Positions 1-64,000 of a stretch of 64,000 nt of DNA are shown in pieces. Origin of the DNA: Bacillota bacterium (GTDB lineage Bacteria > Bacillota > Clostridia > Lachnospirales > Lachnospiraceae). Position numbers and translations under genes: made by a program. The stretch spans positions 14,843 to 78,842 of the forward strand of contig JAEZZQ010000050.1 of assembly GCA_023442465.1 (NCBI GenBank), given 5' to 3'. Position 1 is the first letter of the stretch. The number at the start of each line of letters is the position of its first letter. The notes beneath the pieces were generated by a model. It made no database searches. It was not told the DNA's origin and saw only the letters and a list, made by a program, of their open reading frames with translations.

Positions 1-1
1 T

Positions 2-292
2 ATCTTTACCCTTTCATTCCTCTTTACGTATATGGATAGTGGAGCGAATCTGGTAAGAATATATAGAGAGAGCGAGGAAAGATTTGCCTATATCGAAGAG
101 CAGAAGGCGACAGGCAATATGGATATTACCGTACCGTTGCTGCGTCCGGCCTTTGAGACAAAGTACAGCGACGCTTACAATTCCGAACTCAGTGAGGACA
201 GCGGTTATTGGGTAAACGTCGCGTATGCTACTTATTATGAGGTGAACAGTATCTCGGCGGTTCCGAGAGAAGATTGGGAGCAATTAAAGTAA
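2..292 (+). CDS. 3' end of a CDS entering from upstream of the window. Function unknown; probably the C-terminal soluble tail of a membrane protein.
   Basis: Frame 2 is open from base 2 to the stop at 290-292. No catalytic motif recognised. Confidence 0.45.
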   Translation: MFTLSFLFTYMDSGANLVRIYRESEERFAYIEEQKATGNMDITVPLLRPAFETKYSDAYNSELSEDSGYWVNVAYATYYEVNSISAVPREDWEQLK

Positions 293-1549
293 ATAAAATA
301 ATATCGTGCGCAGGAGCTTATATACAGAGGTGAAGAATACGGGGGCGTCCGGCAGAAGCGTCGTCTGGAACTTGCTTAAGGAAGCCATCCAGAGTCCTGC
401 AGCGATAAACACATAAGGATGCTTGTGAAAGCAGGTCCGAAGCTCTGTAAGGCCTGCCAGAACCACAGTATCCTTTTTTGCAGCCAGAAGGACGATTTGC
501 AGTGCCTGAACCGTAAGAAAGGCGCCGAACCACCGTCCCCAGTCGATGGCGAGCCAAAAGGCCGGCACGAAACACAGCTGGCTTAATAAAAACAGCGAAT
601 ATTTTAATTTCGCCGCACCTGCCGCCTTTAAGATGCGATTCCAAAGGTAACCATAGATAAGAGCTAAGGGCGACAGAAGAAAAATAGTTACTGCGCCGTA
701 GCGAATGCGTTCCGAGAGCTGGTTTAGCATGAGCTCGTAAAAGGCAGTGTCGATAGTGCAGAAATATTCATAACGGAGCGCTGTTTCGTTTACATTCATG
801 TCCGTTCTGGAGGACAAGAGTGCGGTAAGATCCTTCAATGTGCTGATATTAAGATGAGAGAAGACCTGCAGATAAACAAAAGCTACACACAAAAGAAAAA
901 GACCCAGGATTCCCAGAACAAAATCGGATTTTCTGCACTTTTCCGAGACAGTATCCACAAACATGGTAAATAAAAGAGGCAAGAAAATAAACATAAATAC
1001 TTGGTGAACGCACAGAGCTATAAGGCCGATAATGGTAAAGGAAATCAGCCGCATTGTCACGGAAGGTATTTTTATGTAAAGAATGGCTGCGAAAACGGTC
1101 AGTATAATGAGATATAGGTCAAACCGCCCCATATTTTCGCTCGTCCACAGATAGGCAGGAGAGCCGGGGCCCAGCAGATAAAGCGTGATGAGAAGGAGCA
1201 AGGACGTGTTTGCAGGCAGTTTGTCTGTCCTTCTTAGAGCGAAGCCGAGAACGTAGGAAAGCAGTATCAGAAATACGATAATGGAGCAAAAAACAAAGGC
1301 ATATGCGCTTTCGGCAGGCAGATAGCCGGGATAAAATAAACGCAGCAGTGAGCCGATAAGAAGCCTGGAATCGAAGCCAAGGGAATAGTCCATGACATAC
1401 CAGCCACTGTTCCAATCGTGAAGCGCGGACGGTGCCGAACTAAGAAAGGATAGAAGAAGAAAGATAAAAATGCAGCCTTCCCTTCGGAAAGAGTAACATC
1501 TGGATAAAAACTTATGAATAAATACTTTGCTTTTTGTGGTGGTTATCAT
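284..1549 (-). CDS. Polytopic integral membrane protein, function unknown
   Basis: The 421-aa ORF is made of many long hydrophobic segments and has no soluble domain. It lies in a glycan-modification neighbourhood. Confidence 0.6.
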   Translation of the reverse strand: MITTTKSKVFIHKFLSRCYSFRREGCIFIFLLLSFLSSAPSALHDWNSGWYVMDYSLGFDSRLLIGSLLRLFYPGYLPAESAYAFVFCSIIVFLILLSYVLGFALRRTDKLPANTSLLLLITLYLLGPGSPAYLWTSENMGRFDLYLIILTVFAAILYIKIPSVTMRLISFTIIGLIALCVHQVFMFIFLPLLFTMFVDTVSEKCRKSDFVLGILGLFLLCVAFVYLQVFSHLNISTLKDLTALLSSRTDMNVNETALRYEYFCTIDTAFYELMLNQLSERIRYGAVTIFLLSPLALIYGYLWNRILKAAGAAKLKYSLFLLSQLCFVPAFWLAIDWGRWFGAFLTVQALQIVLLAAKKDTVVLAGLTELRTCFHKHPYVFIAAGLWMASLSKFQTTLLPDAPVFFTSVYKLLRTILFYLL

Positions 1550-1698
1550 GTGTATACCTCCGGTATTTTATAAAGTTAACTGTAACACACCTCCTCTCGT
1601 TTGACAATTCGGTTTATATGCAGTTGGAAGTTTTTGACATTGGGCGTAGCATGTATTAATATTGTGTAGGAAGATTGAAAGAATTTTGAAGGAGTACG

Positions 1699-3726
1699 AT
1701 GATAAAGATGAAAAAGAAGCTTGTTGACAATAAGTCGGTATGGATTTGCGCGCTGCTGGGGGCGGTAGTATTTGTATTGATTTACGGTGTACATATTTTG
1801 AATCCCTGTTATACAGACTGGCTTATGATCAGTGAAGACGGAGATTTGACTCAGCATTATCTTGGCTGGAAGTTTTTCAGGCATGCGAGCTGGAAATTTC
1901 CTTTTGGACTCATCGATACGATAGCGTATCCCAATGCGACCTCGGTTATCTTTACCGATTCTATTCCTCTCTTTGCGGTGTTTTTTAAAGCGATTCGGTT
2001 TCTGCTGCCGGCACAGTTCCAGTATTTTGGATGGTTCGGCCTCTTATGCTTCATGCTTCAGGGGGGGATCGGTGCAGTTCTCGTGAAGAAATATTTAAAG
2101 AACGATTTTTTGATAGTGTTGGGAGGTATGTTATTTATACTGAGTCCTGCATTTATTGACAGAATGTACTGGATGACGTCTCTTTCCGCTCATTTTTTAT
2201 GTCTGCTGGCTCTTACATTTATCGTATATTATGATGAAATGTTTGGGGAGACGAGGAATGCACTGGTTGGCTGGGCAATATTAGGAGCGCTGTGCGCAAG
2301 TATTCATATATATTTTTTACCCATGTGCGGAATTATCCTGCTCGGATTTATGTTAATCGATTTTGTAAGGGGAAAGAAGAAGTGGAGAGTGCTGCTGCCG
2401 CTTTTATCCTACATAGGAGCAGCATCGGCTGTAGTTTTCCTCTTAGGCGGCTTTGGCTCGGGAATGAAGGCCGGGAACGATGGAGTAGGGTATTACAGCT
2501 TCAACTTGAATGGATTTTTTAATCCCCAAGGCTGGTCAGGCTATTGGAAGGACATGCCTTATACGGACAGCCAGTACGAGGGCTTTGCTTACTTAGGGCT
2601 TGGAATTTTGGTGTTGTTTTTTATCTCTTTTGTTCTATGGATAGGAAGTATAGCGATGAAGAAGGTGCGGATATCTATATGGATGAAGGATCATGTTCAG
2701 GAGCTTTCCTATGCGCTTATCATAGTGGTCACACTCATTGTATCTGCTTCCAATATCGTAATGTACAACGACAAGGTATTATATGAGCTGCCCGTTTCCG
2801 GGTTTGTTTATAAAATGTGGAGCGTTTTCCGGGCTACAGGACGCTTGATATGGCCGGTAGTTTATCTGCTCGTGCTTGGCGCAATATGTCTGGATATAAA
2901 GGTGATCGGTAAGCGGACGAAGGGGATTTTGCTGACGCTTTGCATGCTTTTACAGATTGCGGATATCAGGGGAATGCTGGCACAGAAGAATGAGGTATAC
3001 AATAAAGTGGACAGCTACCAGACCTTATTGCCCTCAGAGGTTTGGAGAATGCTCGCTGAGGAGACAGATGCAGAGCATATATGCTTCGTATCGGATGTGG
3101 CAAACAGCAGGAAGCTATTGTTTTCCTTCGGCGATTACGGGTCGAATTACGGGCTGACCTTGAGCGATTTTTACTTTGCACGTTCTATCGGGGATAAGAA
3201 AGTCATGGCACTGGATATGGCTTTGCAAGAGCTTCCGGCAGATACTGTTTTTGTCTTTTTCAAAAACGAGGCACAGAAATGTCTGAATTACGAAATGAAT
3301 TATTATGAGGTAGACGGACTGATTGTCGGATGCAGTGTTCCTCTCGGAGATATGGAGCTTCTTACCGGGAAGGATTTGACCACCTACCGCTATGAGCTTG
3401 AAAGCGGCCAGTTCATGAATAACGGAGAGGTAGTGGACGGCACATGGAACATCCATTCCTATGGAAATACTTATGGGCCGTATCTAAATGCGGAAGCGGG
3501 AAAATATAAGTTTACGGTAACGGGAAGCAATCTCGCATCCACAGAGGTAAAATGCTATTACGGCAGCGGAAATAAGAACCTCGAACCGCAGAATGTAATT
3601 CTTGGGGACACGCAGGTGTCTTATGAGGTTGAGCTTTCCGAGCACGCTGATGATCTGGAATTTGCCTTGTGGAATATAGGTGGTGCAGATATGGTCGTTT
3701 CCGGCATCGTGATTGAAAAGGAATAG
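1699..3726 (+). CDS. Large membrane protein with an N-terminal multi-TM region and a C-terminal extracytoplasmic domain (DUF6311-like; possible GT-C-type glycan-modifying enzyme)
   Basis: 675-aa ORF with a GAAGGAG RBS at 1688-1694. The N-terminal half is hydrophobic and the C-terminal roughly 250 aa are soluble. The family name is from memory of the GDLxQHYLGW-type N-terminus. Confidence 0.6.
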   Translation: MIKMKKKLVDNKSVWICALLGAVVFVLIYGVHILNPCYTDWLMISEDGDLTQHYLGWKFFRHASWKFPFGLIDTIAYPNATSVIFTDSIPLFAVFFKAIRFLLPAQFQYFGWFGLLCFMLQGGIGAVLVKKYLKNDFLIVLGGMLFILSPAFIDRMYWMTSLSAHFLCLLALTFIVYYDEMFGETRNALVGWAILGALCASIHIYFLPMCGIILLGFMLIDFVRGKKKWRVLLPLLSYIGAASAVVFLLGGFGSGMKAGNDGVGYYSFNLNGFFNPQGWSGYWKDMPYTDSQYEGFAYLGLGILVLFFISFVLWIGSIAMKKVRISIWMKDHVQELSYALIIVVTLIVSASNIVMYNDKVLYELPVSGFVYKMWSVFRATGRLIWPVVYLLVLGAICLDIKVIGKRTKGILLTLCMLLQIADIRGMLAQKNEVYNKVDSYQTLLPSEVWRMLAEETDAEHICFVSDVANSRKLLFSFGDYGSNYGLTLSDFYFARSIGDKKVMALDMALQELPADTVFVFFKNEAQKCLNYEMNYYEVDGLIVGCSVPLGDMELLTGKDLTTYRYELESGQFMNNGEVVDGTWNIHSYGNTYGPYLNAEAGKYKFTVTGSNLASTEVKCYYGSGNKNLEPQNVILGDTQVSYEVELSEHADDLEFALWNIGGADMVVSGIVIEKE

Positions 3727-3735
3727 ATAATAAGG

Positions 3736-4797
3736 CTAATCAGCAGGATGCCAGTTAGGGTCACCACTATGAATAGGATCGTTGTTTTGAAGAAATTCCC
3801 GGTATTCGGGAATTTCTTCTTTTATGGTATTCATAAATACGATGGAGCCCTCTGTATTTAAGTGGTCCGCATCTGAAAAGTACTCCAGATGTCTGGTAAA
3901 GCGCTCGTCCTGCGAATAATCATAATAAGGAATACCGGTAGCATCCGTTATAGCATGAATGGTACTGTAAAACTCTGCTTTGAATTCAGAGGAAACCATA
4001 TCAGTATAATATGAGGTGTAGGGCGTAGTGATGAGTACGGGAGTAATATCGTTTTCCATACAGAGATTTATAATGTCATACAAATTGTCTATGCGCTCCT
4101 GCATGAAATATTCGTCTTTGTTTTCCATATGTCTTTGATACCGGTTCATAGCTTTTTCATAAAACTGAGTCTCCGACTCTGTTTTTGCTTCCTCGGAAGT
4201 GGGGATGCTGCTTTCTGAGGCAAAGGCTTTTAGAGGCATGAACGAATACAAAACACTTGAGGGAAAAATTTTCACAATATCCTCTCCGGCGGACAGAATG
4301 GGCAGCCTATGTGTTACCAAATCGATATAAGGGCTATAGTCGGGGATATACCGAGGAGAGAGGAAAGTGTAATATTTAGCGTTCAGGGATTGCATTTCCG
4401 TTTCGTTAACCACTTCGTTATTAAAGGAAAAGTAAGAAATCGGAATGAACAGAATGCTGTCTTCTGCAAAATGCTCCCTATACATGGAGAGTATTGCGAG
4501 GTCATAGTTATAGGTCTGACTCGCCATGGCGAAGTTGAAGCATTCGTAGCCACCCTGTTTTGTCAGCTCCTCATAATAAAAAGCGTATTCTCCATGAGAG
4601 CTGCCGATATTGGCGATCTGGATATTGTTATAGTTGGAATTCATATAGTCGAACTTGTGCGCATCGGCATAAGGGTCTTCCATCACTTGCTTATAGCGGT
4701 AATTTAACAGCAGAAGAAACAAAAAGGCAATGCCGCTTACTGCGATACATTTCACGATAAAATATAGGTAAGACTTTTTCATAAGCTGCTCCATCAA
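3736..4797 (-). CDS. DltD-like / SGNH-fold extracytoplasmic acyltransferase partner of the upstream MBOAT
   Basis: It has an N-terminal TM anchor, an IGSSHG serine motif and a C-terminal SDADHLN (DxxH) block. Its start overlaps the MBOAT stop by 4 nt (ATGA coupling). Confidence 0.65.
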   Translation of the reverse strand: MMEQLMKKSYLYFIVKCIAVSGIAFLFLLLLNYRYKQVMEDPYADAHKFDYMNSNYNNIQIANIGSSHGEYAFYYEELTKQGGYECFNFAMASQTYNYDLAILSMYREHFAEDSILFIPISYFSFNNEVVNETEMQSLNAKYYTFLSPRYIPDYSPYIDLVTHRLPILSAGEDIVKIFPSSVLYSFMPLKAFASESSIPTSEEAKTESETQFYEKAMNRYQRHMENKDEYFMQERIDNLYDIINLCMENDITPVLITTPYTSYYTDMVSSEFKAEFYSTIHAITDATGIPYYDYSQDERFTRHLEYFSDADHLNTEGSIVFMNTIKEEIPEYREFLQNNDPIHSGDPNWHPAD

Positions 4798-6245
4798 AAC
4801 TGAAAATAATAGAATTCAGTCGATACTCCTTTCTCCGAAAATAAAAGAATGACGAGTAAAAATAAGATATAAACCGGGTAACGCACCCAGATTTTCTTCG
4901 AGGAAATATAGGAAATAACGTCTGTTTTCAGGGAGGCGTAATCGTAAATTCCAAGTAAAATCACGGGGATAGAGATATACACCATATGAGTATAAGTCAT
5001 ATCCAGGCAAATCACCGCTGTTTTCAAATATTCATTCAAATCATTGATTTGAAAAAGGCTTAAGCTGATCATTCGCCATGCATCCGCAAGGCTGCCTGCA
5101 CGGAAGAAAATCCATGCAAAGCAAACAAGAAAAAAGGTCAGAATGAGAGAGAAAAAGCTTAAGAAGCCTTTGCGGCGAACTATGTTTTTTCCTCTTTTGC
5201 GATGAAATAACAGGTTTTCTATAATTTGATAAAGGCCATGCAGTCCTCCCCATATGAGAAAGGTCAATCCTGCGCCATGCCAGAGACCGCTTACCAAAAA
5301 TGTAATCATCAAATTCAAAGCATGCCGGAGCCGGCCGACCCGATTGCCGCCCATAGGAATATATAAATAGTCTCGAAACCAGGTAGAAAGGGATATGTGC
5401 CAGCGGCTCCAGAATTCCTTTATGCTATGGGAAAAATAAGGACTCTTGAAGTTCTGTGTCAGTTCGATTCCAAACAGCATAGCAGTACCTACTGCGATAT
5501 CCGTATAGCCGGAAAAGTCGCAGTAAATTTGAATGGAGAACATAATCGTAACGATGATGTAAACCAAGCCAATATAGCTATTTACGTTGTCGAATACGGA
5601 ATCCACGCTGGATACGAGCAGATTAGCAACCACCAGTTTCTTAAAATAACCGACAGCCATAAGCTTTAATCCGTAAGCAGCCTTGGAGGAATCGAAGAGA
5701 CGTACTTCCTTAAATTGAGGAAGCAGCTTGTCTCCCCGTCCGATGGGGCCGGATAGAAGTTGGGGGAAAAAGGAGACAAATAAACTGTAATAACCGAAGT
5801 GCTTTTCCGCCGGGTACTTGCCCTTATATACGTCGATCAGATATCCGAGTGTCTGAAAAGTATAGAATGAAATTCCCACGGGCAGCATAAGCTTTAGGGT
5901 AGGGGTCTGTATTGGAATAGAAAATGACCGCATAGCGGCATTGATAATTTCGAAGAAAAAGTCTAAATACTTATATAGAAAGAGAATTCCTGTCAAAGAA
6001 AGAACTCCTGCTAAAAGCTCAATTCTTTTGGTGTGCAGGCTTTTTGCAGAGCCGAAGCTTCTGGCTAACAAATAAGAAACCGCGGTGCCAAACAGCAGGA
6101 GGAATACATACCGTACATCAAGGCTCATATAAAAATAATAACTGACCGCTAATAAAAAGATATATCGGTATTTAGAAGGACATATCCAGTATAATATAAA
6201 AACTATAGGTAAAAATATGGCAAAGGCCATAGAATTAAATAGCAT
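4794..6245 (-). CDS. MBOAT family O-acyltransferase (DltB/AlgI-like), copy 1
   Basis: 483-aa multi-TM protein with the conserved FWSRWHISLSTWFRDYLYIPMGGNR histidine motif. Confidence 0.9.
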   Translation of the reverse strand: MLFNSMAFAIFLPIVFILYWICPSKYRYIFLLAVSYYFYMSLDVRYVFLLLFGTAVSYLLARSFGSAKSLHTKRIELLAGVLSLTGILFLYKYLDFFFEIINAAMRSFSIPIQTPTLKLMLPVGISFYTFQTLGYLIDVYKGKYPAEKHFGYYSLFVSFFPQLLSGPIGRGDKLLPQFKEVRLFDSSKAAYGLKLMAVGYFKKLVVANLLVSSVDSVFDNVNSYIGLVYIIVTIMFSIQIYCDFSGYTDIAVGTAMLFGIELTQNFKSPYFSHSIKEFWSRWHISLSTWFRDYLYIPMGGNRVGRLRHALNLMITFLVSGLWHGAGLTFLIWGGLHGLYQIIENLLFHRKRGKNIVRRKGFLSFFSLILTFFLVCFAWIFFRAGSLADAWRMISLSLFQINDLNEYLKTAVICLDMTYTHMVYISIPVILLGIYDYASLKTDVISYISSKKIWVRYPVYILFLLVILLFSEKGVSTEFYYFQF

Positions 6246-6452
6246 AAATTACCTCAATACTTTCCTAAAATAATAATAACATATTATAGTTGATTTTAAA
6301 AGCTATGGCAATTAGCATTAAGTATCAATTTTTATACTTATCAGTCCATATTATGTCTATTTATATTAAAACAAACATTTATTAAGTTTTTTTTAAGTCC
6401 TTGGGAATAATTCCTTAATTATTCGGCAGAAAAAGTTATTGATGAAAAAATA

Positions 6453-6461
6453 TGTTATAAT
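6453..6461 (+). promoter_or_regulatory. Candidate extended -10 promoter (TGTTATAAT) for the SGNH lipoprotein gene and downstream genes
   Basis: TGnTATAAT lies about 70 nt upstream of the 6533 start in an AT-rich divergent intergenic region. The -35 is weak. Confidence 0.4.
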
Positions 6462-6532
6462 TTCAGTGTGCACATAAGATGGTCTGATTTATACGTTGTA
6501 ACTAAAATTTATGAATTCCGGGAGGAATAATA

Positions 6533-7549
6533 ATGAGGAGAAAAATGAAAAAGTATATTCTCTTAGCAATGCTTCTGCTTATTGCAGGCTGCGGGACAGC
6601 AGCGAAAAAGCAGGACATGGGAGAGGAGACATCGCAGGGAGCGGTAACCGTGCAGGAAATTCCCCAGGCGACGGAAGAAATGAATAAGGAAAATGAGAAG
6701 GAACGGGAAGAATCGCAGCCTGAGGAAGGAACTATTGTCGTTTCGCCGGGAGATTTGATCGAACCTGAAATCGAGGAGAAGGAAGTAACAGAAGCGGTTC
6801 CGGAAGTATCGGACGGTGGCCGCCTGCAGATAGTCTTTCTTGGAGACAGCATTCTGGACGGTTACCGGAATGAGACCGGAATCGCAGCAATTACCGGAAA
6901 TTTGTGCAATGCTGATGTGTACAATCTCGCTATGGGAGGAACGACGGCAGCTTTATCTCAATATGAAGGCGCTGTATTTGAAGATTGGAGTTCCCGCAGC
7001 TTGCAGGGAGTGGTGCATGCGATATGCGGGAACGTAGATGCAGGCATATTGAATGGTTATCGTGCAGGAGAGGTATTTGCCACCTGTGATTTCAGCCAAA
7101 CAGATTATTTTGTCATTGAATATGGAATGAACGATTTCCTTAGCGCGATTCCAATCAATAACGATTCCAGTACCAATCAGGAATACACCTATGTAGGAGC
7201 CTTAAGGATTGCCATTAACTGGCTGCGCAGCAGTTATCCCGATGCACAGATTGTTTTGTGTTCTCCGAACTATGCACAGTTTTGGGGAAAGGACGGAGCT
7301 TATCTGGGAGACGGTAACATGGTGGATAACGGAGGAGGCACGCTGGCAGCCTACTATCGCGTGTGCGGCAATGTTTCCGCGGATGAGCATACATTATTCC
7401 TAAATGCATACGAAGGAATCGGCTTAGATACCTATTCGGCGGATGAGTATTTGGAAGACGGCATCCATTTGTCGGAAAAAGGCCGCAGGAAATATGCGGA
7501 GAAGCTTTCGGAAGTTATTTTAGGATATGAAGAAACAAGAAATAATTAA
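6533..7549 (+). CDS. Secreted SGNH/GDSL hydrolase lipoprotein (esterase or acyltransferase)
   Basis: Lipobox LLIAGC; block I FLGDSILDG; block III YGMNDF; block V EDGIHLSEKG. The RBS GGGAGGA lies 7 nt upstream. Confidence 0.85.
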   Translation: MRRKMKKYILLAMLLLIAGCGTAAKKQDMGEETSQGAVTVQEIPQATEEMNKENEKEREESQPEEGTIVVSPGDLIEPEIEEKEVTEAVPEVSDGGRLQIVFLGDSILDGYRNETGIAAITGNLCNADVYNLAMGGTTAALSQYEGAVFEDWSSRSLQGVVHAICGNVDAGILNGYRAGEVFATCDFSQTDYFVIEYGMNDFLSAIPINNDSSTNQEYTYVGALRIAINWLRSSYPDAQIVLCSPNYAQFWGKDGAYLGDGNMVDNGGGTLAAYYRVCGNVSADEHTLFLNAYEGIGLDTYSADEYLEDGIHLSEKGRRKYAEKLSEVILGYEETRNN

Positions 7550-7572
7550 TATTTGAACAATGCAATGTAAGA

Positions 7573-7601
7573 TTGCGGCAAATAGTAAAATATGTTAAAA
7601 T
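7573..7601 (+). promoter_or_regulatory. Candidate sigma-A promoter TTGCGG-17-TAAAAT with a TG extension
   Basis: Hexamers are at 7573-7578 and 7596-7601 with TG at 7593-7594, upstream of the FkbH-like gene. Confidence 0.35.
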
Positions 7602-7605
7602 ACAA

Positions 7606-7633
7606 GGCGGATGTTTTAGCATCCGTCTTTTTT
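7606..7633 (+). terminator. Rho-independent terminator-like hairpin after the SGNH lipoprotein gene
   Basis: The stem GGCGGATG / CATCCGTC (one G-T pair) has the loop TTTTAG and is followed by TTTTTT. Confidence 0.55.
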
Positions 7634-7720
7634 CATGTAATTAGGAAAGTGGACGAGGCCTCCTTTTGTTCATCCGGAAAAAGAACTGATTCTAAAAAGA
7701 GTTTGCAGGAGAAGCATAGA

Positions 7721-9508
7721 GTGAAAGAATTGAAATATCCATTTGACAGCGAATATATTTTAAAAAAATCCAGGAAGCTTAGGCGTGAGCTTTTGGAAAA
7801 TGCCGTGCCGCGCCTTAAGAAAAAGATAGCGGTACTGGGCGGGAGCACCACCCATGACATCGTACGTATGCTGGAGCTGTTTCTTTTGGATCAGGGAATC
7901 GAATCGGAATTTTATGAATCGGAATACGGGCAGTATTTTCAGGAAGCTATGTTCGAAAATGAGGAACTTTCTTCCTTTGCGCCGGATATTATCTTTTTCC
8001 ATACGAGTAACCGGAACATTGCGGCATATCCGCAGATAGACGACAGCAAAGAGCAGGTCGAAGAGCTGTTAGCGGAGCAATACGGATATTTTTCCGGTAT
8101 GTGGGACAAGCTGAGAGATACGTATCATTGCCCAATCATACAGAATAACTTCGAATATCCATTCTATCGCATGCTGGGAAATAAAGATGCCAGTGACATT
8201 CATGGACGCATTCGTTTTATCACGAGATTGAACGAGCAGTTTTATGATTATGCACAGAATCATGAAAATTTTTATATTAACGATATAAATTATATGGCAG
8301 CGGCTTACGGCCTCGACAGATGGTCGGATCCTTTTTACTGGCATATGTATAAGTACTGCATGTGTATGCAGGCGATTCCAGAGTTCGCATTTAATTTATC
8401 CAATATTATTAAAGCTGTTTTCGGCAAAAATAAAAAGGCTCTGGTATTGGATCTGGATAATACGCTGTGGGGCGGCATTGTGGGAGATGACGGAGCCGAG
8501 AATTTGGAAATCGGTCAGGAGACTTCCCTTGGACAGGTGTATTCCGAGTTCCAGGCATATATAAAAGCGCACAAGGAAATCGGAGTAATGCTCAATGTGA
8601 GCTCCAAGAACGAAGAGGAGAATGCACTTGCCGGCCTGAGCCACCCGGAAGGAATTTTGAAGCCCGAAGATTTTATTCTCATAAAGGCTAATTGGGAGCC
8701 GAAGAGCATGAACATAGACGCGATTGCCTCGGAGCTGAATATTTTACCGGACAGCCTTGTGTTCGTAGACGATAATCCTGCGGAGCGGGAGATTGTCAGT
8801 GTGGATGTACCGGGAGTAGCCGTGCCGGACATAGGAAGACCGGAACAATACATTCATATTCTTGATCGCTCCGGCTTCTTCGAAGTAACGGGGCTTTCGC
8901 AGGACGATAGAAAGAGAAACGAAATGTATAAGGCCAATTTGCTCCGTGAAAAGCAGCAGGCAGGATTCGCAGATTACTCGCAGTACCTCCGCTCTCTTAG
9001 CATGCATGCAGTCATAAAGGCCTTCGAGCCGATGTACATGTCGAGAATTGCCCAGCTTACTAATAAAAGCAATCAATTCAATTTGACGACCAAAAGATAT
9101 ACTCAAAGCGAAATCGAGCAGACTGCAGCGTCTGCAGAACACATCGCCCTTTATGGCAGGCTTGAGGATAAATTCGGAGATAACGGAATAGTTTCCGTTG
9201 TCATAGGGCGGAAGGAAAGCGAAGCGCTGCATATAGAATTATGGATTATGAGCTGCCGTGTACTGAAAAGAGATATGGAATACGCCATGATGGACTGTCT
9301 TGTGCAGGAGTGTAAAAAGGAAGGCCTGCATACGATCTTAGGCTATTACTATCCTACGGCTAAAAATCAAATGGTAAAAAACTTCTATGATTTACAAGGC
9401 TTCAGCAAGATAGAAGAGGATTCCGAAGGGAATACTACATGGGAATATAAAATTCCCGAAAACTATGAAAATAAGAATAAGGTCATAGAAGTATATGGAA
9501 AAAATTGA
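7721..9508 (+). CDS. FkbH-like HAD-superfamily IIIC enzyme with a GNAT-like C-terminal domain (candidate ACP-loading enzyme)
   Basis: HAD motif I is VLDLDNTLWGG. There is a flavodoxin/SGNH-like N-domain (IAVLGGSTTHD) and a GNAT-like C-terminal fold. The preferred start is GTG 7721, with AGGAG at 7707-7711. The longer ATG 7592 ORF would run through the terminator hairpin. Confidence 0.8.
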   Translation: MKELKYPFDSEYILKKSRKLRRELLENAVPRLKKKIAVLGGSTTHDIVRMLELFLLDQGIESEFYESEYGQYFQEAMFENEELSSFAPDIIFFHTSNRNIAAYPQIDDSKEQVEELLAEQYGYFSGMWDKLRDTYHCPIIQNNFEYPFYRMLGNKDASDIHGRIRFITRLNEQFYDYAQNHENFYINDINYMAAAYGLDRWSDPFYWHMYKYCMCMQAIPEFAFNLSNIIKAVFGKNKKALVLDLDNTLWGGIVGDDGAENLEIGQETSLGQVYSEFQAYIKAHKEIGVMLNVSSKNEEENALAGLSHPEGILKPEDFILIKANWEPKSMNIDAIASELNILPDSLVFVDDNPAEREIVSVDVPGVAVPDIGRPEQYIHILDRSGFFEVTGLSQDDRKRNEMYKANLLREKQQAGFADYSQYLRSLSMHAVIKAFEPMYMSRIAQLTNKSNQFNLTTKRYTQSEIEQTAASAEHIALYGRLEDKFGDNGIVSVVIGRKESEALHIELWIMSCRVLKRDMEYAMMDCLVQECKKEGLHTILGYYYPTAKNQMVKNFYDLQGFSKIEEDSEGNTTWEYKIPENYENKNKVIEVYGKN

Positions 9509-9576
9509 AAGCCAGTAAGGCGTGAAAGCAAGTCCCACACAACGTGGCTTACTGCATGAAAAGGAAGGAAATAATT

Positions 9577-9816
9577 ATGACGAGAGAAGAAGTATTTAAG
9601 ACTTTAAGCGAAGTGTTTCAGGACGTATTTGACGATGAAACTATTACAGTGAATGAAACGACTACTTCAGAGGATATCGAAGATTGGGATTCTCTGGAGC
9701 ATATTAATCTGATTGCTGCAGTAGAGCAGGAATTCGGTATGAAATTTACCATGGGGCAAGTAGTCACGATGAAGAATGTAGGCGAAATGGCTGATATTAT
9801 TATCAGCCGGATTTAA
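9577..9816 (+). CDS. Acyl carrier protein (about 79 aa)
   Basis: It has the phosphopantetheine attachment motif DWDSLEHINL and is acidic. The RBS AAGGAAGGAA precedes ATG 9577. Confidence 0.85.
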   Translation: MTREEVFKTLSEVFQDVFDDETITVNETTTSEDIEDWDSLEHINLIAAVEQEFGMKFTMGQVVTMKNVGEMADIIISRI

Positions 9817-9828
9817 GCGAATCGTTAA

Positions 9829-9962
9829 GGTTACTGTTCACACAGTAGATTAACACTTGCTGTTAAGCTACGTAAGAATGTGATGCAAGAGATGATTTCT
9901 GCTTCGCGAAGCGAATTTGAATGCAGAAATCGTGAGTTACTTTGAACGGAGTGAACAGTAAC
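9829..9962 (+). mobile_element. MITE-like repeat, family 1, copy 1 (terminal inverted repeats GTTACTGTTCAC / GTGAACAGTAAC)
   Basis: The element is about 133 bp and near-identical to the copies at 38546, 42731 and 56035. It fills the gap between the convergent ACP and VOC genes. Flanking 7-mers are TCGTTAA and GCGTTAG (5/7 match). Confidence 0.8.
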
Positions 9963-9965
9963 GCG

Positions 9966-10370
9966 TTAGGAGCGGACCTCCAGAAGCTCTATCATCCCGA
10001 GACTCGCGTTCATTAAAAAGGTCACGCGCATATTCTCCAGGGCAGGAGCTGGCGTGGGCATGTCGATGGCGGTATATCCGTTTTCGGTAAGGTATGCCAG
10101 GTCATTTTCGAAGTTGCGTGATTCGTAGCAAAGATGATAAGGCGTATTTTTATATTTTTTTAAAAGTCCCGCAACGACGGAGTCGGAACTGACCGGGGAG
10201 ACAAGCTCTACTACGTATCCATCCTTCTCCATAAAACAAATATTGATTTTGCGGTAATCATCATAGATGATATCCTGACGGAGCACATATCCAAGCTGTT
10301 GGAACTGTGCTGCTGCCGCATTTATTTTTTTCACTAAATATCCGATATGGTGTACTTTTAAATCTATCAT
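9966..10370 (-). CDS. VOC-family protein, methylmalonyl-CoA-epimerase/glyoxalase-like
   Basis: 134 aa with VHHIGYLV, ELVSP, YHLCYE and MIELLE segments that match the paired beta-alpha-beta-beta-beta metal-site pattern. An AGGAGG RBS is present. Confidence 0.75.
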   Translation of the reverse strand: MIDLKVHHIGYLVKKINAAAAQFQQLGYVLRQDIIYDDYRKINICFMEKDGYVVELVSPVSSDSVVAGLLKKYKNTPYHLCYESRNFENDLAYLTENGYTAIDMPTPAPALENMRVTFLMNASLGMIELLEVRS

Positions 10371-10400
10371 TGTATTTTCGAGTCCTCCTCATATTCGATA

Positions 10401-10430
10401 TTACGATTCAGCCTTCGGCTTCTTGATAAC
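10401..10430 (-). repeat. Solo 3' hairpin module of repeat family 2 (GTTATCAAGAAGCCGAAGGCTGAATCGTAA on the minus strand)
   Basis: It matches the GTTRCTATGRAGCCGTARGCTGAATAGTAAC module seen at 16413, 28893, 33622 and 33700. It ends 30 nt upstream of the VOC start. Confidence 0.6.
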
Positions 10431-10472
10431 AATTGATACAGCACTTGCAAGCCCGGAAAGGATTTCTTTTTT

Positions 10473-12008
10473 ATGGGAGCAACGTTTACATCCTTTTATT
10501 TTTTGTGCTTTTATGCATGTATATTAATTATATATTATCTGATTCCTCAAAAAACGCAATGGGTATTTTTGCTTTTATCCAGCATCGCGTATTATTTGCT
10601 CTCCGGAAACGGCATACTAATTTTGTATCCGGTCTGCGCATGTATTGCGGCATATGCGGGTATACGAATTATGGGCGGGACGGATAGCCTGAAGCGGAAA
10701 AGAGCTGCTCTGGCGGGAGTGGTCTTGCTGCTCGTCGGCTCTTTAGTAATGCTTAAGTATGTGAACTTCGGCATCAATACGGTAAATGGAATTGCAGGGC
10801 TATTTGGAAGTGAGGAGGCGGTACTTACCGGATTTAAACTTATGGTGCCTCTTGGAATATCCTTTTATACTTTTTCCATCCTCGGCTATGTGATAGACGT
10901 GTACAATGGAATTGCCGTGCCTCAGAAGAATTTTTTCAAAACGGCGCTGTATGGTATGTATTTTCCTTCTATTTTATCAGGACCTATTCTGCGGTATCGG
11001 GAGGACGGAGAACAGTTCTTCACACCTCATCCCTTCAACTATAGGGAAGTGACCTTCGGTTTGCAGCGAATGGTGTGGGGATTTTTCAAAACCTTGGTAA
11101 TTTCCGAGAGAATGCGCTTTGTGGTGGATACGGTTTACGGTAATTACGGAGATTATCCCGGCGCATACATATGGCTGGCTACGGTATGTTATGCGTTTCA
11201 GCTCTATACTAATTTCTCCGGTTGTATGGATATCGTTCTGGGAGTGTCTCAGACTTTCGGTCTAAAGCTTCCCGAAAACTTTGCTACTCCCTTTTTTGCA
11301 AAAAATATTTCGGAATACTGGAGAAGATGGCATATCACGCTGGGCGTATGGATGAAGGAATATGTGTTTTATCCGCTGCTTCGTACCGGAATCTTTAGCC
11401 GTCTTTCCAAAAATATGAGAGAACGGTTCGGTAAGAAGAGGGGAAAACAGCTCACTACCTTTCTGGCAATGTTCGTGCTTTGGTTTTCGGTGGGAATCTG
11501 GCATGGCGGGGATTGGAAGTACGTCATCGGTTCCGGTCTGCTGCACTGGTTCTACATCGTATCGGGAGAGCTTCTGACACCCTTTTTTAATAAGTTTATG
11601 GAAAGACTTCATATCGATCCGAAGAAAAGATGGGTGGATGTACTGCGCATGCTGCGCACATTCTTCCTCGTAAACATCGGTTTCGTGTTCTTCCGGGCGG
11701 ATAGTGCGGCGGATGCTTTTCATATGCTGAAGGGAGCGGTAAGCGTATGGAATGCCGGAATATTGTTTGACGGCTCCGTATTTACGCTGGGGCTGGATTT
11801 TATAGAATTTACAATAGCGATAGTATCCCTGCTCATTCTGTTTGCGGTATCTGTTATGCAGCAGAAGGAAAGCGTCAGGGAGCGGATTGAGAAGAAAAAA
11901 CTTCCCGTTCGGTGGATTATCTGGTATGCTCTTTTGTTCTATACCATATTGCTTGGAAATTATGGACCGGGATACAGTGCGGCGGAGTTTATCTATCAGG
12001 GCTTCTAA
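10473..12008 (+). CDS. MBOAT family O-acyltransferase, copy 2
   Basis: 511-aa multi-TM protein with the motif YWRRWHITLGVWMKEYVFYPL. No adjacent DltD-like gene. Confidence 0.85.
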   Translation: MGATFTSFYFLCFYACILIIYYLIPQKTQWVFLLLSSIAYYLLSGNGILILYPVCACIAAYAGIRIMGGTDSLKRKRAALAGVVLLLVGSLVMLKYVNFGINTVNGIAGLFGSEEAVLTGFKLMVPLGISFYTFSILGYVIDVYNGIAVPQKNFFKTALYGMYFPSILSGPILRYREDGEQFFTPHPFNYREVTFGLQRMVWGFFKTLVISERMRFVVDTVYGNYGDYPGAYIWLATVCYAFQLYTNFSGCMDIVLGVSQTFGLKLPENFATPFFAKNISEYWRRWHITLGVWMKEYVFYPLLRTGIFSRLSKNMRERFGKKRGKQLTTFLAMFVLWFSVGIWHGGDWKYVIGSGLLHWFYIVSGELLTPFFNKFMERLHIDPKKRWVDVLRMLRTFFLVNIGFVFFRADSAADAFHMLKGAVSVWNAGILFDGSVFTLGLDFIEFTIAIVSLLILFAVSVMQQKESVRERIEKKKLPVRWIIWYALLFYTILLGNYGPGYSAAEFIYQGF

Positions 12009-12084
12009 GAGCGGGAACGGGCTGTCTATCGGTTATTTTGATAGACGGGCATGCGATACTCTGCTAAAATAGAAAAAGCATGAA

Positions 12085-12121
12085 GGAAATGATTGTTACT
12101 GAGAACGGAGTGAACAGTAAC
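12085..12121 (+). repeat. Solo 3' hairpin module of repeat family 1 (GTTACTGAGAACGGAGTGAACAGTAAC)
   Basis: It is identical to the 3' end of the full copies and ends 32 nt upstream of ATG 12154. Confidence 0.7.
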
Positions 12122-12153
12122 ACATGATTGGAAGGAAACTGGAGAGAGTTAAA

Positions 12154-13095
12154 ATGGATAAAATTGCGGTTTTGATACCATGCTACAATGAAGAAAAAAC
12201 GATTGCAAAGGTAGTGGCCGATACGAAGAAGGCGCTGCCGGAAGCGGTGGTTTATGTATATGACAACAATTCTACGGATCGTACGGTTGAACTGGCGACT
12301 GCGGCGGGGGCCGTAGTGCGGCATGAATATATGCAGGGAAAAGGGAATGTGATCCGCAGGATGTTCCGTGAAATCGATGCCCAGTGTTATGTCATGGTGG
12401 ATGGAGATGACACTTATCCTATGGAATATGCTCCGGAGATGGTGGAGAAGGTGCTCGAACACCATGCGGATATGGTGGTGGGAGACAGGCTTTCCTCCAC
12501 ATATTTTACTGAAAATAAAAGGCCCTTTCACAATTTGGGAAACAGTCTTGTAAGAGGCACGATCAATCGTCTGTTCGGATGTGAGATCAAAGACATTATG
12601 ACGGGATTTCGAGCATTCAGCTATGGCTTTGTCAAGACTTTTCCGGTACTTTCCAAGGGCTTTGAGATAGAGACAGAGATGACCATACACGCCGTGTTTA
12701 ACAACATGCAGATTGAAAATGTAATCGTAGACTACAGGGACAGGCCTGAGGGCAGCCAGTCCAAGTTGAATACTTACTCGGACGGAATGAGAGTGCTCGG
12801 AACGATTGGAAGGCTGTATAAGGATTACAAGCCTTTTGGCTTTTTTTCTCTGCTGGCGCTTATTCTTGCAGTAATCGCTACTGTATTCTTCATCCCAATA
12901 TTGGTGGCTTTTATAAGAACCGGGGTGGTGGATAAGTTTCCTACACTGTTTGTTTGCTGTTTCGTTATGCTGGCGGCAGTTCAGGCCTTTTTCTCCGGCA
13001 TGATTCTGTCCAATATGGCGCTGAAAAACAGAAGGGACTTCGAATTCCGTTTGAACATGATTCAGGGGAAGATAAAAAATGATGATGTGGATTAA
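12154..13095 (+). CDS. Membrane-anchored GT2 glycosyltransferase of the GtrB/CsbB type (polyprenyl-phosphate sugar synthase)
   Basis: IAVLIPCYNEEKTI, the DGDDTYP DXD motif and two C-terminal TM helices. The RBS GGAGAGAG precedes ATG 12154. Confidence 0.85.
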   Translation: MDKIAVLIPCYNEEKTIAKVVADTKKALPEAVVYVYDNNSTDRTVELATAAGAVVRHEYMQGKGNVIRRMFREIDAQCYVMVDGDDTYPMEYAPEMVEKVLEHHADMVVGDRLSSTYFTENKRPFHNLGNSLVRGTINRLFGCEIKDIMTGFRAFSYGFVKTFPVLSKGFEIETEMTIHAVFNNMQIENVIVDYRDRPEGSQSKLNTYSDGMRVLGTIGRLYKDYKPFGFFSLLALILAVIATVFFIPILVAFIRTGVVDKFPTLFVCCFVMLAAVQAFFSGMILSNMALKNRRDFEFRLNMIQGKIKNDDVD

Positions 13096-14503
13096 AAAAA
13101 TAAAAAAATATACAACTTCTTTGGAAAAATGGGATATGGGCCTGCTCATCGTATGTTTGGGCTTCTATCTCTTTTTTCCGTTTTACGACGGGCCGGTGTG
13201 GTGCGCAGATTCTCCCAGCTATGCAACTATGAACATTACGAGGGAGCCTTTATATCCTACGTTTCTATGGATATTTCGCAGCCTGTTCGGCGAAGAAGGG
13301 TATCTCATGCCCGTGGTGATCATTCAAAGCCTCCTCGCAGCGTATGCGACGTGGAAACTGGCTGTTACCGTGAAAAAATATAAAGCCGGCAGCCGGCTGC
13401 TGGCTTTTTTGTCCGTATGCTTTCAGTTCGGTGTAACGTTTCTCTGCCGCTTTGTGGCGATTAGAGGTTCTTCGTATATCGACAGCATTATGACCGAAGG
13501 GCTCGGCTTATCTCTCTATGTACTCTTTATCGTTCAGCTATACAAATATATTATGGAAGAAAAGATGCGTAATCTGGCGGCGACAGCATGCTTTGCCCTG
13601 CTTCTCGTTAATCTCCGCAAGCAGATGCTCATTTCACTTGCTTTGATGGCAGCGGTATTTATCCTATATTATCTCATAAAAAAGAGGAACATGAAAAAGC
13701 TGCTGTTATTGCTGGGACTGACCGTATGCTTATTTTTTGCCGGCAAGCTTTCAGACCGCTTTTACAACTATTGCGTCAGGGGCGTTTGGATGGAACATTC
13801 CGGCAACTCTATGGGGATGCTGTGCACATTGATTTATACCTCCGAGGAGGGGGACGCTTCTTTGTTCGAGGATGAGACGGTGCGCGGCCTATATGAGGAG
13901 ATTCTTGCGCAGGCAAACGAGCAGGGGCTTCGCAAGATGTATGCGCCTGAAGGATGGGTGGATTTATCTACTCATTATGCGGACAGCTACGATGCCATAG
14001 GTTATGGTATCATCAATCCGGTGGTTCAGGAATATATTGCAGAGCATTTTGAATATTCGGAAATAGATGCGGTACTTCAATATGATATATATTGTAATTC
14101 GATGGCAAAGACGCTGCTTTTGCAAGGGACACACTTTGATACGGGTGATTTGCTTCAGGTCTTTTTGGCAAATACGTGGAAGGGCTTTGTTAATTCCATC
14201 GCAAGGGTGAATACTTATCTGAATTTATATGCGGTTTTGGCATATGTGCTCTATCTTCTTTTGTACGTGTATTCTTCTTGCGAAGGCAGCAAGCCGAATG
14301 CAAGCCGAAAAGGGTGGAGGTTACCGGACAGTACGCTGACCATGGCAGAGATTGTGATCGGCGGAGTGATTGTGAATTCCATTGTGGTAGGGGCCATGAT
14401 ATTTACGCAGCCCCGCTATATGATTTATAATATGGGGTTGTTTTATACAGCATTGTCTCTGTTGGCATACGATTTACTTCCTTGGAAGGGGAGAAAGCAG
14501 TGA
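13079..14503 (+). CDS. Polytopic membrane protein, candidate GT-C-type extracytoplasmic glycosyltransferase
   Basis: 474-aa hydrophobic protein. Its start overlaps the GT2 stop, and its position matches the GtrC/YfhO slot of three-component glycosylation systems. Confidence 0.55.
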   Translation: MMMWIKKIKKYTTSLEKWDMGLLIVCLGFYLFFPFYDGPVWCADSPSYATMNITREPLYPTFLWIFRSLFGEEGYLMPVVIIQSLLAAYATWKLAVTVKKYKAGSRLLAFLSVCFQFGVTFLCRFVAIRGSSYIDSIMTEGLGLSLYVLFIVQLYKYIMEEKMRNLAATACFALLLVNLRKQMLISLALMAAVFILYYLIKKRNMKKLLLLLGLTVCLFFAGKLSDRFYNYCVRGVWMEHSGNSMGMLCTLIYTSEEGDASLFEDETVRGLYEEILAQANEQGLRKMYAPEGWVDLSTHYADSYDAIGYGIINPVVQEYIAEHFEYSEIDAVLQYDIYCNSMAKTLLLQGTHFDTGDLLQVFLANTWKGFVNSIARVNTYLNLYAVLAYVLYLLLYVYSSCEGSKPNASRKGWRLPDSTLTMAEIVIGGVIVNSIVVGAMIFTQPRYMIYNMGLFYTALSLLAYDLLPWKGRKQ

Positions 14504-14575
14504 GGTGTATTCCGGTAAAAATTGGGGGACTTTGAAGAAATATGATTTGAATATGGATAAGGGTAAGGATGATAG

Positions 14576-16348
14576 ATGATTAAGAGGGTGTTTAATTACT
14601 GGTATTTGGTTTTGATTGGAGCATTTTTTGCAGTATCGATCGGGGTTTATGCTTGCTTTGGCGAGGAAAGTTATATTGCTGTACATGATAATCTTGACCT
14701 GTTCGTGGCGCAGTTCCAGATGATGAAAAATACAGGGAGCTTTTTTGCCCATAATGTGGAAGCCCCCTTTTTAGGAGGAATCAGCAGGGATAATCTCCCT
14801 TCAGAGCTTTCGCTTTATACAGTGCTGTTTATGTGTCTGCCTTCCTTCGCGGCGTATATAACGGGATATTTTCTTAAGATAGTGATAGCGATGGTTTCGG
14901 TATGGCTGCTGGCAGGGGACTGGTACGCAGAGAAGAGGAAAGAGTATCGTTCGCTTGTAGCACTGCTTGGTTTTGCCTATGGGGCTTTGAACATGTTTCC
15001 TGCTTTTGGAATTCCGTTCACCTCTATCCCGCTTGTCATTTACTTACTGAGAAGGATATATAAGAAGCCCTCGGTTTGGTTATATTTAGCCCTTTTTTGT
15101 TATCCTTTTTTGTCTTATTTTTCTTATTTCGGTTTTTTTATTCTCGCTTACCTTACCGTTGCTGTTATCTGGCTTGCCATTCGGGATAAAAAGCTTTCCA
15201 AAGCCTTACTGCTTGCACTTTTTGTGCTTGGGGCAGGATACGTGGCCTTTGAATACCGCCTGTTTAGCGTAATGCTTTTTAGCGATACGCAGACGATTCG
15301 CGCTACCATGGTGGAGGCGGATTTAACGGCGGGAGAGGTTCTGAGACAGATTGGGGACGTGTGGAAAAATGGAATGTTCCATGCGGAAAGCGTACATGGG
15401 AAGCTGGTACTTCCGGTTTGCATCTTATATTTTATTTATCTGAACGGTAAATATATGAAGGATAGAAATTGGAGGGGGATTTTTCATGACAGCTATAACC
15501 TTCTCATCTTTGTGATTTTATTTAACAGCATAATATACGGAATTTATAATTGGGGCGGCTTTCGCAGGCTGGTGGAAACTCTTCTGCCGCCGCTCAAGGG
15601 ATTTCAATTTAATAGGACAGTATTTTTCAGCCCGTTTTTATGGTATGCGTCTTTCTTTATGGTGCTGCAGCGTCTTTGTGATTGCCGGAGCTTGCCTTTT
15701 CTGGGAAAAATAAAGGAGAAAGATGTGTTGAAATGGCTGACAAGCGGTCTTGCGAATGGGCTGGCACTAGCTTCGATTGCCATTATCCTTCTGACTCCCG
15801 GCAGGTATAACGATTGGTACGCCACCTGCAAAAATAAGACATTAGAGCTGGCCAAGGGAAAAGTGGCCGATGATATGTCCTATGGGGAATTCTATTCTAC
15901 GGAATTATTTACGGAAATCAAAGAGGACATCGGTTATGGCGGCGAATGGGCCGTAGCATATGGAATTCATCCGGCGGTATTAGAATATAACGGCATTGCT
16001 ACGCTGGACGGTTATCTGGGTTTTTATTCCCAGCAATATAAAGAAGAGTTTCGCAAGGTGATAGCTCCTGCGCTGGAAAGGGTGGAAGCCAGCAGGATTT
16101 ATTATGACGACTGGGGGGCACGGGTGTATGTGTATTCCGGGACGGATGTTTCCGTAGTAAGTGCTACAAAGACAATACATGTAACTGATCATGATTTATA
16201 TATGGATACCGGGGCTTTTAAGGAATTGGGGGGGAAGTATATTTTTTCCCGGATTGAGCTTGGAAACGCGAAGGCGCTGGGACTTACGCTCGTGAAGGCA
16301 TATGAACAGGAGAAGTCACCTTATATAATTTATTTATATGAAAAATAG
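14576..16348 (+). CDS. Large polytopic membrane protein with a C-terminal soluble domain (DUF6044-like)
   Basis: 590-aa ORF with a hydrophobic N-terminal two-thirds. The family name is from memory only. Confidence 0.55.
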   Translation: MIKRVFNYWYLVLIGAFFAVSIGVYACFGEESYIAVHDNLDLFVAQFQMMKNTGSFFAHNVEAPFLGGISRDNLPSELSLYTVLFMCLPSFAAYITGYFLKIVIAMVSVWLLAGDWYAEKRKEYRSLVALLGFAYGALNMFPAFGIPFTSIPLVIYLLRRIYKKPSVWLYLALFCYPFLSYFSYFGFFILAYLTVAVIWLAIRDKKLSKALLLALFVLGAGYVAFEYRLFSVMLFSDTQTIRATMVEADLTAGEVLRQIGDVWKNGMFHAESVHGKLVLPVCILYFIYLNGKYMKDRNWRGIFHDSYNLLIFVILFNSIIYGIYNWGGFRRLVETLLPPLKGFQFNRTVFFSPFLWYASFFMVLQRLCDCRSLPFLGKIKEKDVLKWLTSGLANGLALASIAIILLTPGRYNDWYATCKNKTLELAKGKVADDMSYGEFYSTELFTEIKEDIGYGGEWAVAYGIHPAVLEYNGIATLDGYLGFYSQQYKEEFRKVIAPALERVEASRIYYDDWGARVYVYSGTDVSVVSATKTIHVTDHDLYMDTGAFKELGGKYIFSRIELGNAKALGLTLVKAYEQEKSPYIIYLYEK

Positions 16349-16443
16349 AGCTGTGCTGCCGAAGTGCTTGGCGGTGAGAGTGTGCGAAGCACACTTTTGT
16401 TCTACATTAATTGTTACTATGGAGCCGTAGGCTGAATAGTGGC
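16349..16443 (+). repeat. Composite intergenic repeat (family 2 variant) ending in the 3' hairpin module
   Basis: It shares AGCTGTGCTGCC and GCGAAGCACACTTTTGT blocks with 28792-28812 and, in inverse orientation, with 32538-32585. It ends GTTACTATGGAGCCGTAGGCTGAATAGTGG. Confidence 0.7.
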
Positions 16444-16462
16444 AGAAGGAGAAATGAGATGT

Positions 16463-17983
16463 ATGAAAGGTTTGACATTTAGGCGGGAAGGGAATGAAGG
16501 TAAGTGGGAACTGGCGGGAGAGATTGTTTTTTATTTGCTCGTGTTCGCGGCGATTGCCTGTTTTGCTATGTTTCAGACTTATGGAGATCCACCGGATGAA
16601 ATCAATCGGTTCAAGGTGGTAAACTTTATTAGGAATCATGGAAGGCTGCCTTATGGCGGGGACCCGGAGGTAATATTAAGCGGTTATGGGGCTTCGTATG
16701 CTTTTCAGCCGATATTGACTTATATTATACAAGGATATCTGCTTCGGTTTTTAGGGCTGTTTACCGCTGACGGATATGTGCTTCTTCTTGCGGCGCGGAT
16801 GGTGAACGTGTGTTTCGGTGTGCTAATGGCATATTTTGTGCGCCTTATTTCCAAGGAGGCGTGGAGGAACCCTTATATTCAGTGGACTTTTACGCTGTTG
16901 GTTGTTTTCCTGCCCCAGAATATCTTTATTCATTCCTATGTCAATACGGATTCTATGGCGATGCTATCGGTCTCTGTCATATTTTATGCTCTTTTGCGTG
17001 CACAGCGTAGGGGCTATGATAAGAAGGATTGTCTTCTGTTGGCGGCAGGAATTATACTGTGTGCAATGTCCTACTATAATGCTTACGGTATTATTTTGGC
17101 GGCGATACTTATTTTTATCATAAGCTTTATAGATATGGTGCCTGCTCAGGGAGACGGAGACGGGAAAAGGAAGCAAAAGGTACAGTGGCGGCAAATGTTC
17201 CGAAAAGGAAGCCTTATATCCGTTATTGTCTTGCTCGGTATAGGTTGGTGGTTTATTCGCAATGCGATTCTTTACGGAGGAGATATTATAGCGATGAATG
17301 CCCGCCTGGAATGCGCCATAGAGACCGCCACGGCGGAGTTTAATCCCTTGACACGCTTTACCTATCAGAAAGAGGGGATTCCCTTAAATGAGATGTTGTT
17401 CGATACGGGATATATTACCCTGCTCAGAGACAGTTTCATCGCGATGTTCGGGCCGATGCTGATTCCTACGCATGGGCTAATTTATATATTTTATAAGCGT
17501 CTGTGGATAATAGCTTGTGTAGTGGCATTATTACCGGTTAAGGCAATAGGAGAGATATTTGCAAGAAGAAGTGAAGGCGTTGAGAAAGGCGGAAGGAATC
17601 TGCAAGAGGAAGCTTTTATATGGGAGTCTTATCGCAATACGAATAAAAAGGATGTAGCTGCTTTTTATACCTGTATGGCTTTATTCTGTGCGATAACGAT
17701 TGGACTCAGCATTTATTATTCCTATACATGGGAATTTCAGCCTCAGGGAAGGTATATCCTGCCGGTTTTGATTCCGTTCATGTATCTGGTGACAATAGGA
17801 GTTCAAAAGGCGTGTATAGTTCTTGAACGGATTCGGATGAGAATTGTTGGTAAAGTGCTTTGCCTGGGAATTATGGCATACGTGATGCTTTCCTTTGCCT
17901 ACAGTCTTTTTGACCGCTTTATACCGTATTATTTGCAGGGAGAAAACATGTTTTCTATGTATGGGAATGTCTTTGTGCCATAA
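16463..17983 (+). CDS. GT-C fold glycosyltransferase (PMT/ArnT-like, GT39/GT83-type)
   Basis: Multi-TM protein with the first-loop acidic motif YGDPPDEINRF. The start is uncertain (16439 GTG, 16454 or 16463 ATG); AAGGAG lies at 16446-16451. Confidence 0.65.
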   Translation: MKGLTFRREGNEGKWELAGEIVFYLLVFAAIACFAMFQTYGDPPDEINRFKVVNFIRNHGRLPYGGDPEVILSGYGASYAFQPILTYIIQGYLLRFLGLFTADGYVLLLAARMVNVCFGVLMAYFVRLISKEAWRNPYIQWTFTLLVVFLPQNIFIHSYVNTDSMAMLSVSVIFYALLRAQRRGYDKKDCLLLAAGIILCAMSYYNAYGIILAAILIFIISFIDMVPAQGDGDGKRKQKVQWRQMFRKGSLISVIVLLGIGWWFIRNAILYGGDIIAMNARLECAIETATAEFNPLTRFTYQKEGIPLNEMLFDTGYITLLRDSFIAMFGPMLIPTHGLIYIFYKRLWIIACVVALLPVKAIGEIFARRSEGVEKGGRNLQEEAFIWESYRNTNKKDVAAFYTCMALFCAITIGLSIYYSYTWEFQPQGRYILPVLIPFMYLVTIGVQKACIVLERIRMRIVGKVLCLGIMAYVMLSFAYSLFDRFIPYYLQGENMFSMYGNVFVP

Positions 17984-18015
17984 ATACCCGTATATAGCAT
18001 GCTATATACCTTATC

Positions 18016-18044
18016 TTGACCATATTCAGGTTGGATGGTATGAT
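18016..18044 (+). promoter_or_regulatory. Candidate promoter TTGACC-17-TATGAT for the radical SAM gene
   Basis: Hexamers are at 18016-18021 and 18039-18044 with a 17-nt spacer. Confidence 0.45.
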
Positions 18045-18156
18045 AGAAACCGACGTTACTATTGAACAATACGATAATACCTTGCATAGTTTGCAGTTTT
18101 AGAATCAGAGCTACTTAAGAGTTTCTTTTACTTTCGAAAGGAGAACGTTTACAGAC

Positions 18157-19134
18157 ATGGCGGTAAGAATACATAACTTTTTGGGAAGATTAGGGTGGAA
18201 CGCGAGGAAGTATCTCCCGATGCTGTCCAGTGAAAGCTATCTGAAACTTCAGTTTATAACAAGAAGGAAATTACAGAAAAATTATATAGATTATTTTATG
18301 GGAGAAGAAGTTCCCATGCCTTTAGTTGTAAATTTAGAGACAATCAACCGCTGCAACAGTACGTGCGAGTTCTGTACGGCTAACAAAAATGCAGAAAAGA
18401 GGCCCTATAAACGTATGGAGGACGAGTTGTTCTATAGCATCATCGACCAACTGGCAGAGTGGGGATATAAAGGGCATCTGACGATGTATGGAAATAATGA
18501 ACCGTGGCTGGATACCCGGATTGTGGAGTTTCATAAATATGCCAGAGAAAAGCTTCCCGAGGCGTTCATTTTCATGTCTACGAACGGGCTTTTGCTTAAT
18601 GTGGACAAGGTGAAGGCGATTATTCCCTATGTGGACCAGCTCATTATCAATAACTACGGTTTGGACATGAAGCTTCACGATAACATTCAGGTTGTCTATG
18701 ATTATATCAAGGCTCATCCGCAGGAATTTGGGGATGTGGATATACTGATTCAGATGCGCTACTTAAAAGAGGTGCTTACCAACCGCGCAGGCAGTGCTCC
18801 GAATAAGAAGGCTACTGAAAAGGTTATTACGGAAACCTGTCTTATGCCCTACACGGATATGTGGATTATGCCTAACGGTAAATTGGGAATTTGCTGCTGC
18901 GATAATTTCGAGGTGACGGACTTGGCAGATTTGCATGATATGCCGTTAAAAGACGCATGGAACAGTAAGAAGTATCAGGAGCTTCGAAAGGCAATCCGGA
19001 CGGGAAGACAGAATTATCCGTTCTGTAAGCATTGTGACTTTATCGATGCGGGGCTCCGCATGGATGCGGTGGATGATGTACTGAAGAATAATGGTAAAAT
19101 ACACGGGGCGAGACAGTCCATGTTTAAAAAGTAG
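18157..19134 (+). CDS. Radical SAM enzyme with a SPASM-type C-terminal cysteine cluster
   Basis: CNSTCEFC (CX3CX2C) lies near residue 66. C-terminal cysteines are LGICCCDNF and PFCKHCDF. Confidence 0.85.
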   Translation: MAVRIHNFLGRLGWNARKYLPMLSSESYLKLQFITRRKLQKNYIDYFMGEEVPMPLVVNLETINRCNSTCEFCTANKNAEKRPYKRMEDELFYSIIDQLAEWGYKGHLTMYGNNEPWLDTRIVEFHKYAREKLPEAFIFMSTNGLLLNVDKVKAIIPYVDQLIINNYGLDMKLHDNIQVVYDYIKAHPQEFGDVDILIQMRYLKEVLTNRAGSAPNKKATEKVITETCLMPYTDMWIMPNGKLGICCCDNFEVTDLADLHDMPLKDAWNSKKYQELRKAIRTGRQNYPFCKHCDFIDAGLRMDAVDDVLKNNGKIHGARQSMFKK

Positions 19135-19140
19135 TTAAGT

Positions 19141-19172
19141 AAAAGGGACGGCAGCGGCAGTCCCTTTTATTA
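19141..19172 (+). terminator. Rho-independent terminator
   Basis: AAAAGGGAC / GTCCCTTTT stem followed by a T-rich tail. Confidence 0.7.
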
Positions 19173-19207
19173 GTAGAATTTCGGATTAGGAGAAGGAGAA
19201 TGGTGAA

Positions 19208-20224
19208 GTGAAATCTGAAAAGAAAAATGTGATTTATATGGCAGCAATGGTATTAGCGTTTGCTTTGATGTTAACATCCTGCACAGCGAGTGCCGGTACA
19301 GAAGAAAACACAGTGGAAAATATTTCGAATGATTCTTCGGAACAAACAGATTCACAAGATAATTTTCTCCAGTCGGGGGCTGCACAGGAGGAAGGCGGTA
19401 CTCAGGCGGAAGATAGTGTACAGAATAAAACGGATGCACAAAAAGAGGGAAATTCCGAGGATAAAACCAGTATGGCGGATGATGGAGCAAAAAATGAAGA
19501 GCAGCCCCCTTCTCCCTGGGCCGGCAAAAAAGTCTCCATCTGCGGCGACAGCATTTCTACTTTTACTGGTTTTATTCCGGACTATTACAGCAAATTCTAT
19601 CCGGAAAACGGAGATATTACGGATGTGAACGATACCTGGTGGATGCAGGTGATAAAACGTACGGGGATGGAGCTTTGCCGGAATGCGTCCTTTTCGGGAA
19701 GCACGGTAAGCGGGCAGTCTCAGGATAATCATGAAGGAAGGTATTCCTGCGGCAATCAGAGGATTGCAGATTTGGCAAGCGAGGAGGGGGAATGGCCGGA
19801 CATAATTATCATTTTGATGGGTGCCAACGACTTGCTTAACCACATCCCGTTAGGATCCTATGACGGCGTTTCAGCGGTGGAAGAGGGCTATATACAGACT
19901 TTCAGCGAAGCTTATGCGCTGATGTTGGATAAGATGAAGACATGGTATCCCGATGCTGAAATTTATTGCTGCACCGTTGCAGAGGTATCCCGCTGGAATG
20001 ATGCGGGAGAAAAGTTTCCGTTTACGAACGAGCACGGCCTGACGGTGAAGGACTATAATGCCTGGATAACTGCCATTGCGCAGGAAAAGGGAGCGAAACT
20101 TATCGATGTGTATAACTGCGGGATAACTTATGAAAATGCGCGGGAATATACCAGTGACGGAACGCATCCAAATGCGGCAGGGGCTAAGCTCATTGCAGAT
20201 AAGGTCTGCGAGACTTTTCAATAA
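19208..20224 (+). CDS. Secreted SGNH/GDSL hydrolase lipoprotein
   Basis: Lipobox MLTSC; block I ICGDSISTF; block V SDGTHPNAAG. Start is GTG 19208 or ATG 19238. Confidence 0.8.
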   Translation: MKSEKKNVIYMAAMVLAFALMLTSCTASAGTEENTVENISNDSSEQTDSQDNFLQSGAAQEEGGTQAEDSVQNKTDAQKEGNSEDKTSMADDGAKNEEQPPSPWAGKKVSICGDSISTFTGFIPDYYSKFYPENGDITDVNDTWWMQVIKRTGMELCRNASFSGSTVSGQSQDNHEGRYSCGNQRIADLASEEGEWPDIIIILMGANDLLNHIPLGSYDGVSAVEEGYIQTFSEAYALMLDKMKTWYPDAEIYCCTVAEVSRWNDAGEKFPFTNEHGLTVKDYNAWITAIAQEKGAKLIDVYNCGITYENAREYTSDGTHPNAAGAKLIADKVCETFQ

Positions 20225-20230
20225 TAAGAA

Positions 20231-20263
20231 GAAGGTATCCCAATCTATAGTTGGGATACCTTC
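20231..20263. terminator. Bidirectional terminator between convergent genes
   Basis: Perfect 13-bp stem GAAGGTATCCCAA / TTGGGATACCTTC with T-rich flanks on both strands. Confidence 0.75.
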
Positions 20264-20273
20264 TCTATTTTGG

Positions 20274-21866
20274 TTATTCTATTTCATTGGTTTTGGCTTC
20301 CTCGTGATACTCTTTTTCCGTATTCACGCTCCATATATTGCGCTTGTCCTTTATGCCGTTTTTGATATTATTTACGGCTTCGAAGGAGGTACACATGGAA
20401 TGGTCGATATTGTTATAACGGTGCTGTCCGTTGCGGCCTACGCAGTATAGGTTATCGATTGTATTTAAGTAATCGATGAGTTTATCCATATCCTTGTAAG
20501 TGTCGAAGTAAGCGGGATATGCTTTTTTTACACGCTCCACATGGGTATCTAACACCTCGGAGGCGCTGTCGATAAGCTGCATCTTTACCATTTCGGCAAT
20601 AGCGTATTCAGAAAATTGTTCATCGTTCATAGACCAGAAGCGGTCCCCTTCGTTACAGAAATATTCCAGTCCTACCCATATAGTATGTTTCAGATCCTTA
20701 ATCATATAAGGAGACCAGTTGTTATATATTTGCAAACGCCCCATATCTACAGTTCTGTCATGAACGTAAATCCAGCAGTCAGGGACGATGTCTCCCACGG
20801 TCTTCATTTTTGTCAGGTTTTTAAGGTTCAGCTTCGGAACGAGAACGCCGAGAGTCATGTAATCGCGGTAAGGTAGTCCTGACGCGATTGCGGCGATATT
20901 ATCGGGCACATCGTTCATGCCGCCCACCAAATCCCTAACAGGCATGGAGGAGATAAAAATATCGCCTTCCATGGTGGAGGTTACTCCGTCGTGGGTGTAG
21001 GTAAGGGCTGTGATGCGGCCTGTTTCGTCTTTGGTAAGGCCCGTTACTTCGCTGTTTTTCAATATTTTTCCGCCAAGTTTGATGATTTCGTCGGCGGTTA
21101 CCTCCCAGAGCTGTCCAGGACCGAGCTTAGGATATTTGAACTGCTCAATGAGAGATGTCTCCACCCTGCGGCTCTCTTTCCCCGGAAGCATTTTTGAGAA
21201 AACGTCCTTAATAATTGCGATGATAGATAGTCCTTTTACACGCTGGGAGCCCCAGTCAGGAGCAATTTCACTGGGATTTCTTCCCCAGAGGTTTTCCGTG
21301 TAGTTTTCAAAGAACATGGAATAAAGTTTTCGCCCGAAGCGGTTGATATAAAAATCCTCCAGAGAATTTTCTTTCCTTTTGTAGACAAGAGCTTTCAAAT
21401 AACTGAATCCAACAATGATGGTCGTAATAAAGCCCATATTTTTGATCGTTTCAAACTTTAAAGAAATTGGATAATCGAAGAACTTTCGGTTAAAGTAAAT
21501 GCGGGATACGCGATTTCTATTCAGCATGACACGGTCTTCTTTTTCCGGGTCAGGGCCGCTTTCGGCAAGCGGCATAGAGCGGTTTAGCAAAATATCGTCG
21601 TAGGATGGCTTGCCCTGCTCCGGCAGCATGCTTTCCCACCACCGGTTAACTTCAGGAACCTTGGAGAAGAACCGGTGTCCTCCCATATCCATGCGGTTTC
21701 CATTGTGGTTTACCGTTCTGGAGATACCGCCAAAGGCGGAGCTTTCCTCGAATATGACCACTTCGAATTCATTATTGCCCTGATTATCAGCCTGTTTGCT
21801 TGTCAGCAATTCATAGGCGGCAGTCAATCCGGCAGGACCAGCACCTATGATAAGAACCTTCTTCAT
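20274..21866 (-). CDS. FAD/NAD(P)-binding oxidoreductase (amine-oxidase / UDP-galactopyranose-mutase-like fold)
   Basis: N-terminal [17 protein letters not shown] dinucleotide-binding motif and a GGHRFFSK segment; 530 aa. Confidence 0.75.
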
Positions 21867-22415
21867 ATATCAAAATTCCTCTCATATCAACTAATTATTT
21901 GTATTTTTCCTATTCGTAACAAAAACAAATGTTACAGTTTAGACGAAGGCTGAACCGTAACAAATAAGCTACAATTAAGGTATATTTTAACATGTAATCG
22001 ATAAAATGTCCATTCTCAATCTCGGGTATGAAACCGCCTGTATCGGGTTTTCGACTGTTTATATTGAAATTTATATAAAAAATAAGCTGGACAAATATTC
22101 CTGAAATGGTAATATTTTTATGAGAAGCTATGAAAGATATATGGTTTTAAAACATAATACCTTGTAGTTGCTGTCTCAAACCATTATAATAAAATGAAAT
22201 AAAAGTAAATAAATTTATCGCAGAAAATAAAACATATTCCACAAAGAAATGGGAAAGCTTGCAGTTATGAACCCACTGTCTTGTCGGCAGTGCCTTGCAA
22301 AAGCAGCAGGAAAGCGGCTATGTTGAAATTGACAAGAAGAAAATCACAGCAAACGGTAAAGAAGCGTTGGAGGCATTGATAGAAAGAGAAAATTGAGGAA
22401 GAAGGGGATACGAAT

Positions 22416-23186
22416 ATGGAGAATGAGTACAAAACACCCATAGAAGAAAGACAGGCTCACATCCGCTTATCGGTGCAGGACGGAGCAAAATACGCGATTT
22501 TGCCGGGAGATCCTGCAAGAATCGACCATATTAAGAAGTTTTTGACGGATGCGAAGGAGCTTCAATATAACAGGGAAATGCGAAGCGCCAGCGGTTATTA
22601 CAAGGGCATTAAAGTACTGGCAGTTTCCACCGGCATGGGTGGGGCTTCCACAGGAATTACCGTAGAGGAGCTGCACAATATCGGAGTGGAATATATGATT
22701 CGCATTGGAAGCTGTGGTGCTCTTGACCCTTCCATACGCCTCGGGGACCTCGTCCTCGTAAACGGGGCGGTAAGGGATGACGGAGCTTCAAAAGCCTATA
22801 TTGAGCCGGCATATCCGGCCATTCCGGATACCCGCCTTCTTATGGCTGCTATTCGGTCGGCGGAAGAGAAGGGATTTCCTTTCCACATCGGGAAAGCGAG
22901 AAGCCACGACAGTTTTTATACCGACAGAGAAGAAGCCATCGATGCCTACTGGTCGTCGAAAGGAATCTTGGGAGCGGATATGGAGACGGCCGCACTGTTC
23001 ACGATCGGAGCTCTGCGAGGTGTAAAATGTGCCTCTATTTTGAATACGGTGGTGGAGTTTAAGGCCGATTTGAAGCAGAATATCAACGATTATGTGGACG
23101 GAGAATCTATCGTAAAACAAGGCGAGGAAAATGAGATCATTACAGCATTGGAAGCCTTTGTCATACAAAATAATACGAACAATTAA
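22416..23186 (+). CDS. Nucleoside phosphorylase (PNP/UDP family, uridine-phosphorylase-like)
   Basis: LPGDPARIDHI, STGMGGAS, RIGSCGAL and DMETAALF motifs. Confidence 0.8.
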   Translation: MENEYKTPIEERQAHIRLSVQDGAKYAILPGDPARIDHIKKFLTDAKELQYNREMRSASGYYKGIKVLAVSTGMGGASTGITVEELHNIGVEYMIRIGSCGALDPSIRLGDLVLVNGAVRDDGASKAYIEPAYPAIPDTRLLMAAIRSAEEKGFPFHIGKARSHDSFYTDREEAIDAYWSSKGILGADMETAALFTIGALRGVKCASILNTVVEFKADLKQNINDYVDGESIVKQGEENEIITALEAFVIQNNTNN

Positions 23187-23203
23187 ACGGAGGGAATAAG
23201 GAA

Positions 23204-23818
23204 ATGAGTAAAAATGGAAAGAGTTTATGGTCACTGAAATTTAACACGGCGACGCTGGTATTGATTCCGGCGGCCATCGGAATCAACTATCTGGGCAAAC
23301 TGTTTGCCGGCGCATTAAAGCTGCCGCTGTGGCTGGATGCCATCGGAACCTGTCTGGCAGCGGTGCTTGCAGGACCGATTGTGGGCGCGATCTGCGGTGC
23401 TGCCAACAACATCATTTACGGACTTACGATGGATCCGATTTCAACGGTATACGCGTTGACGAATATCGCTATCGGCCTTGTGGTCGGTGTATTGTCTTAC
23501 AAGGGCTTTATGAAAAATATCAAGCTGTCGCTGCTTACCTCCATCATAGTCGGTTTTGTTGCAGTTGTGGTATCTACGCCTCTCAACATGATTTTCTGGG
23601 GAGGAACTACCGGAAATATATGGGGCGATGCAGTTTATGCATGGGCGCTGGCACAGAATATACCGGTATTGATTGCTTCATTTCTGGATGAAGTTATCGT
23701 AGACCTTCCGGATAAGATTGCGGTTATCCTGATTGTATTCGGAATCAGCAAGAGCCTGCCCAAGAGTCTGGTGGCACTGTATCAGAGCGGTGATACGATT
23801 GAAAGTCTGGACGATTAA
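23204..23818 (+). CDS. ECF transporter substrate-specific (S) component
   Basis: 204-aa protein with about six TM helices, directly upstream of the ECF T and A genes. Confidence 0.7.
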   Translation: MSKNGKSLWSLKFNTATLVLIPAAIGINYLGKLFAGALKLPLWLDAIGTCLAAVLAGPIVGAICGAANNIIYGLTMDPISTVYALTNIAIGLVVGVLSYKGFMKNIKLSLLTSIIVGFVAVVVSTPLNMIFWGGTTGNIWGDAVYAWALAQNIPVLIASFLDEVIVDLPDKIAVILIVFGISKSLPKSLVALYQSGDTIESLDD

Positions 23819-23841
23819 TCTAAGGAAGGCATATTTATAAA

Positions 23842-24615
23842 ATGAAAAGTATTAGTTTGTATGAAGAAAAAGGTTCGTTGCTGAATAAGATGGCGCCGGA
23901 AAGTAAAATACTCTATATCGTGGTCGCTCTTTTGCTGCCTGCTATCATGGGCAGCAAGTGGGTCAGCGTCGGATTCATTGTCATCAGCGCTTGTTTGCTG
24001 CTCATATCGAAGGTGCTTAGAAAGACTGTGCCGATTTTGAGCATTTCAGGCTTTGTCCTGCTTACTGTTGTTATCATTCAGGGAATATTCCGCGCCGGAA
24101 ATGTTACTCCGGTGCTTACGATCGGTCCTGTCAGTTTTTACGAAGAAGGGCTTTACTTTGCGTTGGGAATCGTGATTAATGTGCTCAATATCCTGCTGAG
24201 CTTCTGCGTGCTGATTCTTACTGCCAAGCCCTCAGATATTGTGGAAAATTTTGTGAGAAAGGGCTTTTCGCCCAGATTCGGATACGTGTTCATATCTGTT
24301 TTTCAGATTATTCCTCAGATGACGGAGACCATGTCTACCATTACCGATGCCCAGAGAAGCAGAGGAATGGAGACGGAGGGAAATCTACTGGTGCGTATCA
24401 AGGCGTTTCTTCCCTTGATTTCACCGGTAGTTATGAGTTCGCTGATCAATACGAAGGAACGCGCTTTAGCGCTGGAGGTACGAGGATTTAACGCAAAAAA
24501 TAAAAAGACATTTTTAAATGATGAGAAAAAATGCGGTGCTGACAAATACGTTCAGCTCGGGATGCTTATCCTGCTCGCCGCGGGTATTGTGTGGAGGATT
24601 GCAGGATGGAAATGA
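23842..24615 (+). CDS. ecfT: ECF transporter transmembrane (T) component
   Basis: CbiQ-like membrane protein with the TDAQRSRG coupling motif. Confidence 0.8.
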   Translation: MKSISLYEEKGSLLNKMAPESKILYIVVALLLPAIMGSKWVSVGFIVISACLLLISKVLRKTVPILSISGFVLLTVVIIQGIFRAGNVTPVLTIGPVSFYEEGLYFALGIVINVLNILLSFCVLILTAKPSDIVENFVRKGFSPRFGYVFISVFQIIPQMTETMSTITDAQRSRGMETEGNLLVRIKAFLPLISPVVMSSLINTKERALALEVRGFNAKNKKTFLNDEKKCGADKYVQLGMLILLAAGIVWRIAGWK

Positions 24616-25475
24616 GTACAAAGCACCCAAAGATTGTCGTAGAAAACTTAAAATACAAATATCTTGCAACGGATTTTTTGGCTCTGGATGGTATTTCATT
24701 TTCTGTGGATCAGGGTGAATTTATCGGAATCATAGGAAAAAATGACTCCGGCAAGAGCACTCTCTGTCAAGCTATTGCGGGGCTGGTCCCTAACTTTTAC
24801 AAGGGAGCTTATGGGGGAAGGATTCTGATTGATGAGCTGGAAGTGAAGAATGTGGATTTGGACGAGCTTTGCAAAAAAGTCGGCATCGTATTTCAGAATC
24901 CTTTCAATCAGGTTACCGGCTCTAAGCTCACGGTATATGAAGAAATTGCCTTCGGGCTTGAGAACTTGGGAATCGAAAGGCAGGAAATGATACATCGTAT
25001 CGACGAGGCGATGGAGCTTTTGGACATCATGAAGTACAAGGATAGAGAACCCTTCGATTTGTCGGGGGGACAGATGCAGCGTATGGCCATTGCCGGAATC
25101 ATCGCGATGCAGCCTGAAGTTATCGTATTGGACGAGCCTACTTCACAGCTTGATCCGCAAGGCAGAGAGGAAGTGTATCAAGCGGTGCAGAAGTTGAGCA
25201 AAAAGGGAATTACCATATTCATGGTGGAACATAACATGGAAAAAATCGCCTCATACAGCGACAGGGTTCTGCTTTTGGACAGCGGGAAGCTCATCGATTT
25301 CGACACTCCCCAGAGAATCTTTTCAAGAGAAGATTTGGACACATATGGAGTGGAGCCACCCGCGTTTACGAAGATTTGCAGAGAGCTGAATCTAAAAAAT
25401 GCTGAGACCGGCTTCTATCCTGTAACACTGGAGGAGGCTTATGATTTACTTAGCAAGGAAAAGAGGGGGATGTAG
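24606..25475 (+). CDS. ecfA1: ECF transporter ATPase subunit
   Basis: Walker A GKNDSGKST, signature LSGGQMQR, Walker B VLDEPTS. GGAGGA lies 7 nt upstream of ATG 24606. Confidence 0.85.
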   Translation: MEMSTKHPKIVVENLKYKYLATDFLALDGISFSVDQGEFIGIIGKNDSGKSTLCQAIAGLVPNFYKGAYGGRILIDELEVKNVDLDELCKKVGIVFQNPFNQVTGSKLTVYEEIAFGLENLGIERQEMIHRIDEAMELLDIMKYKDREPFDLSGGQMQRMAIAGIIAMQPEVIVLDEPTSQLDPQGREEVYQAVQKLSKKGITIFMVEHNMEKIASYSDRVLLLDSGKLIDFDTPQRIFSREDLDTYGVEPPAFTKICRELNLKNAETGFYPVTLEEAYDLLSKEKRGM

Positions 25476-26345
25476 ATGGAAATGAGTATAAGACACTCAG
25501 GAAAAAACATAAATGAGTATGAACCGCTCAATGAGTATAAGACGCTCATCCAAATCAAGGACTTGCATTTTTCTTATACCGAAGGGGAGGAGATTTTAAA
25601 AGGGCTTAATTTTGCCCTCGATGAGAGGGCGACTGCTATTATCGGGCAAAATGGTGCGGGAAAGACCACCTTTGTAAAACTGCTGAAAGGGTTGCTTCGG
25701 CCTACAGAGGGCACTGTGGAGTTTGACGGAAAGGATATACGCGATATGACAGTGGCACAACTGGCCAGACATATCGGTATGGTTTTCCAGAATCCCAACG
25801 ATCAGATTTTTAAAAACAGAGTTCTTGACGAGGTTATGTTCGGTCCGCTTAAAATCGGTATGGGAGAGGCCGCAGCCAGGGAAAAATCGTTAAAAGCGCT
25901 GGAACTGGTAGGACTGTCCGGCCATGAGGATAAAAATCCTTACGACCTTGGCTTGTCCAGCCGGAAGCTTGTGGCAATCGCTTCCATCGTAGCGATGGGC
26001 CCCAAAGTAATCATATTTGATGAGCCTACAATCGCCCAGGATTACTATGGAAAAGAGCGGATTAAGTCGGTGATCCGTAAGTTAAGGAGTGAAGGTGTCA
26101 CGGTCATTACCATCATTCACGATATGGATTTTGTGGCGGATGTTTTCGAGCGTGTTATCGTATTTGCCAAGGGTGGAATACTTCTCGACGGCAGTGCGAA
26201 AGAAGTTTTCGCTGACGAGACCATTTTGAAGGAGGCTTATTTAGAGCAGCCAAATGTGACCAGACTTTGTCAGAGTCTCGGCTATGAAGAGGTCTTTTTG
26301 AATACCGGTGAATTTGTCCATTTCCTAAGGAAGTCCCTTTTATAA
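25476..26345 (+). CDS. ecfA2: ECF transporter ATPase subunit 2
   Basis: Walker A GQNGAGKTT, Walker B IFDEPT and a degenerate signature LSSRKL. Confidence 0.85.
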   Translation: MEMSIRHSGKNINEYEPLNEYKTLIQIKDLHFSYTEGEEILKGLNFALDERATAIIGQNGAGKTTFVKLLKGLLRPTEGTVEFDGKDIRDMTVAQLARHIGMVFQNPNDQIFKNRVLDEVMFGPLKIGMGEAAAREKSLKALELVGLSGHEDKNPYDLGLSSRKLVAIASIVAMGPKVIIFDEPTIAQDYYGKERIKSVIRKLRSEGVTVITIIHDMDFVADVFERVIVFAKGGILLDGSAKEVFADETILKEAYLEQPNVTRLCQSLGYEEVFLNTGEFVHFLRKSLL

Positions 26346-26399
26346 TGAGGGGGCTTATCCTTGCAATATGCTCCGCGGTTTTTGGTGCGAAAGAGCCTG

Positions 26400-26801
26400 T
26401 CAGACAAGCCATTCTTTTGCTAATTCTGCATCTGTAAAATATGCCTTTGTAATGCCTCTATTCTCCGGAGTTTGTCCTAAAATATTATGAAATCTCCACT
26501 TTGTAAATCCTTCTAAACCTATAAACGCTATCTTGTATGTATGTTCCCGAAGCCGGGAAATGCTTTCAATTATCAATTTCATAGTTTGCTTATCTAAACT
26601 GTTTTCATCCACGTTATACCATATTCTGAACCTGGCATGAGAAGGCTTGGATAAGAAGAACGCTTCAATTTTTAACATACGGTCAAGGAGAGCTTTTCTG
26701 TTTGTCTTATATCCATCCAAATGGCAGCAATATATTTCGCAGTTACGATAAGAAATAATCAAGATTGGTGTTTTGGATTCCACAATTTCCATAGTATTCA
26801 C
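26400..26801 (-). CDS. Small cytoplasmic protein co-transcribed with PadR (possibly DUF4180/STAS-like)
   Basis: 133-aa ORF that overlaps the PadR stop by 4 nt. The family assignment is tentative. Confidence 0.5.
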   Translation of the reverse strand: MNTMEIVESKTPILIISYRNCEIYCCHLDGYKTNRKALLDRMLKIEAFFLSKPSHARFRIWYNVDENSLDKQTMKLIIESISRLREHTYKIAFIGLEGFTKWRFHNILGQTPENRGITKAYFTDAELAKEWLV

Positions 26802-27340
26802 TCGCTTTCAATCAAATCCGATAAAGGTCTTTGCATACGGATATGCTGGCACCACTCAATCGCTTTTTGCATAATGCCAATTCCGTAATATAGAGTAGAT
26901 AGTTTATAATAAAAACATTCGCTATTTTCTAATTCTTTAAACTTTTTCTCTAAATCAAGGAGCTTTTTCAAATAGTTTCTGTTGTTTATTTCATACTCAA
27001 ATAACTGACGTTCACGGATTTCTGGAGATAATTTATCAAAGAAATAGACTTTTGCCAAATGAGTATTGGTACCTTCAAATATGTCCATTGGAGAAGAAAG
27101 CCACTCGAAAAATTGGTCCTGTCCCTCCTTTGTAATGTGATAAAATATTTTCTTCCTGCCGCCTTGTGGCTTTTCAGACGTTGTTAAAAACCCTTTTTCG
27201 GTCAATCTTTTCAAGGCGGGATACAGGCTGCCATAGCTGGCCTTATAAAAAACACCAATACCGTTTTCTATCATTTTTTTAATGTCATAGCCTGTTAAGT
27301 CGTATTCCAATACCATACCTAAAATAATAAATTCTAGCAT
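26798..27340 (-). CDS. PadR-family transcriptional regulator
   Basis: Winged-helix segment ILGMVLEYDLTGYDIKK...GSLYPALKRLTEKGFL with a C-terminal coiled extension. Confidence 0.85.
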   Translation of the reverse strand: MLEFIILGMVLEYDLTGYDIKKMIENGIGVFYKASYGSLYPALKRLTEKGFLTTSEKPQGGRKKIFYHITKEGQDQFFEWLSSPMDIFEGTNTHLAKVYFFDKLSPEIRERQLFEYEINNRNYLKKLLDLEKKFKELENSECFYYKLSTLYYGIGIMQKAIEWCQHIRMQRPLSDLIESE

Positions 27341-27650
27341 TTTATATCCTCCGATTAGATATATCTATAAGATATATGGTATTGCTGATTTTGTGCTTTG
27401 TCAAGACAGAAAAACAGGAAGGAGGTATACCGGTATGCCCTATTTGGGTTTTCTGAATGATCCATTGTCACTTCTGGCGGAGCAGGAAAAGCGAGTGGTA
27501 ACATGCAGCAGGATGAAATACCAGGGGAAAGGGAAAACAGAAAAGCAATGTATAAAATAGATGTATGGACAGATAATGCGAATTGGGTTAAACTTACAAA
27601 TAGCAACCTGCAATCTGGGTATAAAGAATAGTGAAACGGAGCAGACAGTA

Positions 27651-28760
27651 ATGATCGTAGTTAAAATTTTAGGCATTATATTATGGATGTTTGTGCTTCC
27701 CTTTTGTATCGGGCTGATTCCCTTGCGGTGGATACCGAAGGAAAAGAAAAACATAGGAGTAGTGTTCATCGCCGGTTATGTCATTATGCTTCCGATGTGC
27801 TGGCTGGTAACCGTGCCTGCGATACTTCTTGTAAAATACGACAGCTTTCTTGTTATGGTACGCCTTTTTACTGTAGGTATGGCGATTGCGGCAGCAGCAG
27901 GCGTAGCTTTAAGCGCATGGGCTGTTAAGAAGAAACAGTGGGTATCCTTAAAACCGGCATTTCGGTGGGCTGATATTTCCATGGAAGAGAAGATAGAATG
28001 GTTCTTGTTTTTGGCACTCATTGCATTCCAGCTCTATAAAGCGTTTACTCTCACCTCCTTTGACGGAGATGATGCGGAATATGTGGCACAATCCCTTGTG
28101 ACTCAGCAGAGCAATACGATGTATCTGATTAAGCCGTATACAGGAGGGACGACCTCCCTGGACATCAGACATTCTCTGGCTGTGCTGCCTATATGGATTG
28201 CGTACGTGGGAAGAATGACGGGAATCCATACGACGATATTGGCGCATAGTGTCATTCCTTTTGTGTTTATCCCTCTGACCTATGTGGTTTACTTTGAAAT
28301 CGGCAAACAGCTTTTGCGTAAGAAGAAAGCGTTCTTGCCGGCATTTATGGTGTTTATGGCTCTTTTGCAGACATTCGGAAACGTATCCATATATACCAAT
28401 GAGACTTTTTTCCTAACGAGAACATGGCAGGGAAAATCTCTGGCGGCAAATTTCGTGCTTCCTCTTATCGTTTGCCTGCTGCTGTGGATATTCGATAAGG
28501 AGAATGAGTATAAGACACGAAAAGAGGAAAGCTTGGAAGAAAAGGAAAGCACCTTTGGCCTATGGCTCCTTTTATGGCTTGCAAATATGACAGCGGGCGT
28601 ATGTACCTCCATGGTGGTATTCCTCGGAGCGGTGATGATAGCAGTTATCGCGTTCTGGATGATGATAGCGGAGCGGAAATTCAGCGTGCTCATCAAGGCG
28701 GGAATCGTGTGCATACCTAATGTAGCATATATGATACTGTACTTGCTTTTGCACGTTTAA
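27651..28760 (+). CDS. Polytopic membrane protein (DUF6077-like), function unknown
   Basis: Hydrophobic 369-aa protein read from ATG 27651, with GGAG 9 nt upstream. The longer ORF from 27561 lacks an RBS. Confidence 0.55.
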   Translation: MIVVKILGIILWMFVLPFCIGLIPLRWIPKEKKNIGVVFIAGYVIMLPMCWLVTVPAILLVKYDSFLVMVRLFTVGMAIAAAAGVALSAWAVKKKQWVSLKPAFRWADISMEEKIEWFLFLALIAFQLYKAFTLTSFDGDDAEYVAQSLVTQQSNTMYLIKPYTGGTTSLDIRHSLAVLPIWIAYVGRMTGIHTTILAHSVIPFVFIPLTYVVYFEIGKQLLRKKKAFLPAFMVFMALLQTFGNVSIYTNETFFLTRTWQGKSLAANFVLPLIVCLLLWIFDKENEYKTRKEESLEEKESTFGLWLLLWLANMTAGVCTSMVVFLGAVMIAVIAFWMMIAERKFSVLIKAGIVCIPNVAYMILYLLLHV

Positions 28761-28761
28761 G

Positions 28762-28922
28762 ATTACTATAACAGTCATCAACACCGCGAGGGTGGGCGAA
28801 GCACACTTTTGTTTTAAGTGAAGGTCACAGAAAACCCGAGGTATACGCGCGCGAAACTATGCAGGATGAATAATTTCTGCGCATAAAAGGTTGCTATGAA
28901 GCCGTAAAGCTGAATAGTAACC
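28762..28922 (+). mobile_element. MITE-like repeat, family 2, with a perfect 7-bp target-site duplication GTTTAAG
   Basis: GTTTAAG occurs at 28755-28761 and 28923-28929. The element ends are ATTACTAT and ATAGTAACC. It has an internal GCGAAGCACACTTTTGT block and the 3' hairpin module. Confidence 0.8.
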
Positions 28923-28952
28923 GTTTAAGAATATAATAGGAGAACTTTTGGT

Positions 28953-29777
28953 ATGTATGGAATTTTTATGGAGAGCGTGGTCATTTTTAAAAACTATGCG
29001 GGAAACCGTCTGACGATAGTCTTGTTTTTACTGTCGTTAGTCTTTCTGCTTTTTATGGAAAAGGATAAAAGGCGGCGGGCTATCTTCGTGTATACGCCGC
29101 TTTCGCTGTTGTTTTTATTTTTCTTTCCCATCTTCCGAAAAGTGTTTGTGCGGCTGATGAGCGGAGAGGGGGATACCTATTACAGGGTACTCTGGCTCAT
29201 TCCTATGGGCGTTATTATCGCTTACGCAGGAGTGAAGCTGGCCGCCTTGTTGTATGATAGACTGGAAGGAAGGGTATCTGCCAATCAAGGTGATTGGGTG
29301 AAGAGGGCAGTGCTGGCCGCTTTGGCAGTAGCAATCGCTCTTTGCGGAAAATACGTGTATGCCAGCCAATATATGTCGAAGGCGGAGAATCTCTATCATC
29401 TTCCTCAGACAGTAATCGATATTTGCGACCTGATAGCTCCAGAGGACGGCGAAGAAAGAATTTGGTCCGTCTTTCCCACGGATTTGGTTTATTTCGTAAG
29501 GCAGTATGATACGGATATACAGATGCTTTACGGCAGGGAAATGGTAGAACCGAAATGGCAGTATGCGGAGCCGGTGCATACGATTATGAACAATCCGACG
29601 GTTATCGACATCGAGGAGCTGTTAAAGCTGACGCGGGAGAGATATTGCACATACATCGTTCTTCCTAACAACAAGGAAGTGACACAGGCCCCCGAGAATT
29701 TTGGATTGGAGCTTCTGGATACGATAGACGGCTATCCGGTTTATTATGATCCGGTAGCGGCAGCAAGCACGAAATAA
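28953..29777 (+). CDS. Membrane protein with a C-terminal soluble domain, function unknown
   Basis: 274-aa ORF with AGGAG at 28937-28941 and four to five predicted TM segments. Confidence 0.55.
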   Translation: MYGIFMESVVIFKNYAGNRLTIVLFLLSLVFLLFMEKDKRRRAIFVYTPLSLLFLFFFPIFRKVFVRLMSGEGDTYYRVLWLIPMGVIIAYAGVKLAALLYDRLEGRVSANQGDWVKRAVLAALAVAIALCGKYVYASQYMSKAENLYHLPQTVIDICDLIAPEDGEERIWSVFPTDLVYFVRQYDTDIQMLYGREMVEPKWQYAEPVHTIMNNPTVIDIEELLKLTRERYCTYIVLPNNKEVTQAPENFGLELLDTIDGYPVYYDPVAAASTK

Positions 29778-29805
29778 AATAATGCGGAATGCATATTTTC
29801 TATGT

Positions 29806-29860
29806 ATCATGCGTTGCTGAGAACGGAGTGAACAGTAACAGCGAAAGGCTGAATAGGAAC
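29806..29860 (+). repeat. Solo 3' hairpin module of family 1, followed by a degenerate family-2 motif (AAGGCTGAATAGGAAC)
   Basis: ATCATGCGTTGCTGAGAACGGAGTGAACAGTAAC matches the 3' ends of the full copies. Confidence 0.7.
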
Positions 29861-29879
29861 TGATCGGGCGGGTGTAAAG

Positions 29880-31400
29880 ATGTTATTTAACTCATATGAA
29901 TTTGTATTTGCGTTTCTGCCGGTGTGCCTTCTCATCTATTACTTGTTGGAAAAAAGGGGAGGAGGCAGAGGGGCGAAACTCTGGCTGATAGCAATATCCC
30001 TATGGTTTTACGGAAGTTTTCGGGCAGGGTATCTGCTGATTCTTATAGCGAGTATGGCTTTTAATTATGGGACGGTTCTTGGGATGAGCCGGGTGAAAGA
30101 AAGTGTTTCCTACTGTAAAAAAGGGCTGCTGGTAGTTGGAATCTTTGGTAATCTGGGGCTTTTGTCCTATTTTAAATATGTCAATTTCTTTATCGAGAAT
30201 ATAAACGCATGGGGGGGTAATTTGCCGCTTTTACAAGCAGCACTTCCTATCGGAATCAGCTTTTTCACCTTTTCACAGATTTCCTTTTTGGTGGATAACT
30301 ATAGGGGAGAAATAAAATCCTGTGGATTCATGGATTATGTGCTGTATATTTCTTATTTCCCCAAGCTGGTGGAAGGACCTATCGTTTCCCATGCACAGAT
30401 GCTGCCGGAATTTGCACAAATTGGGAAAAAAGGCTTCGATGCGGGACGTTTTATGCGAGGACTTTGCCTGTTTGTTTTCGGTATGTTAAAAAAAGTAGTA
30501 TTGGCAGATACCTTCGGCGGAGCTGTGGATTATGGCTATTCCAACCTGGGAAGCATGCACGGCACCGATGCCTTGCTTTTGGTAATTTTTTATGCGCTTC
30601 AGCTTTATTTCGATTTCAGCGGTTATATAGATATGGCGATAGGAATCAGCCGTATGTTCAATATAGATCTTCCGGTAAACTTCAACTCGCCCTATAAAGC
30701 GCAAAACATTGTAGATTTCTGGAAGCGGTGGCATATTACTTTGAGCCGCTTTTTCACGAAATATGTATATATTCCTCTGGGGGGAAACAGAGAGGGCTTA
30801 TGGAGAATGTATCGCAATCTGCTGATCGTATTTTTGCTCAGCGGTCTGTGGCATGGGTCGGGAATGGGCATAAACCACTCATGGAACTTCATTTTATGGG
30901 GAATGCTTCACGGGGTATTGTACGTATTTACCCGTATGTGGCAAAGAAGGAGAGCGAAACTGAAGGAAGGAAGCAAGGTGCATAACTTGAAAACATCATT
31001 CCTTCATGGGATGAGCGTGCTGCTCACTTTTGGATACGTCAGTATTACGTGGGTATATTTCCGGGCAGAAAGTGTGGCGCAGGGAAACGAGCTTTTGCGT
31101 TTGGTAATAAAGGGTGGATTTAGCCGCGTAAATAAGAATCTTGCCGAATACTTCAACCTGGATGAGTTCTGGTATGTCTTAAAGGTGCTTCATCTGGATA
31201 GCTGGGAATACGGACATTATATTATGATGTTCGTTATCACGGTGTTCTCTCTTATGCTCGTATTTTTCAGCAAAAATGCGATGGAGATTTCCGAAAAAAT
31301 AAAGCCGAGAGTGTGGTCGGCAGTGATAATGGCAGGACTGTTTCTGTGGTGTGTCCTGGCTTTTTCAAATGTCAGCAGTTTTCTTTACTTTAACTTTTAA
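29880..31400 (+). CDS. MBOAT family O-acyltransferase, copy 3
   Basis: FWKRWHITLSRFFTKYVYIPLGGNREG motif; 506-aa multi-TM protein. Confidence 0.9.
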   Translation: MLFNSYEFVFAFLPVCLLIYYLLEKRGGGRGAKLWLIAISLWFYGSFRAGYLLILIASMAFNYGTVLGMSRVKESVSYCKKGLLVVGIFGNLGLLSYFKYVNFFIENINAWGGNLPLLQAALPIGISFFTFSQISFLVDNYRGEIKSCGFMDYVLYISYFPKLVEGPIVSHAQMLPEFAQIGKKGFDAGRFMRGLCLFVFGMLKKVVLADTFGGAVDYGYSNLGSMHGTDALLLVIFYALQLYFDFSGYIDMAIGISRMFNIDLPVNFNSPYKAQNIVDFWKRWHITLSRFFTKYVYIPLGGNREGLWRMYRNLLIVFLLSGLWHGSGMGINHSWNFILWGMLHGVLYVFTRMWQRRRAKLKEGSKVHNLKTSFLHGMSVLLTFGYVSITWVYFRAESVAQGNELLRLVIKGGFSRVNKNLAEYFNLDEFWYVLKVLHLDSWEYGHYIMMFVITVFSLMLVFFSKNAMEISEKIKPRVWSAVIMAGLFLWCVLAFSNVSSFLYFNF

Positions 31401-31464
31401 TGGGAGCAATATTGGGGAGTATGCCGATCGGTATGCACTTGAAACGCTTGAGGAATAAAAGAGA

Positions 31465-32517
31465 ATGAAACAATATAAAAAGTGGCTATTAACATTTATT
31501 GTAACACTTGCGGCGGCAGCGGCAGCAGTAATACTCCTTGTGGTGTACGTGGATCCATTTTTTCAATATCATGAACCATTGGAGGACTTTCCTTACGTGG
31601 TGGACAATCAGATCAATCAGAATCCGGGGATGGCCAAACACATGGACTACGACAGTGTGATTCTCGGCTCTTCCATGACGGTAAACTTCAATACGAACTG
31701 GTTTCAGGAGCTGATGGGGCTTGAGACCTTGAAGCTCAGCTATAGCGGCGCGTTTCCCAAGGATCAGGCGAACATCATGGACATTGTTTTTGGAAGCGGC
31801 CATAAGGTGAAAGCCGCCTTTTTGGGAATCGATGTGATTACCTATACCGGAGGGGTGGAGGAGACGAAATATCCGATTCCGAAATACTTGTACGACGATA
31901 ATGTATGGAATGATATTTCCTATGTGCTGAATAAGGACGTGCTTCTGGAATATATCCTAAGGCCGCTTGCGGATCCGGACAAGACGGATCTGGCTACTGT
32001 TTATGCAAGCTGGTGGACAGAGGAATATTATAATAAACAATGGGTAATGCATAACTATGAGCAGCCGGAGCTTGTAGAGGAGGAGGCGGATCCCGAAAAT
32101 TATGTGCGCAATGTAAAGGCGAATCTGGATACGAACATCTGCCCTTATATTGAAGCGAATCCGGATACAGAATTTTATATTTTTTATCCCCCCTACAGTA
32201 TCTTGTTCTGGAATGACGTTTTGAGGGAAAATCATATGGAAGCTACCTTGAGGGAATATGAGTACCTGACGGAGCGCTTGCTGGAATATGATAATGTAAG
32301 AGTATTCTTTTTTCCCGCTCAGGAATGGATCATAAGTGATCTGGACAATTATGCGGATTACAGTCATTACCATCCGGATATTAACCGCTATATGACGGAA
32401 TGCTTCGCTTCAGGCGAGTGCGAAGTGACAGAAGTGAATCTTCATAAGGAACTTACAAAGATGAGGGATATTGTTGTGTCTTATGATTTTGAAGAGTTAT
32501 TTTCAGTAGAATACTGA
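31465..32517 (+). CDS. DltD-like / SGNH-fold partner of MBOAT copy 3
   Basis: N-terminal TM anchor, VILGSSMTVNF serine motif and a C-terminal ADYSHYHPD (DxxH) block. Confidence 0.6.
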   Translation: MKQYKKWLLTFIVTLAAAAAAVILLVVYVDPFFQYHEPLEDFPYVVDNQINQNPGMAKHMDYDSVILGSSMTVNFNTNWFQELMGLETLKLSYSGAFPKDQANIMDIVFGSGHKVKAAFLGIDVITYTGGVEETKYPIPKYLYDDNVWNDISYVLNKDVLLEYILRPLADPDKTDLATVYASWWTEEYYNKQWVMHNYEQPELVEEEADPENYVRNVKANLDTNICPYIEANPDTEFYIFYPPYSILFWNDVLRENHMEATLREYEYLTERLLEYDNVRVFFFPAQEWIISDLDNYADYSHYHPDINRYMTECFASGECEVTEVNLHKELTKMRDIVVSYDFEELFSVEY

Positions 32518-32527
32518 TCATAAAAAA

Positions 32528-32612
32528 CTTTGGTCACAAAAGTGTGCTTCGCCCACTTCTGTGACCAAAGTTTGGCAGCACAGCTTTTGTTCCGCGCGCG
32601 CAGCTGCGCATC
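32528..32612. terminator. Convergent-gene terminator region built from repeat-family-2 blocks
   Basis: A 10-bp stem CTTTGGTCAC / GTGACCAAAG is flanked by an A-run (T-run on the minus strand). A GCGCAG/CTGCGC hairpin is followed by a T-rich tail on the plus strand. It also contains an inverted copy of GTGGGCGAAGCACACTTTTGTG. Confidence 0.6.
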
Positions 32613-32617
32613 TATTT

Positions 32618-33592
32618 TTATTTGGAAGAAGTGTGTCCGGTATTTATGACCTCTGCCAGCCGATCGGCGAGAGCGTTTCTTCCTGCATCGTTTAAATGGA
32701 TATAGTCGGTCATATAATCTCTGTAATTATCCTCGTTTATCGTGCCGTAATAGTTGTCGATGACGGACACGCCACAGGAAATTGCCACATCTACTTCCTT
32801 CACAAGATAATGAGGAAGAGCGCCGTTTCCAAGATCCACAGTGCCTCCGTTCTGGTAATTGCCGTTCTCATCGATGCACTGCGCAAAGGTATGGGACATG
32901 ATGAAGATACGGATATAGGGGTATGCTTCCTGAATTGTCTCGATGGCGTTACGAAGGCCTCCGGTATAAGTGCTGAGTTCATAGGGGTCGTTTGGATTGT
33001 CGGATGGAACTTTTTCTAAATAATCGATAGCATCATACATGATGACGATGGTATCTATCTTATTGTAATCGATGGACTCCAAGGTTTCTGCCGACTGTGC
33101 ATATTTTTCATCTTGTTCCCCTGCCGCTGCGGATGTTAAAGCAGTGAAGTCCTTGCTTGCGATGCTTTTTGCCACATAAGGAAGATTGAAGTTATCCCTT
33201 GGATACCCCTCGGTGTAAGCAGAGTATTTCGCTGCGATACCGGAATCAGGAAATCCGCCGTTATATACGGTAGCTCCCGTTTTTTGTGCTAAGAGGGCGG
33301 TAAAGCCATTTTGCCCCATTTCATCGGTAAGAGGATTGCCTCCAAGACAGAGAATAGTGTTCTCTCCGTCGTCCGTTCGTCCCTGCAGCTTAGTTTCGCT
33401 TAATGGAATGATGGTGTCCAGCGCTTCGATGTCATAACCCTCTGCCAGATTGTTCGGGTCGTAATCGGATCGGGTTCCGATGTTCCAGATGACGAGTTTT
33501 ATGATGGCAACCGCCGCAATGATAAAAATTGCGCCGAGAAGTATATAATGCCAGTTGAACGATAATTTTTTATTTTCAGTTCCATTTTCCAT
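32618..33592 (-). CDS. Membrane-anchored SGNH-like protein with an atypical block I
   Basis: TM anchor; block V TDYIHLNDAG; block I reads LCLGGNPLT rather than GDS. GGAGGAA precedes ATG 33592 (alternative start 33613). Confidence 0.6.
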   Translation of the reverse strand: MENGTENKKLSFNWHYILLGAIFIIAAVAIIKLVIWNIGTRSDYDPNNLAEGYDIEALDTIIPLSETKLQGRTDDGENTILCLGGNPLTDEMGQNGFTALLAQKTGATVYNGGFPDSGIAAKYSAYTEGYPRDNFNLPYVAKSIASKDFTALTSAAAGEQDEKYAQSAETLESIDYNKIDTIVIMYDAIDYLEKVPSDNPNDPYELSTYTGGLRNAIETIQEAYPYIRIFIMSHTFAQCIDENGNYQNGGTVDLGNGALPHYLVKEVDVAISCGVSVIDNYYGTINEDNYRDYMTDYIHLNDAGRNALADRLAEVINTGHTSSK

Positions 33593-33621
33593 AACGATTC
33601 CTCCGATGAGCATATATTTAC

Positions 33622-33733
33622 GTTACTATTCAGCCTTCCATACCGAAGTATTTTTTGTTCCGCGCGTCAAGTAACGCGGCAGTGTTCCTGTGAATGTATT
33701 GCTCACAGGAAGCCGCAGACTGAATAGTAATTA
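33622..33733. mobile_element. MITE-like element: two family-2 hairpin modules in inverted orientation (GTTACTATTCAG ... CTGAATAGTAA)
   Basis: Terminal inverted repeats are at 33622-33633 and 33720-33731. The core TTTTGTTCCGCGCG is also present at 32585-32598. Confidence 0.65.
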
Positions 33734-33767
33734 TTGTACTATTATTTATCTCAAAAATCCATACAAA

Positions 33768-33813
33768 ATATGAGCCGGATAAAATTTTAAGATTTATTTT
33801 ATCCGGCTCATAT
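33768..33813. terminator. Strong hairpin terminator (18-bp perfect stem)
   Basis: ATATGAGCCGGATAAAAT / ATTTTATCCGGCTCATAT, just downstream of the minus-strand small gene. The minus-strand tail is T-rich. Confidence 0.7.
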
Positions 33814-33848
33814 TCCTTCTCTTTCTTCCTTGTAACATCCCAATTTTG

Positions 33849-34106
33849 TCAGCAGTGCTGGTTGTTAAGCTCCTTATACCACTTGCTGTACTTATACATG
33901 CGATAGGTGGTGCTGAGCTCCTTTAATTGTTCCTTATCGGCACATTGCTCTTTAAAAGCGTTTCTCTGTGCCATATCCATACAGACGTAATCCATGTATG
34001 GAATGCGAAGCTCAATAATAGCTCCTCCGCATTTTGGACATGTCATCTTGTGACCATTTAGCATGTGAACCCGATGACAAGGTTTGCAATAGTGCATGTA
34101 CATCAT
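33849..34106 (-). CDS. Small zinc-ribbon protein (85 aa)
   Basis: CKPCH...CPKCG cysteine pairs and a GGGGA RBS before ATG 34106. The upstream part of the 147-aa ORF is AT-rich and low-complexity, so probably non-coding. Confidence 0.45.
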   Translation of the reverse strand: MMYMHYCKPCHRVHMLNGHKMTCPKCGGAIIELRIPYMDYVCMDMAQRNAFKEQCADKEQLKELSTTYRMYKYSKWYKELNNQHC

Positions 34107-34356
34107 GAAAAAAATCCCCTTTTCCAATAACATAATATAATTAAGCCTGTTTTTAATTGTGTCAGTTATGACGAAAAAAGTCAATAACTTAATCGAGTAA
34201 TTCATCGACAAAATTCGAAAAAATACTAATTTAATCATACAATTGATGAAAAATATGTAAATCATGAAAAAAGTACGAAAAAAAGCCCTCATAGATTTAT
34301 GATATACGTTACACTAGGAGAAGAAGTCAGAAAAAGAAGCGATATGGTGAAAAACA

Positions 34357-34385
34357 TTGAAAAAACAGATTTTTTATGTTAATAT
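34357..34385 (+). promoter_or_regulatory. Candidate promoter TTGAAA-17-TAATAT with a TG extension
   Basis: Hexamers are at 34357-34362 and 34380-34385, upstream of the 34424 gene. Confidence 0.5.
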
Positions 34386-34423
34386 GATGCCAAATAATTA
34401 TTTGGGAGGGGTTTACATAAGCA

Positions 34424-37231
34424 ATGAAAAAAGAGCCTAGAAGATTCGATAATGTTATTATGGATAACGAAATTAATAATTTTGATAATATAAAACATTT
34501 AAATTTTATGGATTTGGATGAAAATGACTATTATGATGATGAGGACGAGTTTTATGATGAAGATGAATATTCTGAGGGAAGTGAATATCTGGAGCAAAAA
34601 GGGTATTCCAGGGAGAGAGAAAACGCTCCGCTGAAGAAGAAAACATCGGCTAAGAAGAAAGAAACTCCGACTGGGAAGAAGCTAGCGTCCAAGAAGAAAG
34701 ACGTGCCGACTGAGAAGAAGATATCAGCCAAGAAGAAAGACGCGCCGACTGAGAAGAAGATATCAGACAAGAAGGAAACACCGGCCGGGAAGAAAACATC
34801 GTCTAAGAAAGAATACGCATTGGAGAAGCGAAAAAGCACTTCAGGCAAAAGGACAAAGGCAGCAGCTAAGAACTCCCGGGATAGAAGGAATAATGGTAAA
34901 GAAAGCCGTCTATGGTATAAAATAAAGCATATGGATACCATCGATAGAATCGTGGCATCTACCGGCGCTCTGATTATGGTTTTTGCCATTGTGACATGTA
35001 CGATGTATGCGGACGCGAAGGCGGCTGATATGCAGGTGGCTTCCTTTCAGGAGATAGGCGCCGGAATGGAAGGAATCGAGGTTATCGGGGAAAGCGGGCT
35101 TTTGGCAGTGGCTGACGCACAGGCAGCTAAGGGGGCTGTTCAGGAAGAAATGGCCGAGGCGGTGAAAGAGTACGAGGAGAAGGAGCTGGAGACGACAGAG
35201 GCGGTCAAAGTAGAGATGCATCTTAGCTCCATGCAAAAGGACTTAAAGATAAAGTTCGTGAACAGCGCGACCGGCAAGCTGGTAGCAAGCGTGCCTTTTG
35301 AAGTAAATATTACGGATGCGGGAGGGAAAACCTACACGCTGAAGGATGAGGACAAAGACGGAATTATTTATCGGACCGATATGGCGGCGGGTAAATGCAG
35401 TGTTGCCATGGCAAGTATTTCCGGTGAGGAGGATTATACCTTTTCCACCGAGAGCGTGTCGGTTACCATAAAGGATAAAATCGAATACAAGAAGGTAGAT
35501 GTTTCCGATGAGGTAAAGAAGGAATCCGACGTTAACGTGGCGGCGGAGGATACGAAGAAGCAGGAAACCGCGGTTGAATCCGTTCTTACGGATACGGTAG
35601 CGTGGGTGGAATCCACGAAGACGGCATTAAACGGATCGGGAACCGAGGCCGGTTATGAGGAAGTGTCGAAGGATAAGATTACGGACCCCAACACCCTTGT
35701 AAAAGCGAGCGAATTCATTCGTTTTGCGGCAGCTACCACAGATCAAACGGCTGCAGGTACTACAGCGCCAACGGCCGATACGACATCTTCAGGCACTGCA
35801 GCAACACCTACGGATACAGGGACAACACCCACAGATACAACGCCGCCACCTGCGGTCACCGAGATAAAGGTCAGTCTGGACAAAACCAGCCTTTCTTTGA
35901 AAACGGGAGAGACAGCTGTTTTGACGGCGACCACGGATCCAGCAGGAAATGCGGTGGAGTGGAACAGCAGCAATGCAGGAATTGTATCGGTAGCAGGAGG
36001 AACTATCGCGGCAGTGAGTGCCGGAACGGCGGATATTACAGCTAAAACATCTACCGGGCATATAGCGACCTGTACGGTAACAGTTATAGAGCCTGAAAAG
36101 GTGAAGCCTTCGATTACGATCAGTGCAGCTACCGGAAAGGTGCTTACAGAAAAGACGTTTAAGCTTACTGCGGAAGTAAAAAATGCGCCGGATGTCTCCA
36201 TTACATGGTCCTCCAGCAATAATGCGGCAGCGACGGTGTCAGGTGATGGCACGGTAACCGGCGTGAGTGCCGGAACTACGACAATTAAGGCGATGAGCAA
36301 TGCGGATAATTCTGTCGCAGCGACCTGCGAAGTTACCGTTAAGACTAATCCGGAAAAGGACAGCTCCACAAAGCTGAAGGACAATTCCGGCAATCAGCTC
36401 TATGTTAAGGAAACGGACAGCAAGTTCAGAGAAGCTGTTTATTCCGATTATTTCAAAGCGGATAAATTTTACAAAGTATCATCGGCGGCTGCCGAGTACA
36501 AATATACCGGCTGGCAGACCATCGACGGCAAGACTTATTATTTTAATGCCGACGGTAATAAGGTGACCGGTGAACAGATTATTCAAGGAGCGAAATATAA
36601 TTTCGGCAGTGACGGAGCATTATCCTCCTCCTCAGGCAATATGGGAATCGACGTATCTAAATGGAACGGAAATATCGACTGGAATGCTGTGAAGAATTCC
36701 GGCGTATCCTATGTTATCATCCGCTGCGGTTACCGCGGCTCCAGTACGGGAGCGCTGATCGAGGATCCAAAGTTCCGCTCCAATATTCAAGGAGCTTCTG
36801 CAGCAGGCCTTAAGGTGGGAGTGTACTTCTTTACGCAGGCGGTAAACGAGGTGGAAGCGGTTGAGGAAGCCTCCATGGTGGCAAGCCTGATCAGCGGTTA
36901 TAAAATTTCTTATCCTGTATTTTTAGATGTAGAGCCTAGCGGCGGACGGGCGGACAGCATAGGCAAAGATGCGAGAACTGCAGTCTGCAAAGCATTCTGC
37001 CAGACTATTCAGAACTCAGGATATACGGCGGGAATCTATGCGAACAAGACATGGCTGACCTCATATATTAATACGGCAAGCCTTACCAGCTATAAAATAT
37101 GGCTGGCTCAATATGCGGCGGCACCCAGCTATTCGGCTACGAAGTACGATTTGTGGCAGTATTCCTCCAAGGGTTCCGTATCGGGTATAAGCGGTTCTGT
37201 GGATTTGAATATCAGCTATTTGGGATATTAA
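34424..37231 (+). CDS. Large membrane-anchored cell-wall hydrolase: Lys-rich N-tail, TM helix, Ig-like (Big_2) domains, cell-wall-binding repeat and a GH25 muramidase
   Basis: Two Big_2-like segments (LSLKTGETAVLTATTDPAGNAVEWNSSN..., TITWSSSNNAAATVSGDGTVTGVSAGTTTI). The cell-wall-binding repeat is GWQTIDGKTYYFNADGNKVTG. The GH25 motif is [32 protein letters not shown]. Confidence 0.85.
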   Translation: MKKEPRRFDNVIMDNEINNFDNIKHLNFMDLDENDYYDDEDEFYDEDEYSEGSEYLEQKGYSRERENAPLKKKTSAKKKETPTGKKLASKKKDVPTEKKISAKKKDAPTEKKISDKKETPAGKKTSSKKEYALEKRKSTSGKRTKAAAKNSRDRRNNGKESRLWYKIKHMDTIDRIVASTGALIMVFAIVTCTMYADAKAADMQVASFQEIGAGMEGIEVIGESGLLAVADAQAAKGAVQEEMAEAVKEYEEKELETTEAVKVEMHLSSMQKDLKIKFVNSATGKLVASVPFEVNITDAGGKTYTLKDEDKDGIIYRTDMAAGKCSVAMASISGEEDYTFSTESVSVTIKDKIEYKKVDVSDEVKKESDVNVAAEDTKKQETAVESVLTDTVAWVESTKTALNGSGTEAGYEEVSKDKITDPNTLVKASEFIRFAAATTDQTAAGTTAPTADTTSSGTAATPTDTGTTPTDTTPPPAVTEIKVSLDKTSLSLKTGETAVLTATTDPAGNAVEWNSSNAGIVSVAGGTIAAVSAGTADITAKTSTGHIATCTVTVIEPEKVKPSITISAATGKVLTEKTFKLTAEVKNAPDVSITWSSSNNAAATVSGDGTVTGVSAGTTTIKAMSNADNSVAATCEVTVKTNPEKDSSTKLKDNSGNQLYVKETDSKFREAVYSDYFKADKFYKVSSAAAEYKYTGWQTIDGKTYYFNADGNKVTGEQIIQGAKYNFGSDGALSSSSGNMGIDVSKWNGNIDWNAVKNSGVSYVIIRCGYRGSSTGALIEDPKFRSNIQGASAAGLKVGVYFFTQAVNEVEAVEEASMVASLISGYKISYPVFLDVEPSGGRADSIGKDARTAVCKAFCQTIQNSGYTAGIYANKTWLTSYINTASLTSYKIWLAQYAAAPSYSATKYDLWQYSSKGSVSGISGSVDLNISYLGY
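34652..34807 (+). repeat. In-frame 39-bp tandem repeat, about four units, encoding KKK(D/E)xPTxKK(I/L)xx
   Basis: The units KKKETPTGKKLAS, KKKDVPTEKKISA, KKKDAPTEKKISD and KKETPAGKKTSS are read directly from the sequence. Confidence 0.8.
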
Positions 37232-37414
37232 TTATTTTTTATAAATAATGGAGAATATTGCAAAGAGGAAAAGAATGAGCTATATTTATCCATAGGTATC
37301 AGTCAAAGCTTTCACGGGCATACGCTATATCAAGCTTGCTTGATATGAGTAAAGCCAGTAACCTTGGCTCGTTGCCTTCGTAAGAATAAAAAATGGAAAG
37401 GCATAGAAAACATT

Positions 37415-38509
37415 ATGAAAACTTATCTGGTAACAGGCGGAGCAGGCTTTATCGGCTCCAATTACATTCATTACATGTTTAAAAAATATGGAAGCGATAT
37501 TAAGATTATCAATGTGGATGCGCTCACCTACGCAGGCAATCCCGAGAATCTGAAGGGGATAGAAAACAGGGACAATTACAAATTCATCAAGGCGGACATC
37601 TGCGATAAAGAAGCGATTTCTAAGATATTTGAAACGAATGATATCGATAGAGTTGTGCATTTTGCGGCGGAAAGCCATGTGGACAGAAGTATCCGTAATC
37701 CGGAGGTCTTCGTACAGACGAATGTTCTTGGAACCGCAGTGATGCTTAATTGTGCGAAGAGTGCCTGGGAGTTAGAAGACGGCAGCTTTAAGCCGGATAA
37801 GAAGTTTCTGCATGTATCCACGGACGAGGTATACGGTTCCCTGGAAGAGGAAGGCGAATATTTCTATGAGACTACGCCATACGATCCTCACAGCCCTTAT
37901 TCTGCCAGCAAGGCCAGTTCCGATATGCTGGTAAAGGCATATATGGATACCTATCATTTTCCTGCGAATATAACTAATTGCTCCAATAATTATGGACCTT
38001 ATCAGTTCCCGGAGAAATTGATTCCTCTCATCATCAACAATGCACTTCAGGGGAAAAAGCTTCCGGTATACGGAGACGGTAAGAATGTCAGGGACTGGTT
38101 GTATGTGGAAGATCATGCGAAAGCAATCGATATGGTTCAGGAAAAGGGAAGGCTTTTCGAAACCTATAATGTAGGCGGACACAATGAGAAGCAGAATATC
38201 GAAATCATTAATATTATTATAGAAACCTTGCAGGAGATGCTTCCTGAGAACGATCCGAGAAAGGAGCTCGTAAGCAAGGACTTGATTACCTATGTGGAAG
38301 ACAGAAAAGGCCATGACAGAAGATATGCCATCGCGCCGGACAAAATCAAAGCGGAAATAGGCTGGGAACCGGAGACTATGTTCAAGGAAGGCATCAGGCT
38401 GACAATCCAGTGGTTCTTTGAGAATGAGGAATGGATGAAGAATGTTACCAGCGGAGAATATCAGAAATATTATACAGATATGTACAGCACAGAGCAACTG
38501 GTGAAATAG
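37415..38509 (+). CDS. rfbB: dTDP-glucose 4,6-dehydratase
   Basis: VTGGAGFIGSN Rossmann motif, YSASKA catalytic YxxxK and a typical length of 364 aa. Confidence 0.95.
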   Translation: MKTYLVTGGAGFIGSNYIHYMFKKYGSDIKIINVDALTYAGNPENLKGIENRDNYKFIKADICDKEAISKIFETNDIDRVVHFAAESHVDRSIRNPEVFVQTNVLGTAVMLNCAKSAWELEDGSFKPDKKFLHVSTDEVYGSLEEEGEYFYETTPYDPHSPYSASKASSDMLVKAYMDTYHFPANITNCSNNYGPYQFPEKLIPLIINNALQGKKLPVYGDGKNVRDWLYVEDHAKAIDMVQEKGRLFETYNVGGHNEKQNIEIINIIIETLQEMLPENDPRKELVSKDLITYVEDRKGHDRRYAIAPDKIKAEIGWEPETMFKEGIRLTIQWFFENEEWMKNVTSGEYQKYYTDMYSTEQLVK

Positions 38510-38545
38510 TGGCTGTAAATAAGAACAAGTAAAATGCTATAATTC

Positions 38546-38679
38546 GGTTACTGTTCACACAGTAGCTTAACACTTGCTGTTAAGCTACGTAAGAACGTGA
38601 TGCAAGAGAGGATTTCTGCTTCGCGAAGCGAATTTAAATGCAGAAATCATGCGTTACTGAGAACGGAGTGAACAGTAAG
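38546..38679 (+). mobile_element. MITE-like repeat, family 1, copy 2, with a perfect 7-bp duplication ATAATTC
   Basis: ATAATTC occurs at 38539-38545 and 38680-38686. About nine mismatches to copy 1 by eye. Confidence 0.85.
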
Positions 38680-38690
38680 ATAATTCGGAT

Positions 38691-38725
38691 GGGAACGGTT
38701 TTAAAACGTTCCCATTTTACGTTTT
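38691..38725 (+). terminator. Terminator-like hairpin between rfbB and rfbA
   Basis: GGGAACG / CGTTCCC stem followed by ATTTTACGTTTT. Confidence 0.45.
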
Positions 38726-38750
38726 CAATCCAGATATTTTGTGATATACT
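38722..38750 (+). promoter_or_regulatory. Candidate promoter TTTTCA-17-TATACT with a TG extension, upstream of rfbA
   Basis: Hexamers are at 38722-38727 and 38745-38750, with TGA preceding the -10. Confidence 0.45.
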
Positions 38751-38793
38751 AAATGATAATGTAAACGACCTTGAAAGGAGAACGTTTTTTATC

Positions 38794-39663
38794 ATGAAAG
38801 GAATTATTCTTGCAGGTGGAAGCGGAACGCGCCTCTACCCACTGACAAAAGCGATTTCGAAACAAATAATGCCGGTTTATGACAAGCCGATGATATACTA
38901 TCCGTTGTCTACCCTTATGCTGGCGGGGATTAGGGAGATACTGATTATATCTACGCCCAGAGACGTGCCCGTATTCAAGGAATTGTTCGGCACGGGAGAG
39001 CAGCTTGGACTCGAGATTCAATATGCGGTTCAGGAATATCCCAGAGGGCTTGCGGACGCGTTTATCATTGGAGCAGATTTCATAGGAAACGATGGCGTGG
39101 CGCTGGTGCTCGGAGACAATATTTTTTATGGACAGAGCTTCTCAAGGGTGCTTCGCGAAGTTGCGCAGAGAGAAAAGGGCGCGACTATCTTCGGGTATTA
39201 TGTCCGCGACCCGAGAGAGTATGGAGTGGTGGCGTTCGATGAGAATGGAAAAGCACTTTCGATAGAGGAAAAGCCTGAAAAGCCGAAGAGCAACTATGCG
39301 GTGCCGGGCCTGTATTTTTATGACAATGACGTGGTGGAAATAGCCAAGAACGTGAAGCCTTCCGCACGGGGTGAAATAGAGATTACGAGTATCAACAACG
39401 AATACCTGAGCCGTGGGACGCTGATGGTAGAGACACTAGGAAGAGGCTTCGCGTGGCTTGATACGGGGAATCATGATTCTCTTCTGGACGCGGCAGATTT
39501 CGTATCGGCGTTTCAGAAAAGGCAGGGGCTGTATATCTCCTGCATCGAAGAGATCGCTTATAAAAGAGGATTCATTACGAAGGAACAGCTCCTTAAGCTG
39601 GCGGAACCATTGATGAAGACGGATTATGGAAAATACATGATAGAGGTTGCAAATGGGCTCTAA
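38794..39663 (+). CDS. rfbA: Glucose-1-phosphate thymidylyltransferase
   Basis: [19 protein letters not shown]-terminus and the AAAGGAG RBS. The ORF extension back to 38638 crosses the MITE and the promoter. Confidence 0.95.
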
Positions 39664-41041
39664 GCTGAAGAATATGACTGTTTTTCTGGTCATTATAATG
39701 TTTGCGGCGGTAATGGGAATCGTATTATACGCAAACAAGGATTTTTTTAACAAGAAGGAAGAGCAGGAGGTATCTGCCGAGGTTCAGGAGAGCACGAAGA
39801 CGCAGGCAGATGTGCAGACGGCTCAGACGGGCTCGGATGAACGGGCATTTTTAACGGACGAAACCTTTTTTGATCCGGACAAAAAGCCTTATTCCTCCAT
39901 AGAGAAAATGAGTGAAAAGAATCTGTCACTGCTCATGACTTCGGTAGAAAAGGATTTGCGCATCCAGATTGTCGATAACGCGGGCAAGCTCGTGAAGGGA
40001 GAGTCTTTTTGTGCGGTCTTGAACGGAGATAAGGAATATTTGGATGAGGATCAGGACGGTGTCATTTACATCGATCATCTGCGTGCCGGTTCCTATGAAG
40101 TGACCTTGAAGGAGATCGTTGGTTATCGGGTACCGGATACGCCGGCCAGAATTGAAGTGAAACAGAGTGTAGAATATGTGGCGATCGACGATATCAGTCT
40201 GCTCATATTTACAGAGGAGGATGTAGATCCTGCGTTGGAGGATTTGGAAGTAAACGGTGCGGAAGACGATGCGGACAATAGTGAGATAACTAAAATGCAG
40301 GCGAACAATCCCAACGCGAAAATCGGTATCGATGTTTCCAAGTGGAACAAGGAAATCGATTGGGATAAGGTGAAAAGCGAGGGCGTAGAATTTGCAATTA
40401 TCCGCGTGGGCTACCGCGGAGCGACGACAGGCGCGTTGATTGAGGACCCTTATTTTAAGGCTAACATAAAGGGTGCTCTGAATGCAGGTATTCCCGTGGG
40501 AGTATACTTCTTTACGCAGGCGGTAAGCACTGTGGAAGCGGTGGAAGAAGCCAGCATGGTTATAAATATGTGCAAGGACTACAATATCAGCTATCCGGTT
40601 TTCATCGATACGGAAGGTGCGGGCGGCAACGGCCGGGCGGATGGCCTGGAGCTGGAGGCTCGAACACAAGTATGTAAAGCCTTTTGCGCTACAGTGGAAA
40701 GTGCAGGATACCGGGCAGGCGTGTACGGAGCGAGAAACTGGTTTAATGAGATGTTAGACATGAGCTCGTTAAAGGACTATATCATATGGCTTGCGGAATA
40801 TAGAGATGTTCCGGTATATCAAGGCTACTACCATATGTGGCAGTATACTTCCGGCGGAACTGTGGATGGAATTGAAGGCAAGGTGGACTTTAACTTGAGC
40901 TATTTGAAAATAGAATCTCCCAAGGCGGATGACGCTGAGAATACAAAAGGAACCGGGATACTGCCTGAGGCAGGAGAGCCTCTTGACGGAGAAATCGTGG
41001 AGCCGAAGGCAATCGGGGGGACGGAGAAAGCAGACTGGTAG
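39653..41041 (+). CDS. Membrane-anchored GH25 muramidase
   Basis: N-terminal TM helix and the GH25 motif [32 protein letters not shown]. The start overlaps the last 11 nt of rfbA. Confidence 0.8.
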
Positions 41042-41136
41042 CAGGATGACTGCGGGCAGTTGCCAAATGGACAGGCGGATTTGCCTGCTTGGCATGTTGC
41101 CTGTATGAGAATAGAGAAAAGGAGCAGTTATTTAAA

Positions 41137-41694
41137 ATGGGAAAGATAGCGGTAGAGACATGTGAGATAGAAGGGCTTAAAGTAATTACGCCTGCAGTCT
41201 TCGGGGATTCCAGAGGATATTTCATGGAGACATATCATTATGAGGAGTTCAAGGAGGCCGGAATCGATCAGATTTTTGTTCAGGACAATCAATCGGCTTC
41301 GAAAAAGGGCGTGCTCCGGGGCTTGCATTTCCAGAAGGAATTTCCGCAGGACAAGCTGGTAAGGGTAGTCAGTGGAGAAGTGTTCGACGTGGCAGTAGAT
41401 TTAAGGGAAGGAAGTCCTACCTTTGGAAAATGGTTTGGCGTGGTTCTGTCTGCAGAGAATAAGAAACAGTTTTTTGTTCCGAAAAATTTTGCACACGGCT
41501 TTCTCGTATTGTCTGAGTTTGCGGAGTTCGCATATAAATGCACGGATTTCTATCATCCGAACGATGAAGGAGGCCTGCTTTACAACGACCCCGATATCGG
41601 AGTGAAATGGCCGATTCCGGAAGGAATGGAACTTATCATGTCCGAAAAGGACATGAAATGGGGCGGCATAAAGGAATATGCCCGGGAGAAATAG
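41137..41694 (+). CDS. rfbC: dTDP-4-dehydrorhamnose 3,5-epimerase
   Basis: FGDSRGYFMETY, LRGLHFQ and the HGF cupin motifs; 185 aa. Confidence 0.95.
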   Translation: MGKIAVETCEIEGLKVITPAVFGDSRGYFMETYHYEEFKEAGIDQIFVQDNQSASKKGVLRGLHFQKEFPQDKLVRVVSGEVFDVAVDLREGSPTFGKWFGVVLSAENKKQFFVPKNFAHGFLVLSEFAEFAYKCTDFYHPNDEGGLLYNDPDIGVKWPIPEGMELIMSEKDMKWGGIKEYAREK

Positions 41695-41702
41695 GACGTC
41701 GT

Positions 41703-42719
41703 ATGGTTAAAGATACACTCAAATTAAAAATAAAAAATGTTCCCAAAAGGGCAGCAGTTGCGGTATTCTATGTGATTGCCCTCATTTTGGCAGGGATTGT
41801 TGTGATGCACCACAATCCGTTGGCGGACCAGACTACCGAGCTTATGAAAAAGGTAATGGCTTGTGTGCTTATCGTGTTTACCTGCGTAATCTTCGGTATA
41901 TTTTACGATAGGCTTACGGTGCTGCCCAAGGAGCTGCTCCAGAACCGGAGACTGATATGGAAGCTGGCGAAGAATGACTTTAAAAAGAGATATGCCGGTT
42001 CTTATCTCGGCATGGTATGGGCATTTGTGCAGCCGGTGGTGACTGTCGTTATGTACTGGATCGTGTTCGACAGGGTATTCGATACGAGAAGTCAGCTTGT
42101 TGCAGGCGGGATAGAGGTTCCCTATGTCTTATACCTGACGGCGGGACTGGTACCGTGGTTTTATTTTTCGGAGGCGCTGAGCAATGGAACGACAGCCCTT
42201 ATGGAATATAATTACCTCGTGAAAAAGGTAGTCTTTAAAATAAGTATTTTACCTATTATCAAGGTAATTGCGGCTACCTTCATACATGTTTTTTTTGTAG
42301 TGATTTTATTGCTCATCGCCATAGGTTACGGTTATTACCCAAGCGTGTACACGCTGCAGGTTTTTTATTATAGCTTCTGTGAATTCGTGCTGGTGCTCGC
42401 CATCAGCTATTCGACCTGCGCAATTGTTGTATTTTTCAGGGATTTACAGCAAATCATAGGTATTATTCTCCAAATCGGCATGTGGGCAACACCTATTTTA
42501 TGGGATATATCCATGCTGAGCGATACGATGAAGCCTCTGTTCAAGCTGAACCCTATGGTTTATATCGTGAATGGTTACCGCAGCGCCGTGTACGAGCAGG
42601 AATGGTTTTTTGAGCATTTTTATTCCTCCACTTATTTTTGGATTTTTACGGTTACGCTGTTTTGCATCGGCTCTTTGATTTTCAAAAGGCTGAAAGTACA
42701 TTTTGCGGATGTGATGTAG
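41703..42719 (+). CDS. ABC-2 type polysaccharide export permease (Wzm/TagG-like) with an N-terminal extension
   Basis: FKKRYAGSYLGMVWAFVQP ABC-2 signature and six TM segments. The start is taken at ATG 41703 because the upstream ORF part overlaps rfbC. Confidence 0.8.
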   Translation: MVKDTLKLKIKNVPKRAAVAVFYVIALILAGIVVMHHNPLADQTTELMKKVMACVLIVFTCVIFGIFYDRLTVLPKELLQNRRLIWKLAKNDFKKRYAGSYLGMVWAFVQPVVTVVMYWIVFDRVFDTRSQLVAGGIEVPYVLYLTAGLVPWFYFSEALSNGTTALMEYNYLVKKVVFKISILPIIKVIAATFIHVFFVVILLLIAIGYGYYPSVYTLQVFYYSFCEFVLVLAISYSTCAIVVFFRDLQQIIGIILQIGMWATPILWDISMLSDTMKPLFKLNPMVYIVNGYRSAVYEQEWFFEHFYSSTYFWIFTVTLFCIGSLIFKRLKVHFADVM

Positions 42720-42730
42720 AAAGAAAATAT

Positions 42731-42881
42731 GGTTACTGTTCACACAGTAGCTTAACACTTGCTGTTAAGCTGCGTAAGAATATGATTCAAGAGATAATTT
42801 CTGCTTCGCGAAGCGAATTTAAATGCAAAAAGTTTGCATTGCAGAACATCATGCGTTACTGAGAACGGAATGAACAGTAAC
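42731..42881 (+). mobile_element. MITE-like repeat, family 1, copy 3 (about 150 bp with an internal insertion), with a perfect 7-bp duplication AAAATAT
   Basis: AAAATAT occurs at 42724-42730 and 42882-42888. The element sits between the permease and ATPase genes. Confidence 0.85.
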
Positions 42882-42914
42882 AAAATATTAGCGGTGCAAC
42901 GGAGAAACGGCTGA

Positions 42915-44192
42915 ATGAAAGAGAAAAAAATAGCGATACAGACCAAGGAATTGGAGAAAGTATATCGATTATATGATAAGCCTTCTGACCGGATGAAAGA
43001 GGCCTTCGGGCTGTCGGGGAAGAAGCGCTATAAGGAGCACCATGCGCTGGATAAGGTGGACATGACGGTGTATCAGGGCGAGACGGTTGGAATTATCGGA
43101 ACCAACGGATCGGGAAAGTCCACGATTTTGAAAATCATTACGGGAGTGCTGAACCCTTCCGGGGGAGAAGTGACCGTCAACGGGCGTATTTCTGCGCTTC
43201 TCGAGCTGGGTGCAGGCTTTAATATGGAATACAACGGTATAGAAAACATTTACTTAAACGGTACGATGATCGGCTTTTCGGAAAAGGAAATCGAAGAGAA
43301 AATGGATGCTATACTGGATTTTGCAGATATCGGCGACTACGTATACCAGCCGGTCAAGACGTATTCCAGCGGAATGTTCGTGCGCTTGGCCTTTGCGGTG
43401 GCAATTAATATCGAGCCGGAAATATTGATCGTGGACGAAGCGCTGTCGGTGGGTGACGTATTCTTTCAGGCAAAGTGCTATCACAAATTCGAAGAATTCA
43501 AGAAAATCGGGAAGACGATTCTTTTCGTCAGCCATGACTTGAGCAGCATCAGTAAATACTGCGACAGAGTAATACTGCTCAATAAGGGGAAAAAGCTGGG
43601 TGAAGGTTCTCCCAAGGAAATGATAGATGTCTATAAGCGGGTGCTCGTAGGGCAATATGCGATTGAAGATGAGGGGAAAGAGAACCTGTTAGATGACGAC
43701 GATTTAAAAGAGGCGGCGGCTGTGAAAGCGGGAATCAATCCTGATTTGCTGGAATATGGAACGAAGGCTGCCTGTATAACGGAGTATTATATTACGGACA
43801 GCGAAGGAATCAAGACTACTGCTGTTATAAAGGGACATGAATTCACGATTCATATGAAGGTGGAGTTTTCACAGGATGTTCCGGCACCTATTTTTGCATT
43901 TACGGTTAAAAATATAAGGGGTACTGAGATTACAGGGACGAATACGATGTTTGAGAAGACATTTTTAGAGCCGGTAAGGGCCGGGAGTGTGAAAGAGATT
44001 ACCTTCAGACAGAAGATGAGCCTTCAGGGGGGAGAATATCTATTGTCTCTGGGGGTAACCGGATATGAGAACAACGATTTTGCCGTGTATCACAGGCTGT
44101 ATGATGTAATCAATGTGACAGTGATATCGGATAAGGATACGGTGGGTTATTACGATATGGACACGGAGGCTGTAGTACGCGACTATATATAG
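42915..44192 (+). CDS. Polysaccharide ABC exporter ATPase (Wzt/TagH-like) with a C-terminal beta-sandwich glycan-binding-type domain
   Basis: Walker A GTNGSGKST, signature YSSGMFVRLAF, Walker B LIVDEALSVGD. An additional domain of about 170 aa resembles Wzt_C. Confidence 0.88.
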   Translation: MKEKKIAIQTKELEKVYRLYDKPSDRMKEAFGLSGKKRYKEHHALDKVDMTVYQGETVGIIGTNGSGKSTILKIITGVLNPSGGEVTVNGRISALLELGAGFNMEYNGIENIYLNGTMIGFSEKEIEEKMDAILDFADIGDYVYQPVKTYSSGMFVRLAFAVAINIEPEILIVDEALSVGDVFFQAKCYHKFEEFKKIGKTILFVSHDLSSISKYCDRVILLNKGKKLGEGSPKEMIDVYKRVLVGQYAIEDEGKENLLDDDDLKEAAAVKAGINPDLLEYGTKAACITEYYITDSEGIKTTAVIKGHEFTIHMKVEFSQDVPAPIFAFTVKNIRGTEITGTNTMFEKTFLEPVRAGSVKEITFRQKMSLQGGEYLLSLGVTGYENNDFAVYHRLYDVINVTVISDKDTVGYYDMDTEAVVRDYI

Positions 44193-44221
44193 CAGCAGGC
44201 GAGGGTAAAAGGAGAACTGAT

Positions 44222-46486
44222 ATGAATGCTTTTTCAAGCACGGAGCAGATTGGAAAAATAGTTCTTGACTATAAATATTATCCGGGTGAGGACCTTTACT
44301 GTGACGGAGAGGTGGAGGACGAGCTTCTGGACATTGTTAAAAACTATTCTTCCATAGAATATAGGCGTATTATTGAAGAGCGCGCCAAATGGCCGGTTCT
44401 CTATCATTTGTCTCCTCTCAGGGAAAATATTGTGGACTGGATTCCTATGGATAAAAATGCGAAGGTACTGGAGGTAGGAGCGGGATGCGGCGCGATTACA
44501 GGCAGTCTTGCAAAAAAAGCGGGAAGTGTTACCTGCATCGACTTATCCAGAAAAAGAAGTATGATCAATGCCTATAGGCATCAGGACTGTGATAACGTTA
44601 CCATACATGTTGGTAATTTTAAGGATATAGAGCCGGAGCTGCCGAATGATTTCGATTTTATTTATTTCATCGGAGTGTTCGAGTACGGTCAGAGTTATAC
44701 CGGAACTGCCCACCCCTATGAGGATTTGCTCAAGATGATGCTGCGCCACTTAAAAAAGGGCGGGAGAATCATCATCGCTATTGAAAATAGACTGGGACTT
44801 AAGTATTTCGCCGGGTGCAGGGAAGATCATCTGGGAACTTATTTTTCAGGAATTGAGGATTATGCACAGGGCGGCGGTGTGCGCACCTTCACTAGAGAAG
44901 GGCTGGAAAATATTTTCCGCGTCTGCGGGGTGGAAAACTATTCCTTCTATTATCCATACCCTGACTATAAATTTATGACTGCGTTGTATTCCGACAAGAG
45001 GCTTCCGCTGCCGGGAGAACTGTCGGAGAACAGCAGGAATTTCGATAGGGACAGAATGCTCCTTTTCGATGAGAAGCAGGCGTTCGACGGGATAATAAAG
45101 GACGGTATTTTTTCTGTATTTTCCAATTCTTATGTAGCGGTTATCGGAGATGGTTTCGATATAAAATATGCCAAGTATTCCAACGATCGTTCGCCGGAGT
45201 ACGAGATTCGTACCGAGATATGCATTGACGAAGATGGGAAAAAGATAGTAAAAAAACATGCGTTATCGAATGAGGCTATAGAGCATATCAGAAGTATGGA
45301 GACGGCATATATCGACTTGACGCAAAGATTCGAAGGAGGTAAGCTGGAAGTCAATAAGTGCAGCTTATGTGAAGACGGTAAGTCGGCGCAGTTCGAATAT
45401 GTGGAGGGGATAACGCTGGAGGAGATTTTGGACGGCTGCCTGGAGAGAAATGAGATTGATAAATTCCATGCGTTATTTAATGAGTATCTGGAGAGAATTT
45501 CTTATCATGAGGAAATGCCTGTGGCAGATTATGATTTGATTTTTTCCAATATATTGATTACACCAAAAGAGGCGGCTGATGAGGTGACGGATAAAGCTGC
45601 AGAGGAAGTTTTGGGTGAACCGGCTGGCAATGATGCCGGGGATACGGTTAAAGAAATATCAGTAGAAGCAGCTAAAGGAGTTGCCGGAGAAACAGCAGAA
45701 GAAACTTTCAGGGAGACAGTAAGTGAGGATTCATATTCAGAGGAACCTGGTCTTAAGGCGATAAAGGATGGAGTTTGGACGATCATAGACTACGAGTGGA
45801 CCTTCGGCAAGCCGGTTAGTGCCAAGGAAACGGCATTCCGCGCGGTATATTGCTATGTCCTCGAAAATGAGAAGCGAAATAAACTGAATTTAGATGCGAT
45901 AATAAACACTCTTGGTATTACGGAACGGGAGGCGGAGGAATTCCGTGAGCAAGAGATGGGATTTCAGGAGTTCGTTACCGGGAAGCATAAGTCTATGGCA
46001 CAAATGCGTGAATCCATAGGTTATAAAATTATGGAGCCGCTAAAGTGGGTGCATAAGTTTGATGATTCTTCAAAGAAAGAGAGAATACAGATTTATGAAG
46101 ATAGAGGAAATGGGTATTGTGAGGAGGATTCCTATTTCGTAAGGGACGCTTATGAAGGGGAAAATTTGATTCGTTTGGAGTTGGAGGCGGATGGGGATGT
46201 CAATATGCTCCGCATAGATCCGGCAATGGATTATTGTATCGTGCGGGTGAAGGCGCTGACTTTTAACGGAGAAGCGGTGGAGCTTGGCAAGAAGAATATT
46301 ATTACTAACGGGAAGAGTATGAGGGACGGGAGTTATGTGTTTGCGACGGAGGATCCTAATATAAATATCAGGCTGAGCAATTTGGAGAGGATGGGGAAGA
46401 ATGAAATAGTGGCAGAAATGGAAATTGTGCGCGTGCCGGAGGATATTGCGAAGGATATGGCGGGAGCGGTGAAGAGGATTTGGTGA
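44222..46486 (+). CDS. Bifunctional-looking methyltransferase / kinase-like protein (WbdD-like candidate chain terminator)
   Basis: SAM motif VLEVGAGCGAITG; kinase-like catalytic loop DYDLIFSNILI; IIDYEWTFG (DxE-type) segment. The last two are separated by an acidic low-complexity insert. The C-terminal region is about 200 aa. Confidence 0.65.
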   Translation: MNAFSSTEQIGKIVLDYKYYPGEDLYCDGEVEDELLDIVKNYSSIEYRRIIEERAKWPVLYHLSPLRENIVDWIPMDKNAKVLEVGAGCGAITGSLAKKAGSVTCIDLSRKRSMINAYRHQDCDNVTIHVGNFKDIEPELPNDFDFIYFIGVFEYGQSYTGTAHPYEDLLKMMLRHLKKGGRIIIAIENRLGLKYFAGCREDHLGTYFSGIEDYAQGGGVRTFTREGLENIFRVCGVENYSFYYPYPDYKFMTALYSDKRLPLPGELSENSRNFDRDRMLLFDEKQAFDGIIKDGIFSVFSNSYVAVIGDGFDIKYAKYSNDRSPEYEIRTEICIDEDGKKIVKKHALSNEAIEHIRSMETAYIDLTQRFEGGKLEVNKCSLCEDGKSAQFEYVEGITLEEILDGCLERNEIDKFHALFNEYLERISYHEEMPVADYDLIFSNILITPKEAADEVTDKAAEEVLGEPAGNDAGDTVKEISVEAAKGVAGETAEETFRETVSEDSYSEEPGLKAIKDGVWTIIDYEWTFGKPVSAKETAFRAVYCYVLENEKRNKLNLDAIINTLGITEREAEEFREQEMGFQEFVTGKHKSMAQMRESIGYKIMEPLKWVHKFDDSSKKERIQIYEDRGNGYCEEDSYFVRDAYEGENLIRLELEADGDVNMLRIDPAMDYCIVRVKALTFNGEAVELGKKNIITNGKSMRDGSYVFATEDPNINIRLSNLERMGKNEIVAEMEIVRVPEDIAKDMAGAVKRIW

Positions 46487-46497
46487 GGGGAGTGAGT

Positions 46498-46825
46498 GCG
46501 AAACTGGTGGGGAGTGGAAATTTTATGTACAATTCGGGGAGGCTGTGTGAGCCTTTCTTCGGTGGATTTGGTTTCTGTTCCGGCGCTCGCGGCTGTGTTT
46601 TCTAAAGGAAACCGTGGATGTTGCGGGGGCGGACGGGCCGGCAGCAACGGACATCCATGTCCTATGCTGCCTAAACGCCGCATCCTTGCGGCGTTTTCCC
46701 TAGATATTGGGGTTCCCTTAAGAAAGCACAAGCCGCTCGCTGACGGAACAGAAACCAAACCACCGAAGAAAGGCTCGGTGAGGTTGTGAATTGTACATAA
46801 AATTGGCGAGGTTACTAGTTTCGCA
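46498..46825. repeat. Long imperfect palindrome (about 330 bp) with a GC-rich core and an internal terminator-like hairpin
   Basis: Paired arms are 46498-46507/46816-46825, 46518-46535/46788-46805 and 46549-46582/46744-46776 (33-34 bp, one indel). A looser pair is 46583-46613/46711-46740. The core hairpin is AAACGCCGC/GCGGCGTTT at 46673-46696. Confidence 0.85.
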
Positions 46826-46835
46826 ATTGCAGGCA

Positions 46836-47075
46836 GAGAAAAAAGAGTGGAAGGGCGAAGAGGCTTGAGGAGAGAAGAGTGTGGAAGCGTCAAGAGACTT
46901 GTGAATGGAAAAGAAGAGAGTGGGAGTACGAAGGGGTTCTGAAAGAAAAAGTTGAAATGTTAAGAGGCTCGGGAAGAGAAACGAGTTGAGATATGAAAAA
47001 GTTCAAGGAGAGAAAAGGGTGGAGCATAAAGTAGCTGGAGCGTGAAGCGTGTTGAAATGTAAGGTGAGTTGAGGA
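46836..47075 (+). repeat. Purine-rich, C-poor degenerate tandem array (about seven units of 33-35 bp)
   Basis: Units resemble AGAGAAAAGAGTGGAAGnnGAAGAGGCTTGAGG. They are similar to coding sequence 47182-47230 of the downstream gene. Confidence 0.7.
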
Positions 47076-47082
47076 GTGGATC

Positions 47083-49365
47083 TTGGGCGGTGGAATGAAG
47101 GCGTGGTTAAAAGGAAAGTTGATAGAAGGGCAGCGGAAGCAGTATGACAGGCTGTTTGAGAAGAAGAGTATTTCGTATGATGAGTGGATTCGGAAGAAGG
47201 AAGAGGTTCTGAGAGAGAAACTTGAGGAGGAGACGGGGGCGTATGGCGGACGAAGGCTCAGCGTCAGGCAGGTTTCTTATGGGGAGGCGAAGGGTTATGT
47301 GACGGGGGGCGGTGTCGGTAAAGAGGAGGCGGATATCGTTCTGTTTCAAGCGTCCGGCGGAAGGTGTTCGGAGCTTTCAGAGGAGTTAATTAGCAGCTTT
47401 TTTCTTGCGCATCCGCAGATTTCTATGGCTTATGGTGATGAGGATGTGCTTAGTCCCGATGGGATTCGATATACGCCGTGGTTGAAACCGGATTGGTCCC
47501 CGGATACTTTTTTGTCTTGCTTTTATTTCGGTTCTGTATTTGCGGTGCGCACTTATGTATTAATGGAGTTGTCGGAGGAGGAGATTCTTGGCTTTAGCGG
47601 GAAAGAGGCTGAGGAGGAACGTATATGGATTTATCGCATGTGTCGTTTGCTGGCTCAGAAGGCCGGCGGTTTTGAAAAGAGACGGGAAGGAAGGCCGGAG
47701 GGGTTTCCGGTGGGACATATCGATGAAATATTGTTCCATTCTTTTTTAAACAGAGAAGGAGAATTGCTTTATAATGAGGGCGGTTATTGGTGTGAAAGCA
47801 ATACTCTCAATGAAAACCTTTGTTTTGATGAACATAATCCTTTCGGTGGAGATAGTGATTCCGGTAAAAGTGAAAAAGGGCTTATTTCCATAATTATTCC
47901 ATCTAAGGATAACGAGGAAGTGCTGAAACAATGCATAGAGTCCGTAAAAGGTTCGGCGAAGATGCCTTATGAAATTATTTTGGTGGATAATGGCAGTGAG
48001 GAACAGACTAAGGAGAGTCTGAACGGCTATTTAAGTGGACTTGGGATTAAATATACTTATATTTATGAAAAAAGACCCTTCCATTTCTCCGCTATGTGCA
48101 ATATGGGGGCGGCAGCGGCGGCAGGAGAAGTGTGCCTGTTTCTCAATGATGATGTAGAGGTGCCGGAGGCGGTTGAGCCAGAGAAAATGGAACCGGCGGA
48201 ACTTGGTTCGGCAGGACTTAAATCGGAGAAGTATGGTTCGGCAGGATTTAAGCCGGTAGAGCATGGTCATGCAGGGGTTGAGGCGGAAGGACTTGAGCAG
48301 AATGCGTCTGAGGAAAATGGGAGAAAAGCAACCGGATGGCTGGAAAAGCTCTATGCGGAGGCGATGAAGCCTTATGCGGGGGCTGTAGGGGTCAAGCTAT
48401 TGTATCCGGATTCTGACAGGGTGCAGCATGGGGGTATCGTAAACTTGCGTCTGGGGCCGGTGCATAAGCTTCAGTTTAAAGATAATAAGGAGCAGTATTA
48501 TTATGGATGGAACCGTGGCATGAGAAATGTTATCGCGGTAACGGGGGCTTGCCTTGCCGTTGAGAAGGAGAAGTTTGAGGAAGTGGGTGGTTTCCCCGAG
48601 GAATTGCCGGTGGCCTTTAATGATGTGGATTTATGTTTTTCTTTATACGAGAAGGGGTATTATAATACAGTTTTACAAGGGACGGTGCTATATCACTATG
48701 AATCGCTGAGCAGAGGACAGGATGAAGAGAGGGATAAGCTTGAACGGCTGCTGGCGGAAAAGCGGAAGCTTTACGCCCGGCATAGGGGGCTTTACGGGAA
48801 GGATCCCTTTTACCATAAATATCTGGCAGGAGATATGCTTTCCACGGGATTTGAACTTAGGGCTGATTATGATTGGCAGGAGAATATGACTTATGGGAAG
48901 GTCGTAGAAGCTGGTGGATTATTGGAAGCTGCCAGGGAGGATGCATGTGTCATGATTAGTCTGGAATATGCGGGAACTTTGGAGGAATGGCGTTGTGGGA
49001 TAGAGCCGGAGAATGGACCGGACGATCATATGCAGGATTATTATATACAAGGGTATTCCTTTGTGGCAGGTTCGGATAACGCATGTTATGAAAAGAGAAT
49101 TTTACTGGAGAGAACAAGCGGAGGGGCAGAATCTTTAAAAGGAGGAGTCCATAGGCTGTTTGCAGTCTCACCGGAGCTTTTTCTTCGAAAGGACGTGGAG
49201 CAGAATCTGCCGGATCAGGTCAATGTTGGAATGGCGGGCTTCGGAGCAGTGCTTCGAGGAAAAGATGTCAAAGAGGGAAATTATCGGTTGGGAATTCTTG
49301 TGAAAGATAAATGTTCGGGCCAGAAACTGTATTCATGGACGAACCGTTATCTGAATATTAAATAA
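47083..49365 (+). CDS. Multidomain GT2 glycosyltransferase
   Basis: ISIIIPSKDNEEVL and FLNDDVEV (DXD). The N-terminal domain has YGDEDVLSPDGIRYTPWLKPDWSPD. Start is TTG 47083 or ATG 47095. Confidence 0.8.
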   Translation: MGGGMKAWLKGKLIEGQRKQYDRLFEKKSISYDEWIRKKEEVLREKLEEETGAYGGRRLSVRQVSYGEAKGYVTGGGVGKEEADIVLFQASGGRCSELSEELISSFFLAHPQISMAYGDEDVLSPDGIRYTPWLKPDWSPDTFLSCFYFGSVFAVRTYVLMELSEEEILGFSGKEAEEERIWIYRMCRLLAQKAGGFEKRREGRPEGFPVGHIDEILFHSFLNREGELLYNEGGYWCESNTLNENLCFDEHNPFGGDSDSGKSEKGLISIIIPSKDNEEVLKQCIESVKGSAKMPYEIILVDNGSEEQTKESLNGYLSGLGIKYTYIYEKRPFHFSAMCNMGAAAAAGEVCLFLNDDVEVPEAVEPEKMEPAELGSAGLKSEKYGSAGFKPVEHGHAGVEAEGLEQNASEENGRKATGWLEKLYAEAMKPYAGAVGVKLLYPDSDRVQHGGIVNLRLGPVHKLQFKDNKEQYYYGWNRGMRNVIAVTGACLAVEKEKFEEVGGFPEELPVAFNDVDLCFSLYEKGYYNTVLQGTVLYHYESLSRGQDEERDKLERLLAEKRKLYARHRGLYGKDPFYHKYLAGDMLSTGFELRADYDWQENMTYGKVVEAGGLLEAAREDACVMISLEYAGTLEEWRCGIEPENGPDDHMQDYYIQGYSFVAGSDNACYEKRILLERTSGGAESLKGGVHRLFAVSPELFLRKDVEQNLPDQVNVGMAGFGAVLRGKDVKEGNYRLGILVKDKCSGQKLYSWTNRYLNIK

Positions 49366-49403
49366 GCGTTGTCATGAGAAATATTGGCAGGAAAGGACAA
49401 GGA

Positions 49404-51434
49404 ATGCAGGAAGAAAGGACAGATTATAATGATTATTATAAAGAGGCCTATGAAAAGGAACATATAAAATGTGCTGACTTGGCGGGCCGGATCGCGCAAC
49501 TGGAGGAAAAGAACGAGGAGCTTGCTTTTAAGATTAACCGAATTAAGAGCAACCCCGTTTGGAAGGCGAGCGCACCCTTTCGAAAAGCCATGCACTTTTT
49601 GCTCCGTCAGCGCAGCCGTTTGAAGAACTGCGGAAATCTGCGGGGACTTGCGGCCAAGATTAAGTATAAGCAAAGAGAACGGGAGGCCATGAAATGCTAT
49701 GGTACGGATAGCTTTCCCGATGAGGCGAGAAGAAAGAGGGAAAACGAAACTGTTTTTCCCCGTATGATAAAGTTCAGTATTTTGGTGCCGCTTTATAATA
49801 CCCCTAAGGAGTTTCTTACGGCTATGCTGGATTCGGTAGTGAATCAGACATATGGAAACTGGGAGCTTTGTCTTGCAGACGGTTCCGACAGGGAGCACTC
49901 CTACGTAGGTAAGACGTGTGAGGAATATATAGAGAAAGAGAAAGCGCATACGGGAGGGGAATCCCGCATCATCTATAAGAAACTGGAAAAGAATGAGGGA
50001 ATCTCAGGAAATACCAATCAGTGCTATGCAATGGCTACGGGAGAATATATCGGGCTGTTCGATCACGATGACATCTTGCATCCGTCGGTGCTCTATGAAT
50101 ATGCAAAGGTCATTAATGAGCAGGACGCGGATTATATTTACTGTGATGAGACGACTTTTAAAAATAACGACATCAATAAAATGCTCACTATGCACTTTAA
50201 ACCTGATTATGCGGTAGATAATCTGCGAGCCAACAATTATATATGTCATTTCAGCGTGTTCCAACGACAGCTTTTGGAGGGAACGGAGCTTTTTCGCACA
50301 AAATACGACGGCAGTCAGGATCACGATATGATTCTGCGGCTGACGGACAGGGCTAAGAATGTGGTCCATGTGCCGAAGCTTATGTATTACTGGCGCTCTC
50401 ACGCGGGCAGTGTAGCTTCCGGTATTCAGGCCAAGACTTATGCAATCGATGCGGCGAAGGGTGCGGTGGCGGATCATCTGCGCGGGCACGGTTATGAGCA
50501 TTTTAAAATATCGAGTACAAGAGCTTTTGAGACGATTTTCAAGATCAGCTATCAGATTATCGGTAATCCCAAGATTTCCATCGTTATTGCCAACAAGGAT
50601 CACAAAGAGGACTTGAGCAGATGCATCACTTCTATTTTGGAGAAATCCACCTATGATAATTATGAGATCATCGTGGTGGAAAATAACAGCGAGACACCGG
50701 AAATATGGGAATACTATGAAAAACTTAGGGAAAATGAGAAAGTCAGGATAATAAATGCCAGGGATTTACAGCATAGCACAGATAAAAAATTCAATTATTC
50801 TGCTATAAACAACCTGGGCGTAAAAGAGGCTGCCGGCGAATATATTCTCTTACTGAATAACGACACTCAGGTGATTACGGTCAACTGGATGGAGGAACTG
50901 CTCATGTACGCGCAGCGTGAGGATGTGGGGGCCGCCGGCGCTAAGCTCTATTATGAAAATAAGACGATACAGCATGCGGGCGTGGTACTCGCACTCGGTG
51001 CTCATCGTACGGCGGGGCACAGCCATTACGGACAGCATAGGGAAAATCTGGGTTACATGGGAAGGCTCTGCTATGCGCAGGATGTGTCTGCAGTGACGGG
51101 AGCCTGCCTGTTGGTTTCCAAGGAATTGTATGAAAAAGCAGGCGGACTGGATGAATCTTTTGCCATATCCTTAAACGACGTAGATTTCTGCCTGAAGCTT
51201 AGGGAACTTGGATATTTAAATGTTTTTACCCCGTTTGCAGAGCTGTATCATTTCGAGTCCATATCCAGAGGTCTGGACGATGAGGGTGAGAAGGCGGAGC
51301 GCTATAATGAGGAATCTGCAAGGTTTCGAGAGAAGTGGAAGGCTGTTCTGGAAAAGGGCGATCCTTATTACAATCCCAATTTTTCCCTGGATCGCAGCGA
51401 CTTTTCTTTGAAAATAGAGAAGAATGTGATATAA
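49404..51434 (+). CDS. Tandem two-module GT2 glycosyltransferase with an N-terminal coiled coil (candidate polymerising enzyme)
   Basis: Module 1 has FSILVPLYNTPKEF and FDHDDIL. Module 2 has ISIVIANKDHKEDL and LLNNDTQV. Confidence 0.85.
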   Translation: MQEERTDYNDYYKEAYEKEHIKCADLAGRIAQLEEKNEELAFKINRIKSNPVWKASAPFRKAMHFLLRQRSRLKNCGNLRGLAAKIKYKQREREAMKCYGTDSFPDEARRKRENETVFPRMIKFSILVPLYNTPKEFLTAMLDSVVNQTYGNWELCLADGSDREHSYVGKTCEEYIEKEKAHTGGESRIIYKKLEKNEGISGNTNQCYAMATGEYIGLFDHDDILHPSVLYEYAKVINEQDADYIYCDETTFKNNDINKMLTMHFKPDYAVDNLRANNYICHFSVFQRQLLEGTELFRTKYDGSQDHDMILRLTDRAKNVVHVPKLMYYWRSHAGSVASGIQAKTYAIDAAKGAVADHLRGHGYEHFKISSTRAFETIFKISYQIIGNPKISIVIANKDHKEDLSRCITSILEKSTYDNYEIIVVENNSETPEIWEYYEKLRENEKVRIINARDLQHSTDKKFNYSAINNLGVKEAAGEYILLLNNDTQVITVNWMEELLMYAQREDVGAAGAKLYYENKTIQHAGVVLALGAHRTAGHSHYGQHRENLGYMGRLCYAQDVSAVTGACLLVSKELYEKAGGLDESFAISLNDVDFCLKLRELGYLNVFTPFAELYHFESISRGLDDEGEKAERYNEESARFREKWKAVLEKGDPYYNPNFSLDRSDFSLKIEKNVI

Positions 51435-51508
51435 TCCCAATGTGATAATATATGATAGTATCGCATGAAAAATCAAATATCAGAGTACAGATACAGGAGG
51501 AACCCGAT

Positions 51509-53230
51509 ATGAGTTACAAGGAAGAGTTTGAGTTTTGGCTAAATGATTCATACTTCGACGAAGATACGAAGAAAGAGCTTTTGGCAATCAAAAATGATGA
51601 AAAGGAAATGGAAGATCGTTTTTATAAAGAGCTGGAATTTGGCACCGGCGGTTTACGCGGTGTAATCGGTGCGGGAACAAACCGCATGAATATCTATACG
51701 GTAAGAAAGGCAACGCAAGGGCTTGCCAATTATATTATCAAGCAGGGAGGCAAGGAAAAAGGAGTAGCCATCGCCTATGACTCCAGAAGAAAATCCCCCG
51801 AATTTGCTGACGAAGCAGCTTTGTGCCTTGCAGCTAACGGCATTAAGGCATATGTTTTTGAAAATCTGCGCCCTACGCCTGAGCTGTCTTTTGCGCTTAG
51901 AAAATTGGGCTGCATCTCCGGTATCGTAATTACGGCCAGCCATAACCCTCCGGAATACAACGGCTACAAGGCATACTGGGAGGACGGCGCGCAGGTAACG
52001 GCACCGAAGGATGAAGAAATCATTACGGAAGTGAAAAACGTAACGAATTATCACGAAGTAAAGACTATGGACAAGCAAGAGGCCATTACAGCGGGCTTGT
52101 ATCAGGTAATAGGAAAAGAAATCGACGATGCATATATGGAAGAGCTGAAAAAGCAAATTATCCATCCGGAAATCATCGAGGAGGTGTCCGATGACATTAA
52201 AATTGTTTATTCTCCTTTCCACGGTACGGGAAACATTCCGGTAAGACGCATTTTATCGGAGCTGGGTTTTAAGCATGTGTATGTCGTACCTGAGCAGGAG
52301 CTGCCAGACCCTGATTTCACTACGTTGGAATATCCTAACCCGGAGGACCCGAAGGCATTTGCTCTCGCTTTGAAGCTGGCGAAGGAGAAAAATGCGGATA
52401 TCGTGCTGGCGACCGACCCGGATGCAGACAGGCTGGGTATTTACGCCTTGGATAACAAGAGTGGCGAATACATTCCTTTTACCGGCAATATGTCGGGTAT
52501 GCTCATCGCGGAATATATTTTGAGGGAAAGAAGAGCTACGAATACGATGCCTGAGAACCCCGCACTCGTTACGACAATCGTTACAACGAATATGGCAAAG
52601 GCCATTTCCGACGATTACAACGTAAAGTGCATCGAAGTTTTGACCGGTTTCAAATATATCGGCGAACAGATCAAATGGTTCGAGGAGAGTGGTTCCAATA
52701 ATTACGTATTCGGTCTTGAGGAAAGCTACGGCTGCCTTGCGGGCACTCATGCGAGAGATAAAGATGCGGTAGTTGCAGTTATGTGTCTGTGTGAAATGGC
52801 AGCATGGTGTAAAAAGCACGGAAAGACCGTATGGGATCAGATGTTGGATATGTATGAGAAATACGGCTACTTCAAAGAGTCTCAGTATGCCATTACGCTA
52901 AAGGGTATTGAGGGATCTAAACAAATTGCTCAGATTATGGATAAGCTGAGAAGCAATCCGCCGAAGAACTTTGGCGATTTGAAGGTAGTCGAAGTGAAAG
53001 ACTACGCTTCCGGCATAATTGTCAATATGGAAACCGGAGAAGAAACGGGGACAGGACTTCCGGAATCCAATGTGCTTTATTTTGATTTGACGTGCGACTC
53101 ATGGTGCTGTGCCCGTCCTTCCGGAACGGAGCCGAAGCTCAAGTTTTATATGGGCGTAAAGGGAACGAGCCTTGAGGATGCGCAGGTGAAGGTGGAAAAG
53201 CTGACAGAAGATTTAAAAGCATTTATCTAA
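51509..53230 (+). CDS. Phosphohexomutase (phosphoglucomutase/phosphomannomutase family)
   Basis: Active-site loop TASHNPPEYNGYK and metal loop ATDPDADR. The RBS ACAGGAGGAA precedes ATG 51509. Confidence 0.9.
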   Translation: MSYKEEFEFWLNDSYFDEDTKKELLAIKNDEKEMEDRFYKELEFGTGGLRGVIGAGTNRMNIYTVRKATQGLANYIIKQGGKEKGVAIAYDSRRKSPEFADEAALCLAANGIKAYVFENLRPTPELSFALRKLGCISGIVITASHNPPEYNGYKAYWEDGAQVTAPKDEEIITEVKNVTNYHEVKTMDKQEAITAGLYQVIGKEIDDAYMEELKKQIIHPEIIEEVSDDIKIVYSPFHGTGNIPVRRILSELGFKHVYVVPEQELPDPDFTTLEYPNPEDPKAFALALKLAKEKNADIVLATDPDADRLGIYALDNKSGEYIPFTGNMSGMLIAEYILRERRATNTMPENPALVTTIVTTNMAKAISDDYNVKCIEVLTGFKYIGEQIKWFEESGSNNYVFGLEESYGCLAGTHARDKDAVVAVMCLCEMAAWCKKHGKTVWDQMLDMYEKYGYFKESQYAITLKGIEGSKQIAQIMDKLRSNPPKNFGDLKVVEVKDYASGIIVNMETGEETGTGLPESNVLYFDLTCDSWCCARPSGTEPKLKFYMGVKGTSLEDAQVKVEKLTEDLKAFI

Positions 53231-53341
53231 TATATTAAAAGTATGATTCATAAGGACTGTCGTATAGACGGTTTTCGCCCATGGCGTAAGCCTATATGCG
53301 GCAGTCCCTATACTATGAACGTATTCGGAAGGTTAATGAAG

Positions 53342-54856
53342 ATGGGAAACGCTGTTTTTAAAAAGAGCAATTGGAAGAAAACCTTTTATTATCTAAAAAA
53401 GAACGGACTTAAAAGTGCATACTATGCGGCTATGGAAAGGCTGGCAAGGGAAAACGCGGCGAACTACAGCTATCAGGCCCCTCCGAAGGAAGAACTTGAA
53501 CGGCAGAGGGAGGAAGCGGAGAAATATCCGTATACCTTCAGCATCCTTGTGCCTGCTTATGAAACGAATCCCGTATTTCTTCGTGAAATGCTGGATAGCG
53601 TCCTTAGCCAGACTTATTTCAAACTGGAACTGATCGTGGCGGATGCAAGCGCTTCGGAACAGGTAAAGAAAGTGATGGAAACTTATGATGACAAAAGGTT
53701 CCGTTATGTTAAAATAGCAGAGAACAAAGGGATTTCTGCCAATACCAACGCTGCATTGGCAAAGACGGAAGGGGAATATATCGGTCTTCTGGACCATGAC
53801 GACGTTCTTACACCCGATGCCTTATATGAAATGGCGAAAGCTATAGCCGAAAAGGAAAAGAACGGAAATACTGCATGGATGCTGTATTCCGATGAAGATA
53901 AAGGAAACGGGGACTGTACGCAATTTTATGAACCCCATTTCAAACAGGATTTGAACATGGATTTGTTATTGTCCAATAATTATATCTGCCATTTCCTGGT
54001 CATGAAGAGAAGTCTCATAAAAAGCCTTGGGTTTCGGTCGGAATATGACGGTGCGCAAGACTTTGATTTAGTATTGCGCGCGGCAGGAAGGCTGCTCTAT
54101 GAGACGAAGGAGCAGAGAAGGGATCTTATGCGGGAATGGGAAAATGCGGGAAGAACTGCAATAGTTCATGTTCCGAAGGTACTATACCACTGGCGCTGCC
54201 ATACCCAGTCCACAGCAGAAAACCCTGAGAGTAAACGATATGCGTATGATGCCGGAAGGCGCGCTGTACAGGATTTCGTAAACAGCCGGGGCTGGAAAGC
54301 ATCGGTATCGGATAGCCCGCATCTGGGGTTCTACCGGATCGCTTATGAAGGGGGTATTTTCTCACAAAGACCGGAGGTAGGAGTTATCGGAGGGAAGATA
54401 TTCAGTGCCGGAGGAAAGATTGCAGGGGGCATCTATGATGAAAATAGTATCTCGATATACGAAGGACTTCATAAGGAATACAGCGGCTATATGCACAGAG
54501 CTACGCTTCTTCAAGAGGCTTATGCCGTAGATATGCGCTGCATGAAGGTGAGAAAAGAGCTTTGGAACCTGTTCGAGGAGGTCTTTGGCGTACCTTATGC
54601 AGAGGATGAGCATACCGGATATTTCGCCTATGAGAAATATTCCAATAAGAATCGCTTCAATGAAAAGTCTCACCTTGCGAAGAGGATGCGTGAGGAAATT
54701 ATGGGAAGAGAAAAAACGTGGATAGGTGTCGACGCAGAGAATGGAGAATTCAAGAAGGTGAGTATAAATTTTTGCGAGCGAGTGAGAAAAATGGGCTATA
54801 CCGTCGTTTTTGAGCCGGAAGCATCGGTGAAGCTAACCAAAACCCTGCGGCGCTGA
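53342..54856 (+). CDS. GT2 glycosyltransferase
   Basis: FSILVPAYETNPVFL and LDHDDVL motifs. The start is uncertain (53243-53342). Confidence 0.8.
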   Translation: MGNAVFKKSNWKKTFYYLKKNGLKSAYYAAMERLARENAANYSYQAPPKEELERQREEAEKYPYTFSILVPAYETNPVFLREMLDSVLSQTYFKLELIVADASASEQVKKVMETYDDKRFRYVKIAENKGISANTNAALAKTEGEYIGLLDHDDVLTPDALYEMAKAIAEKEKNGNTAWMLYSDEDKGNGDCTQFYEPHFKQDLNMDLLLSNNYICHFLVMKRSLIKSLGFRSEYDGAQDFDLVLRAAGRLLYETKEQRRDLMREWENAGRTAIVHVPKVLYHWRCHTQSTAENPESKRYAYDAGRRAVQDFVNSRGWKASVSDSPHLGFYRIAYEGGIFSQRPEVGVIGGKIFSAGGKIAGGIYDENSISIYEGLHKEYSGYMHRATLLQEAYAVDMRCMKVRKELWNLFEEVFGVPYAEDEHTGYFAYEKYSNKNRFNEKSHLAKRMREEIMGREKTWIGVDAENGEFKKVSINFCERVRKMGYTVVFEPEASVKLTKTLRR

Positions 54857-54899
54857 TGGATGATTGGCAAGGACGATTTCCTCCGGGCAGTGGAGTAAC

Positions 54900-55898
54900 A
54901 TGACAATAGACGTAAAAAGGATTAGGGCTGAGCATATGGAGTCGACAGTAGTAATACCTAATTATAACGGAATAAAGTATATGGACGGCTGCCTGAAAGC
55001 GCTCTATAAGGGAACGGCGGTTCCTAAGGTAATCGTGGTGGACAATGGTTCCTCCGACGAAAGTCTTAAGATTGTGGAGGAGAAATATCCGCAGGCACAG
55101 ATAATACGCTTTAAGAAGAACGAAGGCTTCAGTGCGGCAGTGAACGCGGGAATCAAGGCGGCGGTGACGGAATTTGTCATCCTGCTCAACAACGATACAA
55201 AGGTGGAGCCGCATTTCGTAGAAGCGCTGGAAGCGGCTATAAGAAAAAATGGGGATGCTTTTTCCGTCAGTGCCAAGATGTTGTCCATGAAAGAGCCGGA
55301 TCTGATCGATAGTGCAGGAGACCTGTACTGTGCTCTCGGCTGGGCGTTTTCTCTTGGAAAAGGAAAGGAAAAAGGCAGCTATGGCAAGGCGGCGGAAATC
55401 TTCGCTTCCTGCGCGGGAGCTGCTATTTATAAAAGGGAGGTCTTTGAGCAAATCGGCTATTTCGATGAAAACCACTTCGCCTATTTAGAGGACATAGACA
55501 TAGGATACCGGGCAAAGCTTTCGGGGTTTCGTAATTATTTTGCACCTGAGGCCGTGGTATATCATGCGGGCAGCGGATCAAGCGGTTCCAGATATAATGA
55601 ATTCAAGGTAAAGCTTTCTTCCAGGAACAGCATTTACCTGATATATAAAAACATGCCGTTACTGCAGATGTTCCTCAATCTGCCGTTCCTCGTGCCGGGC
55701 TTTTTAGTAAAACTTTTATTCTTTATGAAAAAGGGTATGGGAAAAACATATCTTTTCGGCTTGGCGGAGGGCTTTAAGCTGTCCTTCTCCGAAAGAGGAC
55801 GACAAAACAAGATGCGGTTTAAGGCAAAGAACTGGCGAAGGTATGTAGAAATCCAGTTGGAGCTTTGGATAAACATAATTCGAAGGGTAATGGGATAG
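54900..55898 (+). CDS. GT2 glycosyltransferase (rhamnosyltransferase-like)
   Basis: VVIPNYNGIKYM, VVDNGSSDES and LLNNDTKV motifs. Confidence 0.8.
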   Translation: MTIDVKRIRAEHMESTVVIPNYNGIKYMDGCLKALYKGTAVPKVIVVDNGSSDESLKIVEEKYPQAQIIRFKKNEGFSAAVNAGIKAAVTEFVILLNNDTKVEPHFVEALEAAIRKNGDAFSVSAKMLSMKEPDLIDSAGDLYCALGWAFSLGKGKEKGSYGKAAEIFASCAGAAIYKREVFEQIGYFDENHFAYLEDIDIGYRAKLSGFRNYFAPEAVVYHAGSGSSGSRYNEFKVKLSSRNSIYLIYKNMPLLQMFLNLPFLVPGFLVKLLFFMKKGMGKTYLFGLAEGFKLSFSERGRQNKMRFKAKNWRRYVEIQLELWINIIRRVMG

Positions 55899-56034
55899 TT
55901 TCTATTCACGCCTCTATTCCGCGAGGTGTTTTGTGCTGTTTTTGAACAAAATCCCGGGGTAGCCGGCGCCAAATTGCACGTTACATACAATTTGTATGCA
56001 TATTGTTGCTATGAACAGTAAAACTGTGAGTATC

Positions 56035-56171
56035 AGGTTATTTGTTCATACAGTAGCTTAACATTTACTGTTAAGCTGCGTAAGAATGTGATGCAAGAGA
56101 TGATTTCTGCTTCGCGGAGCGAATTGAAATGCAGAAATCATGCGTTGCTGGGAACGGAGTGAACAGTAACA
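56035..56171 (+). mobile_element. MITE-like repeat, family 1, copy 4 (more diverged)
   Basis: GGTTATTTGTTCATACAGTAGCTTAACA ... GGAGTGAACAGTAAC. No clear target-site duplication. Confidence 0.75.
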
Positions 56172-56209
56172 ATAGTAACATGGAATAGTCTATTTATAGA
56201 AAATTAAGT

Positions 56210-56238
56210 TGTACTTTTTGTAATAATATTGTAAAATG
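56210..56238 (+). promoter_or_regulatory. Candidate promoter TTGTAC-17-TAAAAT upstream of the initiating transferase gene
   Basis: Hexamers are at 56210-56215 and 56233-56238. Confidence 0.5.
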
Positions 56239-56267
56239 TTTAGCAGTATAGGAAATTTGGTGAAGAT

Positions 56268-57677
56268 ATGATAAAAGATAACCAAAGGTATTTCAATAGA
56301 TTGCACCTGCTGGTGGATGCGGTTGTCGTAGCACTTTCCTATTCACTTGCATGGCTCATTAAGTTTAAGACACCATTTGCGAATACAGAGCCGGGCGTCA
56401 CTGCGTTGTCCGTAGCGACATATTTCAGTGCGCTTTATTTTATTGTGCCCGGGTACGTTTTGTTGTATTATTTTTTTAATATGTATACGCCTAAACGGGC
56501 GACAAGAAGAAAGTATGAAATATCCAGTATTTTTAAAGCGAATACAGTAGGCGTATTTCTGTTCATGGTAATGTTGTTTGCCGTTAAGCAGGAACATTTT
56601 TCGCGCTCCTTGATTTTTATTTTTTATGTGATCAATATTATTTTAACTACCTTGTCAAGGTCGATGATTCGAAGTGGTCTGCAATATTTCCGTAAAAAAG
56701 GGTATAATCTAAAGTATGTTCTGCTAGTGGGATATTCCCGTGCGGCGGAGGAATATATTACGCGAATCAACGCGAATCCCCAATGGGGATATGTGGTAAG
56801 GGGAATACTGGATGACAGGGTTCCGGGAGGAACTTTATATAAGGGCGTAAAGGTATTGGGAAGAATCGATAACCTGCTCTATATATTGCCGGAGAACAAA
56901 CTGGATGAAATCGCGGTCACGCTGGCTCTTGAGGATTATGACAGACTGGAGCGGATTGTGGATTTATGTGAAAAATCCGGGGTGCATACGAAATTTATTC
57001 CCGACTATAACAGCCTTGTGCCCAGCAGGCCGTATACGGAGGATTTGATGGGACTTCCCGTCATCAATATCCGCTATGTTCCGCTGACGAATACTTTGAA
57101 CTGGGTAGCAAAGCGCGCAGTGGATGTGGTCGGTTCCCTTTGCGGAATCATTGTTTCTTCGCCGATTATGCTCGTTACAGTCCTTCTTATAAAGTGTACC
57201 AGCCGCGGGCCGGTGATTTTTAAGCAGGAGAGAGTCGGGCTTCACAATAAACCGTTCCAGATGTATAAGTTTCGCACCATGGAACTGCAGAAGCCTTCTC
57301 AGGAACAGAAGGCATGGACTGTAAAGGACGACCCTCGTGTGACGAAGGTGGGCAAGCTTCTCAGAAGGACGAGCCTCGATGAATTGCCGCAGCTTTTTAA
57401 CATATTGGCGGGAGAAATGAGTTTGGTGGGACCCAGGCCCGAAAGGCCGCTGTTCGTTGAAAAGTTCAAGGAAGAGGTTCCGCGCTATATGATCAAGCAT
57501 CAGGTGCGCCCCGGACTTACCGGATGGGCACAGATCAATGGTTATAGAGGCGATACGTCCATAAGGAAGCGCATCGAATACGATATATTTTATATAGAAA
57601 ACTGGACAATGGGCTTGGATATAAAAATCATGTTTTTAACCGTGTTCAAAGGGTTCATTAATAAAAACGCCTATTGA
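56268..57677 (+). CDS. Polyprenyl-phosphate hexose-1-phosphate transferase (WbaP/CpsE-type initiating enzyme)
   Basis: N-terminal TM bundle and a C-terminal bacterial sugar transferase domain (KRAVDVVGSL..., YKFRTM, DELPQLFNILAGEMSLVGPRPERP). Confidence 0.9.
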   Translation: MIKDNQRYFNRLHLLVDAVVVALSYSLAWLIKFKTPFANTEPGVTALSVATYFSALYFIVPGYVLLYYFFNMYTPKRATRRKYEISSIFKANTVGVFLFMVMLFAVKQEHFSRSLIFIFYVINIILTTLSRSMIRSGLQYFRKKGYNLKYVLLVGYSRAAEEYITRINANPQWGYVVRGILDDRVPGGTLYKGVKVLGRIDNLLYILPENKLDEIAVTLALEDYDRLERIVDLCEKSGVHTKFIPDYNSLVPSRPYTEDLMGLPVINIRYVPLTNTLNWVAKRAVDVVGSLCGIIVSSPIMLVTVLLIKCTSRGPVIFKQERVGLHNKPFQMYKFRTMELQKPSQEQKAWTVKDDPRVTKVGKLLRRTSLDELPQLFNILAGEMSLVGPRPERPLFVEKFKEEVPRYMIKHQVRPGLTGWAQINGYRGDTSIRKRIEYDIFYIENWTMGLDIKIMFLTVFKGFINKNAY

Positions 57678-57798
57678 TCTTTAGTTAAGAAAGTTTATTG
57701 AAACTGCGTGTTAAGAACATTTTTAAGAGGTTCTTATTAAATAAAATATTTATTTAGGTATAAGAGGTAAATTTGCAAGAAGATAAGGGAGAATGAAA

Positions 57799-58926
57799 AT
57801 GGCTACAAATTCAAAGAAGAGCAGAAACAGTGAAAGCGTTAAGGCTTCAGGAAATAGTAAGGGAAAGAAGATGTCCGCGAAGGAAAGGGAGAAGAAAAAG
57901 AGGAAAAAGATTCTTCTTTTTATCGTGGAGATATTCGTATTGCTCATTATGGTCGTAGTTCTGTACGGTGTGCTTAAGGGGGAAAAGGTCGGTAAGGTAG
58001 AACTGAATGAGGACGAATTAGTTATTAATGAGGAAGTAAAGCAACGGGAAGAGACGACAAACATGAAGGGCTACCGAAATATTGCCTTGTTCGGCGTGGA
58101 TTCCACGACGGGAGCTTTGACGAAGAATACGCGAAGCGATACAATTATGATTGCCTCCATCAATCAGGATACGGGAGATTGCAAGCTGGTTTCCGTATAC
58201 CGCGATACCTATCTGAATCTGAGTAACGATACTTATAATAAATGTAACTCCGCTTACGCGAAGGGCGGCCCGGAGATGGCTATCAATATGTTGAACATGA
58301 ATATGGATATGAATATTACAGACTTCGTAACGGTAGGCTTTGCAGGACTGACGGATACCATTGATGCGCTGGGCGGCATTATGGTCGATGTAGACAGTGC
58401 GGAAATCCATCATTTGAACAGTTATCAGTTTACGATGGCAGAGGATTTGAAGCGCCCTTATAACGAAGTGACGCAGACGGGGTATCAGCTCCTCAACGGC
58501 CTTCAGGCTACGGCATACTGCCGTATCCGTTATACGGCAGGAGATGACTTCAAGAGGGCAGAGCGCCAGAGAGAAGTATTGATGGCGGTTGCGGACAAAG
58601 CGAAGACCGCTTCGCCGGCAACCCTGAATGAGATTGCCAACGATGTATTCAGCGAGGTTTATACCTCCCTCGACTTGACGGAAATTGTAGAACTGCTGGG
58701 TGGTATTAGTAAATACAACATCGTGGACCAGACCGGATTCCCCAACGAGCAGTACAGGGCTACGGGAACTATCGGTTCAAAGGGAAGCTGTGTTATCCCT
58801 GTAGATTTGAAGGAAAATGTGGAGTGGCTGCATCAATTCTTATTCGATGAGACATACACCGTATCTTCGGACGTACAGACATACAGCGATAAGATAAAGA
58901 GCGATACGGGTTCATATATTAGGTAG
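57799..58926 (+). CDS. LCP (LytR-CpsA-Psr) family glycopolymer-peptidoglycan ligase
   Basis: Basic N-tail, TM helix, and the RSDTIMIASIN and YCRIRY segments. AAGGGAG lies 7 nt upstream of ATG 57799. Confidence 0.85.
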   Translation: MATNSKKSRNSESVKASGNSKGKKMSAKEREKKKRKKILLFIVEIFVLLIMVVVLYGVLKGEKVGKVELNEDELVINEEVKQREETTNMKGYRNIALFGVDSTTGALTKNTRSDTIMIASINQDTGDCKLVSVYRDTYLNLSNDTYNKCNSAYAKGGPEMAINMLNMNMDMNITDFVTVGFAGLTDTIDALGGIMVDVDSAEIHHLNSYQFTMAEDLKRPYNEVTQTGYQLLNGLQATAYCRIRYTAGDDFKRAERQREVLMAVADKAKTASPATLNEIANDVFSEVYTSLDLTEIVELLGGISKYNIVDQTGFPNEQYRATGTIGSKGSCVIPVDLKENVEWLHQFLFDETYTVSSDVQTYSDKIKSDTGSYIR

Positions 58927-58963
58927 TTATGGATATTTAAATGATAGAATAGTATAATAAACA

Positions 58964-59000
58964 AAAAAGGGCCTGAGAATAAGAACAGGTCCTTTTTATT
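58964..59000 (+). terminator. Rho-independent terminator after the LCP gene
   Basis: AAAAAGGGCCTG / CAGGTCCTTTTT stem (one mismatch) with a T-rich tail. Confidence 0.65.
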
Positions 59001-59037
59001 AAAATCAAGAAATCATCAAATGGCGAGAGGGAGACGA

Positions 59038-60000
59038 ATGAAAGAAATTGATGTAATTATTCCTGTGTATAAGCCGGATAAAACATTTTTTACGTTAATA
59101 GAAAAGCTGGAGAAACAGACGGTTCCGATAAGAAAGATAATTGTAATGAATACGGAGCAAAAGTATTTTGACAGACTGATATATGGTACTCCTTTTGCTG
59201 AAAAATACACGAATGTTCATGTAACTCATTTATCCAAAAGAGAGTTCAATCATGGAGATACGAGAAATCGCGGTGTGAAAAGGTCACAGGCTCCTATTTT
59301 TGTTATGATGACTCAGGATGCTCTTCCGGAGGACGAATATCTGCTGGAGGATCTCATCCGCCCTCTGGAAAAAGAGGGAACGGCAGTTTCCTATGCCAGA
59401 CAGCTTCCTGCAAAGGATTGCAATGAGATGGAGCGCTTCATCAGGGCCTTTAACTATCCGGAGACCAGTGTGGAAAAGTCTGCGGCGGATGTAGAGAGAC
59501 TGGGGATAAAAGCATATTTCTGTTCGAACGCATGCGCGGCATACAAGAGAGATATCTTCGATTCCCTGGGAGAATTTGTCCGATATACGATTTTCAACGA
59601 GGATATGCTATATGCAGCCAAGGCTATAAAGGCAGGATACTCTGTGGCATACGCTGCGCAGGCGAGAGTGATTCACTCTCATAACTATACGGGCAGGCAG
59701 CAGTTTCACAGAAATTTCGATTTGGGCGTATCTCAGGCGCAGCACCCGGAGGTGTTTGAAGGGATAACATCCGAAAAAGAGGGATTCGCTCTTGTAAAGA
59801 AAATGACCAGACATTTGTGGCAAGAGGGCTATAGGAGCCAGATTCCTATGTTTTACTTTAACAGCGCATGCCGCTATGCCGGTTTTGCCCTTGGAAAGAA
59901 TTACCGCAAGCTTCCGGCGAAGCTTATCTTAAAGTTTACGATGAACAAGGAATATTGGGAGCAGGAGAAACGGATAAAATCCAGTAAAAATTTTAGATGA
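59038..60000 (+). CDS. GT2 glycosyltransferase (rhamnosyltransferase-like)
   Basis: IDVIIPVYKPDKTF and MTQDALP motifs. The RBS GAGGGAGA is present. Confidence 0.8.
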   Translation: MKEIDVIIPVYKPDKTFFTLIEKLEKQTVPIRKIIVMNTEQKYFDRLIYGTPFAEKYTNVHVTHLSKREFNHGDTRNRGVKRSQAPIFVMMTQDALPEDEYLLEDLIRPLEKEGTAVSYARQLPAKDCNEMERFIRAFNYPETSVEKSAADVERLGIKAYFCSNACAAYKRDIFDSLGEFVRYTIFNEDMLYAAKAIKAGYSVAYAAQARVIHSHNYTGRQQFHRNFDLGVSQAQHPEVFEGITSEKEGFALVKKMTRHLWQEGYRSQIPMFYFNSACRYAGFALGKNYRKLPAKLILKFTMNKEYWEQEKRIKSSKNFR

Positions 60001-60101
60001 TAAAAAAATCGTTAACAAAAAACGCATATTTTTATCACAAAAAGAACACAATTCCCGCATATACTGAGTTCAAAGATTAGGAAAGGAAAGAGGGAATTGT
60101 T

Positions 60102-61658
60102 ATGTATGAGAATAATTATCCGAATGATTACGAAAACAAGAATGTAGTTGATAGTACGGCAAGGGACTTTTCATCCGGCAACGGCAATTTCAGCGGACAG
60201 AGCACAGGCAATTATAGCACAGGCTATAATAATACAAATACTTCCGGTTATGGCAACGGCAGCTATCGTTATGGCAATAACTATAATTATATGGAGAACG
60301 CTTATCGTCAGGGAAATGGCGCAGGAGACGGAGGAAATCATCAGTCGGGGAAAGAGAAGAAGGAAAAGAAGGGCGGAGGCTACTTGAAAAAGGCGGCAGC
60401 AGCCATAGGGCTTGGACTATTCTTCGGAGTTTGTGCAGGGTTGGGCTTCTTCGCGGTGGAATCCACTACGGGAGCACTTACCAAATCTACGGTAACGGCA
60501 GCTTCGGAAGCGATAGAGTCGGCGAAGGACACCGCAAACATCATTGCCGAGACGGCAAAAAGCATCGATACTACGCAGCCGGCGACAGCCATAGTTACGG
60601 ATGTCAGCGATGTGGCGAAGAATGTTATGCCGGCAATCGTTTCCATTAACAATACTTATACCGAGACGATGACTACCTTTTTCGGTCAGTCCATGCAGAG
60701 TGAAGCTACGGCAGCAGGCTCGGGTATTATCGTAGGAGAAAGTGATACGGAGCTTCTCATCGTATCTAACTATCATGTAGTGGAAGGCGCAGACACGCTT
60801 AAAGTACAGTTTGTCGACGGATCCGAAGCAGAAGCTCAGATAAAAGGAACTGATGCGGATATGGATTTGGCGGTCATAGCAGTGCCTTTGGAGAGCCTTG
60901 GTGCGGCCACAAAGGACGCCATTGCGGTTGCAGCTCTGGGTGATTCCGACAGCCTTATCGTAGGAGAACCGGCAATAGCTATCGGCAATGCTCTGGGCTA
61001 CGGACAATCTGTAACGTTAGGAGTAATCAGTGCAGTGAACAGAGTCATTGATTTGTCCAGCGCAAGCGGTAGTTCTTCCGAGTCAGATGCTACTTTTATA
61101 CAGACGGATGCAGCGATAAACCCCGGTAATTCAGGCGGAGCTTTGCTCAACTTAAAAGGCGAGGTAATCGGTATCAACTCTAATAAAATCGGCGGTGATG
61201 CGATAGAAGGTATGGGCTATGCAATTCCCATTTCAGCTGCAAAACCGATTATTGAAGACTTGATGTTAAGAGAGACGAGAACAAAGGTAACGCAAGAAAA
61301 CAAGGGCTATCTCGGCCTCTCCCCCCTTACCGTAGTGGATGAAATGGCAGAGACTTACGGTATGCCTAAGGGTGTATATGTATCTCAGGTATATGAAGGA
61401 ACCGCAGCAGAGGCGGCAGGAATCAAGAAGGGCAATATCATTACGGAATTCGACGGCAATAAAGTGACCACAGCGGAAGACCTCTTGAGTGTTATGGAAT
61501 ATTATTCCGTAGGAGATACTGTCGATGTAACGATTATGCAGGGCAGCCCCACCGGCTGGGAAAGCAAGACCGTTACCGTGACTCTCGGTGAAAAATATGC
61601 GGGTTATGATACAAATAGCAATAATACAGACAGTAATGATACAAACGATAATGAATAA
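60102..61658 (+). CDS. HtrA/DegP-family serine protease with a PDZ domain and an N/G/Y-rich N-terminal tail
   Basis: Catalytic triad contexts NYHVVEG, DMDLAVI and GNSGGALLN. There is a TM segment and a C-terminal PDZ domain. Confidence 0.85.
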   Translation: MYENNYPNDYENKNVVDSTARDFSSGNGNFSGQSTGNYSTGYNNTNTSGYGNGSYRYGNNYNYMENAYRQGNGAGDGGNHQSGKEKKEKKGGGYLKKAAAAIGLGLFFGVCAGLGFFAVESTTGALTKSTVTAASEAIESAKDTANIIAETAKSIDTTQPATAIVTDVSDVAKNVMPAIVSINNTYTETMTTFFGQSMQSEATAAGSGIIVGESDTELLIVSNYHVVEGADTLKVQFVDGSEAEAQIKGTDADMDLAVIAVPLESLGAATKDAIAVAALGDSDSLIVGEPAIAIGNALGYGQSVTLGVISAVNRVIDLSSASGSSSESDATFIQTDAAINPGNSGGALLNLKGEVIGINSNKIGGDAIEGMGYAIPISAAKPIIEDLMLRETRTKVTQENKGYLGLSPLTVVDEMAETYGMPKGVYVSQVYEGTAAEAAGIKKGNIITEFDGNKVTTAEDLLSVMEYYSVGDTVDVTIMQGSPTGWESKTVTVTLGEKYAGYDTNSNNTDSNDTNDNE

Positions 61659-61669
61659 AGAGCGGATGA

Positions 61670-61700
61670 AGCGGCTATTTTTAAAATAGCTGCTTTTTTC
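61670..61700 (+). terminator. Rho-independent terminator after the HtrA-family gene
   Basis: AGCGGCTATTTT / AAAATAGCTGCT stem followed by TTTTTT. Confidence 0.7.
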
Positions 61701-61856
61701 TAATATATTTATAAAATAACTGAGGGGCAATTTAGAAAATGTTAACTTGTACAACATTTATGGATGCCGTATAATAAAAATCAGTAAATTCAATGCACAA
61801 CTATAGTACACTATATTTGTGCCGATAAATGAAGTATAAGGAGCGAAGGAATTAAA

Positions 61857-63449
61857 ATGAGCGATTTTGATAATAAAGATTATGAGGAAGAAGAAAGAGA
61901 AGAATTAAAGGGAGATATGAAAGAATTTTCTAATGAAGGGTCAGAAGGAAGTACCGGAAAGAACGGCTCTGAAATGGGAGATGACGGCGCTTTGGAGGAA
62001 ATGAAAACCGAAGGGAAAAAGCCTGATGGGAAAAAAGAAAACGAATATGAGGACGTCTGCTTCATCTGCCGCAGACCGGAGAGCAAGACGGGTAAGATGT
62101 TCAAGCTGCCCAACAACATATCCGTATGCAATGATTGCATGCACAAGACGATGGATACGGTCAGCCAGTTCGATTATCAGGGCATGCTGAACAATACCAA
62201 CCTAAACGGGGACTGGGACAAGATAAACAAGGGAAAGGGAATTCCTAATATCAGTTTTGTGAATCTGGCGGATTTGCAGGGAGACGGCGGTATTCCCAAC
62301 AAGCAGAAGCTGAAAAAGAAGAAGCCGGGAGAAGGTGCAGCGCCGGTACTTGACATTAAAAATATCCCTGCACCCCATAAAATAAAGGCGCAGCTTGACG
62401 AATACGTGGTGGGACAGGAAAAGGCGAAGAAGATTATTTCTGTCGCGGTATATAATCATTACAAACGCGTTTTTACAGGAACAATGGATGAAATTGAAAT
62501 CGAGAAATCCAACATTCTTATGCTCGGCCCTACGGGAAGCGGTAAGACGTATCTCGTTAAGAATTTAGCGAGGCTGCTTGACGTGCCGTTAGCGATAACA
62601 GATGCCACTTCTCTTACGGAGGCGGGCTATATCGGAGATGATATCGAAAGCGTTGCTTCCAAGCTGCTTGCAGCGGCGGACAACGATGTGGAGAGAGCGG
62701 AAAGAGGCATTATATTCATCGATGAAATCGATAAGATAGCCAAGAAGAAAAATACCACCTCCAGAGATGTCAGCGGAGAATCGGTGCAGCAGGGAATGCT
62801 GAAGCTGCTGGAAGGGGCGGAGATAGAGGTGCCGGTAGGAGCTAACAGCAAGAATGCCATGGTCCCTCTTACTACGATGAACACGAAGAACATTCTGTTC
62901 ATTTGCGGGGGTGCCTTTCCTGATTTGGAGGAAATTATAAAGCAGCGACTGAACAAAAGGACCTCTATCGGATATACGGCAGAGCTTAAGGATAAATACG
63001 ATAAGGACAAGAATATTTTGAGCAAAGTGACGGTGGAGGATATCAAGAAATTCGGCATGATTCCCGAGTTTATCGGACGTTTGCCGATTATCTGCACCTT
63101 GGAGGGCTTGTCTAAAGAGATGCTCGTTAAAATCCTTAAGGAGCCCAAAAATGCCATTCTTAAGCAGTACCAAAAGCTGCTGGAGCTGGACGAGGTCAAG
63201 CTGGAATTCGACGAGGGTGCTTTGGAGGCGATTGCAGAAAAAGCGATGGAAAAGGATACCGGAGCCAGGGCACTTCGTGCCATTATCGAGGATTTCATGT
63301 TGGATATCATGTATGAGATTCCTAAGGACGACAATATCGGACGGGTAACGATTACGAGGGAATATATAGAAAATACTGGAGGGCCGATTATCGATATCCG
63401 CAGCAATTCTCTCGAGCTGCCGGATAATCTTAACGTAATTGAGCAGTAG
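61857..63449 (+). CDS. clpX: ATP-dependent Clp protease ATP-binding subunit ClpX with an acidic N-terminal extension
   Basis: Zinc-binding CFIC...CNDC, Walker A GPTGSGKT, Walker B IIFIDEIDK and a ClpX-type C-terminal domain. Confidence 0.9.
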   Translation: MSDFDNKDYEEEEREELKGDMKEFSNEGSEGSTGKNGSEMGDDGALEEMKTEGKKPDGKKENEYEDVCFICRRPESKTGKMFKLPNNISVCNDCMHKTMDTVSQFDYQGMLNNTNLNGDWDKINKGKGIPNISFVNLADLQGDGGIPNKQKLKKKKPGEGAAPVLDIKNIPAPHKIKAQLDEYVVGQEKAKKIISVAVYNHYKRVFTGTMDEIEIEKSNILMLGPTGSGKTYLVKNLARLLDVPLAITDATSLTEAGYIGDDIESVASKLLAAADNDVERAERGIIFIDEIDKIAKKKNTTSRDVSGESVQQGMLKLLEGAEIEVPVGANSKNAMVPLTTMNTKNILFICGGAFPDLEEIIKQRLNKRTSIGYTAELKDKYDKDKNILSKVTVEDIKKFGMIPEFIGRLPIICTLEGLSKEMLVKILKEPKNAILKQYQKLLELDEVKLEFDEGALEAIAEKAMEKDTGARALRAIIEDFMLDIMYEIPKDDNIGRVTITREYIENTGGPIIDIRSNSLELPDNLNVIEQ

Positions 63450-63485
63450 GTCATATAATAGTAAAAAAATGAAGAGTAAGTATAT

Positions 63486-64000
63486 ATGGCCTGCAGAGAA
63501 CAGATGTTGTCTAATGATTATATGGAAATCCTGCTGGATTATACATCGCCTTATATAGATGAACTATATCCGGAGAATTGCATTGAAGTGATCGATGATG
63601 AGTTCATCATAGTACTCGTGGAAAGAAGTCTGCTCCCGCCTATCAGCATATCTACCTTTACCTATACCTCGATTTCGAAGTTGTATGGGCTTATGCAGGA
63701 GAATGTTACTCCGGCACAGGGTAATTTTGATCCTCTGAGCTTAATTCGGACGGGAATTCTGCAGGTGCAGCGGCCGCCTTTGTCTCTGACCGGAAGGGGT
63801 GTCATTATCGGCTTTGTAGATACCGGCATACAGTATGACCTGCAGGTATTCCGCAGAGAAGACGGCACCTCCAGGATTCTGGCGATATGGGATCAGACGA
63901 TTCAGGATGGTACTCCGCCTGAAGGTTTTTCCTACGGCACGCTGTATACCAACGAGCAGATAAACGAAGCGCTGCAAAGCGACGACCCGTTATCCATAGT
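63486..64000 (+). CDS. 5' part of an S8 (subtilisin-like) peptidase gene that runs off the window
   Basis: By manual translation the frame is open from ATG 63486 to the window end. It contains the catalytic-Asp motif GRGVIIGFVDTGI. It is absent from the supplied ORF track. Confidence 0.6.
   Translation, partial: MACREQMLSNDYMEILLDYTSPYIDELYPENCIEVIDDEFIIVLVERSLLPPISISTFTYTSISKLYGLMQENVTPAQGNFDPLSLIRTGILQVQRPPLSLTGRGVIIGFVDTGIQYDLQVFRREDGTSRILAIWDQTIQDGTPPEGFSYGTLYTNEQINEALQSDDPLSI

Follow-up and report, generated by a model that had tools for sequence, protein, structure and literature searches.

The tyrosine of the FXYXXF motif serves as an acyl shuttle in MBOAT systems, and DltB receives its acyl group from the donor DltC (PMC12148441). 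PatA is the one fused-motif MBOAT for which use of an acyl-CoA donor, acetyl-CoA, has been demonstrated biochemically, and the same paper extends this to the remaining MBOATs of that type (PMC12148441). FkbH chemistry has been described separately: an FkbH-like enzyme with a standalone ACP uses 1,3-bisphosphoglycerate to make glyceryl-ACP (PMC7489565), and an FkbH loading module produces D-lactate-ACP (PMC7901079).

The window analysed here is a 64-kb stretch of DNA from a gut Lachnospiraceae genome. We propose that its FkbH-like enzyme, ACP, VOC protein, MBOAT 2 and an SGNH-type transferase on the outside make up a carrier-protein-dependent MBOAT-SGNH pathway for the O-acylation of a cell-wall polysaccharide, a reading to which we give a probability of about 0.6. 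Most likely, a three-carbon hydroxy acid from glycolysis is passed through a small carrier protein and a membrane acyltransferase to the polysaccharide. A literature search within our reach found no acylation route of this kind, and wall polymers of Lachnospiraceae are not known to us to bear glyceroyl or lactyl esters.

Results

A preliminary description of the interval 3736-12008 had listed seven genes. All are present at or near where it placed them, with profile support far beyond chance (Table 1). The assignments rest on profile matches, motifs or, for the DltD-like protein, PF04914 in its homologues together with fold matches to DltD.

Table 1. Features of the locus and gene order of compact operons used for comparison
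Feature	Position	Strand	Evidence or content
DltD-like SGNH-type protein, membrane-anchored	3736-4797	-	fold match, PF04914 in homologues, invariant residues
MBOAT 1, PatA/AlgI-type, 483 aa	4794-6245	-	PF03062 E 4.5e-30; ends in FYYFQF
Secreted SGNH lipoprotein	6533-7549	+	PF13472 E 5e-12, PF00657; lipobox; four SGNH blocks
Terminator-like hairpin between SGNH lipoprotein and FkbH-like genes	7604-7629	+	11-bp stem then T-run; consensus match only
FkbH-like acyl-ACP synthase	7721-9508	+	TIGR01686, HAD-IIIC, PF21211 FkbH_N
Dedicated acyl carrier protein, 79 aa	9577-9816	+	PF00550; serine in EDWDSLEH
VOC metalloenzyme, glyoxalase I/methylmalonyl-CoA epimerase-like	9966-10370	-	PF13669 E 1.5e-16
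MBOAT 2, membrane acyltransferase, 511 aa	10473-12008	+	PF03062 E 4.7e-14; ends in FIYQGF
GT2 polyprenyl-phosphate sugar synthase, AglJ/GtrB-like	12124-13095	+	PF00535 E 3.7e-20; TIGR04182 203 bits, under cut-off
L158 operon (metagenome contig)			FkbH, ACP, VOC overlapping ACP stop, MBOAT ending FIYEKF, DltD-like
L043 operon			FkbH, ACP, MBOAT, DltD-like, MaoC, SDR
L085/L086 operon, BF1531-like			FkbH, ACP, MBOAT ending FIYFQF, 310-aa anchored partner; within Wzm/Wzt polysaccharide locus
L081 operon			FkbH, VOC, ACP
L083/L087 operon			FkbH, MaoC, SDR, ACP, AT3

The FkbH, carrier-protein and MBOAT assignments held up in profile searches, PF03062 matching both MBOATs. Over its full length the FkbH-like protein scores 281.5 bits on TIGR01686 (cut-off 146.65); it also matches HAD-IIIC at 58 bits and PF21211 FkbH_N. 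It contains the DLDNTLWGG motif and three domains: FkbH_N, a HAD-IIIC phosphatase and a GNAT-fold domain with an invariant Cys512. In an AF2 model this C-terminal domain resembles GNAT folds at a target-normalised TM of about 0.7. Every position conserved in at least 95% of 132 diverse family members is kept, leaving intact the catalytic residues on which the preliminary description depended. The conserved residues, numbered from V1 at 7721, are D244, D246, T248, S295, K296, N297, K328, D350, D351, M510, S511, C512 and R513, and the family-invariant blocks are DxDxT, SKN, K, DD and the Cys in MSCRV; work on OzmB is reportedly the source for the catalytic role of this Cys. Identity to the FkbH domains of megasynthases is 33-36%. 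The structure 3slr (BF1531), deposited as uncharacterised, matches at E 1.9e-52. As homologues are 592-600 aa long, the GTG at 7721, with GGAG before it, is the likely start; a longer reading frame from 7592, which begins within the terminator-like hairpin, was set aside. The ACP scores 26 bits against PF00550 (cut-off 20.8), its phosphopantetheine serine lies within the WDSL of EDWDSLEH, and a AGGAAGGA ribosome-binding site precedes its ATG at 9577.

Both MBOATs have the conserved WHI(S/T)L histidine previously noted, as well as a WHG histidine that aligns with the WHG of DltB (8jem/6bug). MBOAT 2 matches these DltB structures at E 1.5e-21 in an alignment ending at residue 408, beyond which about 100 aa extend; the match of MBOAT 1 to DltB is at E 1.7e-25. 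The two share only 31% identity. The DltD-like protein is the weakest-supported of the listed genes because it has no significant Pfam match of its own. Many of its homologues carry PF04914 DltD, it has the invariant residues G65-S67-H68-G69 (GSSHG) and D309/D311/H312 (DxDH), and the ten best PDB matches to its AF2 model (pLDDT 84.5) are all DltD, at E about 1e-4 and TM about 0.4. The start of its gene and the end of MBOAT 1 share the letters TGATG, ATG and stop codon overlapping, and the gene is thus read, as before, as translationally coupled to MBOAT 1. Of 80 related loci, about 35 have a true orthologue of MBOAT 1 (at least 50% identity) and 20 have its DltD-like partner.

To assess linkage, the FkbH-like gene was used as an anchor in 80 species-level related Lachnospiraceae genomes. 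It adjoins the ACP gene in 79 of these, and a MBOAT 2 orthologue is present in 63. In the reverse search, starting from MBOAT 2, FkbH and ACP were found in 50 of 62 metagenome loci, the ACP ending no more than 1.3 kb upstream of MBOAT 2 in 43. MBOAT 2 is thus the FkbH/ACP-linked MBOAT. The linkage that the preliminary description proposed to test holds, with FkbH/ACP tied to MBOAT 2 only. The interval comprises two systems: MBOAT 1 and the DltD-like gene coupled to it stand apart as a neighbouring pair in PatA/PatB style. At 29880-32517 there is a third pair of this kind; both pairs are ordinary neighbours, presumably using acyl-CoA.

The association appears to reach its limit in MBOAT 2 relatives at 37-38% identity, which retain a DltD-like partner and showed no FkbH/ACP in the flanking sequence covered (about 9 kb each side in L164). 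In about half of the FkbH-anchored loci MBOAT 2-GT2 lies 4-8 kb from FkbH-ACP and is non-adjacent. In most loci the GT2 comes after MBOAT 2. It is present in 56 of 80 and is a member of the same decoration island, outside the acylation chemistry.

Compact operons also occur (Table 1); in L085 and L158 the genes are spaced about 10-25 bp apart. BF1531-like FkbH genes, in loci that probably belong to Bacteroidales, adjoin ACPs of the same subfamily (37-46% identity), and some of these loci have an AT3 acyltransferase in the MBOAT's place. Whether the search starts from FkbH or from the MBOAT, the FkbH/ACP/MBOAT linkage is strong, and it appears to extend across phyla. ACP-linked MBOATs of the two groups are 29-33% identical pairwise, equal to their identity with unlinked MBOATs, and do not cluster; there is therefore no sequence signature of ACP use.

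In the window the SGNH lipoprotein, with lipobox LIAGC and blocks GDS, GG, GMND and DGIH, is the likely outside partner of MBOAT 2, rather than the DltD-like protein: it occurs in 63 of 80 loci, immediately 5' of FkbH in most of them. Elsewhere a DltD-like protein stands in its stead: in L043 and L158 its gene comes directly 3' of the one for the MBOAT 2 orthologue, and in L097-L101 it is found some 3 kb upstream of FkbH; in some loci (L092) no SGNH partner was seen nearby.

The VOC protein, found in 65 of the 80 loci, was described earlier as methylmalonyl-CoA-epimerase-like. It scores 44 bits against that profile, under the cut-off of 115, and its best PDB match is the Clostridium acetobutylicum glyoxalase I 2qh0/3hdp (E 1e-31, versus 1e-3 for the epimerase). 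Its gene in the window is on the strand opposite to its neighbours in the module. Within operons it lies between ACP and MBOAT (L158) or between FkbH and ACP (L081, L059), and four loci have ACP and VOC with no detectable FkbH. VOC and MaoC+SDR alternate, no locus among those compared having both. MaoC dehydratase and SDR reductase, with FkbH and ACP, form the set by which PKS loading modules turn glyceryl into lactyl, bryostatin BryA reportedly being an example. The alternative set matches this one and thus fits a glyceryl start. A lactyl-like product of VOC, as suggested earlier, has no specific support; the module variant with a lactyl-type gene set has MaoC+SDR replacing VOC.

Downstream of the module, at a distance of 25 kb, is a cluster for a rhamnose wall polysaccharide, and the wall-polysaccharide genes of the window include RmlA/B/C, Wzm/Wzt, GT2s, a priming transferase and an LCP ligase. 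The conserved module neighbours are MBOAT, SGNH, GT2 and GT-C-like membrane proteins. KS, FabH-like, AT, FkbI/K dehydrogenase, O-methyltransferase and NRPS/PKS genes are absent from the 64-kb window, where neither the module nor the genes beside it include a candidate for a cytoplasmic acyltransferase (LbH, GNAT, condensation, KS-like).

Discussion

Our model would run as follows. Judging by the family it belongs to and by its intact residues, the FkbH-like enzyme would take 1,3-bisphosphoglycerate and strip the 3-phosphate with its HAD domain; the invariant Cys in the GNAT-fold domain would then hold the glyceryl and hand it to the dedicated ACP, on its phosphopantetheine arm. For VOC we propose a modification at C2 of the acyl group while it is bound to ACP; from its fold and operon position, it may act on the thioester via a C2 enolate, most likely epimerising it to the other glyceryl enantiomer, with dehydration towards pyruvoyl less likely. 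Loci with MaoC+SDR replacing VOC would probably yield lactyl-ACP, and those with neither may use plain glyceryl. The Ser of the SGNH lipoprotein, or of the DltD-like protein in other versions of the locus, would accept the acyl group from MBOAT 2 and esterify the polymer, probably the rhamnose-containing polysaccharide encoded downstream. Both the identity of this group (glyceroyl, or a form of it modified by VOC) and its transfer from ACP to MBOAT are inferred.

It is unlikely, in our view, that MBOAT 2 is an ordinary acetyl-CoA O-acetyltransferase (PatA/AlgI-like) and that FkbH-ACP-VOC supplies an acyl group for another cytoplasmic step, such as acylation of a nucleotide sugar or lipid-linked repeat unit, a shared polymer explaining their proximity. 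MBOAT 2 is of the PatA type with a fused FXYXXF, and PatA uses acetyl-CoA (PMC12148441); pairwise identity gave no ACP-specific MBOAT clade, several kb separate MBOAT 2 and FkbH-ACP in many loci, and some BF1531-like loci have FkbH-ACP with no MBOAT in the contig stretch examined. However, the latter have a membrane AT3 acyltransferase directly after the ACP, the module in the window lacks a candidate cytoplasmic acyltransferase, tight FkbH-ACP-(VOC)-MBOAT-partner operons recur in Lachnospiraceae-type and BF1531-like loci, and the MBOAT 2 orthologue is directly behind ACP in 43 of 62 loci of the reverse test.

The pathway could also be as proposed with a non-glyceryl group loaded, for example from another acyl phosphate, so that the ester is not a C3 hydroxy acid. 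The low identity to megasynthase FkbH domains allows for this, as does a polysaccharide-linked FkbH clade with no assayed member (BF1531 included) and a VOC whose role lacks explanation. We consider it unlikely given the full-length TIGR01686 match, the retention of all family-invariant residues and the MaoC+SDR alternative, which fits the glyceryl-to-lactyl set, PMC7901079 itself supporting only D-lactate-ACP from an FkbH loading module. Biochemically characterised FkbH/ACP pairs all belong to polyketide or tetronate pathways (PMC7489565), but a small-molecule role here (tetronate or methoxymalonyl extender), with the MBOATs as unrelated neighbours, is hardly credible in view of the missing biosynthetic genes and the conserved membrane and glycosyltransferase neighbours.

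The central proposal of the preliminary description, an FkbH loader and ACP feeding an MBOAT for a surface glycopolymer, agrees with all available computational tests and needed four corrections, among them its Dlt-like architecture. By analogy with transfer from DltC through DltB to the DltX tyrosine, and with PatA auto-acylation, acyl-ACP would dock at the cytoplasmic face of MBOAT 2, whose catalytic His would transfer the acyl group onto the FIYQGF Tyr, C-terminal and at the outer face. The MBOATs here differ from DltB/DltX in that all carry the FXYXXF acyl-shuttle motif fused at the C-terminus, on an extension roughly 100 residues long; PatA and AlgI do so too.

Gene content of the region

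All seven genes named in the preliminary description, which had proposed a single Dlt-like acylation module spanning 3736-12008, were recovered by ORF listing and profile searches. The core of that proposal, an FkbH-loaded ACP feeding an MBOAT that acts on a surface polymer, was supported by gene linkage and by intact catalytic residues, while the type of MBOAT, the assignment of the VOC protein and the inclusion of MBOAT 1 had to be revised. Gene content and gene order suggest that the module is an MBOAT-SGNH polymer acylation system in which a PatA-type MBOAT is fed by an FkbH-loaded carrier protein, a reading to which we assign a probability of about 0.6. The module is widespread in gut Lachnospiraceae and apparently also present in Bacteroidales. 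The nearest genome was that of Kineothrix alysoides KNHs209, apparently an isolate and not a MAG, in which the FkbH protein is 96% identical and the gene order of the locus (L001) is the same.

Features of the module region and its surroundings
Feature	Position	Strand	Evidence or content
Multi-pass membrane proteins	14576-16348, 1699-3726, 16439-17983, 27561-28760		DUF6044 (E 6e-176), DUF6311, DUF2142/PMT-like, DUF6077
Membrane-anchored 353-aa DltD-like protein	3736-4797	-	ORF listing, fold and homologue evidence
MBOAT 1	4794-6245	-	ORF listing and profile search
SGNH lipoprotein	6533-7549	+	PF13472
Terminator-like hairpin	7604-7629		Between lipoprotein gene and FkbH gene
FkbH-like protein	7721-9508	+	TIGR01686 and FkbH_N domain
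ACP, 79 aa	9577-9816	+	PF00550, DSL serine
VOC protein	9966-10370	-	PF13669
MBOAT 2	10473-12008	+	PF03062
GT2	12124-13095		
Radical SAM/SPASM protein	18157-19134		
Further secreted SGNH protein	19208-20224		
Amine-oxidase-like flavoprotein	20274-21866	-	PF01593 and NAD_binding_8
Third MBOAT	29880-31400		FLYFNF
Membrane-anchored DltD-like protein	31465-32517		No Pfam match
Weakly GDSL-like anchored protein	32618-33613	-	
935-aa secreted protein	34424-37231		GH25 muramidase, Big_2, choline-binding-type wall-binding repeats
Complete rhamnose-type wall-polysaccharide cluster	37364-58926		Wzt_C on Wzt, methyltransferase fusion, 4-5 GT2, Bac_transf priming enzyme
GH25 muramidase-like gene	39647-41041		

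The FkbH-like enzyme and its carrier protein

The FkbH-like protein scored 281.5 bits against TIGR01686 (cut-off 146.65), with profile positions 3-320 of 323 covered, and 58.4 bits against HAD-IIIC (cut-off 35.75). The FkbH family comprises 13,627 clusters at 50% identity, and conservation was read from an alignment of 132 diverse members, including domains within megasynthases of 2,554 and 5,663 aa. Every position conserved in at least 95% of these 132 members was kept in the window protein, both the HAD motifs (D244-x-D246-x-T248, S295-K296-N297, K328 and D350-D351) and the positions outside the HAD domain (M510-S511-C512-R513, R517 and E520), showing that the catalytic residues of the FkbH-like protein are intact. 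The invariant Cys, C512, is presumably the acyl-enzyme site, as reported for OzmB. Modelling combined with fold search divided the protein into an N-terminal domain, a HAD domain and a C-terminal GNAT-fold domain carrying this Cys, the first two matching the Bacteroides fragilis protein BF1531 (PDB 3slr; fold search, E 5.6e-22). In the full-length AF2 model the HAD domain was poor (pLDDT <50), and only the N- and C-terminal domains were used. A longer ORF starting at 7592 was rejected, because homologues measure 592-600 aa and this start falls within a terminator-like hairpin.

The ACP scored 26 bits against PF00550 (cut-off 20.8) and contains the sequence WDSLEH. It scored under the cut-off of every FAS-ACP equivalog, which fits a dedicated carrier. 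The ACPs of Lachnospiraceae-type loci and of BF1531-like loci (those with relatives of BF1531) belong to one subfamily, with 37-46% identity and the shared signature WDSL(S/E)HI...KNVGEM. In one of the compared loci (L022, 10518-12059) and in 27 further ones, ACP and VOC are separated by a gene for a 513-aa multi-pass membrane protein; an acyl-processing role for this 1.7-kb gene was considered and discarded, its product having no Pfam match.

Linkage of FkbH, ACP and MBOAT 2 across genomes

Close relatives of the FkbH-like protein were collected from 330 stretches of species-representative genomes, and 80 loci were examined, nearly all carrying the label Lachnospiraceae or unclassified Bacillota/Clostridiales, with a few MAGs labelled Bacteroides or Clostridium. 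Near FkbH, an ACP was found in 79 of the 80 loci, VOC in 65, the MBOAT 2 orthologue and the SGNH lipoprotein in 63 each and GT2 in 56; the DltD-like partner of MBOAT 1 was present in 20. The reverse search started from MBOAT 2 in metagenome contigs, where FkbH and ACP accompanied the MBOAT in 50 of 62 loci with 3 kb or more of sequence upstream; in 43 of the 62, a same-strand ACP gene ended at most 1.3 kb upstream. Gene linkage, which had been named beforehand as a point on which the proposal could fail, was thus conserved from both starting points. MBOAT relatives at only 37-38% identity kept a DltD-like partner and showed no FkbH or ACP in the flanking sequence covered (about 9 kb on each side in L164, one such locus); the association appears to end there.

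Only MBOAT 2 tracks FkbH and ACP. MBOAT 1, 31% identical to MBOAT 2, and its translationally coupled DltD-like gene are a separate pair, as are the MBOAT and DltD-like genes within 29880-32517, so that the interval 3736-12008 combines two systems.

Gene order in relatives varied, and the linkage was plainest in compact operons. In L158 a single strand carries FkbH, ACP, a VOC gene that overlaps the stop codon of the ACP gene, an MBOAT ending in FIYEKF and a DltD-like gene; in L043, FkbH, ACP and MBOAT are followed by a DltD-like gene overlapping the MBOAT gene, then by MaoC and SDR. In four loci (L111, L115, L138 and L145, at about 14100-15900), ACP and VOC come directly after the SGNH lipoprotein gene, and FkbH was not detected (<50% coverage at E 1e-5); possible explanations are loss or degradation of FkbH or the use of another loader.

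The relatives of BF1531 examined are 75-80% identical to the B. fragilis protein, and the only named one (P0494) is from Paraprevotella sp.; we infer that the BF1531-like loci are Bacteroidales. Homologues of this type were located in capsule and O-antigen-type loci. FkbH, ACP and an MBOAT ending in FIYFQF are followed by a 310-aa anchored partner within a Wzm/Wzt polysaccharide locus in L085/L086, L081 has the order FkbH-VOC-ACP, and L083/L087 carry FkbH-MaoC-SDR-ACP-AT3 within a Wzy capsule locus. The BF1531 gene itself lies 3' of UpxZ and 5' of an ACP gene. From these gene orders, the linkage appears to cross phyla. In L083, L087 and L088 (about 11100-15300), AT3 (Acyl_transf_3) genes take the place of the MBOAT after FkbH-MaoC-SDR-ACP; judging from this position, AT3 proteins too may accept acyl groups from the module's carrier protein.

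MBOAT architecture and the acyl donor

MBOAT 1 and MBOAT 2 scored 105.5 and 52.9 bits against PF03062 (cut-off 27), and the catalytic-His WHG of MBOAT 2 aligns with the WHG of DltB. DltB was the best solved-structure match for both proteins, but they reached only 151.8 and 144 bits against the DltB equivalog TIGR04091 (cut-off 375), and alignment to DltB structures stopped at residues 390-408, leaving about 95-105 residues. All three window MBOATs end in an FXYXXF hexapeptide (FYYFQF in MBOAT 1, FIYQGF in MBOAT 2 and FLYFNF in the third). This motif characterises PatA/AlgI-type MBOATs, where its Tyr takes up the acyl group and passes it on to the SGNH partner, whereas DltB lacks the motif and uses the microprotein DltX instead (PMC12148441). 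A DltX-like micro-ORF ending in FXYXXF was looked for in the window and none was found, nor was there an AMP-binding (DltA-type) enzyme among the annotated window ORFs. The module had been described as Dlt-like; the missed DltB cut-off, the fused FXYXXF motif and the extension of about 100 residues place its MBOATs instead with the PatA/AlgI type.

MBOAT 2 could then be an ordinary acetyl-CoA enzyme, with the FkbH-ACP pair serving some other step. MBOAT/SGNH pathways other than Dlt do work without a carrier protein, acyl-CoA being used (PMC12148441, JBC 2025), and pairwise identities gave no sequence signature of ACP use in MBOATs. The idea of an ACP-specific MBOAT clade was likewise dropped, since the ACP-linked MBOATs of L085, L043 and the window resembled one another no more than they resembled the unlinked MBOAT 1 and third MBOAT. 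The genetic tie of MBOAT 2 to a dedicated ACP nevertheless argues against an acyl-CoA donor acting without a carrier, and we regard the acetyl-CoA reading, although the main rival, as unlikely. A polyketide or tetronate role for FkbH-ACP was also considered and set aside, there being no synthase genes in the window. We favour supply of MBOAT 2 by the FkbH-loaded ACP: the combination of PatA architecture, Dlt-like carrier linkage and an FkbH-type loader would make the module a hybrid.

The VOC protein and the predicted acyl group

The VOC protein scored 61 bits against PF13669 (Glyoxalase_4; cut-off 27). It had been described as methylmalonyl-CoA-epimerase-like; however, it reached only 44.2 bits against TIGR03081 (cut-off 114.95), and its best PDB match was the Clostridium acetobutylicum glyoxalase I (2qh0/3hdp), which aligned over the full length with E 1e-31, compared with E 1e-3 for methylmalonyl-CoA epimerase. 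Glyoxalase I is thus far closer, although the protein also fell under the glyoxalase I equivalog cut-off. Since the gene is embedded in FkbH-ACP operons, the substrate is probably an ACP thioester and not a glutathione hemithioacetal. Glyoxalase I and methylmalonyl-CoA epimerase both work through an enolate or enediolate adjoining a thioester, and because of this shared chemistry the VOC protein may act at C2 of glyceryl-ACP. Epimerisation would be the simplest reading, with dehydration towards pyruvoyl as an alternative. We infer this step by analogy, and it is the weakest of the model.

Both groups of loci contained modules in three flavours, with no tailoring enzyme, with VOC or with MaoC+SDR, the window being of the VOC flavour; VOC and MaoC+SDR co-occurred in 0 of 160 loci surveyed. 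In polyketide loading modules such as bryostatin BryA, FkbH acting together with an ACP, a dehydratase and a ketoreductase reportedly converts 1,3-bisphosphoglycerate (1,3-BPG) into D-lactyl-ACP. On this basis lactyl-ACP is the probable product of the MaoC+SDR flavour, and glyceryl-ACP that of the plain one. Formation of D-lactate-ACP by an FkbH loading module has been described (PMC7901079).

The probable outside partner

The SGNH lipoprotein scored 47.1 bits against PF13472 (cut-off 32.9), with GDS, GG, GMND and DGIH blocks read from the translation. Its gene lies directly 5' of FkbH in most loci that have it, a position that makes the lipoprotein the most plausible outside partner for MBOAT 2 in the module as found in the window. 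The hairpin that separates the two genes suggests that the lipoprotein gene forms its own transcription unit. Elsewhere a DltD-like protein is the alternative, encoded directly 3' of the MBOAT 2 orthologue (L043, L158) or 5' of FkbH (L097-L101).

The label DltD-like for the product coupled to MBOAT 1 was the least secure item of the preliminary description. The window protein gave no Pfam match down to E=1, and its family profile returned nothing from PDB sequences. Many of its homologues, however, carry PF04914, with GSSHG and DxDH invariant, and the ten best PDB matches of its AF2 model (pLDDT 84.5) were all DltD crystal structures, at a TM of only about 0.4. On these grounds the label can probably be kept. 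The model places an N-terminal helix at residues 2-38, and the ATG of the gene overlaps the MBOAT 1 stop codon (TGATG).

Polysaccharide genes around the module

The window between 37 and 59 kb encodes RmlB, RmlA, RmlC, Wzm/Wzt, several GT2 proteins, a phosphoglucomutase, a priming transferase and an LCP ligase. Among the rml genes lies one resembling GH25 muramidases, and the 935-aa secreted protein is encoded just 5' of them. From this gene set, the probable acceptor of the acyl group is an ABC-transporter-dependent, rhamnose-containing polymer on peptidoglycan. The first 33 kb form a decoration island with a GT2 polyprenyl-phosphate sugar synthase, extra SGNH proteins, the GT-C-like membrane proteins DUF6311, DUF6044 and DUF2142/PMT and, counting the third MBOAT and its partner, three MBOAT pairs. 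The weakly GDSL-like anchored protein follows the third pair. Some of the multi-pass DUF proteins are probably GT-C-type glycosyltransferases drawing on the product of the GT2 listed in the table, and DUF6044 occurs alongside FkbH in 59 of 80 loci. The FkbH locus is accompanied by the radical SAM/SPASM protein in 41 of 80 genomes and by the further secreted SGNH protein in 38. The amine-oxidase-like flavoprotein near the module has a family member in L081 (4735-6297), beside GtrA and FkbH-VOC-ACP, and may be a further conserved component.

Comparison with known systems

To our knowledge, FkbH-type enzymes have until now been known only from polyketide and tetronate biosynthesis, and we know of two described forms of envelope MBOAT-SGNH acylation: Dlt, with a carrier protein and a separate DltX, and the acetyl-CoA systems PatA, AlgI and WssH. 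The module, if read correctly, would be a third form, in which a PatA-type MBOAT with a fused shuttle is served by a dedicated FkbH-loaded ACP. Within the incomplete coverage of the literature searched, we found no description of such a module and no surface-polymer role for FkbH or HAD-IIIC enzymes, for FkbH-derived lactyl groups or for MBOAT with ACP; FkbH and MBOAT appeared together only in natural-product papers on aeruginosin and suomilide, as unrelated steps.

More tentatively, with odds a little short of even, gut Bacillota and Bacteroidota may share a modular, hitherto unrecognised class of FkbH/ACP surface-glycan acylation. In such a class FkbH would divert 1,3-BPG from glycolysis onto a dedicated ACP, the presence of no tailoring enzyme, VOC or MaoC+SDR would set a glyceroyl group, its epimer or dehydrated form, or a lactyl group, and an MBOAT or AT3 protein would accept it from the carrier and not from CoA. 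PatA-type MBOATs and AT3 proteins could then be carrier-protein-dependent, and hydroxy-acid esters would be predicted on wall and capsule polysaccharides of commensals. The third form of acylation proposed above, if real, itself predicts new glyceroyl and lactyl substituents on surface glycans of major gut commensals, and the structural-genomics protein BF1531 would gain a function. Such esters, if present, could affect phage adsorption, access of lysozyme and autolysins, and immune recognition.

The Dlt pathway resembles the module in having a dedicated small carrier protein gene beside an MBOAT and an SGNH/DltD-type outside transferase, and in the expected passage of the acyl group across the membrane via the acyl-Tyr of an FXYXXF motif. 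It differs in its adenylating loader DltA, where the module has an FkbH-type HAD/GNAT enzyme, in its separate DltX, where the module's FXYXXF is fused to the MBOAT, and in its D-Ala, where a hydroxy-acid would be expected here. PatA/PatB, AlgI/AlgJ/AlgX and WssH share with the module an MBOAT that runs on at its C-terminus for about 100 residues and closes with FXYXXF, a separate SGNH partner and an extracytoplasmic glycopolymer as substrate; unlike the module, whose MBOAT is tied to an ACP and its loader, the PatA, AlgI and WssH systems use acetyl-CoA and no carrier protein (PMC12148441).

The glyceryl-ACP synthases FkbH, OzmB and Mad7/Mad14 have in common with the module the FkbH domain, its conserved motifs and Cys, and an adjoining standalone ACP. 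Methoxymalonyl-ACP and tetronate pathways, however, continue with dehydrogenases, an O-methyltransferase, a FabH-like enzyme and a PKS, none of which lies downstream here, and the apparent client of the module's ACP is a membrane acyltransferase. The window FkbH protein is only 33-36% identical to megasynthase FkbH domains. The trans-AT PKS loading modules that make a D-lactyl starter (FkbH-DH-KR-ACP, as in BryA) resemble the sister modules of L043, L083 and L087, where FkbH and ACP are joined by a MaoC dehydratase and an SDR reductase, but they are synthase domains whereas the sister-module proteins are free-standing, and the window has VOC in place of MaoC+SDR. BF1531 has the same FkbH_N + HAD architecture as the window protein (E 1.9e-52) and is followed by an ACP of the same subfamily; it is 33-35% identical and lies in a capsule locus beside UpxZ, with no MBOAT seen on the short contig, and in close relatives of BF1531 the partner is an MBOAT or else an AT3 protein.

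Follow-up and report, generated by a model that had tools for sequence, protein, structure and literature searches.

An orphan MITE family with 8-bp target-site duplications in Kineothrix and other Lachnospiraceae, probably mobilised by an IS66-family transposase

Bacterial genomes contain short, structured and high-copy intergenic repeats, such as the Correia, RUP, BOX, ERIC and REP/BIME elements, which are co-transcribed with their neighbours and some of which have documented effects on mRNA. Roles in stabilising or processing mRNA have been proposed for REP/BIME, ERIC and Correia elements. Correia and RUP elements duplicate the dinucleotide TA and are related to other transposases. Among bacterial MITEs, Chunjie of Geobacter uraniireducens (Chen et al. 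2008, cited in PMC10969869) has, as far as it is described there, inverted termini, direct repeats, dozens of full and many partial copies, and is tolerated inside operons. A 2024 review of prokaryotic MITEs mentions neither Lachnospiraceae MITEs nor IS66-derived MITEs. Within the IS66 family, ISDge4 of Deinococcus geothermalis, a member of the ISBst12 group, has the termini GTAACTGCTCAGCA and GTGACTACTCAGCA, an 8-bp direct repeat and observed transposition (PMC12898284), and in the classic IS66 elements there are three ORFs and the ends begin with GTAAGCG (PMC12888890).

The element analysed here lies in a window of 64,000 nucleotides (contig C39, positions 14843-78842) of a gut Kineothrix genome (G000; Lachnospiraceae; 4.5 Mb, 43% G+C, 50 contigs). 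It is a bacterial MITE: short, non-coding, present in high copy number, bounded by inverted termini, flanked by a target-site duplication (TSD) of fixed length, and missing from exact empty sites in related genomes. These features, together with an insertion sequence (IS) of near-identical ends in a congener, support the MITE interpretation that a sequence-only reading of the window had proposed. To judge from its ends, the family most likely depends on a transposase of the IS66 family. It shares with Chunjie all of the features listed above, differing, as that source presents Chunjie, in host phylum and sequence, and Chunjie is larger, at 178-235 bp. It possesses both the inverted termini and the duplication that REP/BIME elements lack. 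Unlike the catalogued small structured repeats, it matches no Rfam family; in Rfam 15, no family over the window passed its gathering threshold as a relative of the element, and the region 38500-38730 returned chance-level matches alone at E<=10. No published description of this family was found in open-access full text on MITEs in Lachnospiraceae or on IS66-derived MITEs.

The focal copy of 133 bp occupies 38547-38679 on the + strand, in the rfbB/rfbA spacer, with the left end GTTACTGTTCAC and the right end GTGAACAGTAAG. Its TSD, ATAATTCG, stands on the left at 38539-38546 and is matched exactly on the right at 38680-38687, and the empty sites of the sister genomes hold a single 8-mer. The flanking genes had been named correctly, as an rfbB-like dehydratase and an rfbA-like nucleotidyl transferase at this copy, and a Wzm ABC-2 permease and a Wzt ATPase at another. 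The focal copy sits 3' of the rfbB-like stop codon (38509) and is followed by a terminator-like hairpin (~38692-38715), GGGAACGG..CGTTCCC and then a T-rich run (together ~38692-38720), and by a promoter-like site for rfbA (38722-38750). The location between rfbB and rfbA holds, but the copy is probably part of the rfbB 3' untranslated region and not a spacer of co-transcribed cistrons. The start of 'rfbA' given by the ORF finder is an ATG inside the element (38638); since the transferase domain starts only at residue 54 of that ORF, this start is an artefact of the insertion. Independently of the MITE, the C-terminal end of the rfbB-like gene (38470-38509) is 39 bp longer, and of other sequence, in G000 and G001 than in G041, G011 and G016.

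Four copies of the MITE, all in one orientation, had been recognised in the window; this count and orientation (+ strand) are borne out, with the correction that the earlier limits took in one surplus 5' G. The 12-bp terminal inverted repeats are likewise present, though the right ends of the copies at 38547 and 42732 deviate slightly and the left end of the copy at 56037 is degenerate. Allowing up to one mismatch, we counted 10 occurrences of the 12-mer GTTACTGTTCAC in the window, where shuffled sequences predict 0.11. Most copies retain the ends GTTACTGTTCAC and GTGAACAGTAAC. An older 133-bp copy (9830-9962, + strand) has a TSD eroded to 6/8, reading TCGTTAAG at 9822-9829 and GCGTTAGG at 9963-9970. 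The copy at 42732-42881 (+ strand), in the Wzm/Wzt spacer, represents a 150-bp subfamily with an extra TGCAAA..TTTGCA hairpin; its right end is ATGAACAGTAAC and its TSD reads AAAATATG at 42724-42731 and AAAATATT at 42882-42889. The fourth copy (56037-56170, + strand; left end GTTATTTGTTCAT) has no duplication and lies inside a nest of elements that runs from 55898 to ~56181, has the borders ATGGGATA and ATGGAATA, and is missing in G016. Directly upstream of it in this nest is an element of a Blautia-type subfamily (CCGCGAGG / AAAATCCCG), which starts with GTTTCTATTCAC and extends over 55898-56023 on the + strand, its limits being approximate and set by eye.

The window also holds reduced and related forms. 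These include a 27-bp remnant, GTTACTGAGAACGGAGTGAACAGTAAC (12095-12121, + strand), with a 7/8 duplication (AAATGATT, ACATGATT), and a 5'-truncated fragment of the last ~58 nt (29782-29839, + strand; nhmmer model positions 92-133), which is present in G041 and not in G016. A 'family 2' element of 160 bp, ATTACTATAACAGTC ... GCTGAATAGTAAC, occupies 28762-28921 on the + strand and is the sole full copy of its kind in G000. A module of ~30 nt within it, CACCGCGAGGGTGGGCGAAGCACACTTTTG (28784-28813; family 2 positions 23-52), has ~20 further copies in the genome outside full family 2, at 88-97% identity, and may be part of a further repeat family. A full-length match to TwoAYGGAY (RF01731) was found at 46582-46743 on the - strand of the window (83.7 bits against a gathering score of 43), within a palindrome of ~330 bp; this palindrome was rejected as a relative of the MITE, as its ends, ATTTTATGTACAATTC..., bear no relation to those of the MITE.

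The length of the duplication had first been read as 7 bp. The quoted 7-mers exist, but each is the inner part of an 8-mer, and the true length is 8 bp; for family 2 as well, the flanking direct repeat is real and its length is 8 bp, being a perfect CGTTTAAG at both 28754-28761 and 28922-28929. A flank table of the 97 full copies in G000 places the duplications far above chance. The two flanks agree at 8/8 positions in 38 copies, at 7/8 in 22 and at 6/8 in 13, so that at least 7/8 is reached in 60 of the 97, compared with 0.23 expected at 7/8 under shuffled pairing. Per position, the left and right flanks are identical in 72-77 of the 97 copies from -1 to -8, and in 6 of the 97 at -9. The target is AT-rich, roughly AAAWTTTN, its first half being rich in A and its second half in T. 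Duplications are better preserved in copies nearer to the consensus. In other genera (113 loci, among the matches listed), the 8-bp duplication is perfect in 87 of 141 end pairs and reaches 7/8 in another 30, in a count where one element may appear once from each strand.

Comparison with sister genomes showed exact empty sites with a single 8-mer at four sites of the window. The focal site is filled in G000 and G001 and empty in G041 (GTCATTCG) and in G011 and G016 (ATATTTTT), with one 8-mer each. The 42732 site is filled by 150 bp in G000 and G001 and by 133 bp in G041, and is empty in G016, with a single AAAATATT; the family 2 site (28762) is filled in G000 and empty in G041 and G016. The 9830 site is filled in G000 and empty in G041, where it reads GCGTTAGG, and in G016 it holds an orthologous, 5'-deleted remnant. 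This insertion is old, because the remnant in G016 and the copy in G000 have the private variant GAGTTACTTTGAAC in common. G041 is nearer to G000 than G016 is, yet its 9830 site is clean, from which we infer a precise loss or an allele replacement in the G041 lineage. The MITE was inserted at different times as a Kineothrix clade diversified. At the 42732 site, the two variants at one position (150 bp at 42732-42881 in G000 and G001; 133 bp at L021:2263-2395 in G041) differ by a hairpin insert of 16-17 bp, which was either gained or lost in place, or exchanged by gene conversion between copies. Near the tyrS-like site 1, an unrelated palindromic insertion of ~190 bp, ATACAAATTTTATATTGTGCC ... 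GCACAATATAAAATTTGTAT, is present in G011 (L176:1767-1960) and G016 (L177) and not in G000.

A census with an nhmmer profile built from the window copies gave 167 matches in G000, comprising 97 full-length copies and 70 fragments. Among the full copies, 68 are of ~133 bp and 28 are of ~150 bp with the extra TGCAAA..TTTGCA hairpin; their divergence from the consensus is 0.8-29%, with a median of 4.5%. The consensus has stops in all 3 forward frames (by eye), and the MITE is non-coding. The first reading described the element as inserted inside polysaccharide operons; the family is not restricted to such loci, being dispersed genome-wide and over many Lachnospiraceae genera. High copy number is found in 5 of 28 Kineothrix genomes (G000, G001, G041, G016 and G011). 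Genomes were also sampled from 16 further families of the order, and none of them has it. The 3' end, AACGGAGTGAACAGTAAC, is present in at least 113 contigs in a scan of one genome per species. Among the matches listed, the hosts are Blautia (wexlerae, luti, faecis, difficilis and others), Dorea, Acetatifactor, Roseburia, Marvinbryantia, Lachnotalea, Anaerobium, Kineothrix and other Lachnospiraceae. The MITE therefore belongs to a superfamily spread over many genera of this family. Two 3'-end matches, L110 (a full copy) and L112, come from bins assigned to Prevotella sp. CAG:279 and Holdemanella biformis; mis-binning of Lachnospiraceae contigs is the most likely cause, rather than a true presence in these hosts. 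In G016, a third non-autonomous family of 338 bp has the same termini, GTTACTGTTCACTCC ... GTGAACAGTAACAACAGTAAC (L029:94-431 and L030; G016:C1:495993 and 3974682), together with a central palindrome and the duplication ATGTCAAT.

The copies decay along a recognisable path. Of the 70 fragments, 51 retain the 3' part only, 15 the 5' part only, and 4 are internal. A scan of G000 for [AG]TTA[CT]T ... A[AG]TAA[CT] pairs bounded by identical 8-mers returned 53 cases, against 1 with a reversed-motif control. Besides full copies, these were ten 27-bp elements of the form GTTACTGAGAACGGAGTGAACAGTAAC and one element each of 36, 106, 107, 114 and 117 bp. The shortened derivatives keep perfect duplications and have their junctions at GTTACTG or CTGTT, words found at the left end of the element and again in its interior. 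Six of the 27-bp remnants were compared with their sites in the sisters. Three of these sites are occupied in G041 or G001 by a full copy of 133 or 150 bp, identically placed and bounded by the same duplication; two are empty in the sisters, which are exactly 35 bp shorter there; and one remnant is common to G000, G001 and G041, its site being empty in G011 and G016. Several of the remnant sites have only one 8-mer in sister genomes. At least half of the tested remnants are therefore deletions in place between 7-bp direct repeats, and deletions between GTTACTG repeats account for the excess of 3'-only fragments. Copies thus shorten by deletion between short direct repeats, mostly the two GTTACTG words, to a 27-bp product that retains the duplication, and copies are now and then lost precisely. 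In G016, an 18-bp word, GTTACTGTTCACAGTAAC (L026:66-83; G016:C1:3785825), has both termini fused and no duplication, and could have arisen by extreme deletion or as the scar of an excision.

The source of mobility was sought through the termini. The first reading had found no transposase in the window, and this is confirmed; homologues of the candidate transposase described below are missing from the whole of G000. A search for a transposase gene bounded by the same termini gave nothing in G000, but in the congener G021 it led to an IS66-type element with near-identical termini. The first element of this type was exposed by pairing end-like words in the 3'-end loci. It measures 2211 bp (L059:3040-5250), has perfect 16-bp inverted repeats, GTTACTATTCACAGTC, and contains two ORFs, a coiled-coil ORF of 126 aa and an ORF of 523 aa whose protein matches PF03050 DDE_Tnp_IS66 (E 1.8e-11, 44 bits, cut-off 23). 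Its closest relative within Kineothrix, at 68% identity, is in G021 (L146:950-3158), with identical termini and flanked on both sides by the perfect 8-bp duplication AGGCATTT. In the candidate partner, a small coiled-coil ORF lies upstream of the transposase gene. The 525-aa protein of G021 matches NF033517 IS66 over model positions 1-385 of 387 (E 2.7e-41), and since the transposase scores 141.9 bits, below the NCBIfam curated IS66 cut-off of 180, it is a divergent member of IS66.

All eight IS66-type elements examined end in GTTACYATTCACAG, which agrees with the left end of the main MITE family at 11 of 12 positions and with the Blautia-type subfamily at 13 of 14 (MITE ends GTTACTGTTCACAC and GTTACTGTTCACAG). 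The similarity between MITE and IS is confined to the first ~12-14 nt. Terminal position 7 is A in every IS found and G in the main MITE family, so a closer parent may exist. The duplication has the same length, 8 bp, in the MITE and in the IS of G021, which is the one IS66-type element with both flanks readable and intact. In these respects the family resembles the ISBst12-like group of IS66, in which the TSD is 8 bp and the termini are of the type GT(A/T)ACTG(C/T)TCA, and its candidate partner encodes DDE_Tnp_IS66. It is unlike an ISBst12-like IS in being devoid of coding capacity, in its length of 133-150 bp, and in sharing only ~12-14 terminal bases. The candidate partner in turn differs from the classic IS66 elements, with their three ORFs and GTAAGCG ends (PMC12888890), by its two ORFs and its score under the NCBIfam IS66 cut-off.

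This candidate is scarce where the MITE is abundant. No homologue of the IS66-type transposase (E<=1e-3) was found in G000, G001, G041, G016 or G011, two of which are complete or near-complete assemblies, and the same search picked up relatives at 24-28% identity in other Kineothrix genomes. Within the genus, the IS66-type element is present only in G021 and G007, and a close homologue occurs in 5 of 401 sampled Lachnospiraceae genomes. The copies in the copy-rich genomes are therefore orphans. Among the pairs of end-like 12-mers in G000 that have duplications of at least 7/8 and lie no more than 8 kb apart, none is relevant as a parent. A family-agnostic scan of G000 (600-4500 bp, perfect 8-bp duplication, inverted ends of at least 13/16) gave no MITE-like element, a listing of ends in G016 gave no long element, and a search of a plasmid collection gave no match. 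Two loci that had been considered as parents were rejected, L082 as two separate copies around three genes and L038 as ordinary genes. In the G000 assembly, no repeats of more than 400 bp at 90% identity or above are present but a few fragments, and the shortest contig is at least 2.7 kb, which raises the possibility that the assembly lacks multi-copy insertion sequences. Sequences shared between contig ends belong to rRNA operons and IS3-like elements, none of which has a GTTACT end. Two of these IS3-like elements are collapsed from G000 (one at the C20 end and the C29 and C44 starts, the other at the C36 and C47 starts), with the ends TGATGTTGTATC... and TGATATTGTCAA....

Several transposase families make 8-bp duplications, and one of these others (IS6/IS26, ISL3, IS256 or IS1595) could move the MITE, in which case its likeness to IS66-type ends would be coincidental. 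The copy-rich genomes, with no IS66-type transposase, are compatible with such an origin, and the MITE termini loosely resemble the ends of the IS6 family, GGTTCTGTTGCAAAGT. An origin from IS6, the one of these families that was searched for individually, was rejected, as none of the five copy-rich genomes encodes an IS6 transposase (PF13610). Coincidence is also hard to reconcile with eight independent IS66-type elements that match 11-13 of the first 12-14 terminal bases of the MITE families, or with the 8-bp duplication of the IS66-type element whose flanks are both intact. Furthermore, neither the scan of G000 for 600-4500-bp elements nor the collapsed repeats at its contig ends revealed an alternative parent. 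Another transposase family is, on this evidence, improbable.

We consider it likely, with a probability of roughly 80%, that this is an orphan MITE family which was moved in trans by an IS66-family transposase, and whose source has been lost or is transient. Termini and duplication length suggest a mechanism in which the MITE would be moved in trans by a DDE transposase that belongs to the IS66 family, has the two-ORF arrangement and is similar to the ISBst12 group. The enzyme would be encoded by an IS of its own, 2.2 kb in length, ending in GTTACYATTCACAG and likewise making 8-bp duplications. It would bind the shared termini, cut the target with an 8-bp stagger and join the MITE in, and a lost or transient source would leave orphan copies behind.

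The copies show a bias in orientation and placement with respect to genes. Between same-strand gene pairs in G000, 72 copies lie along the genes and 21 against them (77% along), and the loci of other genera show 35 against 11 among the matches listed. The 13 along and 3 against among the youngest copies place the origin of this bias at insertion or soon after. Copies are also far commoner between divergent than between convergent genes, with 44 against 10 in G000 and 34 against 4 in the other loci, among the matches listed. Of 147 copies in G000, 104 are oriented as the leading strand; among the six in lagging-strand gene pairs, five lie along the genes and one against them.

Both strands of the element fold well beyond shuffled sequences (z = -5.4 and -6.4). 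With a covariance model, 40 copies belonging to at least 3 subfamilies were detected in 100 loci (among the matches listed). On the cross-genus alignment, 92.4% of cells are paired against 74.9% in shuffles, both sides have changed in 33 of 46 pairs, and the covariation score is 0.383, where shuffles give 0.129 and slid controls no more than 0.064. These values come from an alignment fitted to the structure of the model and count inherited changes repeatedly. For the terminal helix, the paired fraction across genera is 96.8% of cells. In hairpin B, the stem sequences change but the two-part form of the stem and the C-GNA-G loop persist; in G000 its loops are GAA in 30 copies, GGA in 30, AGA in 14 and GTA in 8. 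On the sense strand, hairpins A and B contain 79 G:T pairs against 31 A:C pairs. Neither strand of the focal copy has a terminator-like site, and transcription is therefore expected to read through the element.

Strong subterminal hairpins and agreement with the leading strand would also be expected of a REP-like or IS200/IS605-type palindrome, spread via single-stranded DNA by a tyrosine (HUH) transposase, and such a route would account for an orientation bias related to replication. However, elements of that kind have neither TSDs nor terminal inverted repeats, and the MITE has an exact 8-bp TSD and 12-bp inverted termini. The empty sites exclude that the 8-bp repeats are a mere preferred target, and the lagging-strand copies follow genes and not replication. 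We regard this route as very improbable indeed.

The orientation bias and the conserved hairpins are not predicted by a plain selfish-element model, and may reflect either a tolerance of transcribed hairpins or a use for them. A use by the host would mean that the transposon has been adopted, its sense-transcribed hairpins stabilising or processing mRNA, and selection keeping its structure and orientation. The alignment of copies with genes, including those in lagging-strand pairs, agrees with this, and so do the covariation across genera, the C-GNA-G loop that persists as stems change, the sense-strand excess of G:T over A:C, and the lack of a terminator across the focal copy and its flanks. 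Much of this can be read otherwise. The hairpins may equally serve transposition, and the covariation, drawn from a structure-fitted alignment in which inherited changes are counted many times, would then be selection among elements and not host benefit. The G:T excess may stem from one or two subfamily variants, and the bias in the youngest copies fits an insertion bias equally well. Copies are also readily lost or collapsed to 27 bp, against any strong need at single sites. Adoption by the host is a tentative reading, and on balance an unlikely one. It is similarly doubtful, though conceivable, that the transposon doubles as a portable module of RNA (or single-stranded DNA) structure, in which the two-part C-GNA-G hairpin, maintained through compensatory changes in different Lachnospiraceae genera, and the 3:1 alignment with transcription would mark a strand-specific role. 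If this were true, a stabiliser or processing site for mRNA, for example, would have been seeded in hundreds of operons of abundant gut commensals such as Blautia, Dorea, Roseburia and Kineothrix.

As a mobile element probably dependent on an IS66-family transposase, the MITE is of an ordinary kind; its breadth in gut commensals, its orphan state, its decay series, and its signals of orientation and structure are worth recording. Its copies break short-read assemblies, six contig ends of G000 lying within them, and can create false ORF starts in annotation, as at rfbA. The insertion polymorphism supplies ready markers of strains and lineages. The link to IS66 offers a simple substrate for the study of a poorly understood transposition mechanism. 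Finally, the orientation bias and the covarying hairpins raise the testable question of whether such elements are tolerated in the transcripts of these bacteria, or used.

What the first reader, a model, noticed from the sequence alone, without database searches (positions are those of the whole stretch)
46498..46825. About 330-bp near-perfect palindrome with a GC-rich core between the WbdD-like gene and the glycosyltransferase genes
- Nested inverted repeats span 46498-46825 and include a 33-34 bp arm pair with a single indel (46549-46582 / 46744-46776).
- The mismatched internal loops are not random. Both arms carry a similar G/T-rich motif in direct orientation (GGGGAGGCTGTGTGA and CGGTGAGGTTGTGAA).
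- The central roughly 95 bp is much more GC-rich than the surrounding genome. It contains a 9-bp-stem terminator-like hairpin (46673-46696).
- The two ORFs predicted here on opposite strands are explained by the palindrome.

Candidate explanations: a different MITE or foldback element, an invertible segment bounded by long inverted repeats (phase variation of the downstream GT genes), an operon insulator/terminator, or a structured RNA. I see no convincing promoter hexamers in the core and no recombinase gene in the window.
Basis: seen in the sequence. Interest (0 to 1): 0.68.

Follow-up and report, generated by a model that had tools for sequence, protein, structure and literature searches.

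The report
Mobile palindrome carrying the TwoAYGGAY motif
The 330-bp palindrome is an old, fixed copy of a small mobile DNA element whose centre is the already catalogued but functionally unexplained "TwoAYGGAY" RNA motif; it is a known kind of sequence, although its transposon-like nature seems not to have been described.

Summary
The palindrome is real: nested arms at 46497-46825 and a fold z-score of about -17. Its GC-rich centre (46582-46743, minus strand) matches Rfam TwoAYGGAY (RF01731) at 83.7 bits against a threshold of 43. The "terminator-like hairpin" is hairpin 1 of that motif.

The whole ~330-bp unit is a dispersed repeat. An exact core pattern found 78 loci, almost all in Lachnospiraceae, with at least 7 copies in Kineothrix alysoides and about 15-17 in some MAGs. 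All are intergenic and occur in either orientation.

Younger subfamilies end in GTAAC/GTTAC inverted termini flanked by 8-bp target-site duplications. At least 7 of 8 bases match in 17% of copies, against 0.7% of controls. That makes the family a MITE, with IS66/ISBst12-like ends.

The window copy sits at the same site in K. alysoides and one further species. More distant relatives with the same gene order have a 35-85-nt spacer there, an empty site.

Arms and apex hairpins covary strongly. No promoter, plus-strand terminator, recombinase neighbour or plasmid/phage copy was found.

What the apex does is untested. Its two GGA loops resemble CsrA sites. Here the Rfam strand is antisense to the operon. 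Inversion could not be tested without reads.

The parts
46487..46829 (.). Whole inserted unit, with approximate ends. It runs from just after the stop codon of the WbdD-like methyltransferase gene (TGA 46484-46486) to the conserved right end ...GTTTCGCAATTG.
   Evidence: Paralogous copies at unrelated loci align to window 46502/46517 through 46814/46831 (alignments). Orthologous empty sites in L205-L207 bound the insertion.
46497..46508 (.). Outermost left arm, TGCGAAACTGGT. It pairs with 46814-46825.
   Evidence: pair I5 (12 nt, 92%)
46814..46825 (.). Outermost right arm, ACTAGTTTCGCA.
   Evidence: pair I5
46509..46518 (+). Outer mismatch loop, left side: GGGGAGTGGA, G-rich on the + strand. 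It lies opposite GGCGAGGTT at 46805-46813.
   Evidence: Sequence; fold; alignment.
46519..46535 (.). Arm A, left: AATTTTATGTACAATTC.
   Evidence: pair I2 (17/17). Helix 1 is 98% paired, with 2 pairs changed on both sides.
46536..46550 (+). Inner mismatch loop, left side: GGGGAGGCTGTGTGA. This is one copy of the direct-repeat motif AGGYTGTGA.
   Evidence: It is conserved on this strand even in copies lying in the opposite orientation to their flanking genes (L159, L169).
46549..46582 (.). Arm B, left: GAGCCTTTCTTCGGTGGATTTGGTTTCTGTTCCG.
   Evidence: pairs I1 and I3. Helix 3 has 31 pairs, 7 of them changed on both sides.
46582..46743 (-). TwoAYGGAY RNA motif (Rfam RF01731), a full-length match to model positions 1-168.
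   Evidence: 83.7 bits against a gathering score of 43, E = 8e-13 for the whole window.
46640..46671 (-). Apex hairpin 2. The minus-strand apex reads GGACAUGGAUGUCC, with the loop octamer at 46652-46659.
   Evidence: pair I4; alignment. The stem covaries across 67 distinct copies.
46673..46696 (-). Apex hairpin 1: a 10-bp stem with minus-strand loop CAAGGAUG (46681-46688).
   Evidence: pair I6. Across the family, 660 of 670 stem positions are Watson-Crick, spread over 25 different stem sequences.
46744..46776 (.). Arm B, right.
   Evidence: pairs I1 and I3
46776..46790 (+). Inner mismatch loop, right side: CGGTGAGGTTGTGAA, the second copy of the direct-repeat motif.
46788..46804 (.). Arm A, right: GAATTGTACATAAAATT.
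   Evidence: pair I2
46805..46813 (+). Outer mismatch loop, right side: GGCGAGGTT. Together with the first two bases of the outer right arm it reads GGCGAGGTTAC (46805-46815), which is conserved as GGCGAAGGTTAC in paralogues and resembles the right terminus GGCTGAACTGTTAC of a younger subfamily.
   Evidence: The resemblance to the terminus is a lead only.

Best explanation
The palindrome is a decayed, fixed copy of a non-autonomous transposable element (a MITE). It is a foldback hairpin over its whole length, and its conserved, non-palindromic apex is the Rfam TwoAYGGAY motif.

Shown:
- The core is a TwoAYGGAY member.
- The ~330-bp unit recurs at unrelated intergenic sites in Kineothrix, Acetatifactor and other Lachnospiraceae genomes, in both orientations.
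- Younger subfamilies have GTAAC/GTTAC inverted termini and 8-bp target-site duplications.
- The unit is present at this site in three species. More distant relatives with the same gene order lack it.
- Pairing in the arms and apex hairpins is kept by compensatory changes.

Inferred:
- Copies were mobilised in trans by a DDE transposase of the IS66 family, ISBst12 group. This rests on the 8-bp duplication and an 11/14 match of the terminus to ISDge4.
- The hairpin form, as single-stranded DNA or as RNA, is the form under constraint.
- The window copy is no longer mobile, since no duplication is recognisable.
- The window copy is transcribed only by read-through of the polysaccharide operon. 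The mRNA then carries the complement of the Rfam strand (UCC loops, not GGA) as a long hairpin of about -197 kcal/mol.
- At most, that hairpin acts as a processing or 3'-stabilising structure between the wzm-wzt-methyltransferase genes and the glycosyltransferase genes.

The apex module carries two covarying hairpins with CA(U/A)GGAUG loops that resemble high-affinity CsrA sites. It is the conserved cargo of the element, and its own function remains untested.
For: - Rfam: 83.7 bits against a threshold of 43, full-length match. Thirteen further loci scanned, including six copies with target-site duplications, score 69-97 bits.
- Dispersal: three paralogous or orthologous contexts were found through the spurious ORF. 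An exact core pattern found 78 loci, nearly all Lachnospiraceae and multi-copy per genome.
- Flanking gene orientation: both neighbours on the window's + orientation 33, both opposite 24, divergent 7, convergent 6.
- Arm length: the arms give elements of 155-487 bp at 79-96% complementarity over the main arm, with short outer segments up to 100%. The outer arms fall into subfamilies.
- Termini and duplications: for example tattaaac|GTTACAGTTC...CCGTAAC|tattaaac, ctaatttt|GTAACAGTTC...CTGTTAC|ctaatttt and cggtttga|GTAACAGTTCAGCC...GGCTGAACTGTTAC|cggtttga. At least 7 of 8 bases match in 12 of 69 copies, against 0.7% when flanks are paired at random.
- Empty sites: L205, L206 and L207 keep GH25-rmlC-wzm-wzt-MTase-GT2-GT2 with a 35-85-nt spacer, against 608 nt in the window.
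- Covariation in eight window-type copies: 97.4% of cells paired and 19 pairs changed on both sides, against 7.8 +/- 2.0 in shuffles (0 of 500 reach it) and 1-4 in slid controls.
- Apex hairpin 1: 660 of 670 positions Watson-Crick over 25 stem variants.
- No sigma-70 promoter on either strand and no plus-strand terminator. No positionally conserved promoter in 69 copies.
- ISDge4 has terminus GTAACTGCTCAGCA and an 8-bp direct repeat (PMC12898284).
- The large P1 stem was already noted by the motif's discoverers (PMC2864571 supplement).
Against: - The window copy itself shows no recognisable target-site duplication and no clean GTAAC termini. Its membership in the mobile family therefore rests on homology to dispersed copies and on the empty site.
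- The empty-site relatives also lack the adjacent 250-bp purine-rich repeat, so the insertion was not a simple one-step event.
- No autonomous parent element or transposase was found.
- A MITE formed by deletion of an insertion sequence would not be expected to keep a conserved, covarying, strand-asymmetric apex that is also found in gamma-proteobacteria. This argues that the apex has a function of its own that this explanation leaves open.
- Compensatory changes along the whole arms are not required by a transposase that reads only the termini.
Confidence: 0.75

Rival explanations
1. The element is a free-standing small RNA gene family. The minus-strand TwoAYGGAY RNA would be transcribed from its own promoter. 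It would bind or sequester CsrA through its two GGA hairpin loops, and the long arms would only stabilise it. This overlaps with the novel reading (MITE-borne CsrA module) and is not exclusive of the MITE explanation.
For: - The Rfam strand carries CAAGGAUG and CAUGGAUG in hairpin loops.
- In many copies hairpin 2 reads GUACAUGGAUGUAC. That is 11 of 12 matches to the CsrA SELEX consensus RUACARGGAUGU, which CsrA prefers with GGA in a hairpin loop (PMC4347634).
- The CsrA-sponge idea has been published for this family (PMC4333381), and Rfam places it in clan CL00106.
- The apex stems covary strongly while the loops stay fixed.
- A conserved UU-containing internal loop in hairpin 2 is asymmetric between strands.
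Against: - No sigma-70-type promoter was found on either strand in 46200-47300.
- No promoter-like site is positionally conserved upstream of the core on the Rfam strand in 69 copies.
- Mismatches in the arms do not favour the Rfam strand: 117 G.U-compatible on that strand against 106 on the other. They track the sense strand of the flanking genes instead.
- Two sites are few for a sponge.
- Target-site duplications and terminal repeats show that the unit spreads as DNA.
- Whether these genomes encode CsrA was not established (one search is uninformative).
Confidence: 0.2
2. The segment is an invertible DNA switch. Recombination between the long inverted repeats would flip the core and phase-vary the downstream glycosyltransferase genes.
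For: Long inverted repeats flank a non-palindromic core, upstream of surface-polysaccharide glycosyltransferase genes. One K. alysoides contig end (L196) shows a foldback of at least 1.5 kb centred on the element.
Against: - The same arrangement occurs at dozens of unrelated loci, such as greA-pfkB and kduD-rpiB.
- The core has the same orientation in the window, in two K. alysoides assemblies and in OH_HFB_401.
- No promoter lies in the core.
- None of the neighbours with a Pfam hit within 6 kb of three copies is a recombinase.
- The L196 foldback duplicates the methyltransferase gene itself at a contig end, which looks like an assembly artefact.
Confidence: 0.03
3. The palindrome is a locally evolved operon terminator or insulator between the export/termination genes and the glycosyltransferase genes.
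For: It lies 10 nt after a stop codon, in a 608-nt spacer between co-directional genes. The hairpin is very stable.
Against: - No plus-strand terminator-like site was found, and no U-tract follows the right arm.
- The sequence did not evolve locally. It is homologous over its whole length to copies elsewhere.
- Relatives manage with a 35-85-nt spacer.
Confidence: 0.05
4. The apex acts at the DNA level. The two hairpins with identical loops would be read in single-stranded or cruciform DNA, by the mobilising transposase or by a host factor, and no RNA would be involved.
For: - The covariation is equally compatible with DNA hairpins.
- The arms show no preference for the RNA strand.
- The element is demonstrably a DNA transposon.
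- No promoter was found.
Against: IS66-family transposition is not known to need hairpin DNA (my own knowledge, not tested). The loop sequence matches a well-defined RNA-binding consensus. The motif's discoverers judged it a probable RNA.
Confidence: 0.12

Closest known systems
TwoAYGGAY RNA motif (Rfam RF01731; Weinberg et al. 2010, PMC2864571)
   Same: - Full-length covariance-model match above the gathering score.
- Two adjacent hairpins with GGA-containing loops enclosed by a short helix.
- A very long closing stem P1; the discoverers wrote that it is 'often very large'.
- Clostridial/gut taxonomy.
- Multi-copy in some genomes; several copies in Psychromonas ingrahamii appear in the seed alignment.
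   Different: - Hairpin 1 has the loop AAGGAU, so the Y position is A. The K. alysoides orthologue has AUGGAU.
- The paired arms extend about 85 bp beyond the Rfam model on each side, and in other copies much further.
- Transposon hallmarks (terminal repeats, 8-bp duplications) are not part of the published description.
Bacterial MITEs and foldback repeats that form long hairpins when transcribed (Correia/NEMIS, ERIC/IRU, RUP, BOX); named from my own knowledge
   Same: Small, non-coding, intergenic, multi-copy. They have terminal inverted repeats and target-site duplications, are often co-transcribed with neighbouring genes, and occur in either orientation.
   Different: Here the whole arms are complementary and vary in length (155-487 bp). 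The centre is a conserved, asymmetric module with covarying hairpins that is shared across subfamilies with unrelated arms. No sequence relationship to those named families was tested or is claimed.
IS66 family, ISBst12 group (for example ISDge4; PMC12898284)
   Same: Termini start with GTAAC. GTAACAGTTCAGCC matches ISDge4 GTAACTGCTCAGCA at 11 of 14 positions. The target duplication is 8 bp.
   Different: No transposase gene and no full-length element with these termini was found in the sequence held. A second subfamily starts with GTTAC. The window copy has no clean termini.
CsrB/CsrC/RsmX-Z CsrA-sequestering sRNAs (same Rfam clan, CL00106)
   Same: GGA motifs are presented in hairpin loops, and the loop context is close to the SELEX consensus RUACARGGAUGU.
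   Different: There are only two sites. No own promoter or terminator was detected. The module is carried on a mobile palindrome. In this window it lies antisense to the operon. CsrA binding and even the presence of csrA are untested.
Invertible promoter switches bounded by inverted repeats (fimS; Bacteroides capsular-polysaccharide invertons); named from my own knowledge
   Same: Inverted repeats lie upstream of surface-polysaccharide genes.
   Different: No recombinase and no promoter were found. The repeats are the arms of a dispersed mobile unit, and one orientation is seen in all assemblies examined.

Membership tests
TwoAYGGAY RNA motif (RF01731) | Covariance-model score at or above Rfam's gathering score over the full model | tested here: met
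   83.7 bits against 43, model positions 1-168 of 168, minus strand 46582-46743
TwoAYGGAY RNA motif (RF01731) | Two terminal loops that each contain AYGGAY | tested here: inconclusive
   Hairpin 2 has AUGGAU, which fits. Hairpin 1 has AAGGAU, with A at the Y position. The orthologue L123 and most family members have AUGGAU.
TwoAYGGAY RNA motif (RF01731) | Long closing stem P1 | tested here: met
   The arms run from 46497-46582 to 46744-46825. The discoverers describe the same feature.
TwoAYGGAY RNA motif (RF01731) | It is transcribed as an RNA from the model strand | not testable with these tools
   No expression data are available. No promoter was found. The model strand is antisense to both flanking genes.
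MITE (non-autonomous DNA transposon) | Many dispersed copies at unrelated sites | tested here: met
   78 loci were found. K. alysoides KNHs209 has 7 pattern matches plus one more copy detected by the covariance model. Only one copy lies in the 64-kb window.
MITE (non-autonomous DNA transposon) | Terminal inverted repeats | tested here: met
   The whole arms are inverted repeats. Clean termini are GTAACAGTTCAGCC...GGCTGAACTGTTAC and GTTACAGTTCACTCC...GGAGTGAACTGTAAC in two subfamilies.
MITE (non-autonomous DNA transposon) | Target-site duplication flanking the element | tested here: met
   For the family: 8-bp duplications, 6 copies at 8/8 and 6 at 7/8. One of the 8/8 cases (L134) is an internal repeat of the element's own terminus, not a duplication. 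At least 7/8 is seen in 17% of copies against 0.7% of random-partner controls.
MITE (non-autonomous DNA transposon) | Target-site duplication at the window copy itself | tested here: not met
   The best flank match is 5 of 8, at control level. This fits an old, decayed copy but gives no positive evidence.
MITE (non-autonomous DNA transposon) | Orthologous empty site | tested here: met
   L205, L206 and L207 have the same gene order and a 35-85-nt spacer between the methyltransferase stop codon and the GT2 start.
MITE (non-autonomous DNA transposon) | No coding capacity | tested here: met
   The ORFs on the element are mirror artefacts. Their only relatives are four proteins of 61-72 aa, one annotated 'hypothetical'; the three traced lie on other copies.
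MITE (non-autonomous DNA transposon) | An autonomous partner element with the same termini in the same genomes | not tested
   Only 8-kb blocks around copies were held. A terminus search in those blocks found a few further terminus matches, one of them a solo terminus pair (L187), and no full-length element.
IS66 family / ISBst12-group derivative | Termini starting with GTAA and an 8-bp duplication | tested here: met
   There is an 11/14 identity to the ISDge4 terminus, which has an 8-bp direct repeat. This is a resemblance only.
IS66 family / ISBst12-group derivative | A cognate IS66-type DDE transposase present | not tested
   No search for the transposase could be made in the source genomes.
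CsrA-sequestering sRNA (CsrB/RsmZ type) | Several GGA motifs in hairpin loops | tested here: inconclusive
   There are two high-quality sites. Known sponges carry many more (my own knowledge).
CsrA-sequestering sRNA (CsrB/RsmZ type) | Independent transcription unit with its own promoter and terminator | tested here: not met
   No promoter was found on either strand, and none is conserved across 69 copies.
CsrA-sequestering sRNA (CsrB/RsmZ type) | The genome encodes CsrA and the RNA binds it | not testable with these tools
   A tblastn search of the held sequence found no csrA. This covers only a small fraction of each genome.
Invertible DNA switch | A site-specific recombinase nearby and both orientations present in the population | tested here: not met
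   None of the genes with a Pfam hit within 6 kb of three copies is a recombinase, and none among the ten ORFs scanned from 37.4 to 53.2 kb of the window. A single orientation is seen in four assemblies. Read-level data were not available.
Intrinsic terminator | GC-rich hairpin followed by a U-tract on the transcribed strand | tested here: not met
   No plus-strand site was found. The two minus-strand sites lie inside the right arm.

The most novel reading that the evidence does not exclude
TwoAYGGAY elements are MITEs whose conserved cargo is a ready-made binding module for a dimeric RNA-binding protein, most plausibly CsrA: two hairpin-presented GGA sites. Transposition would then scatter this module through Lachnospiraceae genomes. 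A copy landing in the orientation where the GGA strand is transcribed would tie the neighbouring operon to the Csr regulon, or the copies together would form a distributed sponge. The long, compensating arms would hold the module at the tip of a nuclease-resistant stem. In that case an orphan Rfam motif from 2010 would be a mobile post-transcriptional regulatory cassette.
Probability: 0.15. Interest if true: 0.7.

Novelty: new member of a known kind. Interest (0 to 1): 0.4.

Why it matters
For genome annotation, the feature is explained. It is a TwoAYGGAY copy, and the 'hypothetical proteins' called on it in public Kineothrix annotations are artefacts.

The wider point concerns the family. TwoAYGGAY has been an orphan motif since 2010, and a 2025 preprint still called it 'relatively unexplored'. 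The data here show that, at least in Lachnospiraceae, it is the apex of a transposable foldback element with IS66/ISBst12-like ends and 8-bp duplications. This reframes the question from 'what does this sRNA do' to 'why does a MITE carry a conserved, covarying two-hairpin module'.

It also supplies concrete tests: strand-specific transcription by orientation class, CsrA binding, and mobilisation by an ISBst12-type transposase. Finally, such palindromes break assemblies. One Logan contig ends at the centre of this one, and a PacBio contig end folds back on it.

Tried and rejected
A hairpin check showed that none of the hits is a real member. It was replaced by a 21-base subfamily pattern.
- Calling flanking gene strand by 'longest ORF' mislabelled known genes, because antisense ORFs are long in this purine-skewed genome. 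It was replaced by a codon-usage scorer trained on the window.
- Minimum-free-energy folding overestimated palindrome extent. It was replaced by left-versus-right arm BLAST.
- The early impression that the Rfam strand is always antisense to its neighbours (4 of 4 loci) did not hold up: 33 against 24.
- The idea that each copy has unique, hypervariable arms was weakened. Many arms fall into subfamilies of 5-10 copies, and the singletons may reflect sparse sampling.
- Arm sequences were not compared with phage or plasmid DNA on their own. The whole element has no match in plasmids, phages or IMG/VR.
- No target-site duplication was found for the window copy.
- The search for a parent insertion sequence through extra terminus matches found no full-length element; L187 holds only a solo terminus pair.
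- A tblastn search for csrA in the held sequence found nothing and is uninformative.
- Promoter scans were negative in the window and across the family.
Full report
**1. The observation**

The repeat finder gives arm pairs at 46497-46508/46814-46825, at 46519-46535/46788-46804 (17/17), and at 46549-46582/46744-46776, the last split by one indel. As a single strand, 346 nt folds to -197.5 kcal/mol on the + strand and -173.8 on the - strand. The z-scores are -16.8 and -16.2, and no shuffle comes close. The centre is 58% GC against 44% for the window.

The G/T-rich motif that occurs in direct orientation in both arms is real (46536-46550 and 46776-46790). A second, outer pair of G-rich loops lies at 46509-46518 and 46805-46813.

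Two corrections are needed. The central ~160 bp is not palindromic. The 46673-46696 hairpin has a 10-bp stem and no U-tract, and no plus-strand terminator-like site was found.

**2. What the core is**

A scan of the whole window against Rfam at curated thresholds gives exactly one hit: TwoAYGGAY (RF01731). It lies on the minus strand at 46582-46743, scores 83.7 bits against a gathering score of 43, and covers the full model. On the minus strand their loops read CAAGGAUG and CAUGGAUG.

The family was described in 2010 as a probable RNA that is neither cis-regulatory nor a riboswitch, found in human gut metagenomes, Clostridiales and gamma-proteobacteria. [quoted passage not shown] A 2014 paper proposed that it binds CsrA (PMC4333381). 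A 2025 preprint still calls it relatively unexplored. I found nothing in the held literature about mobility.

**3. The whole palindrome is a dispersed unit**

Gene callers place spurious ORFs on the palindrome, so I used the 97-aa ORF as a protein query. Three of its four hits, traced to their contigs, led to three contexts:
- the orthologous polysaccharide locus of Kineothrix alysoides (two assemblies);
- a second K. alysoides site between an SDR gene and rpiB;
- a metagenomic site between greA and pfkB.

All carry TwoAYGGAY at 91-96 bits. The alignment shows that similarity covers the outer arms too, not only the Rfam core.

An exact pattern built from the apex (CATCCATG N10 CCTAAA N5 CATCCWTG; about one chance hit expected, by my estimate) found 78 loci among one genome per species. 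Nearly all are Lachnospiraceae. K. alysoides has 7, two MAGs have about 15-17 each, and Lachnospiraceae bacterium 64-25 has about 9. Three hits are likely chance matches in other phyla. A covariance-model scan of 13 of these loci confirmed them (69-97 bits) and revealed extra copies that the exact pattern had missed.

The window comes from a close relative of K. alysoides. The element region is 89% identical in DNA, and the methyltransferase is 96% identical to a database protein.

**4. Hallmarks of transposition**

With a codon-usage gene caller trained on the window, the copies are intergenic and occur in both orientations relative to their neighbours: 33 co-directional one way, 24 the other, 13 between divergent or convergent genes.

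Comparing the left arm with the right arm gives element lengths of 155-487 bp, at 79-96% complementarity over the main arm. The outer arms fall into subfamilies of 10, 8 and 5 copies, plus singletons.

In the two largest subfamilies the palindrome ends cleanly in GTAACAGTTCAGCC...GGCTGAACTGTTAC or GTTACAGTTCACTCC...GGAGTGAACTGTAAC. It is flanked by 8-bp direct repeats of otherwise unrelated flanking DNA, for example TATTAAAC, CTAATTTT, CGGTTTGA and CAATAAAA. Twelve of 69 copies show at least 7 of 8 matching bases, against 0.7% when left and right flanks of different copies are paired. One of those twelve (L134) is an internal repeat of the element's own terminus.

Terminal inverted repeats, a fixed-length target duplication, small size, lack of coding capacity and many copies define a MITE.

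A terminus beginning GTAAC with an 8-bp duplication is what the IS66 family shows. ISDge4 of the ISBst12 group has GTAACTGCTCAGCA and an 8-bp repeat (PMC12898284). That is 11 of 14 identical to the terminus found here. No transposase or full-length partner was found, so this remains a lead.

**5. History of the window copy**

The element sits at the same place in the window, in K. alysoides and in the MAG OH_HFB_401, whose methyltransferase is 86% identical. Three more distant relatives (79%, 77% and 69%) keep the gene order GH25-rmlC-wzm-wzt-methyltransferase-GT2-GT2. The C-terminus of the methyltransferase and the N-terminus of GT2 align to the residue. In those relatives only 35-85 nt separate the two genes, against 608 nt in the window.

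The element was therefore inserted in the common ancestor of a Kineothrix-level clade and has been retained since. The window copy shows no recognisable duplication or clean terminus, which fits its age.

The rest of the enlarged spacer (46830-47082) is a degenerate ~34-nt tandem repeat that is 76% purine and 7% C. It is unlike any other intergenic region in the window. It is much shorter in OH_HFB_401 and absent from the empty sites.

**6. Is the structure under constraint, and on which strand?**

Across eight window-type copies at five or more independent loci, 107 predicted pairs are 97.4% paired. Nineteen pairs changed on both sides, against 7.8 +/- 2.0 in shuffles (0 of 500 reach it) and 1-4 when partners are slid by one to three columns.

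Across 67 distinct copies, apex hairpin 1 is Watson-Crick at 660 of 670 positions while showing 25 different stem sequences. Hairpin 2 behaves the same way and keeps a UU-containing internal loop on one side.

So the hairpin form matters, or the arms are homogenised against each other. The data do not say whether this happens in RNA or in single-stranded DNA. In the arms, mismatches that would be G.U on the Rfam strand (117) and on the opposite strand (106) are balanced. In both orientation classes they favour whichever strand is sense to the flanking genes (53:36 and 42:25). That points to read-through transcription or a strand-specific mutation bias rather than to a dedicated Rfam-strand RNA.

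No sigma-70-type promoter is found in 46200-47300 on either strand. No promoter-like site is positionally conserved in 69 copies.

**7. How it most likely works**

The best-supported reading is a selfish foldback MITE that is fixed here.

In this window the operon runs on the + strand, so read-through RNA carries the complement of the Rfam strand. That RNA has UCC loops and a 33-bp near-perfect duplex in arm B. It could be a substrate for a double-strand-specific nuclease, or it could protect the upstream message. This is inference only.

The conserved apex is the unexplained part. Its loops, in context (GUACAUGGAUGUAC in many copies, GGACAUGGAUGUCC here), are close to the CsrA SELEX consensus RUACARGGAUGU, which is preferentially bound with GGA in a hairpin loop (PMC4347634). 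The published CsrA hypothesis therefore stays alive for copies whose GGA strand is transcribed. I could not establish whether these genomes encode CsrA.

**8. The direct-repeat loops**

The motif AGGYTGTGA stays on the same element strand even in copies of the opposite orientation (L159 and L169). It is therefore a feature of the element, not a by-product of the host's purine skew.

The outer left loop (GGTGGGGAGTGGAA) and the right-end motif (GGCGAGGTTAC) resemble the right terminus of the younger subfamilies (about GGCGGGGAGTGAAC...GTAAC) in direct orientation. This suggests that the window-type subfamily is a rearranged or nested derivative. It is a post-hoc resemblance and I leave it unexplained.

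**9. Rivals**

- An invertible switch is not supported. There is no recombinase, no promoter, one orientation in four assemblies, and the same architecture at dozens of loci. Read-level data are lacking.
- An intrinsic terminator is excluded on the + strand.
- A purely DNA-level role for the apex remains possible.
- No copy was found on plasmids, phages or viral contigs.

**10. Verdict**

The feature is a bona fide member of a known Rfam family, so it is not new in kind. What appears to be new is the evidence that this family, at least in Lachnospiraceae, is carried by a transposable foldback element. That gives moderate interest.

Noticed in passing
window 46830-47082: A purine-rich (76% A+G, 7% C), degenerate ~34-nt tandem repeat fills the rest of the enlarged spacer upstream of the GT2 gene. 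Units resemble GTGGAAGNGNNAAGAGNCTTGAGGAGAGAAGA and look like repeated copies of the GT2 leader and ribosome-binding region. It is about 290 nt in K. alysoides, about 85 nt in OH_HFB_401, and absent from the empty-site relatives. No other intergenic region in the window has this composition.
   Followed up: partly
L196 (K. alysoides NZ_JPNB01000002.1, contig end); L124 (start of NZ_JPNB01000001.1); L001: One PacBio contig end is a palindrome of at least 1.5 kb per arm (98% identity) centred exactly on this element. It duplicates the 3' end of the methyltransferase gene in inverted orientation. The neighbouring contig starts with a frameshift-ridden copy of the same locus. A short-read Logan contig stops about 205 nt after the methyltransferase stop codon, near the palindrome centre. 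This is probably a foldback or assembly artefact caused by the hairpin, but a real inverted duplication is not excluded.
   Followed up: partly
L142 5043-5206 (-) and 5574-5739 (+); L167 5962-6124 (-) and 7182-7344 (+): Two TwoAYGGAY copies lie in inverted orientation about 370 nt and 1.2 kb apart, which is a composite-transposon-like arrangement. The second copy of each pair was missed by the exact pattern, so copy numbers per genome are underestimates.
   Followed up: no
L166 4764-4879: A drum RNA (RF02958, 95.5 bits) lies about 200 nt from a TwoAYGGAY element that carries a target-site duplication.
   Followed up: no
L187 37-95: A right terminus, an 18-nt spacer, and then a left terminus joined directly to a degenerate right terminus (GTAACAGTTCAGCCTGAAATGTTAT). 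These are solo or minimal terminus remnants without an apex, possibly excision or deletion products.
   Followed up: no
window 46496-46789 (+) and 46333-46893 (-); P0001-P0004: Public annotations-72-aa proteins on copies of this element; one is annotated 'hypothetical protein [Kineothrix alysoides]'. They are translation artefacts of the palindrome, but they work as handles for finding copies by protein search.
   Followed up: yes
window 47083-47097: The mechanical ORF for the first GT2 starts at TTG 47083. Alignment with orthologues (MKAWLKGKL against MKHLLKEKL) puts the real start at ATG 47095.
   Followed up: yes
69 family copies (loci L122-L203): In the arms, G.T-type mismatches are enriched on whichever strand is sense to the flanking genes (53:36 and 42:25 in the two orientation classes; 95:61 pooled). 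This could reflect read-through-RNA selection or a transcription/replication-linked C-to-T bias.
   Followed up: partly
window 46506-46519 and 46805-46815, compared with the termini of L127/L135/L198-type copies: Both outer G-rich loops of the window copy resemble the right terminus of a younger subfamily, in direct rather than inverted orientation (for example GGTGGGGAGTGGAA against about GGCGGGGAGTGAAC). This hints that the window-type subfamily is a nested or rearranged derivative. The resemblance was noticed post hoc and is unexplained.
   Followed up: no
window 32525-32573, 33767-33814, 13382-13407: Other short, strong inverted repeats: 23-nt arms with a 3-nt loop, 19-nt perfect arms with a 10-nt loop, and a 26-nt GC palindrome. 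They are probably terminators and are unrelated to the finding.
   Followed up: no
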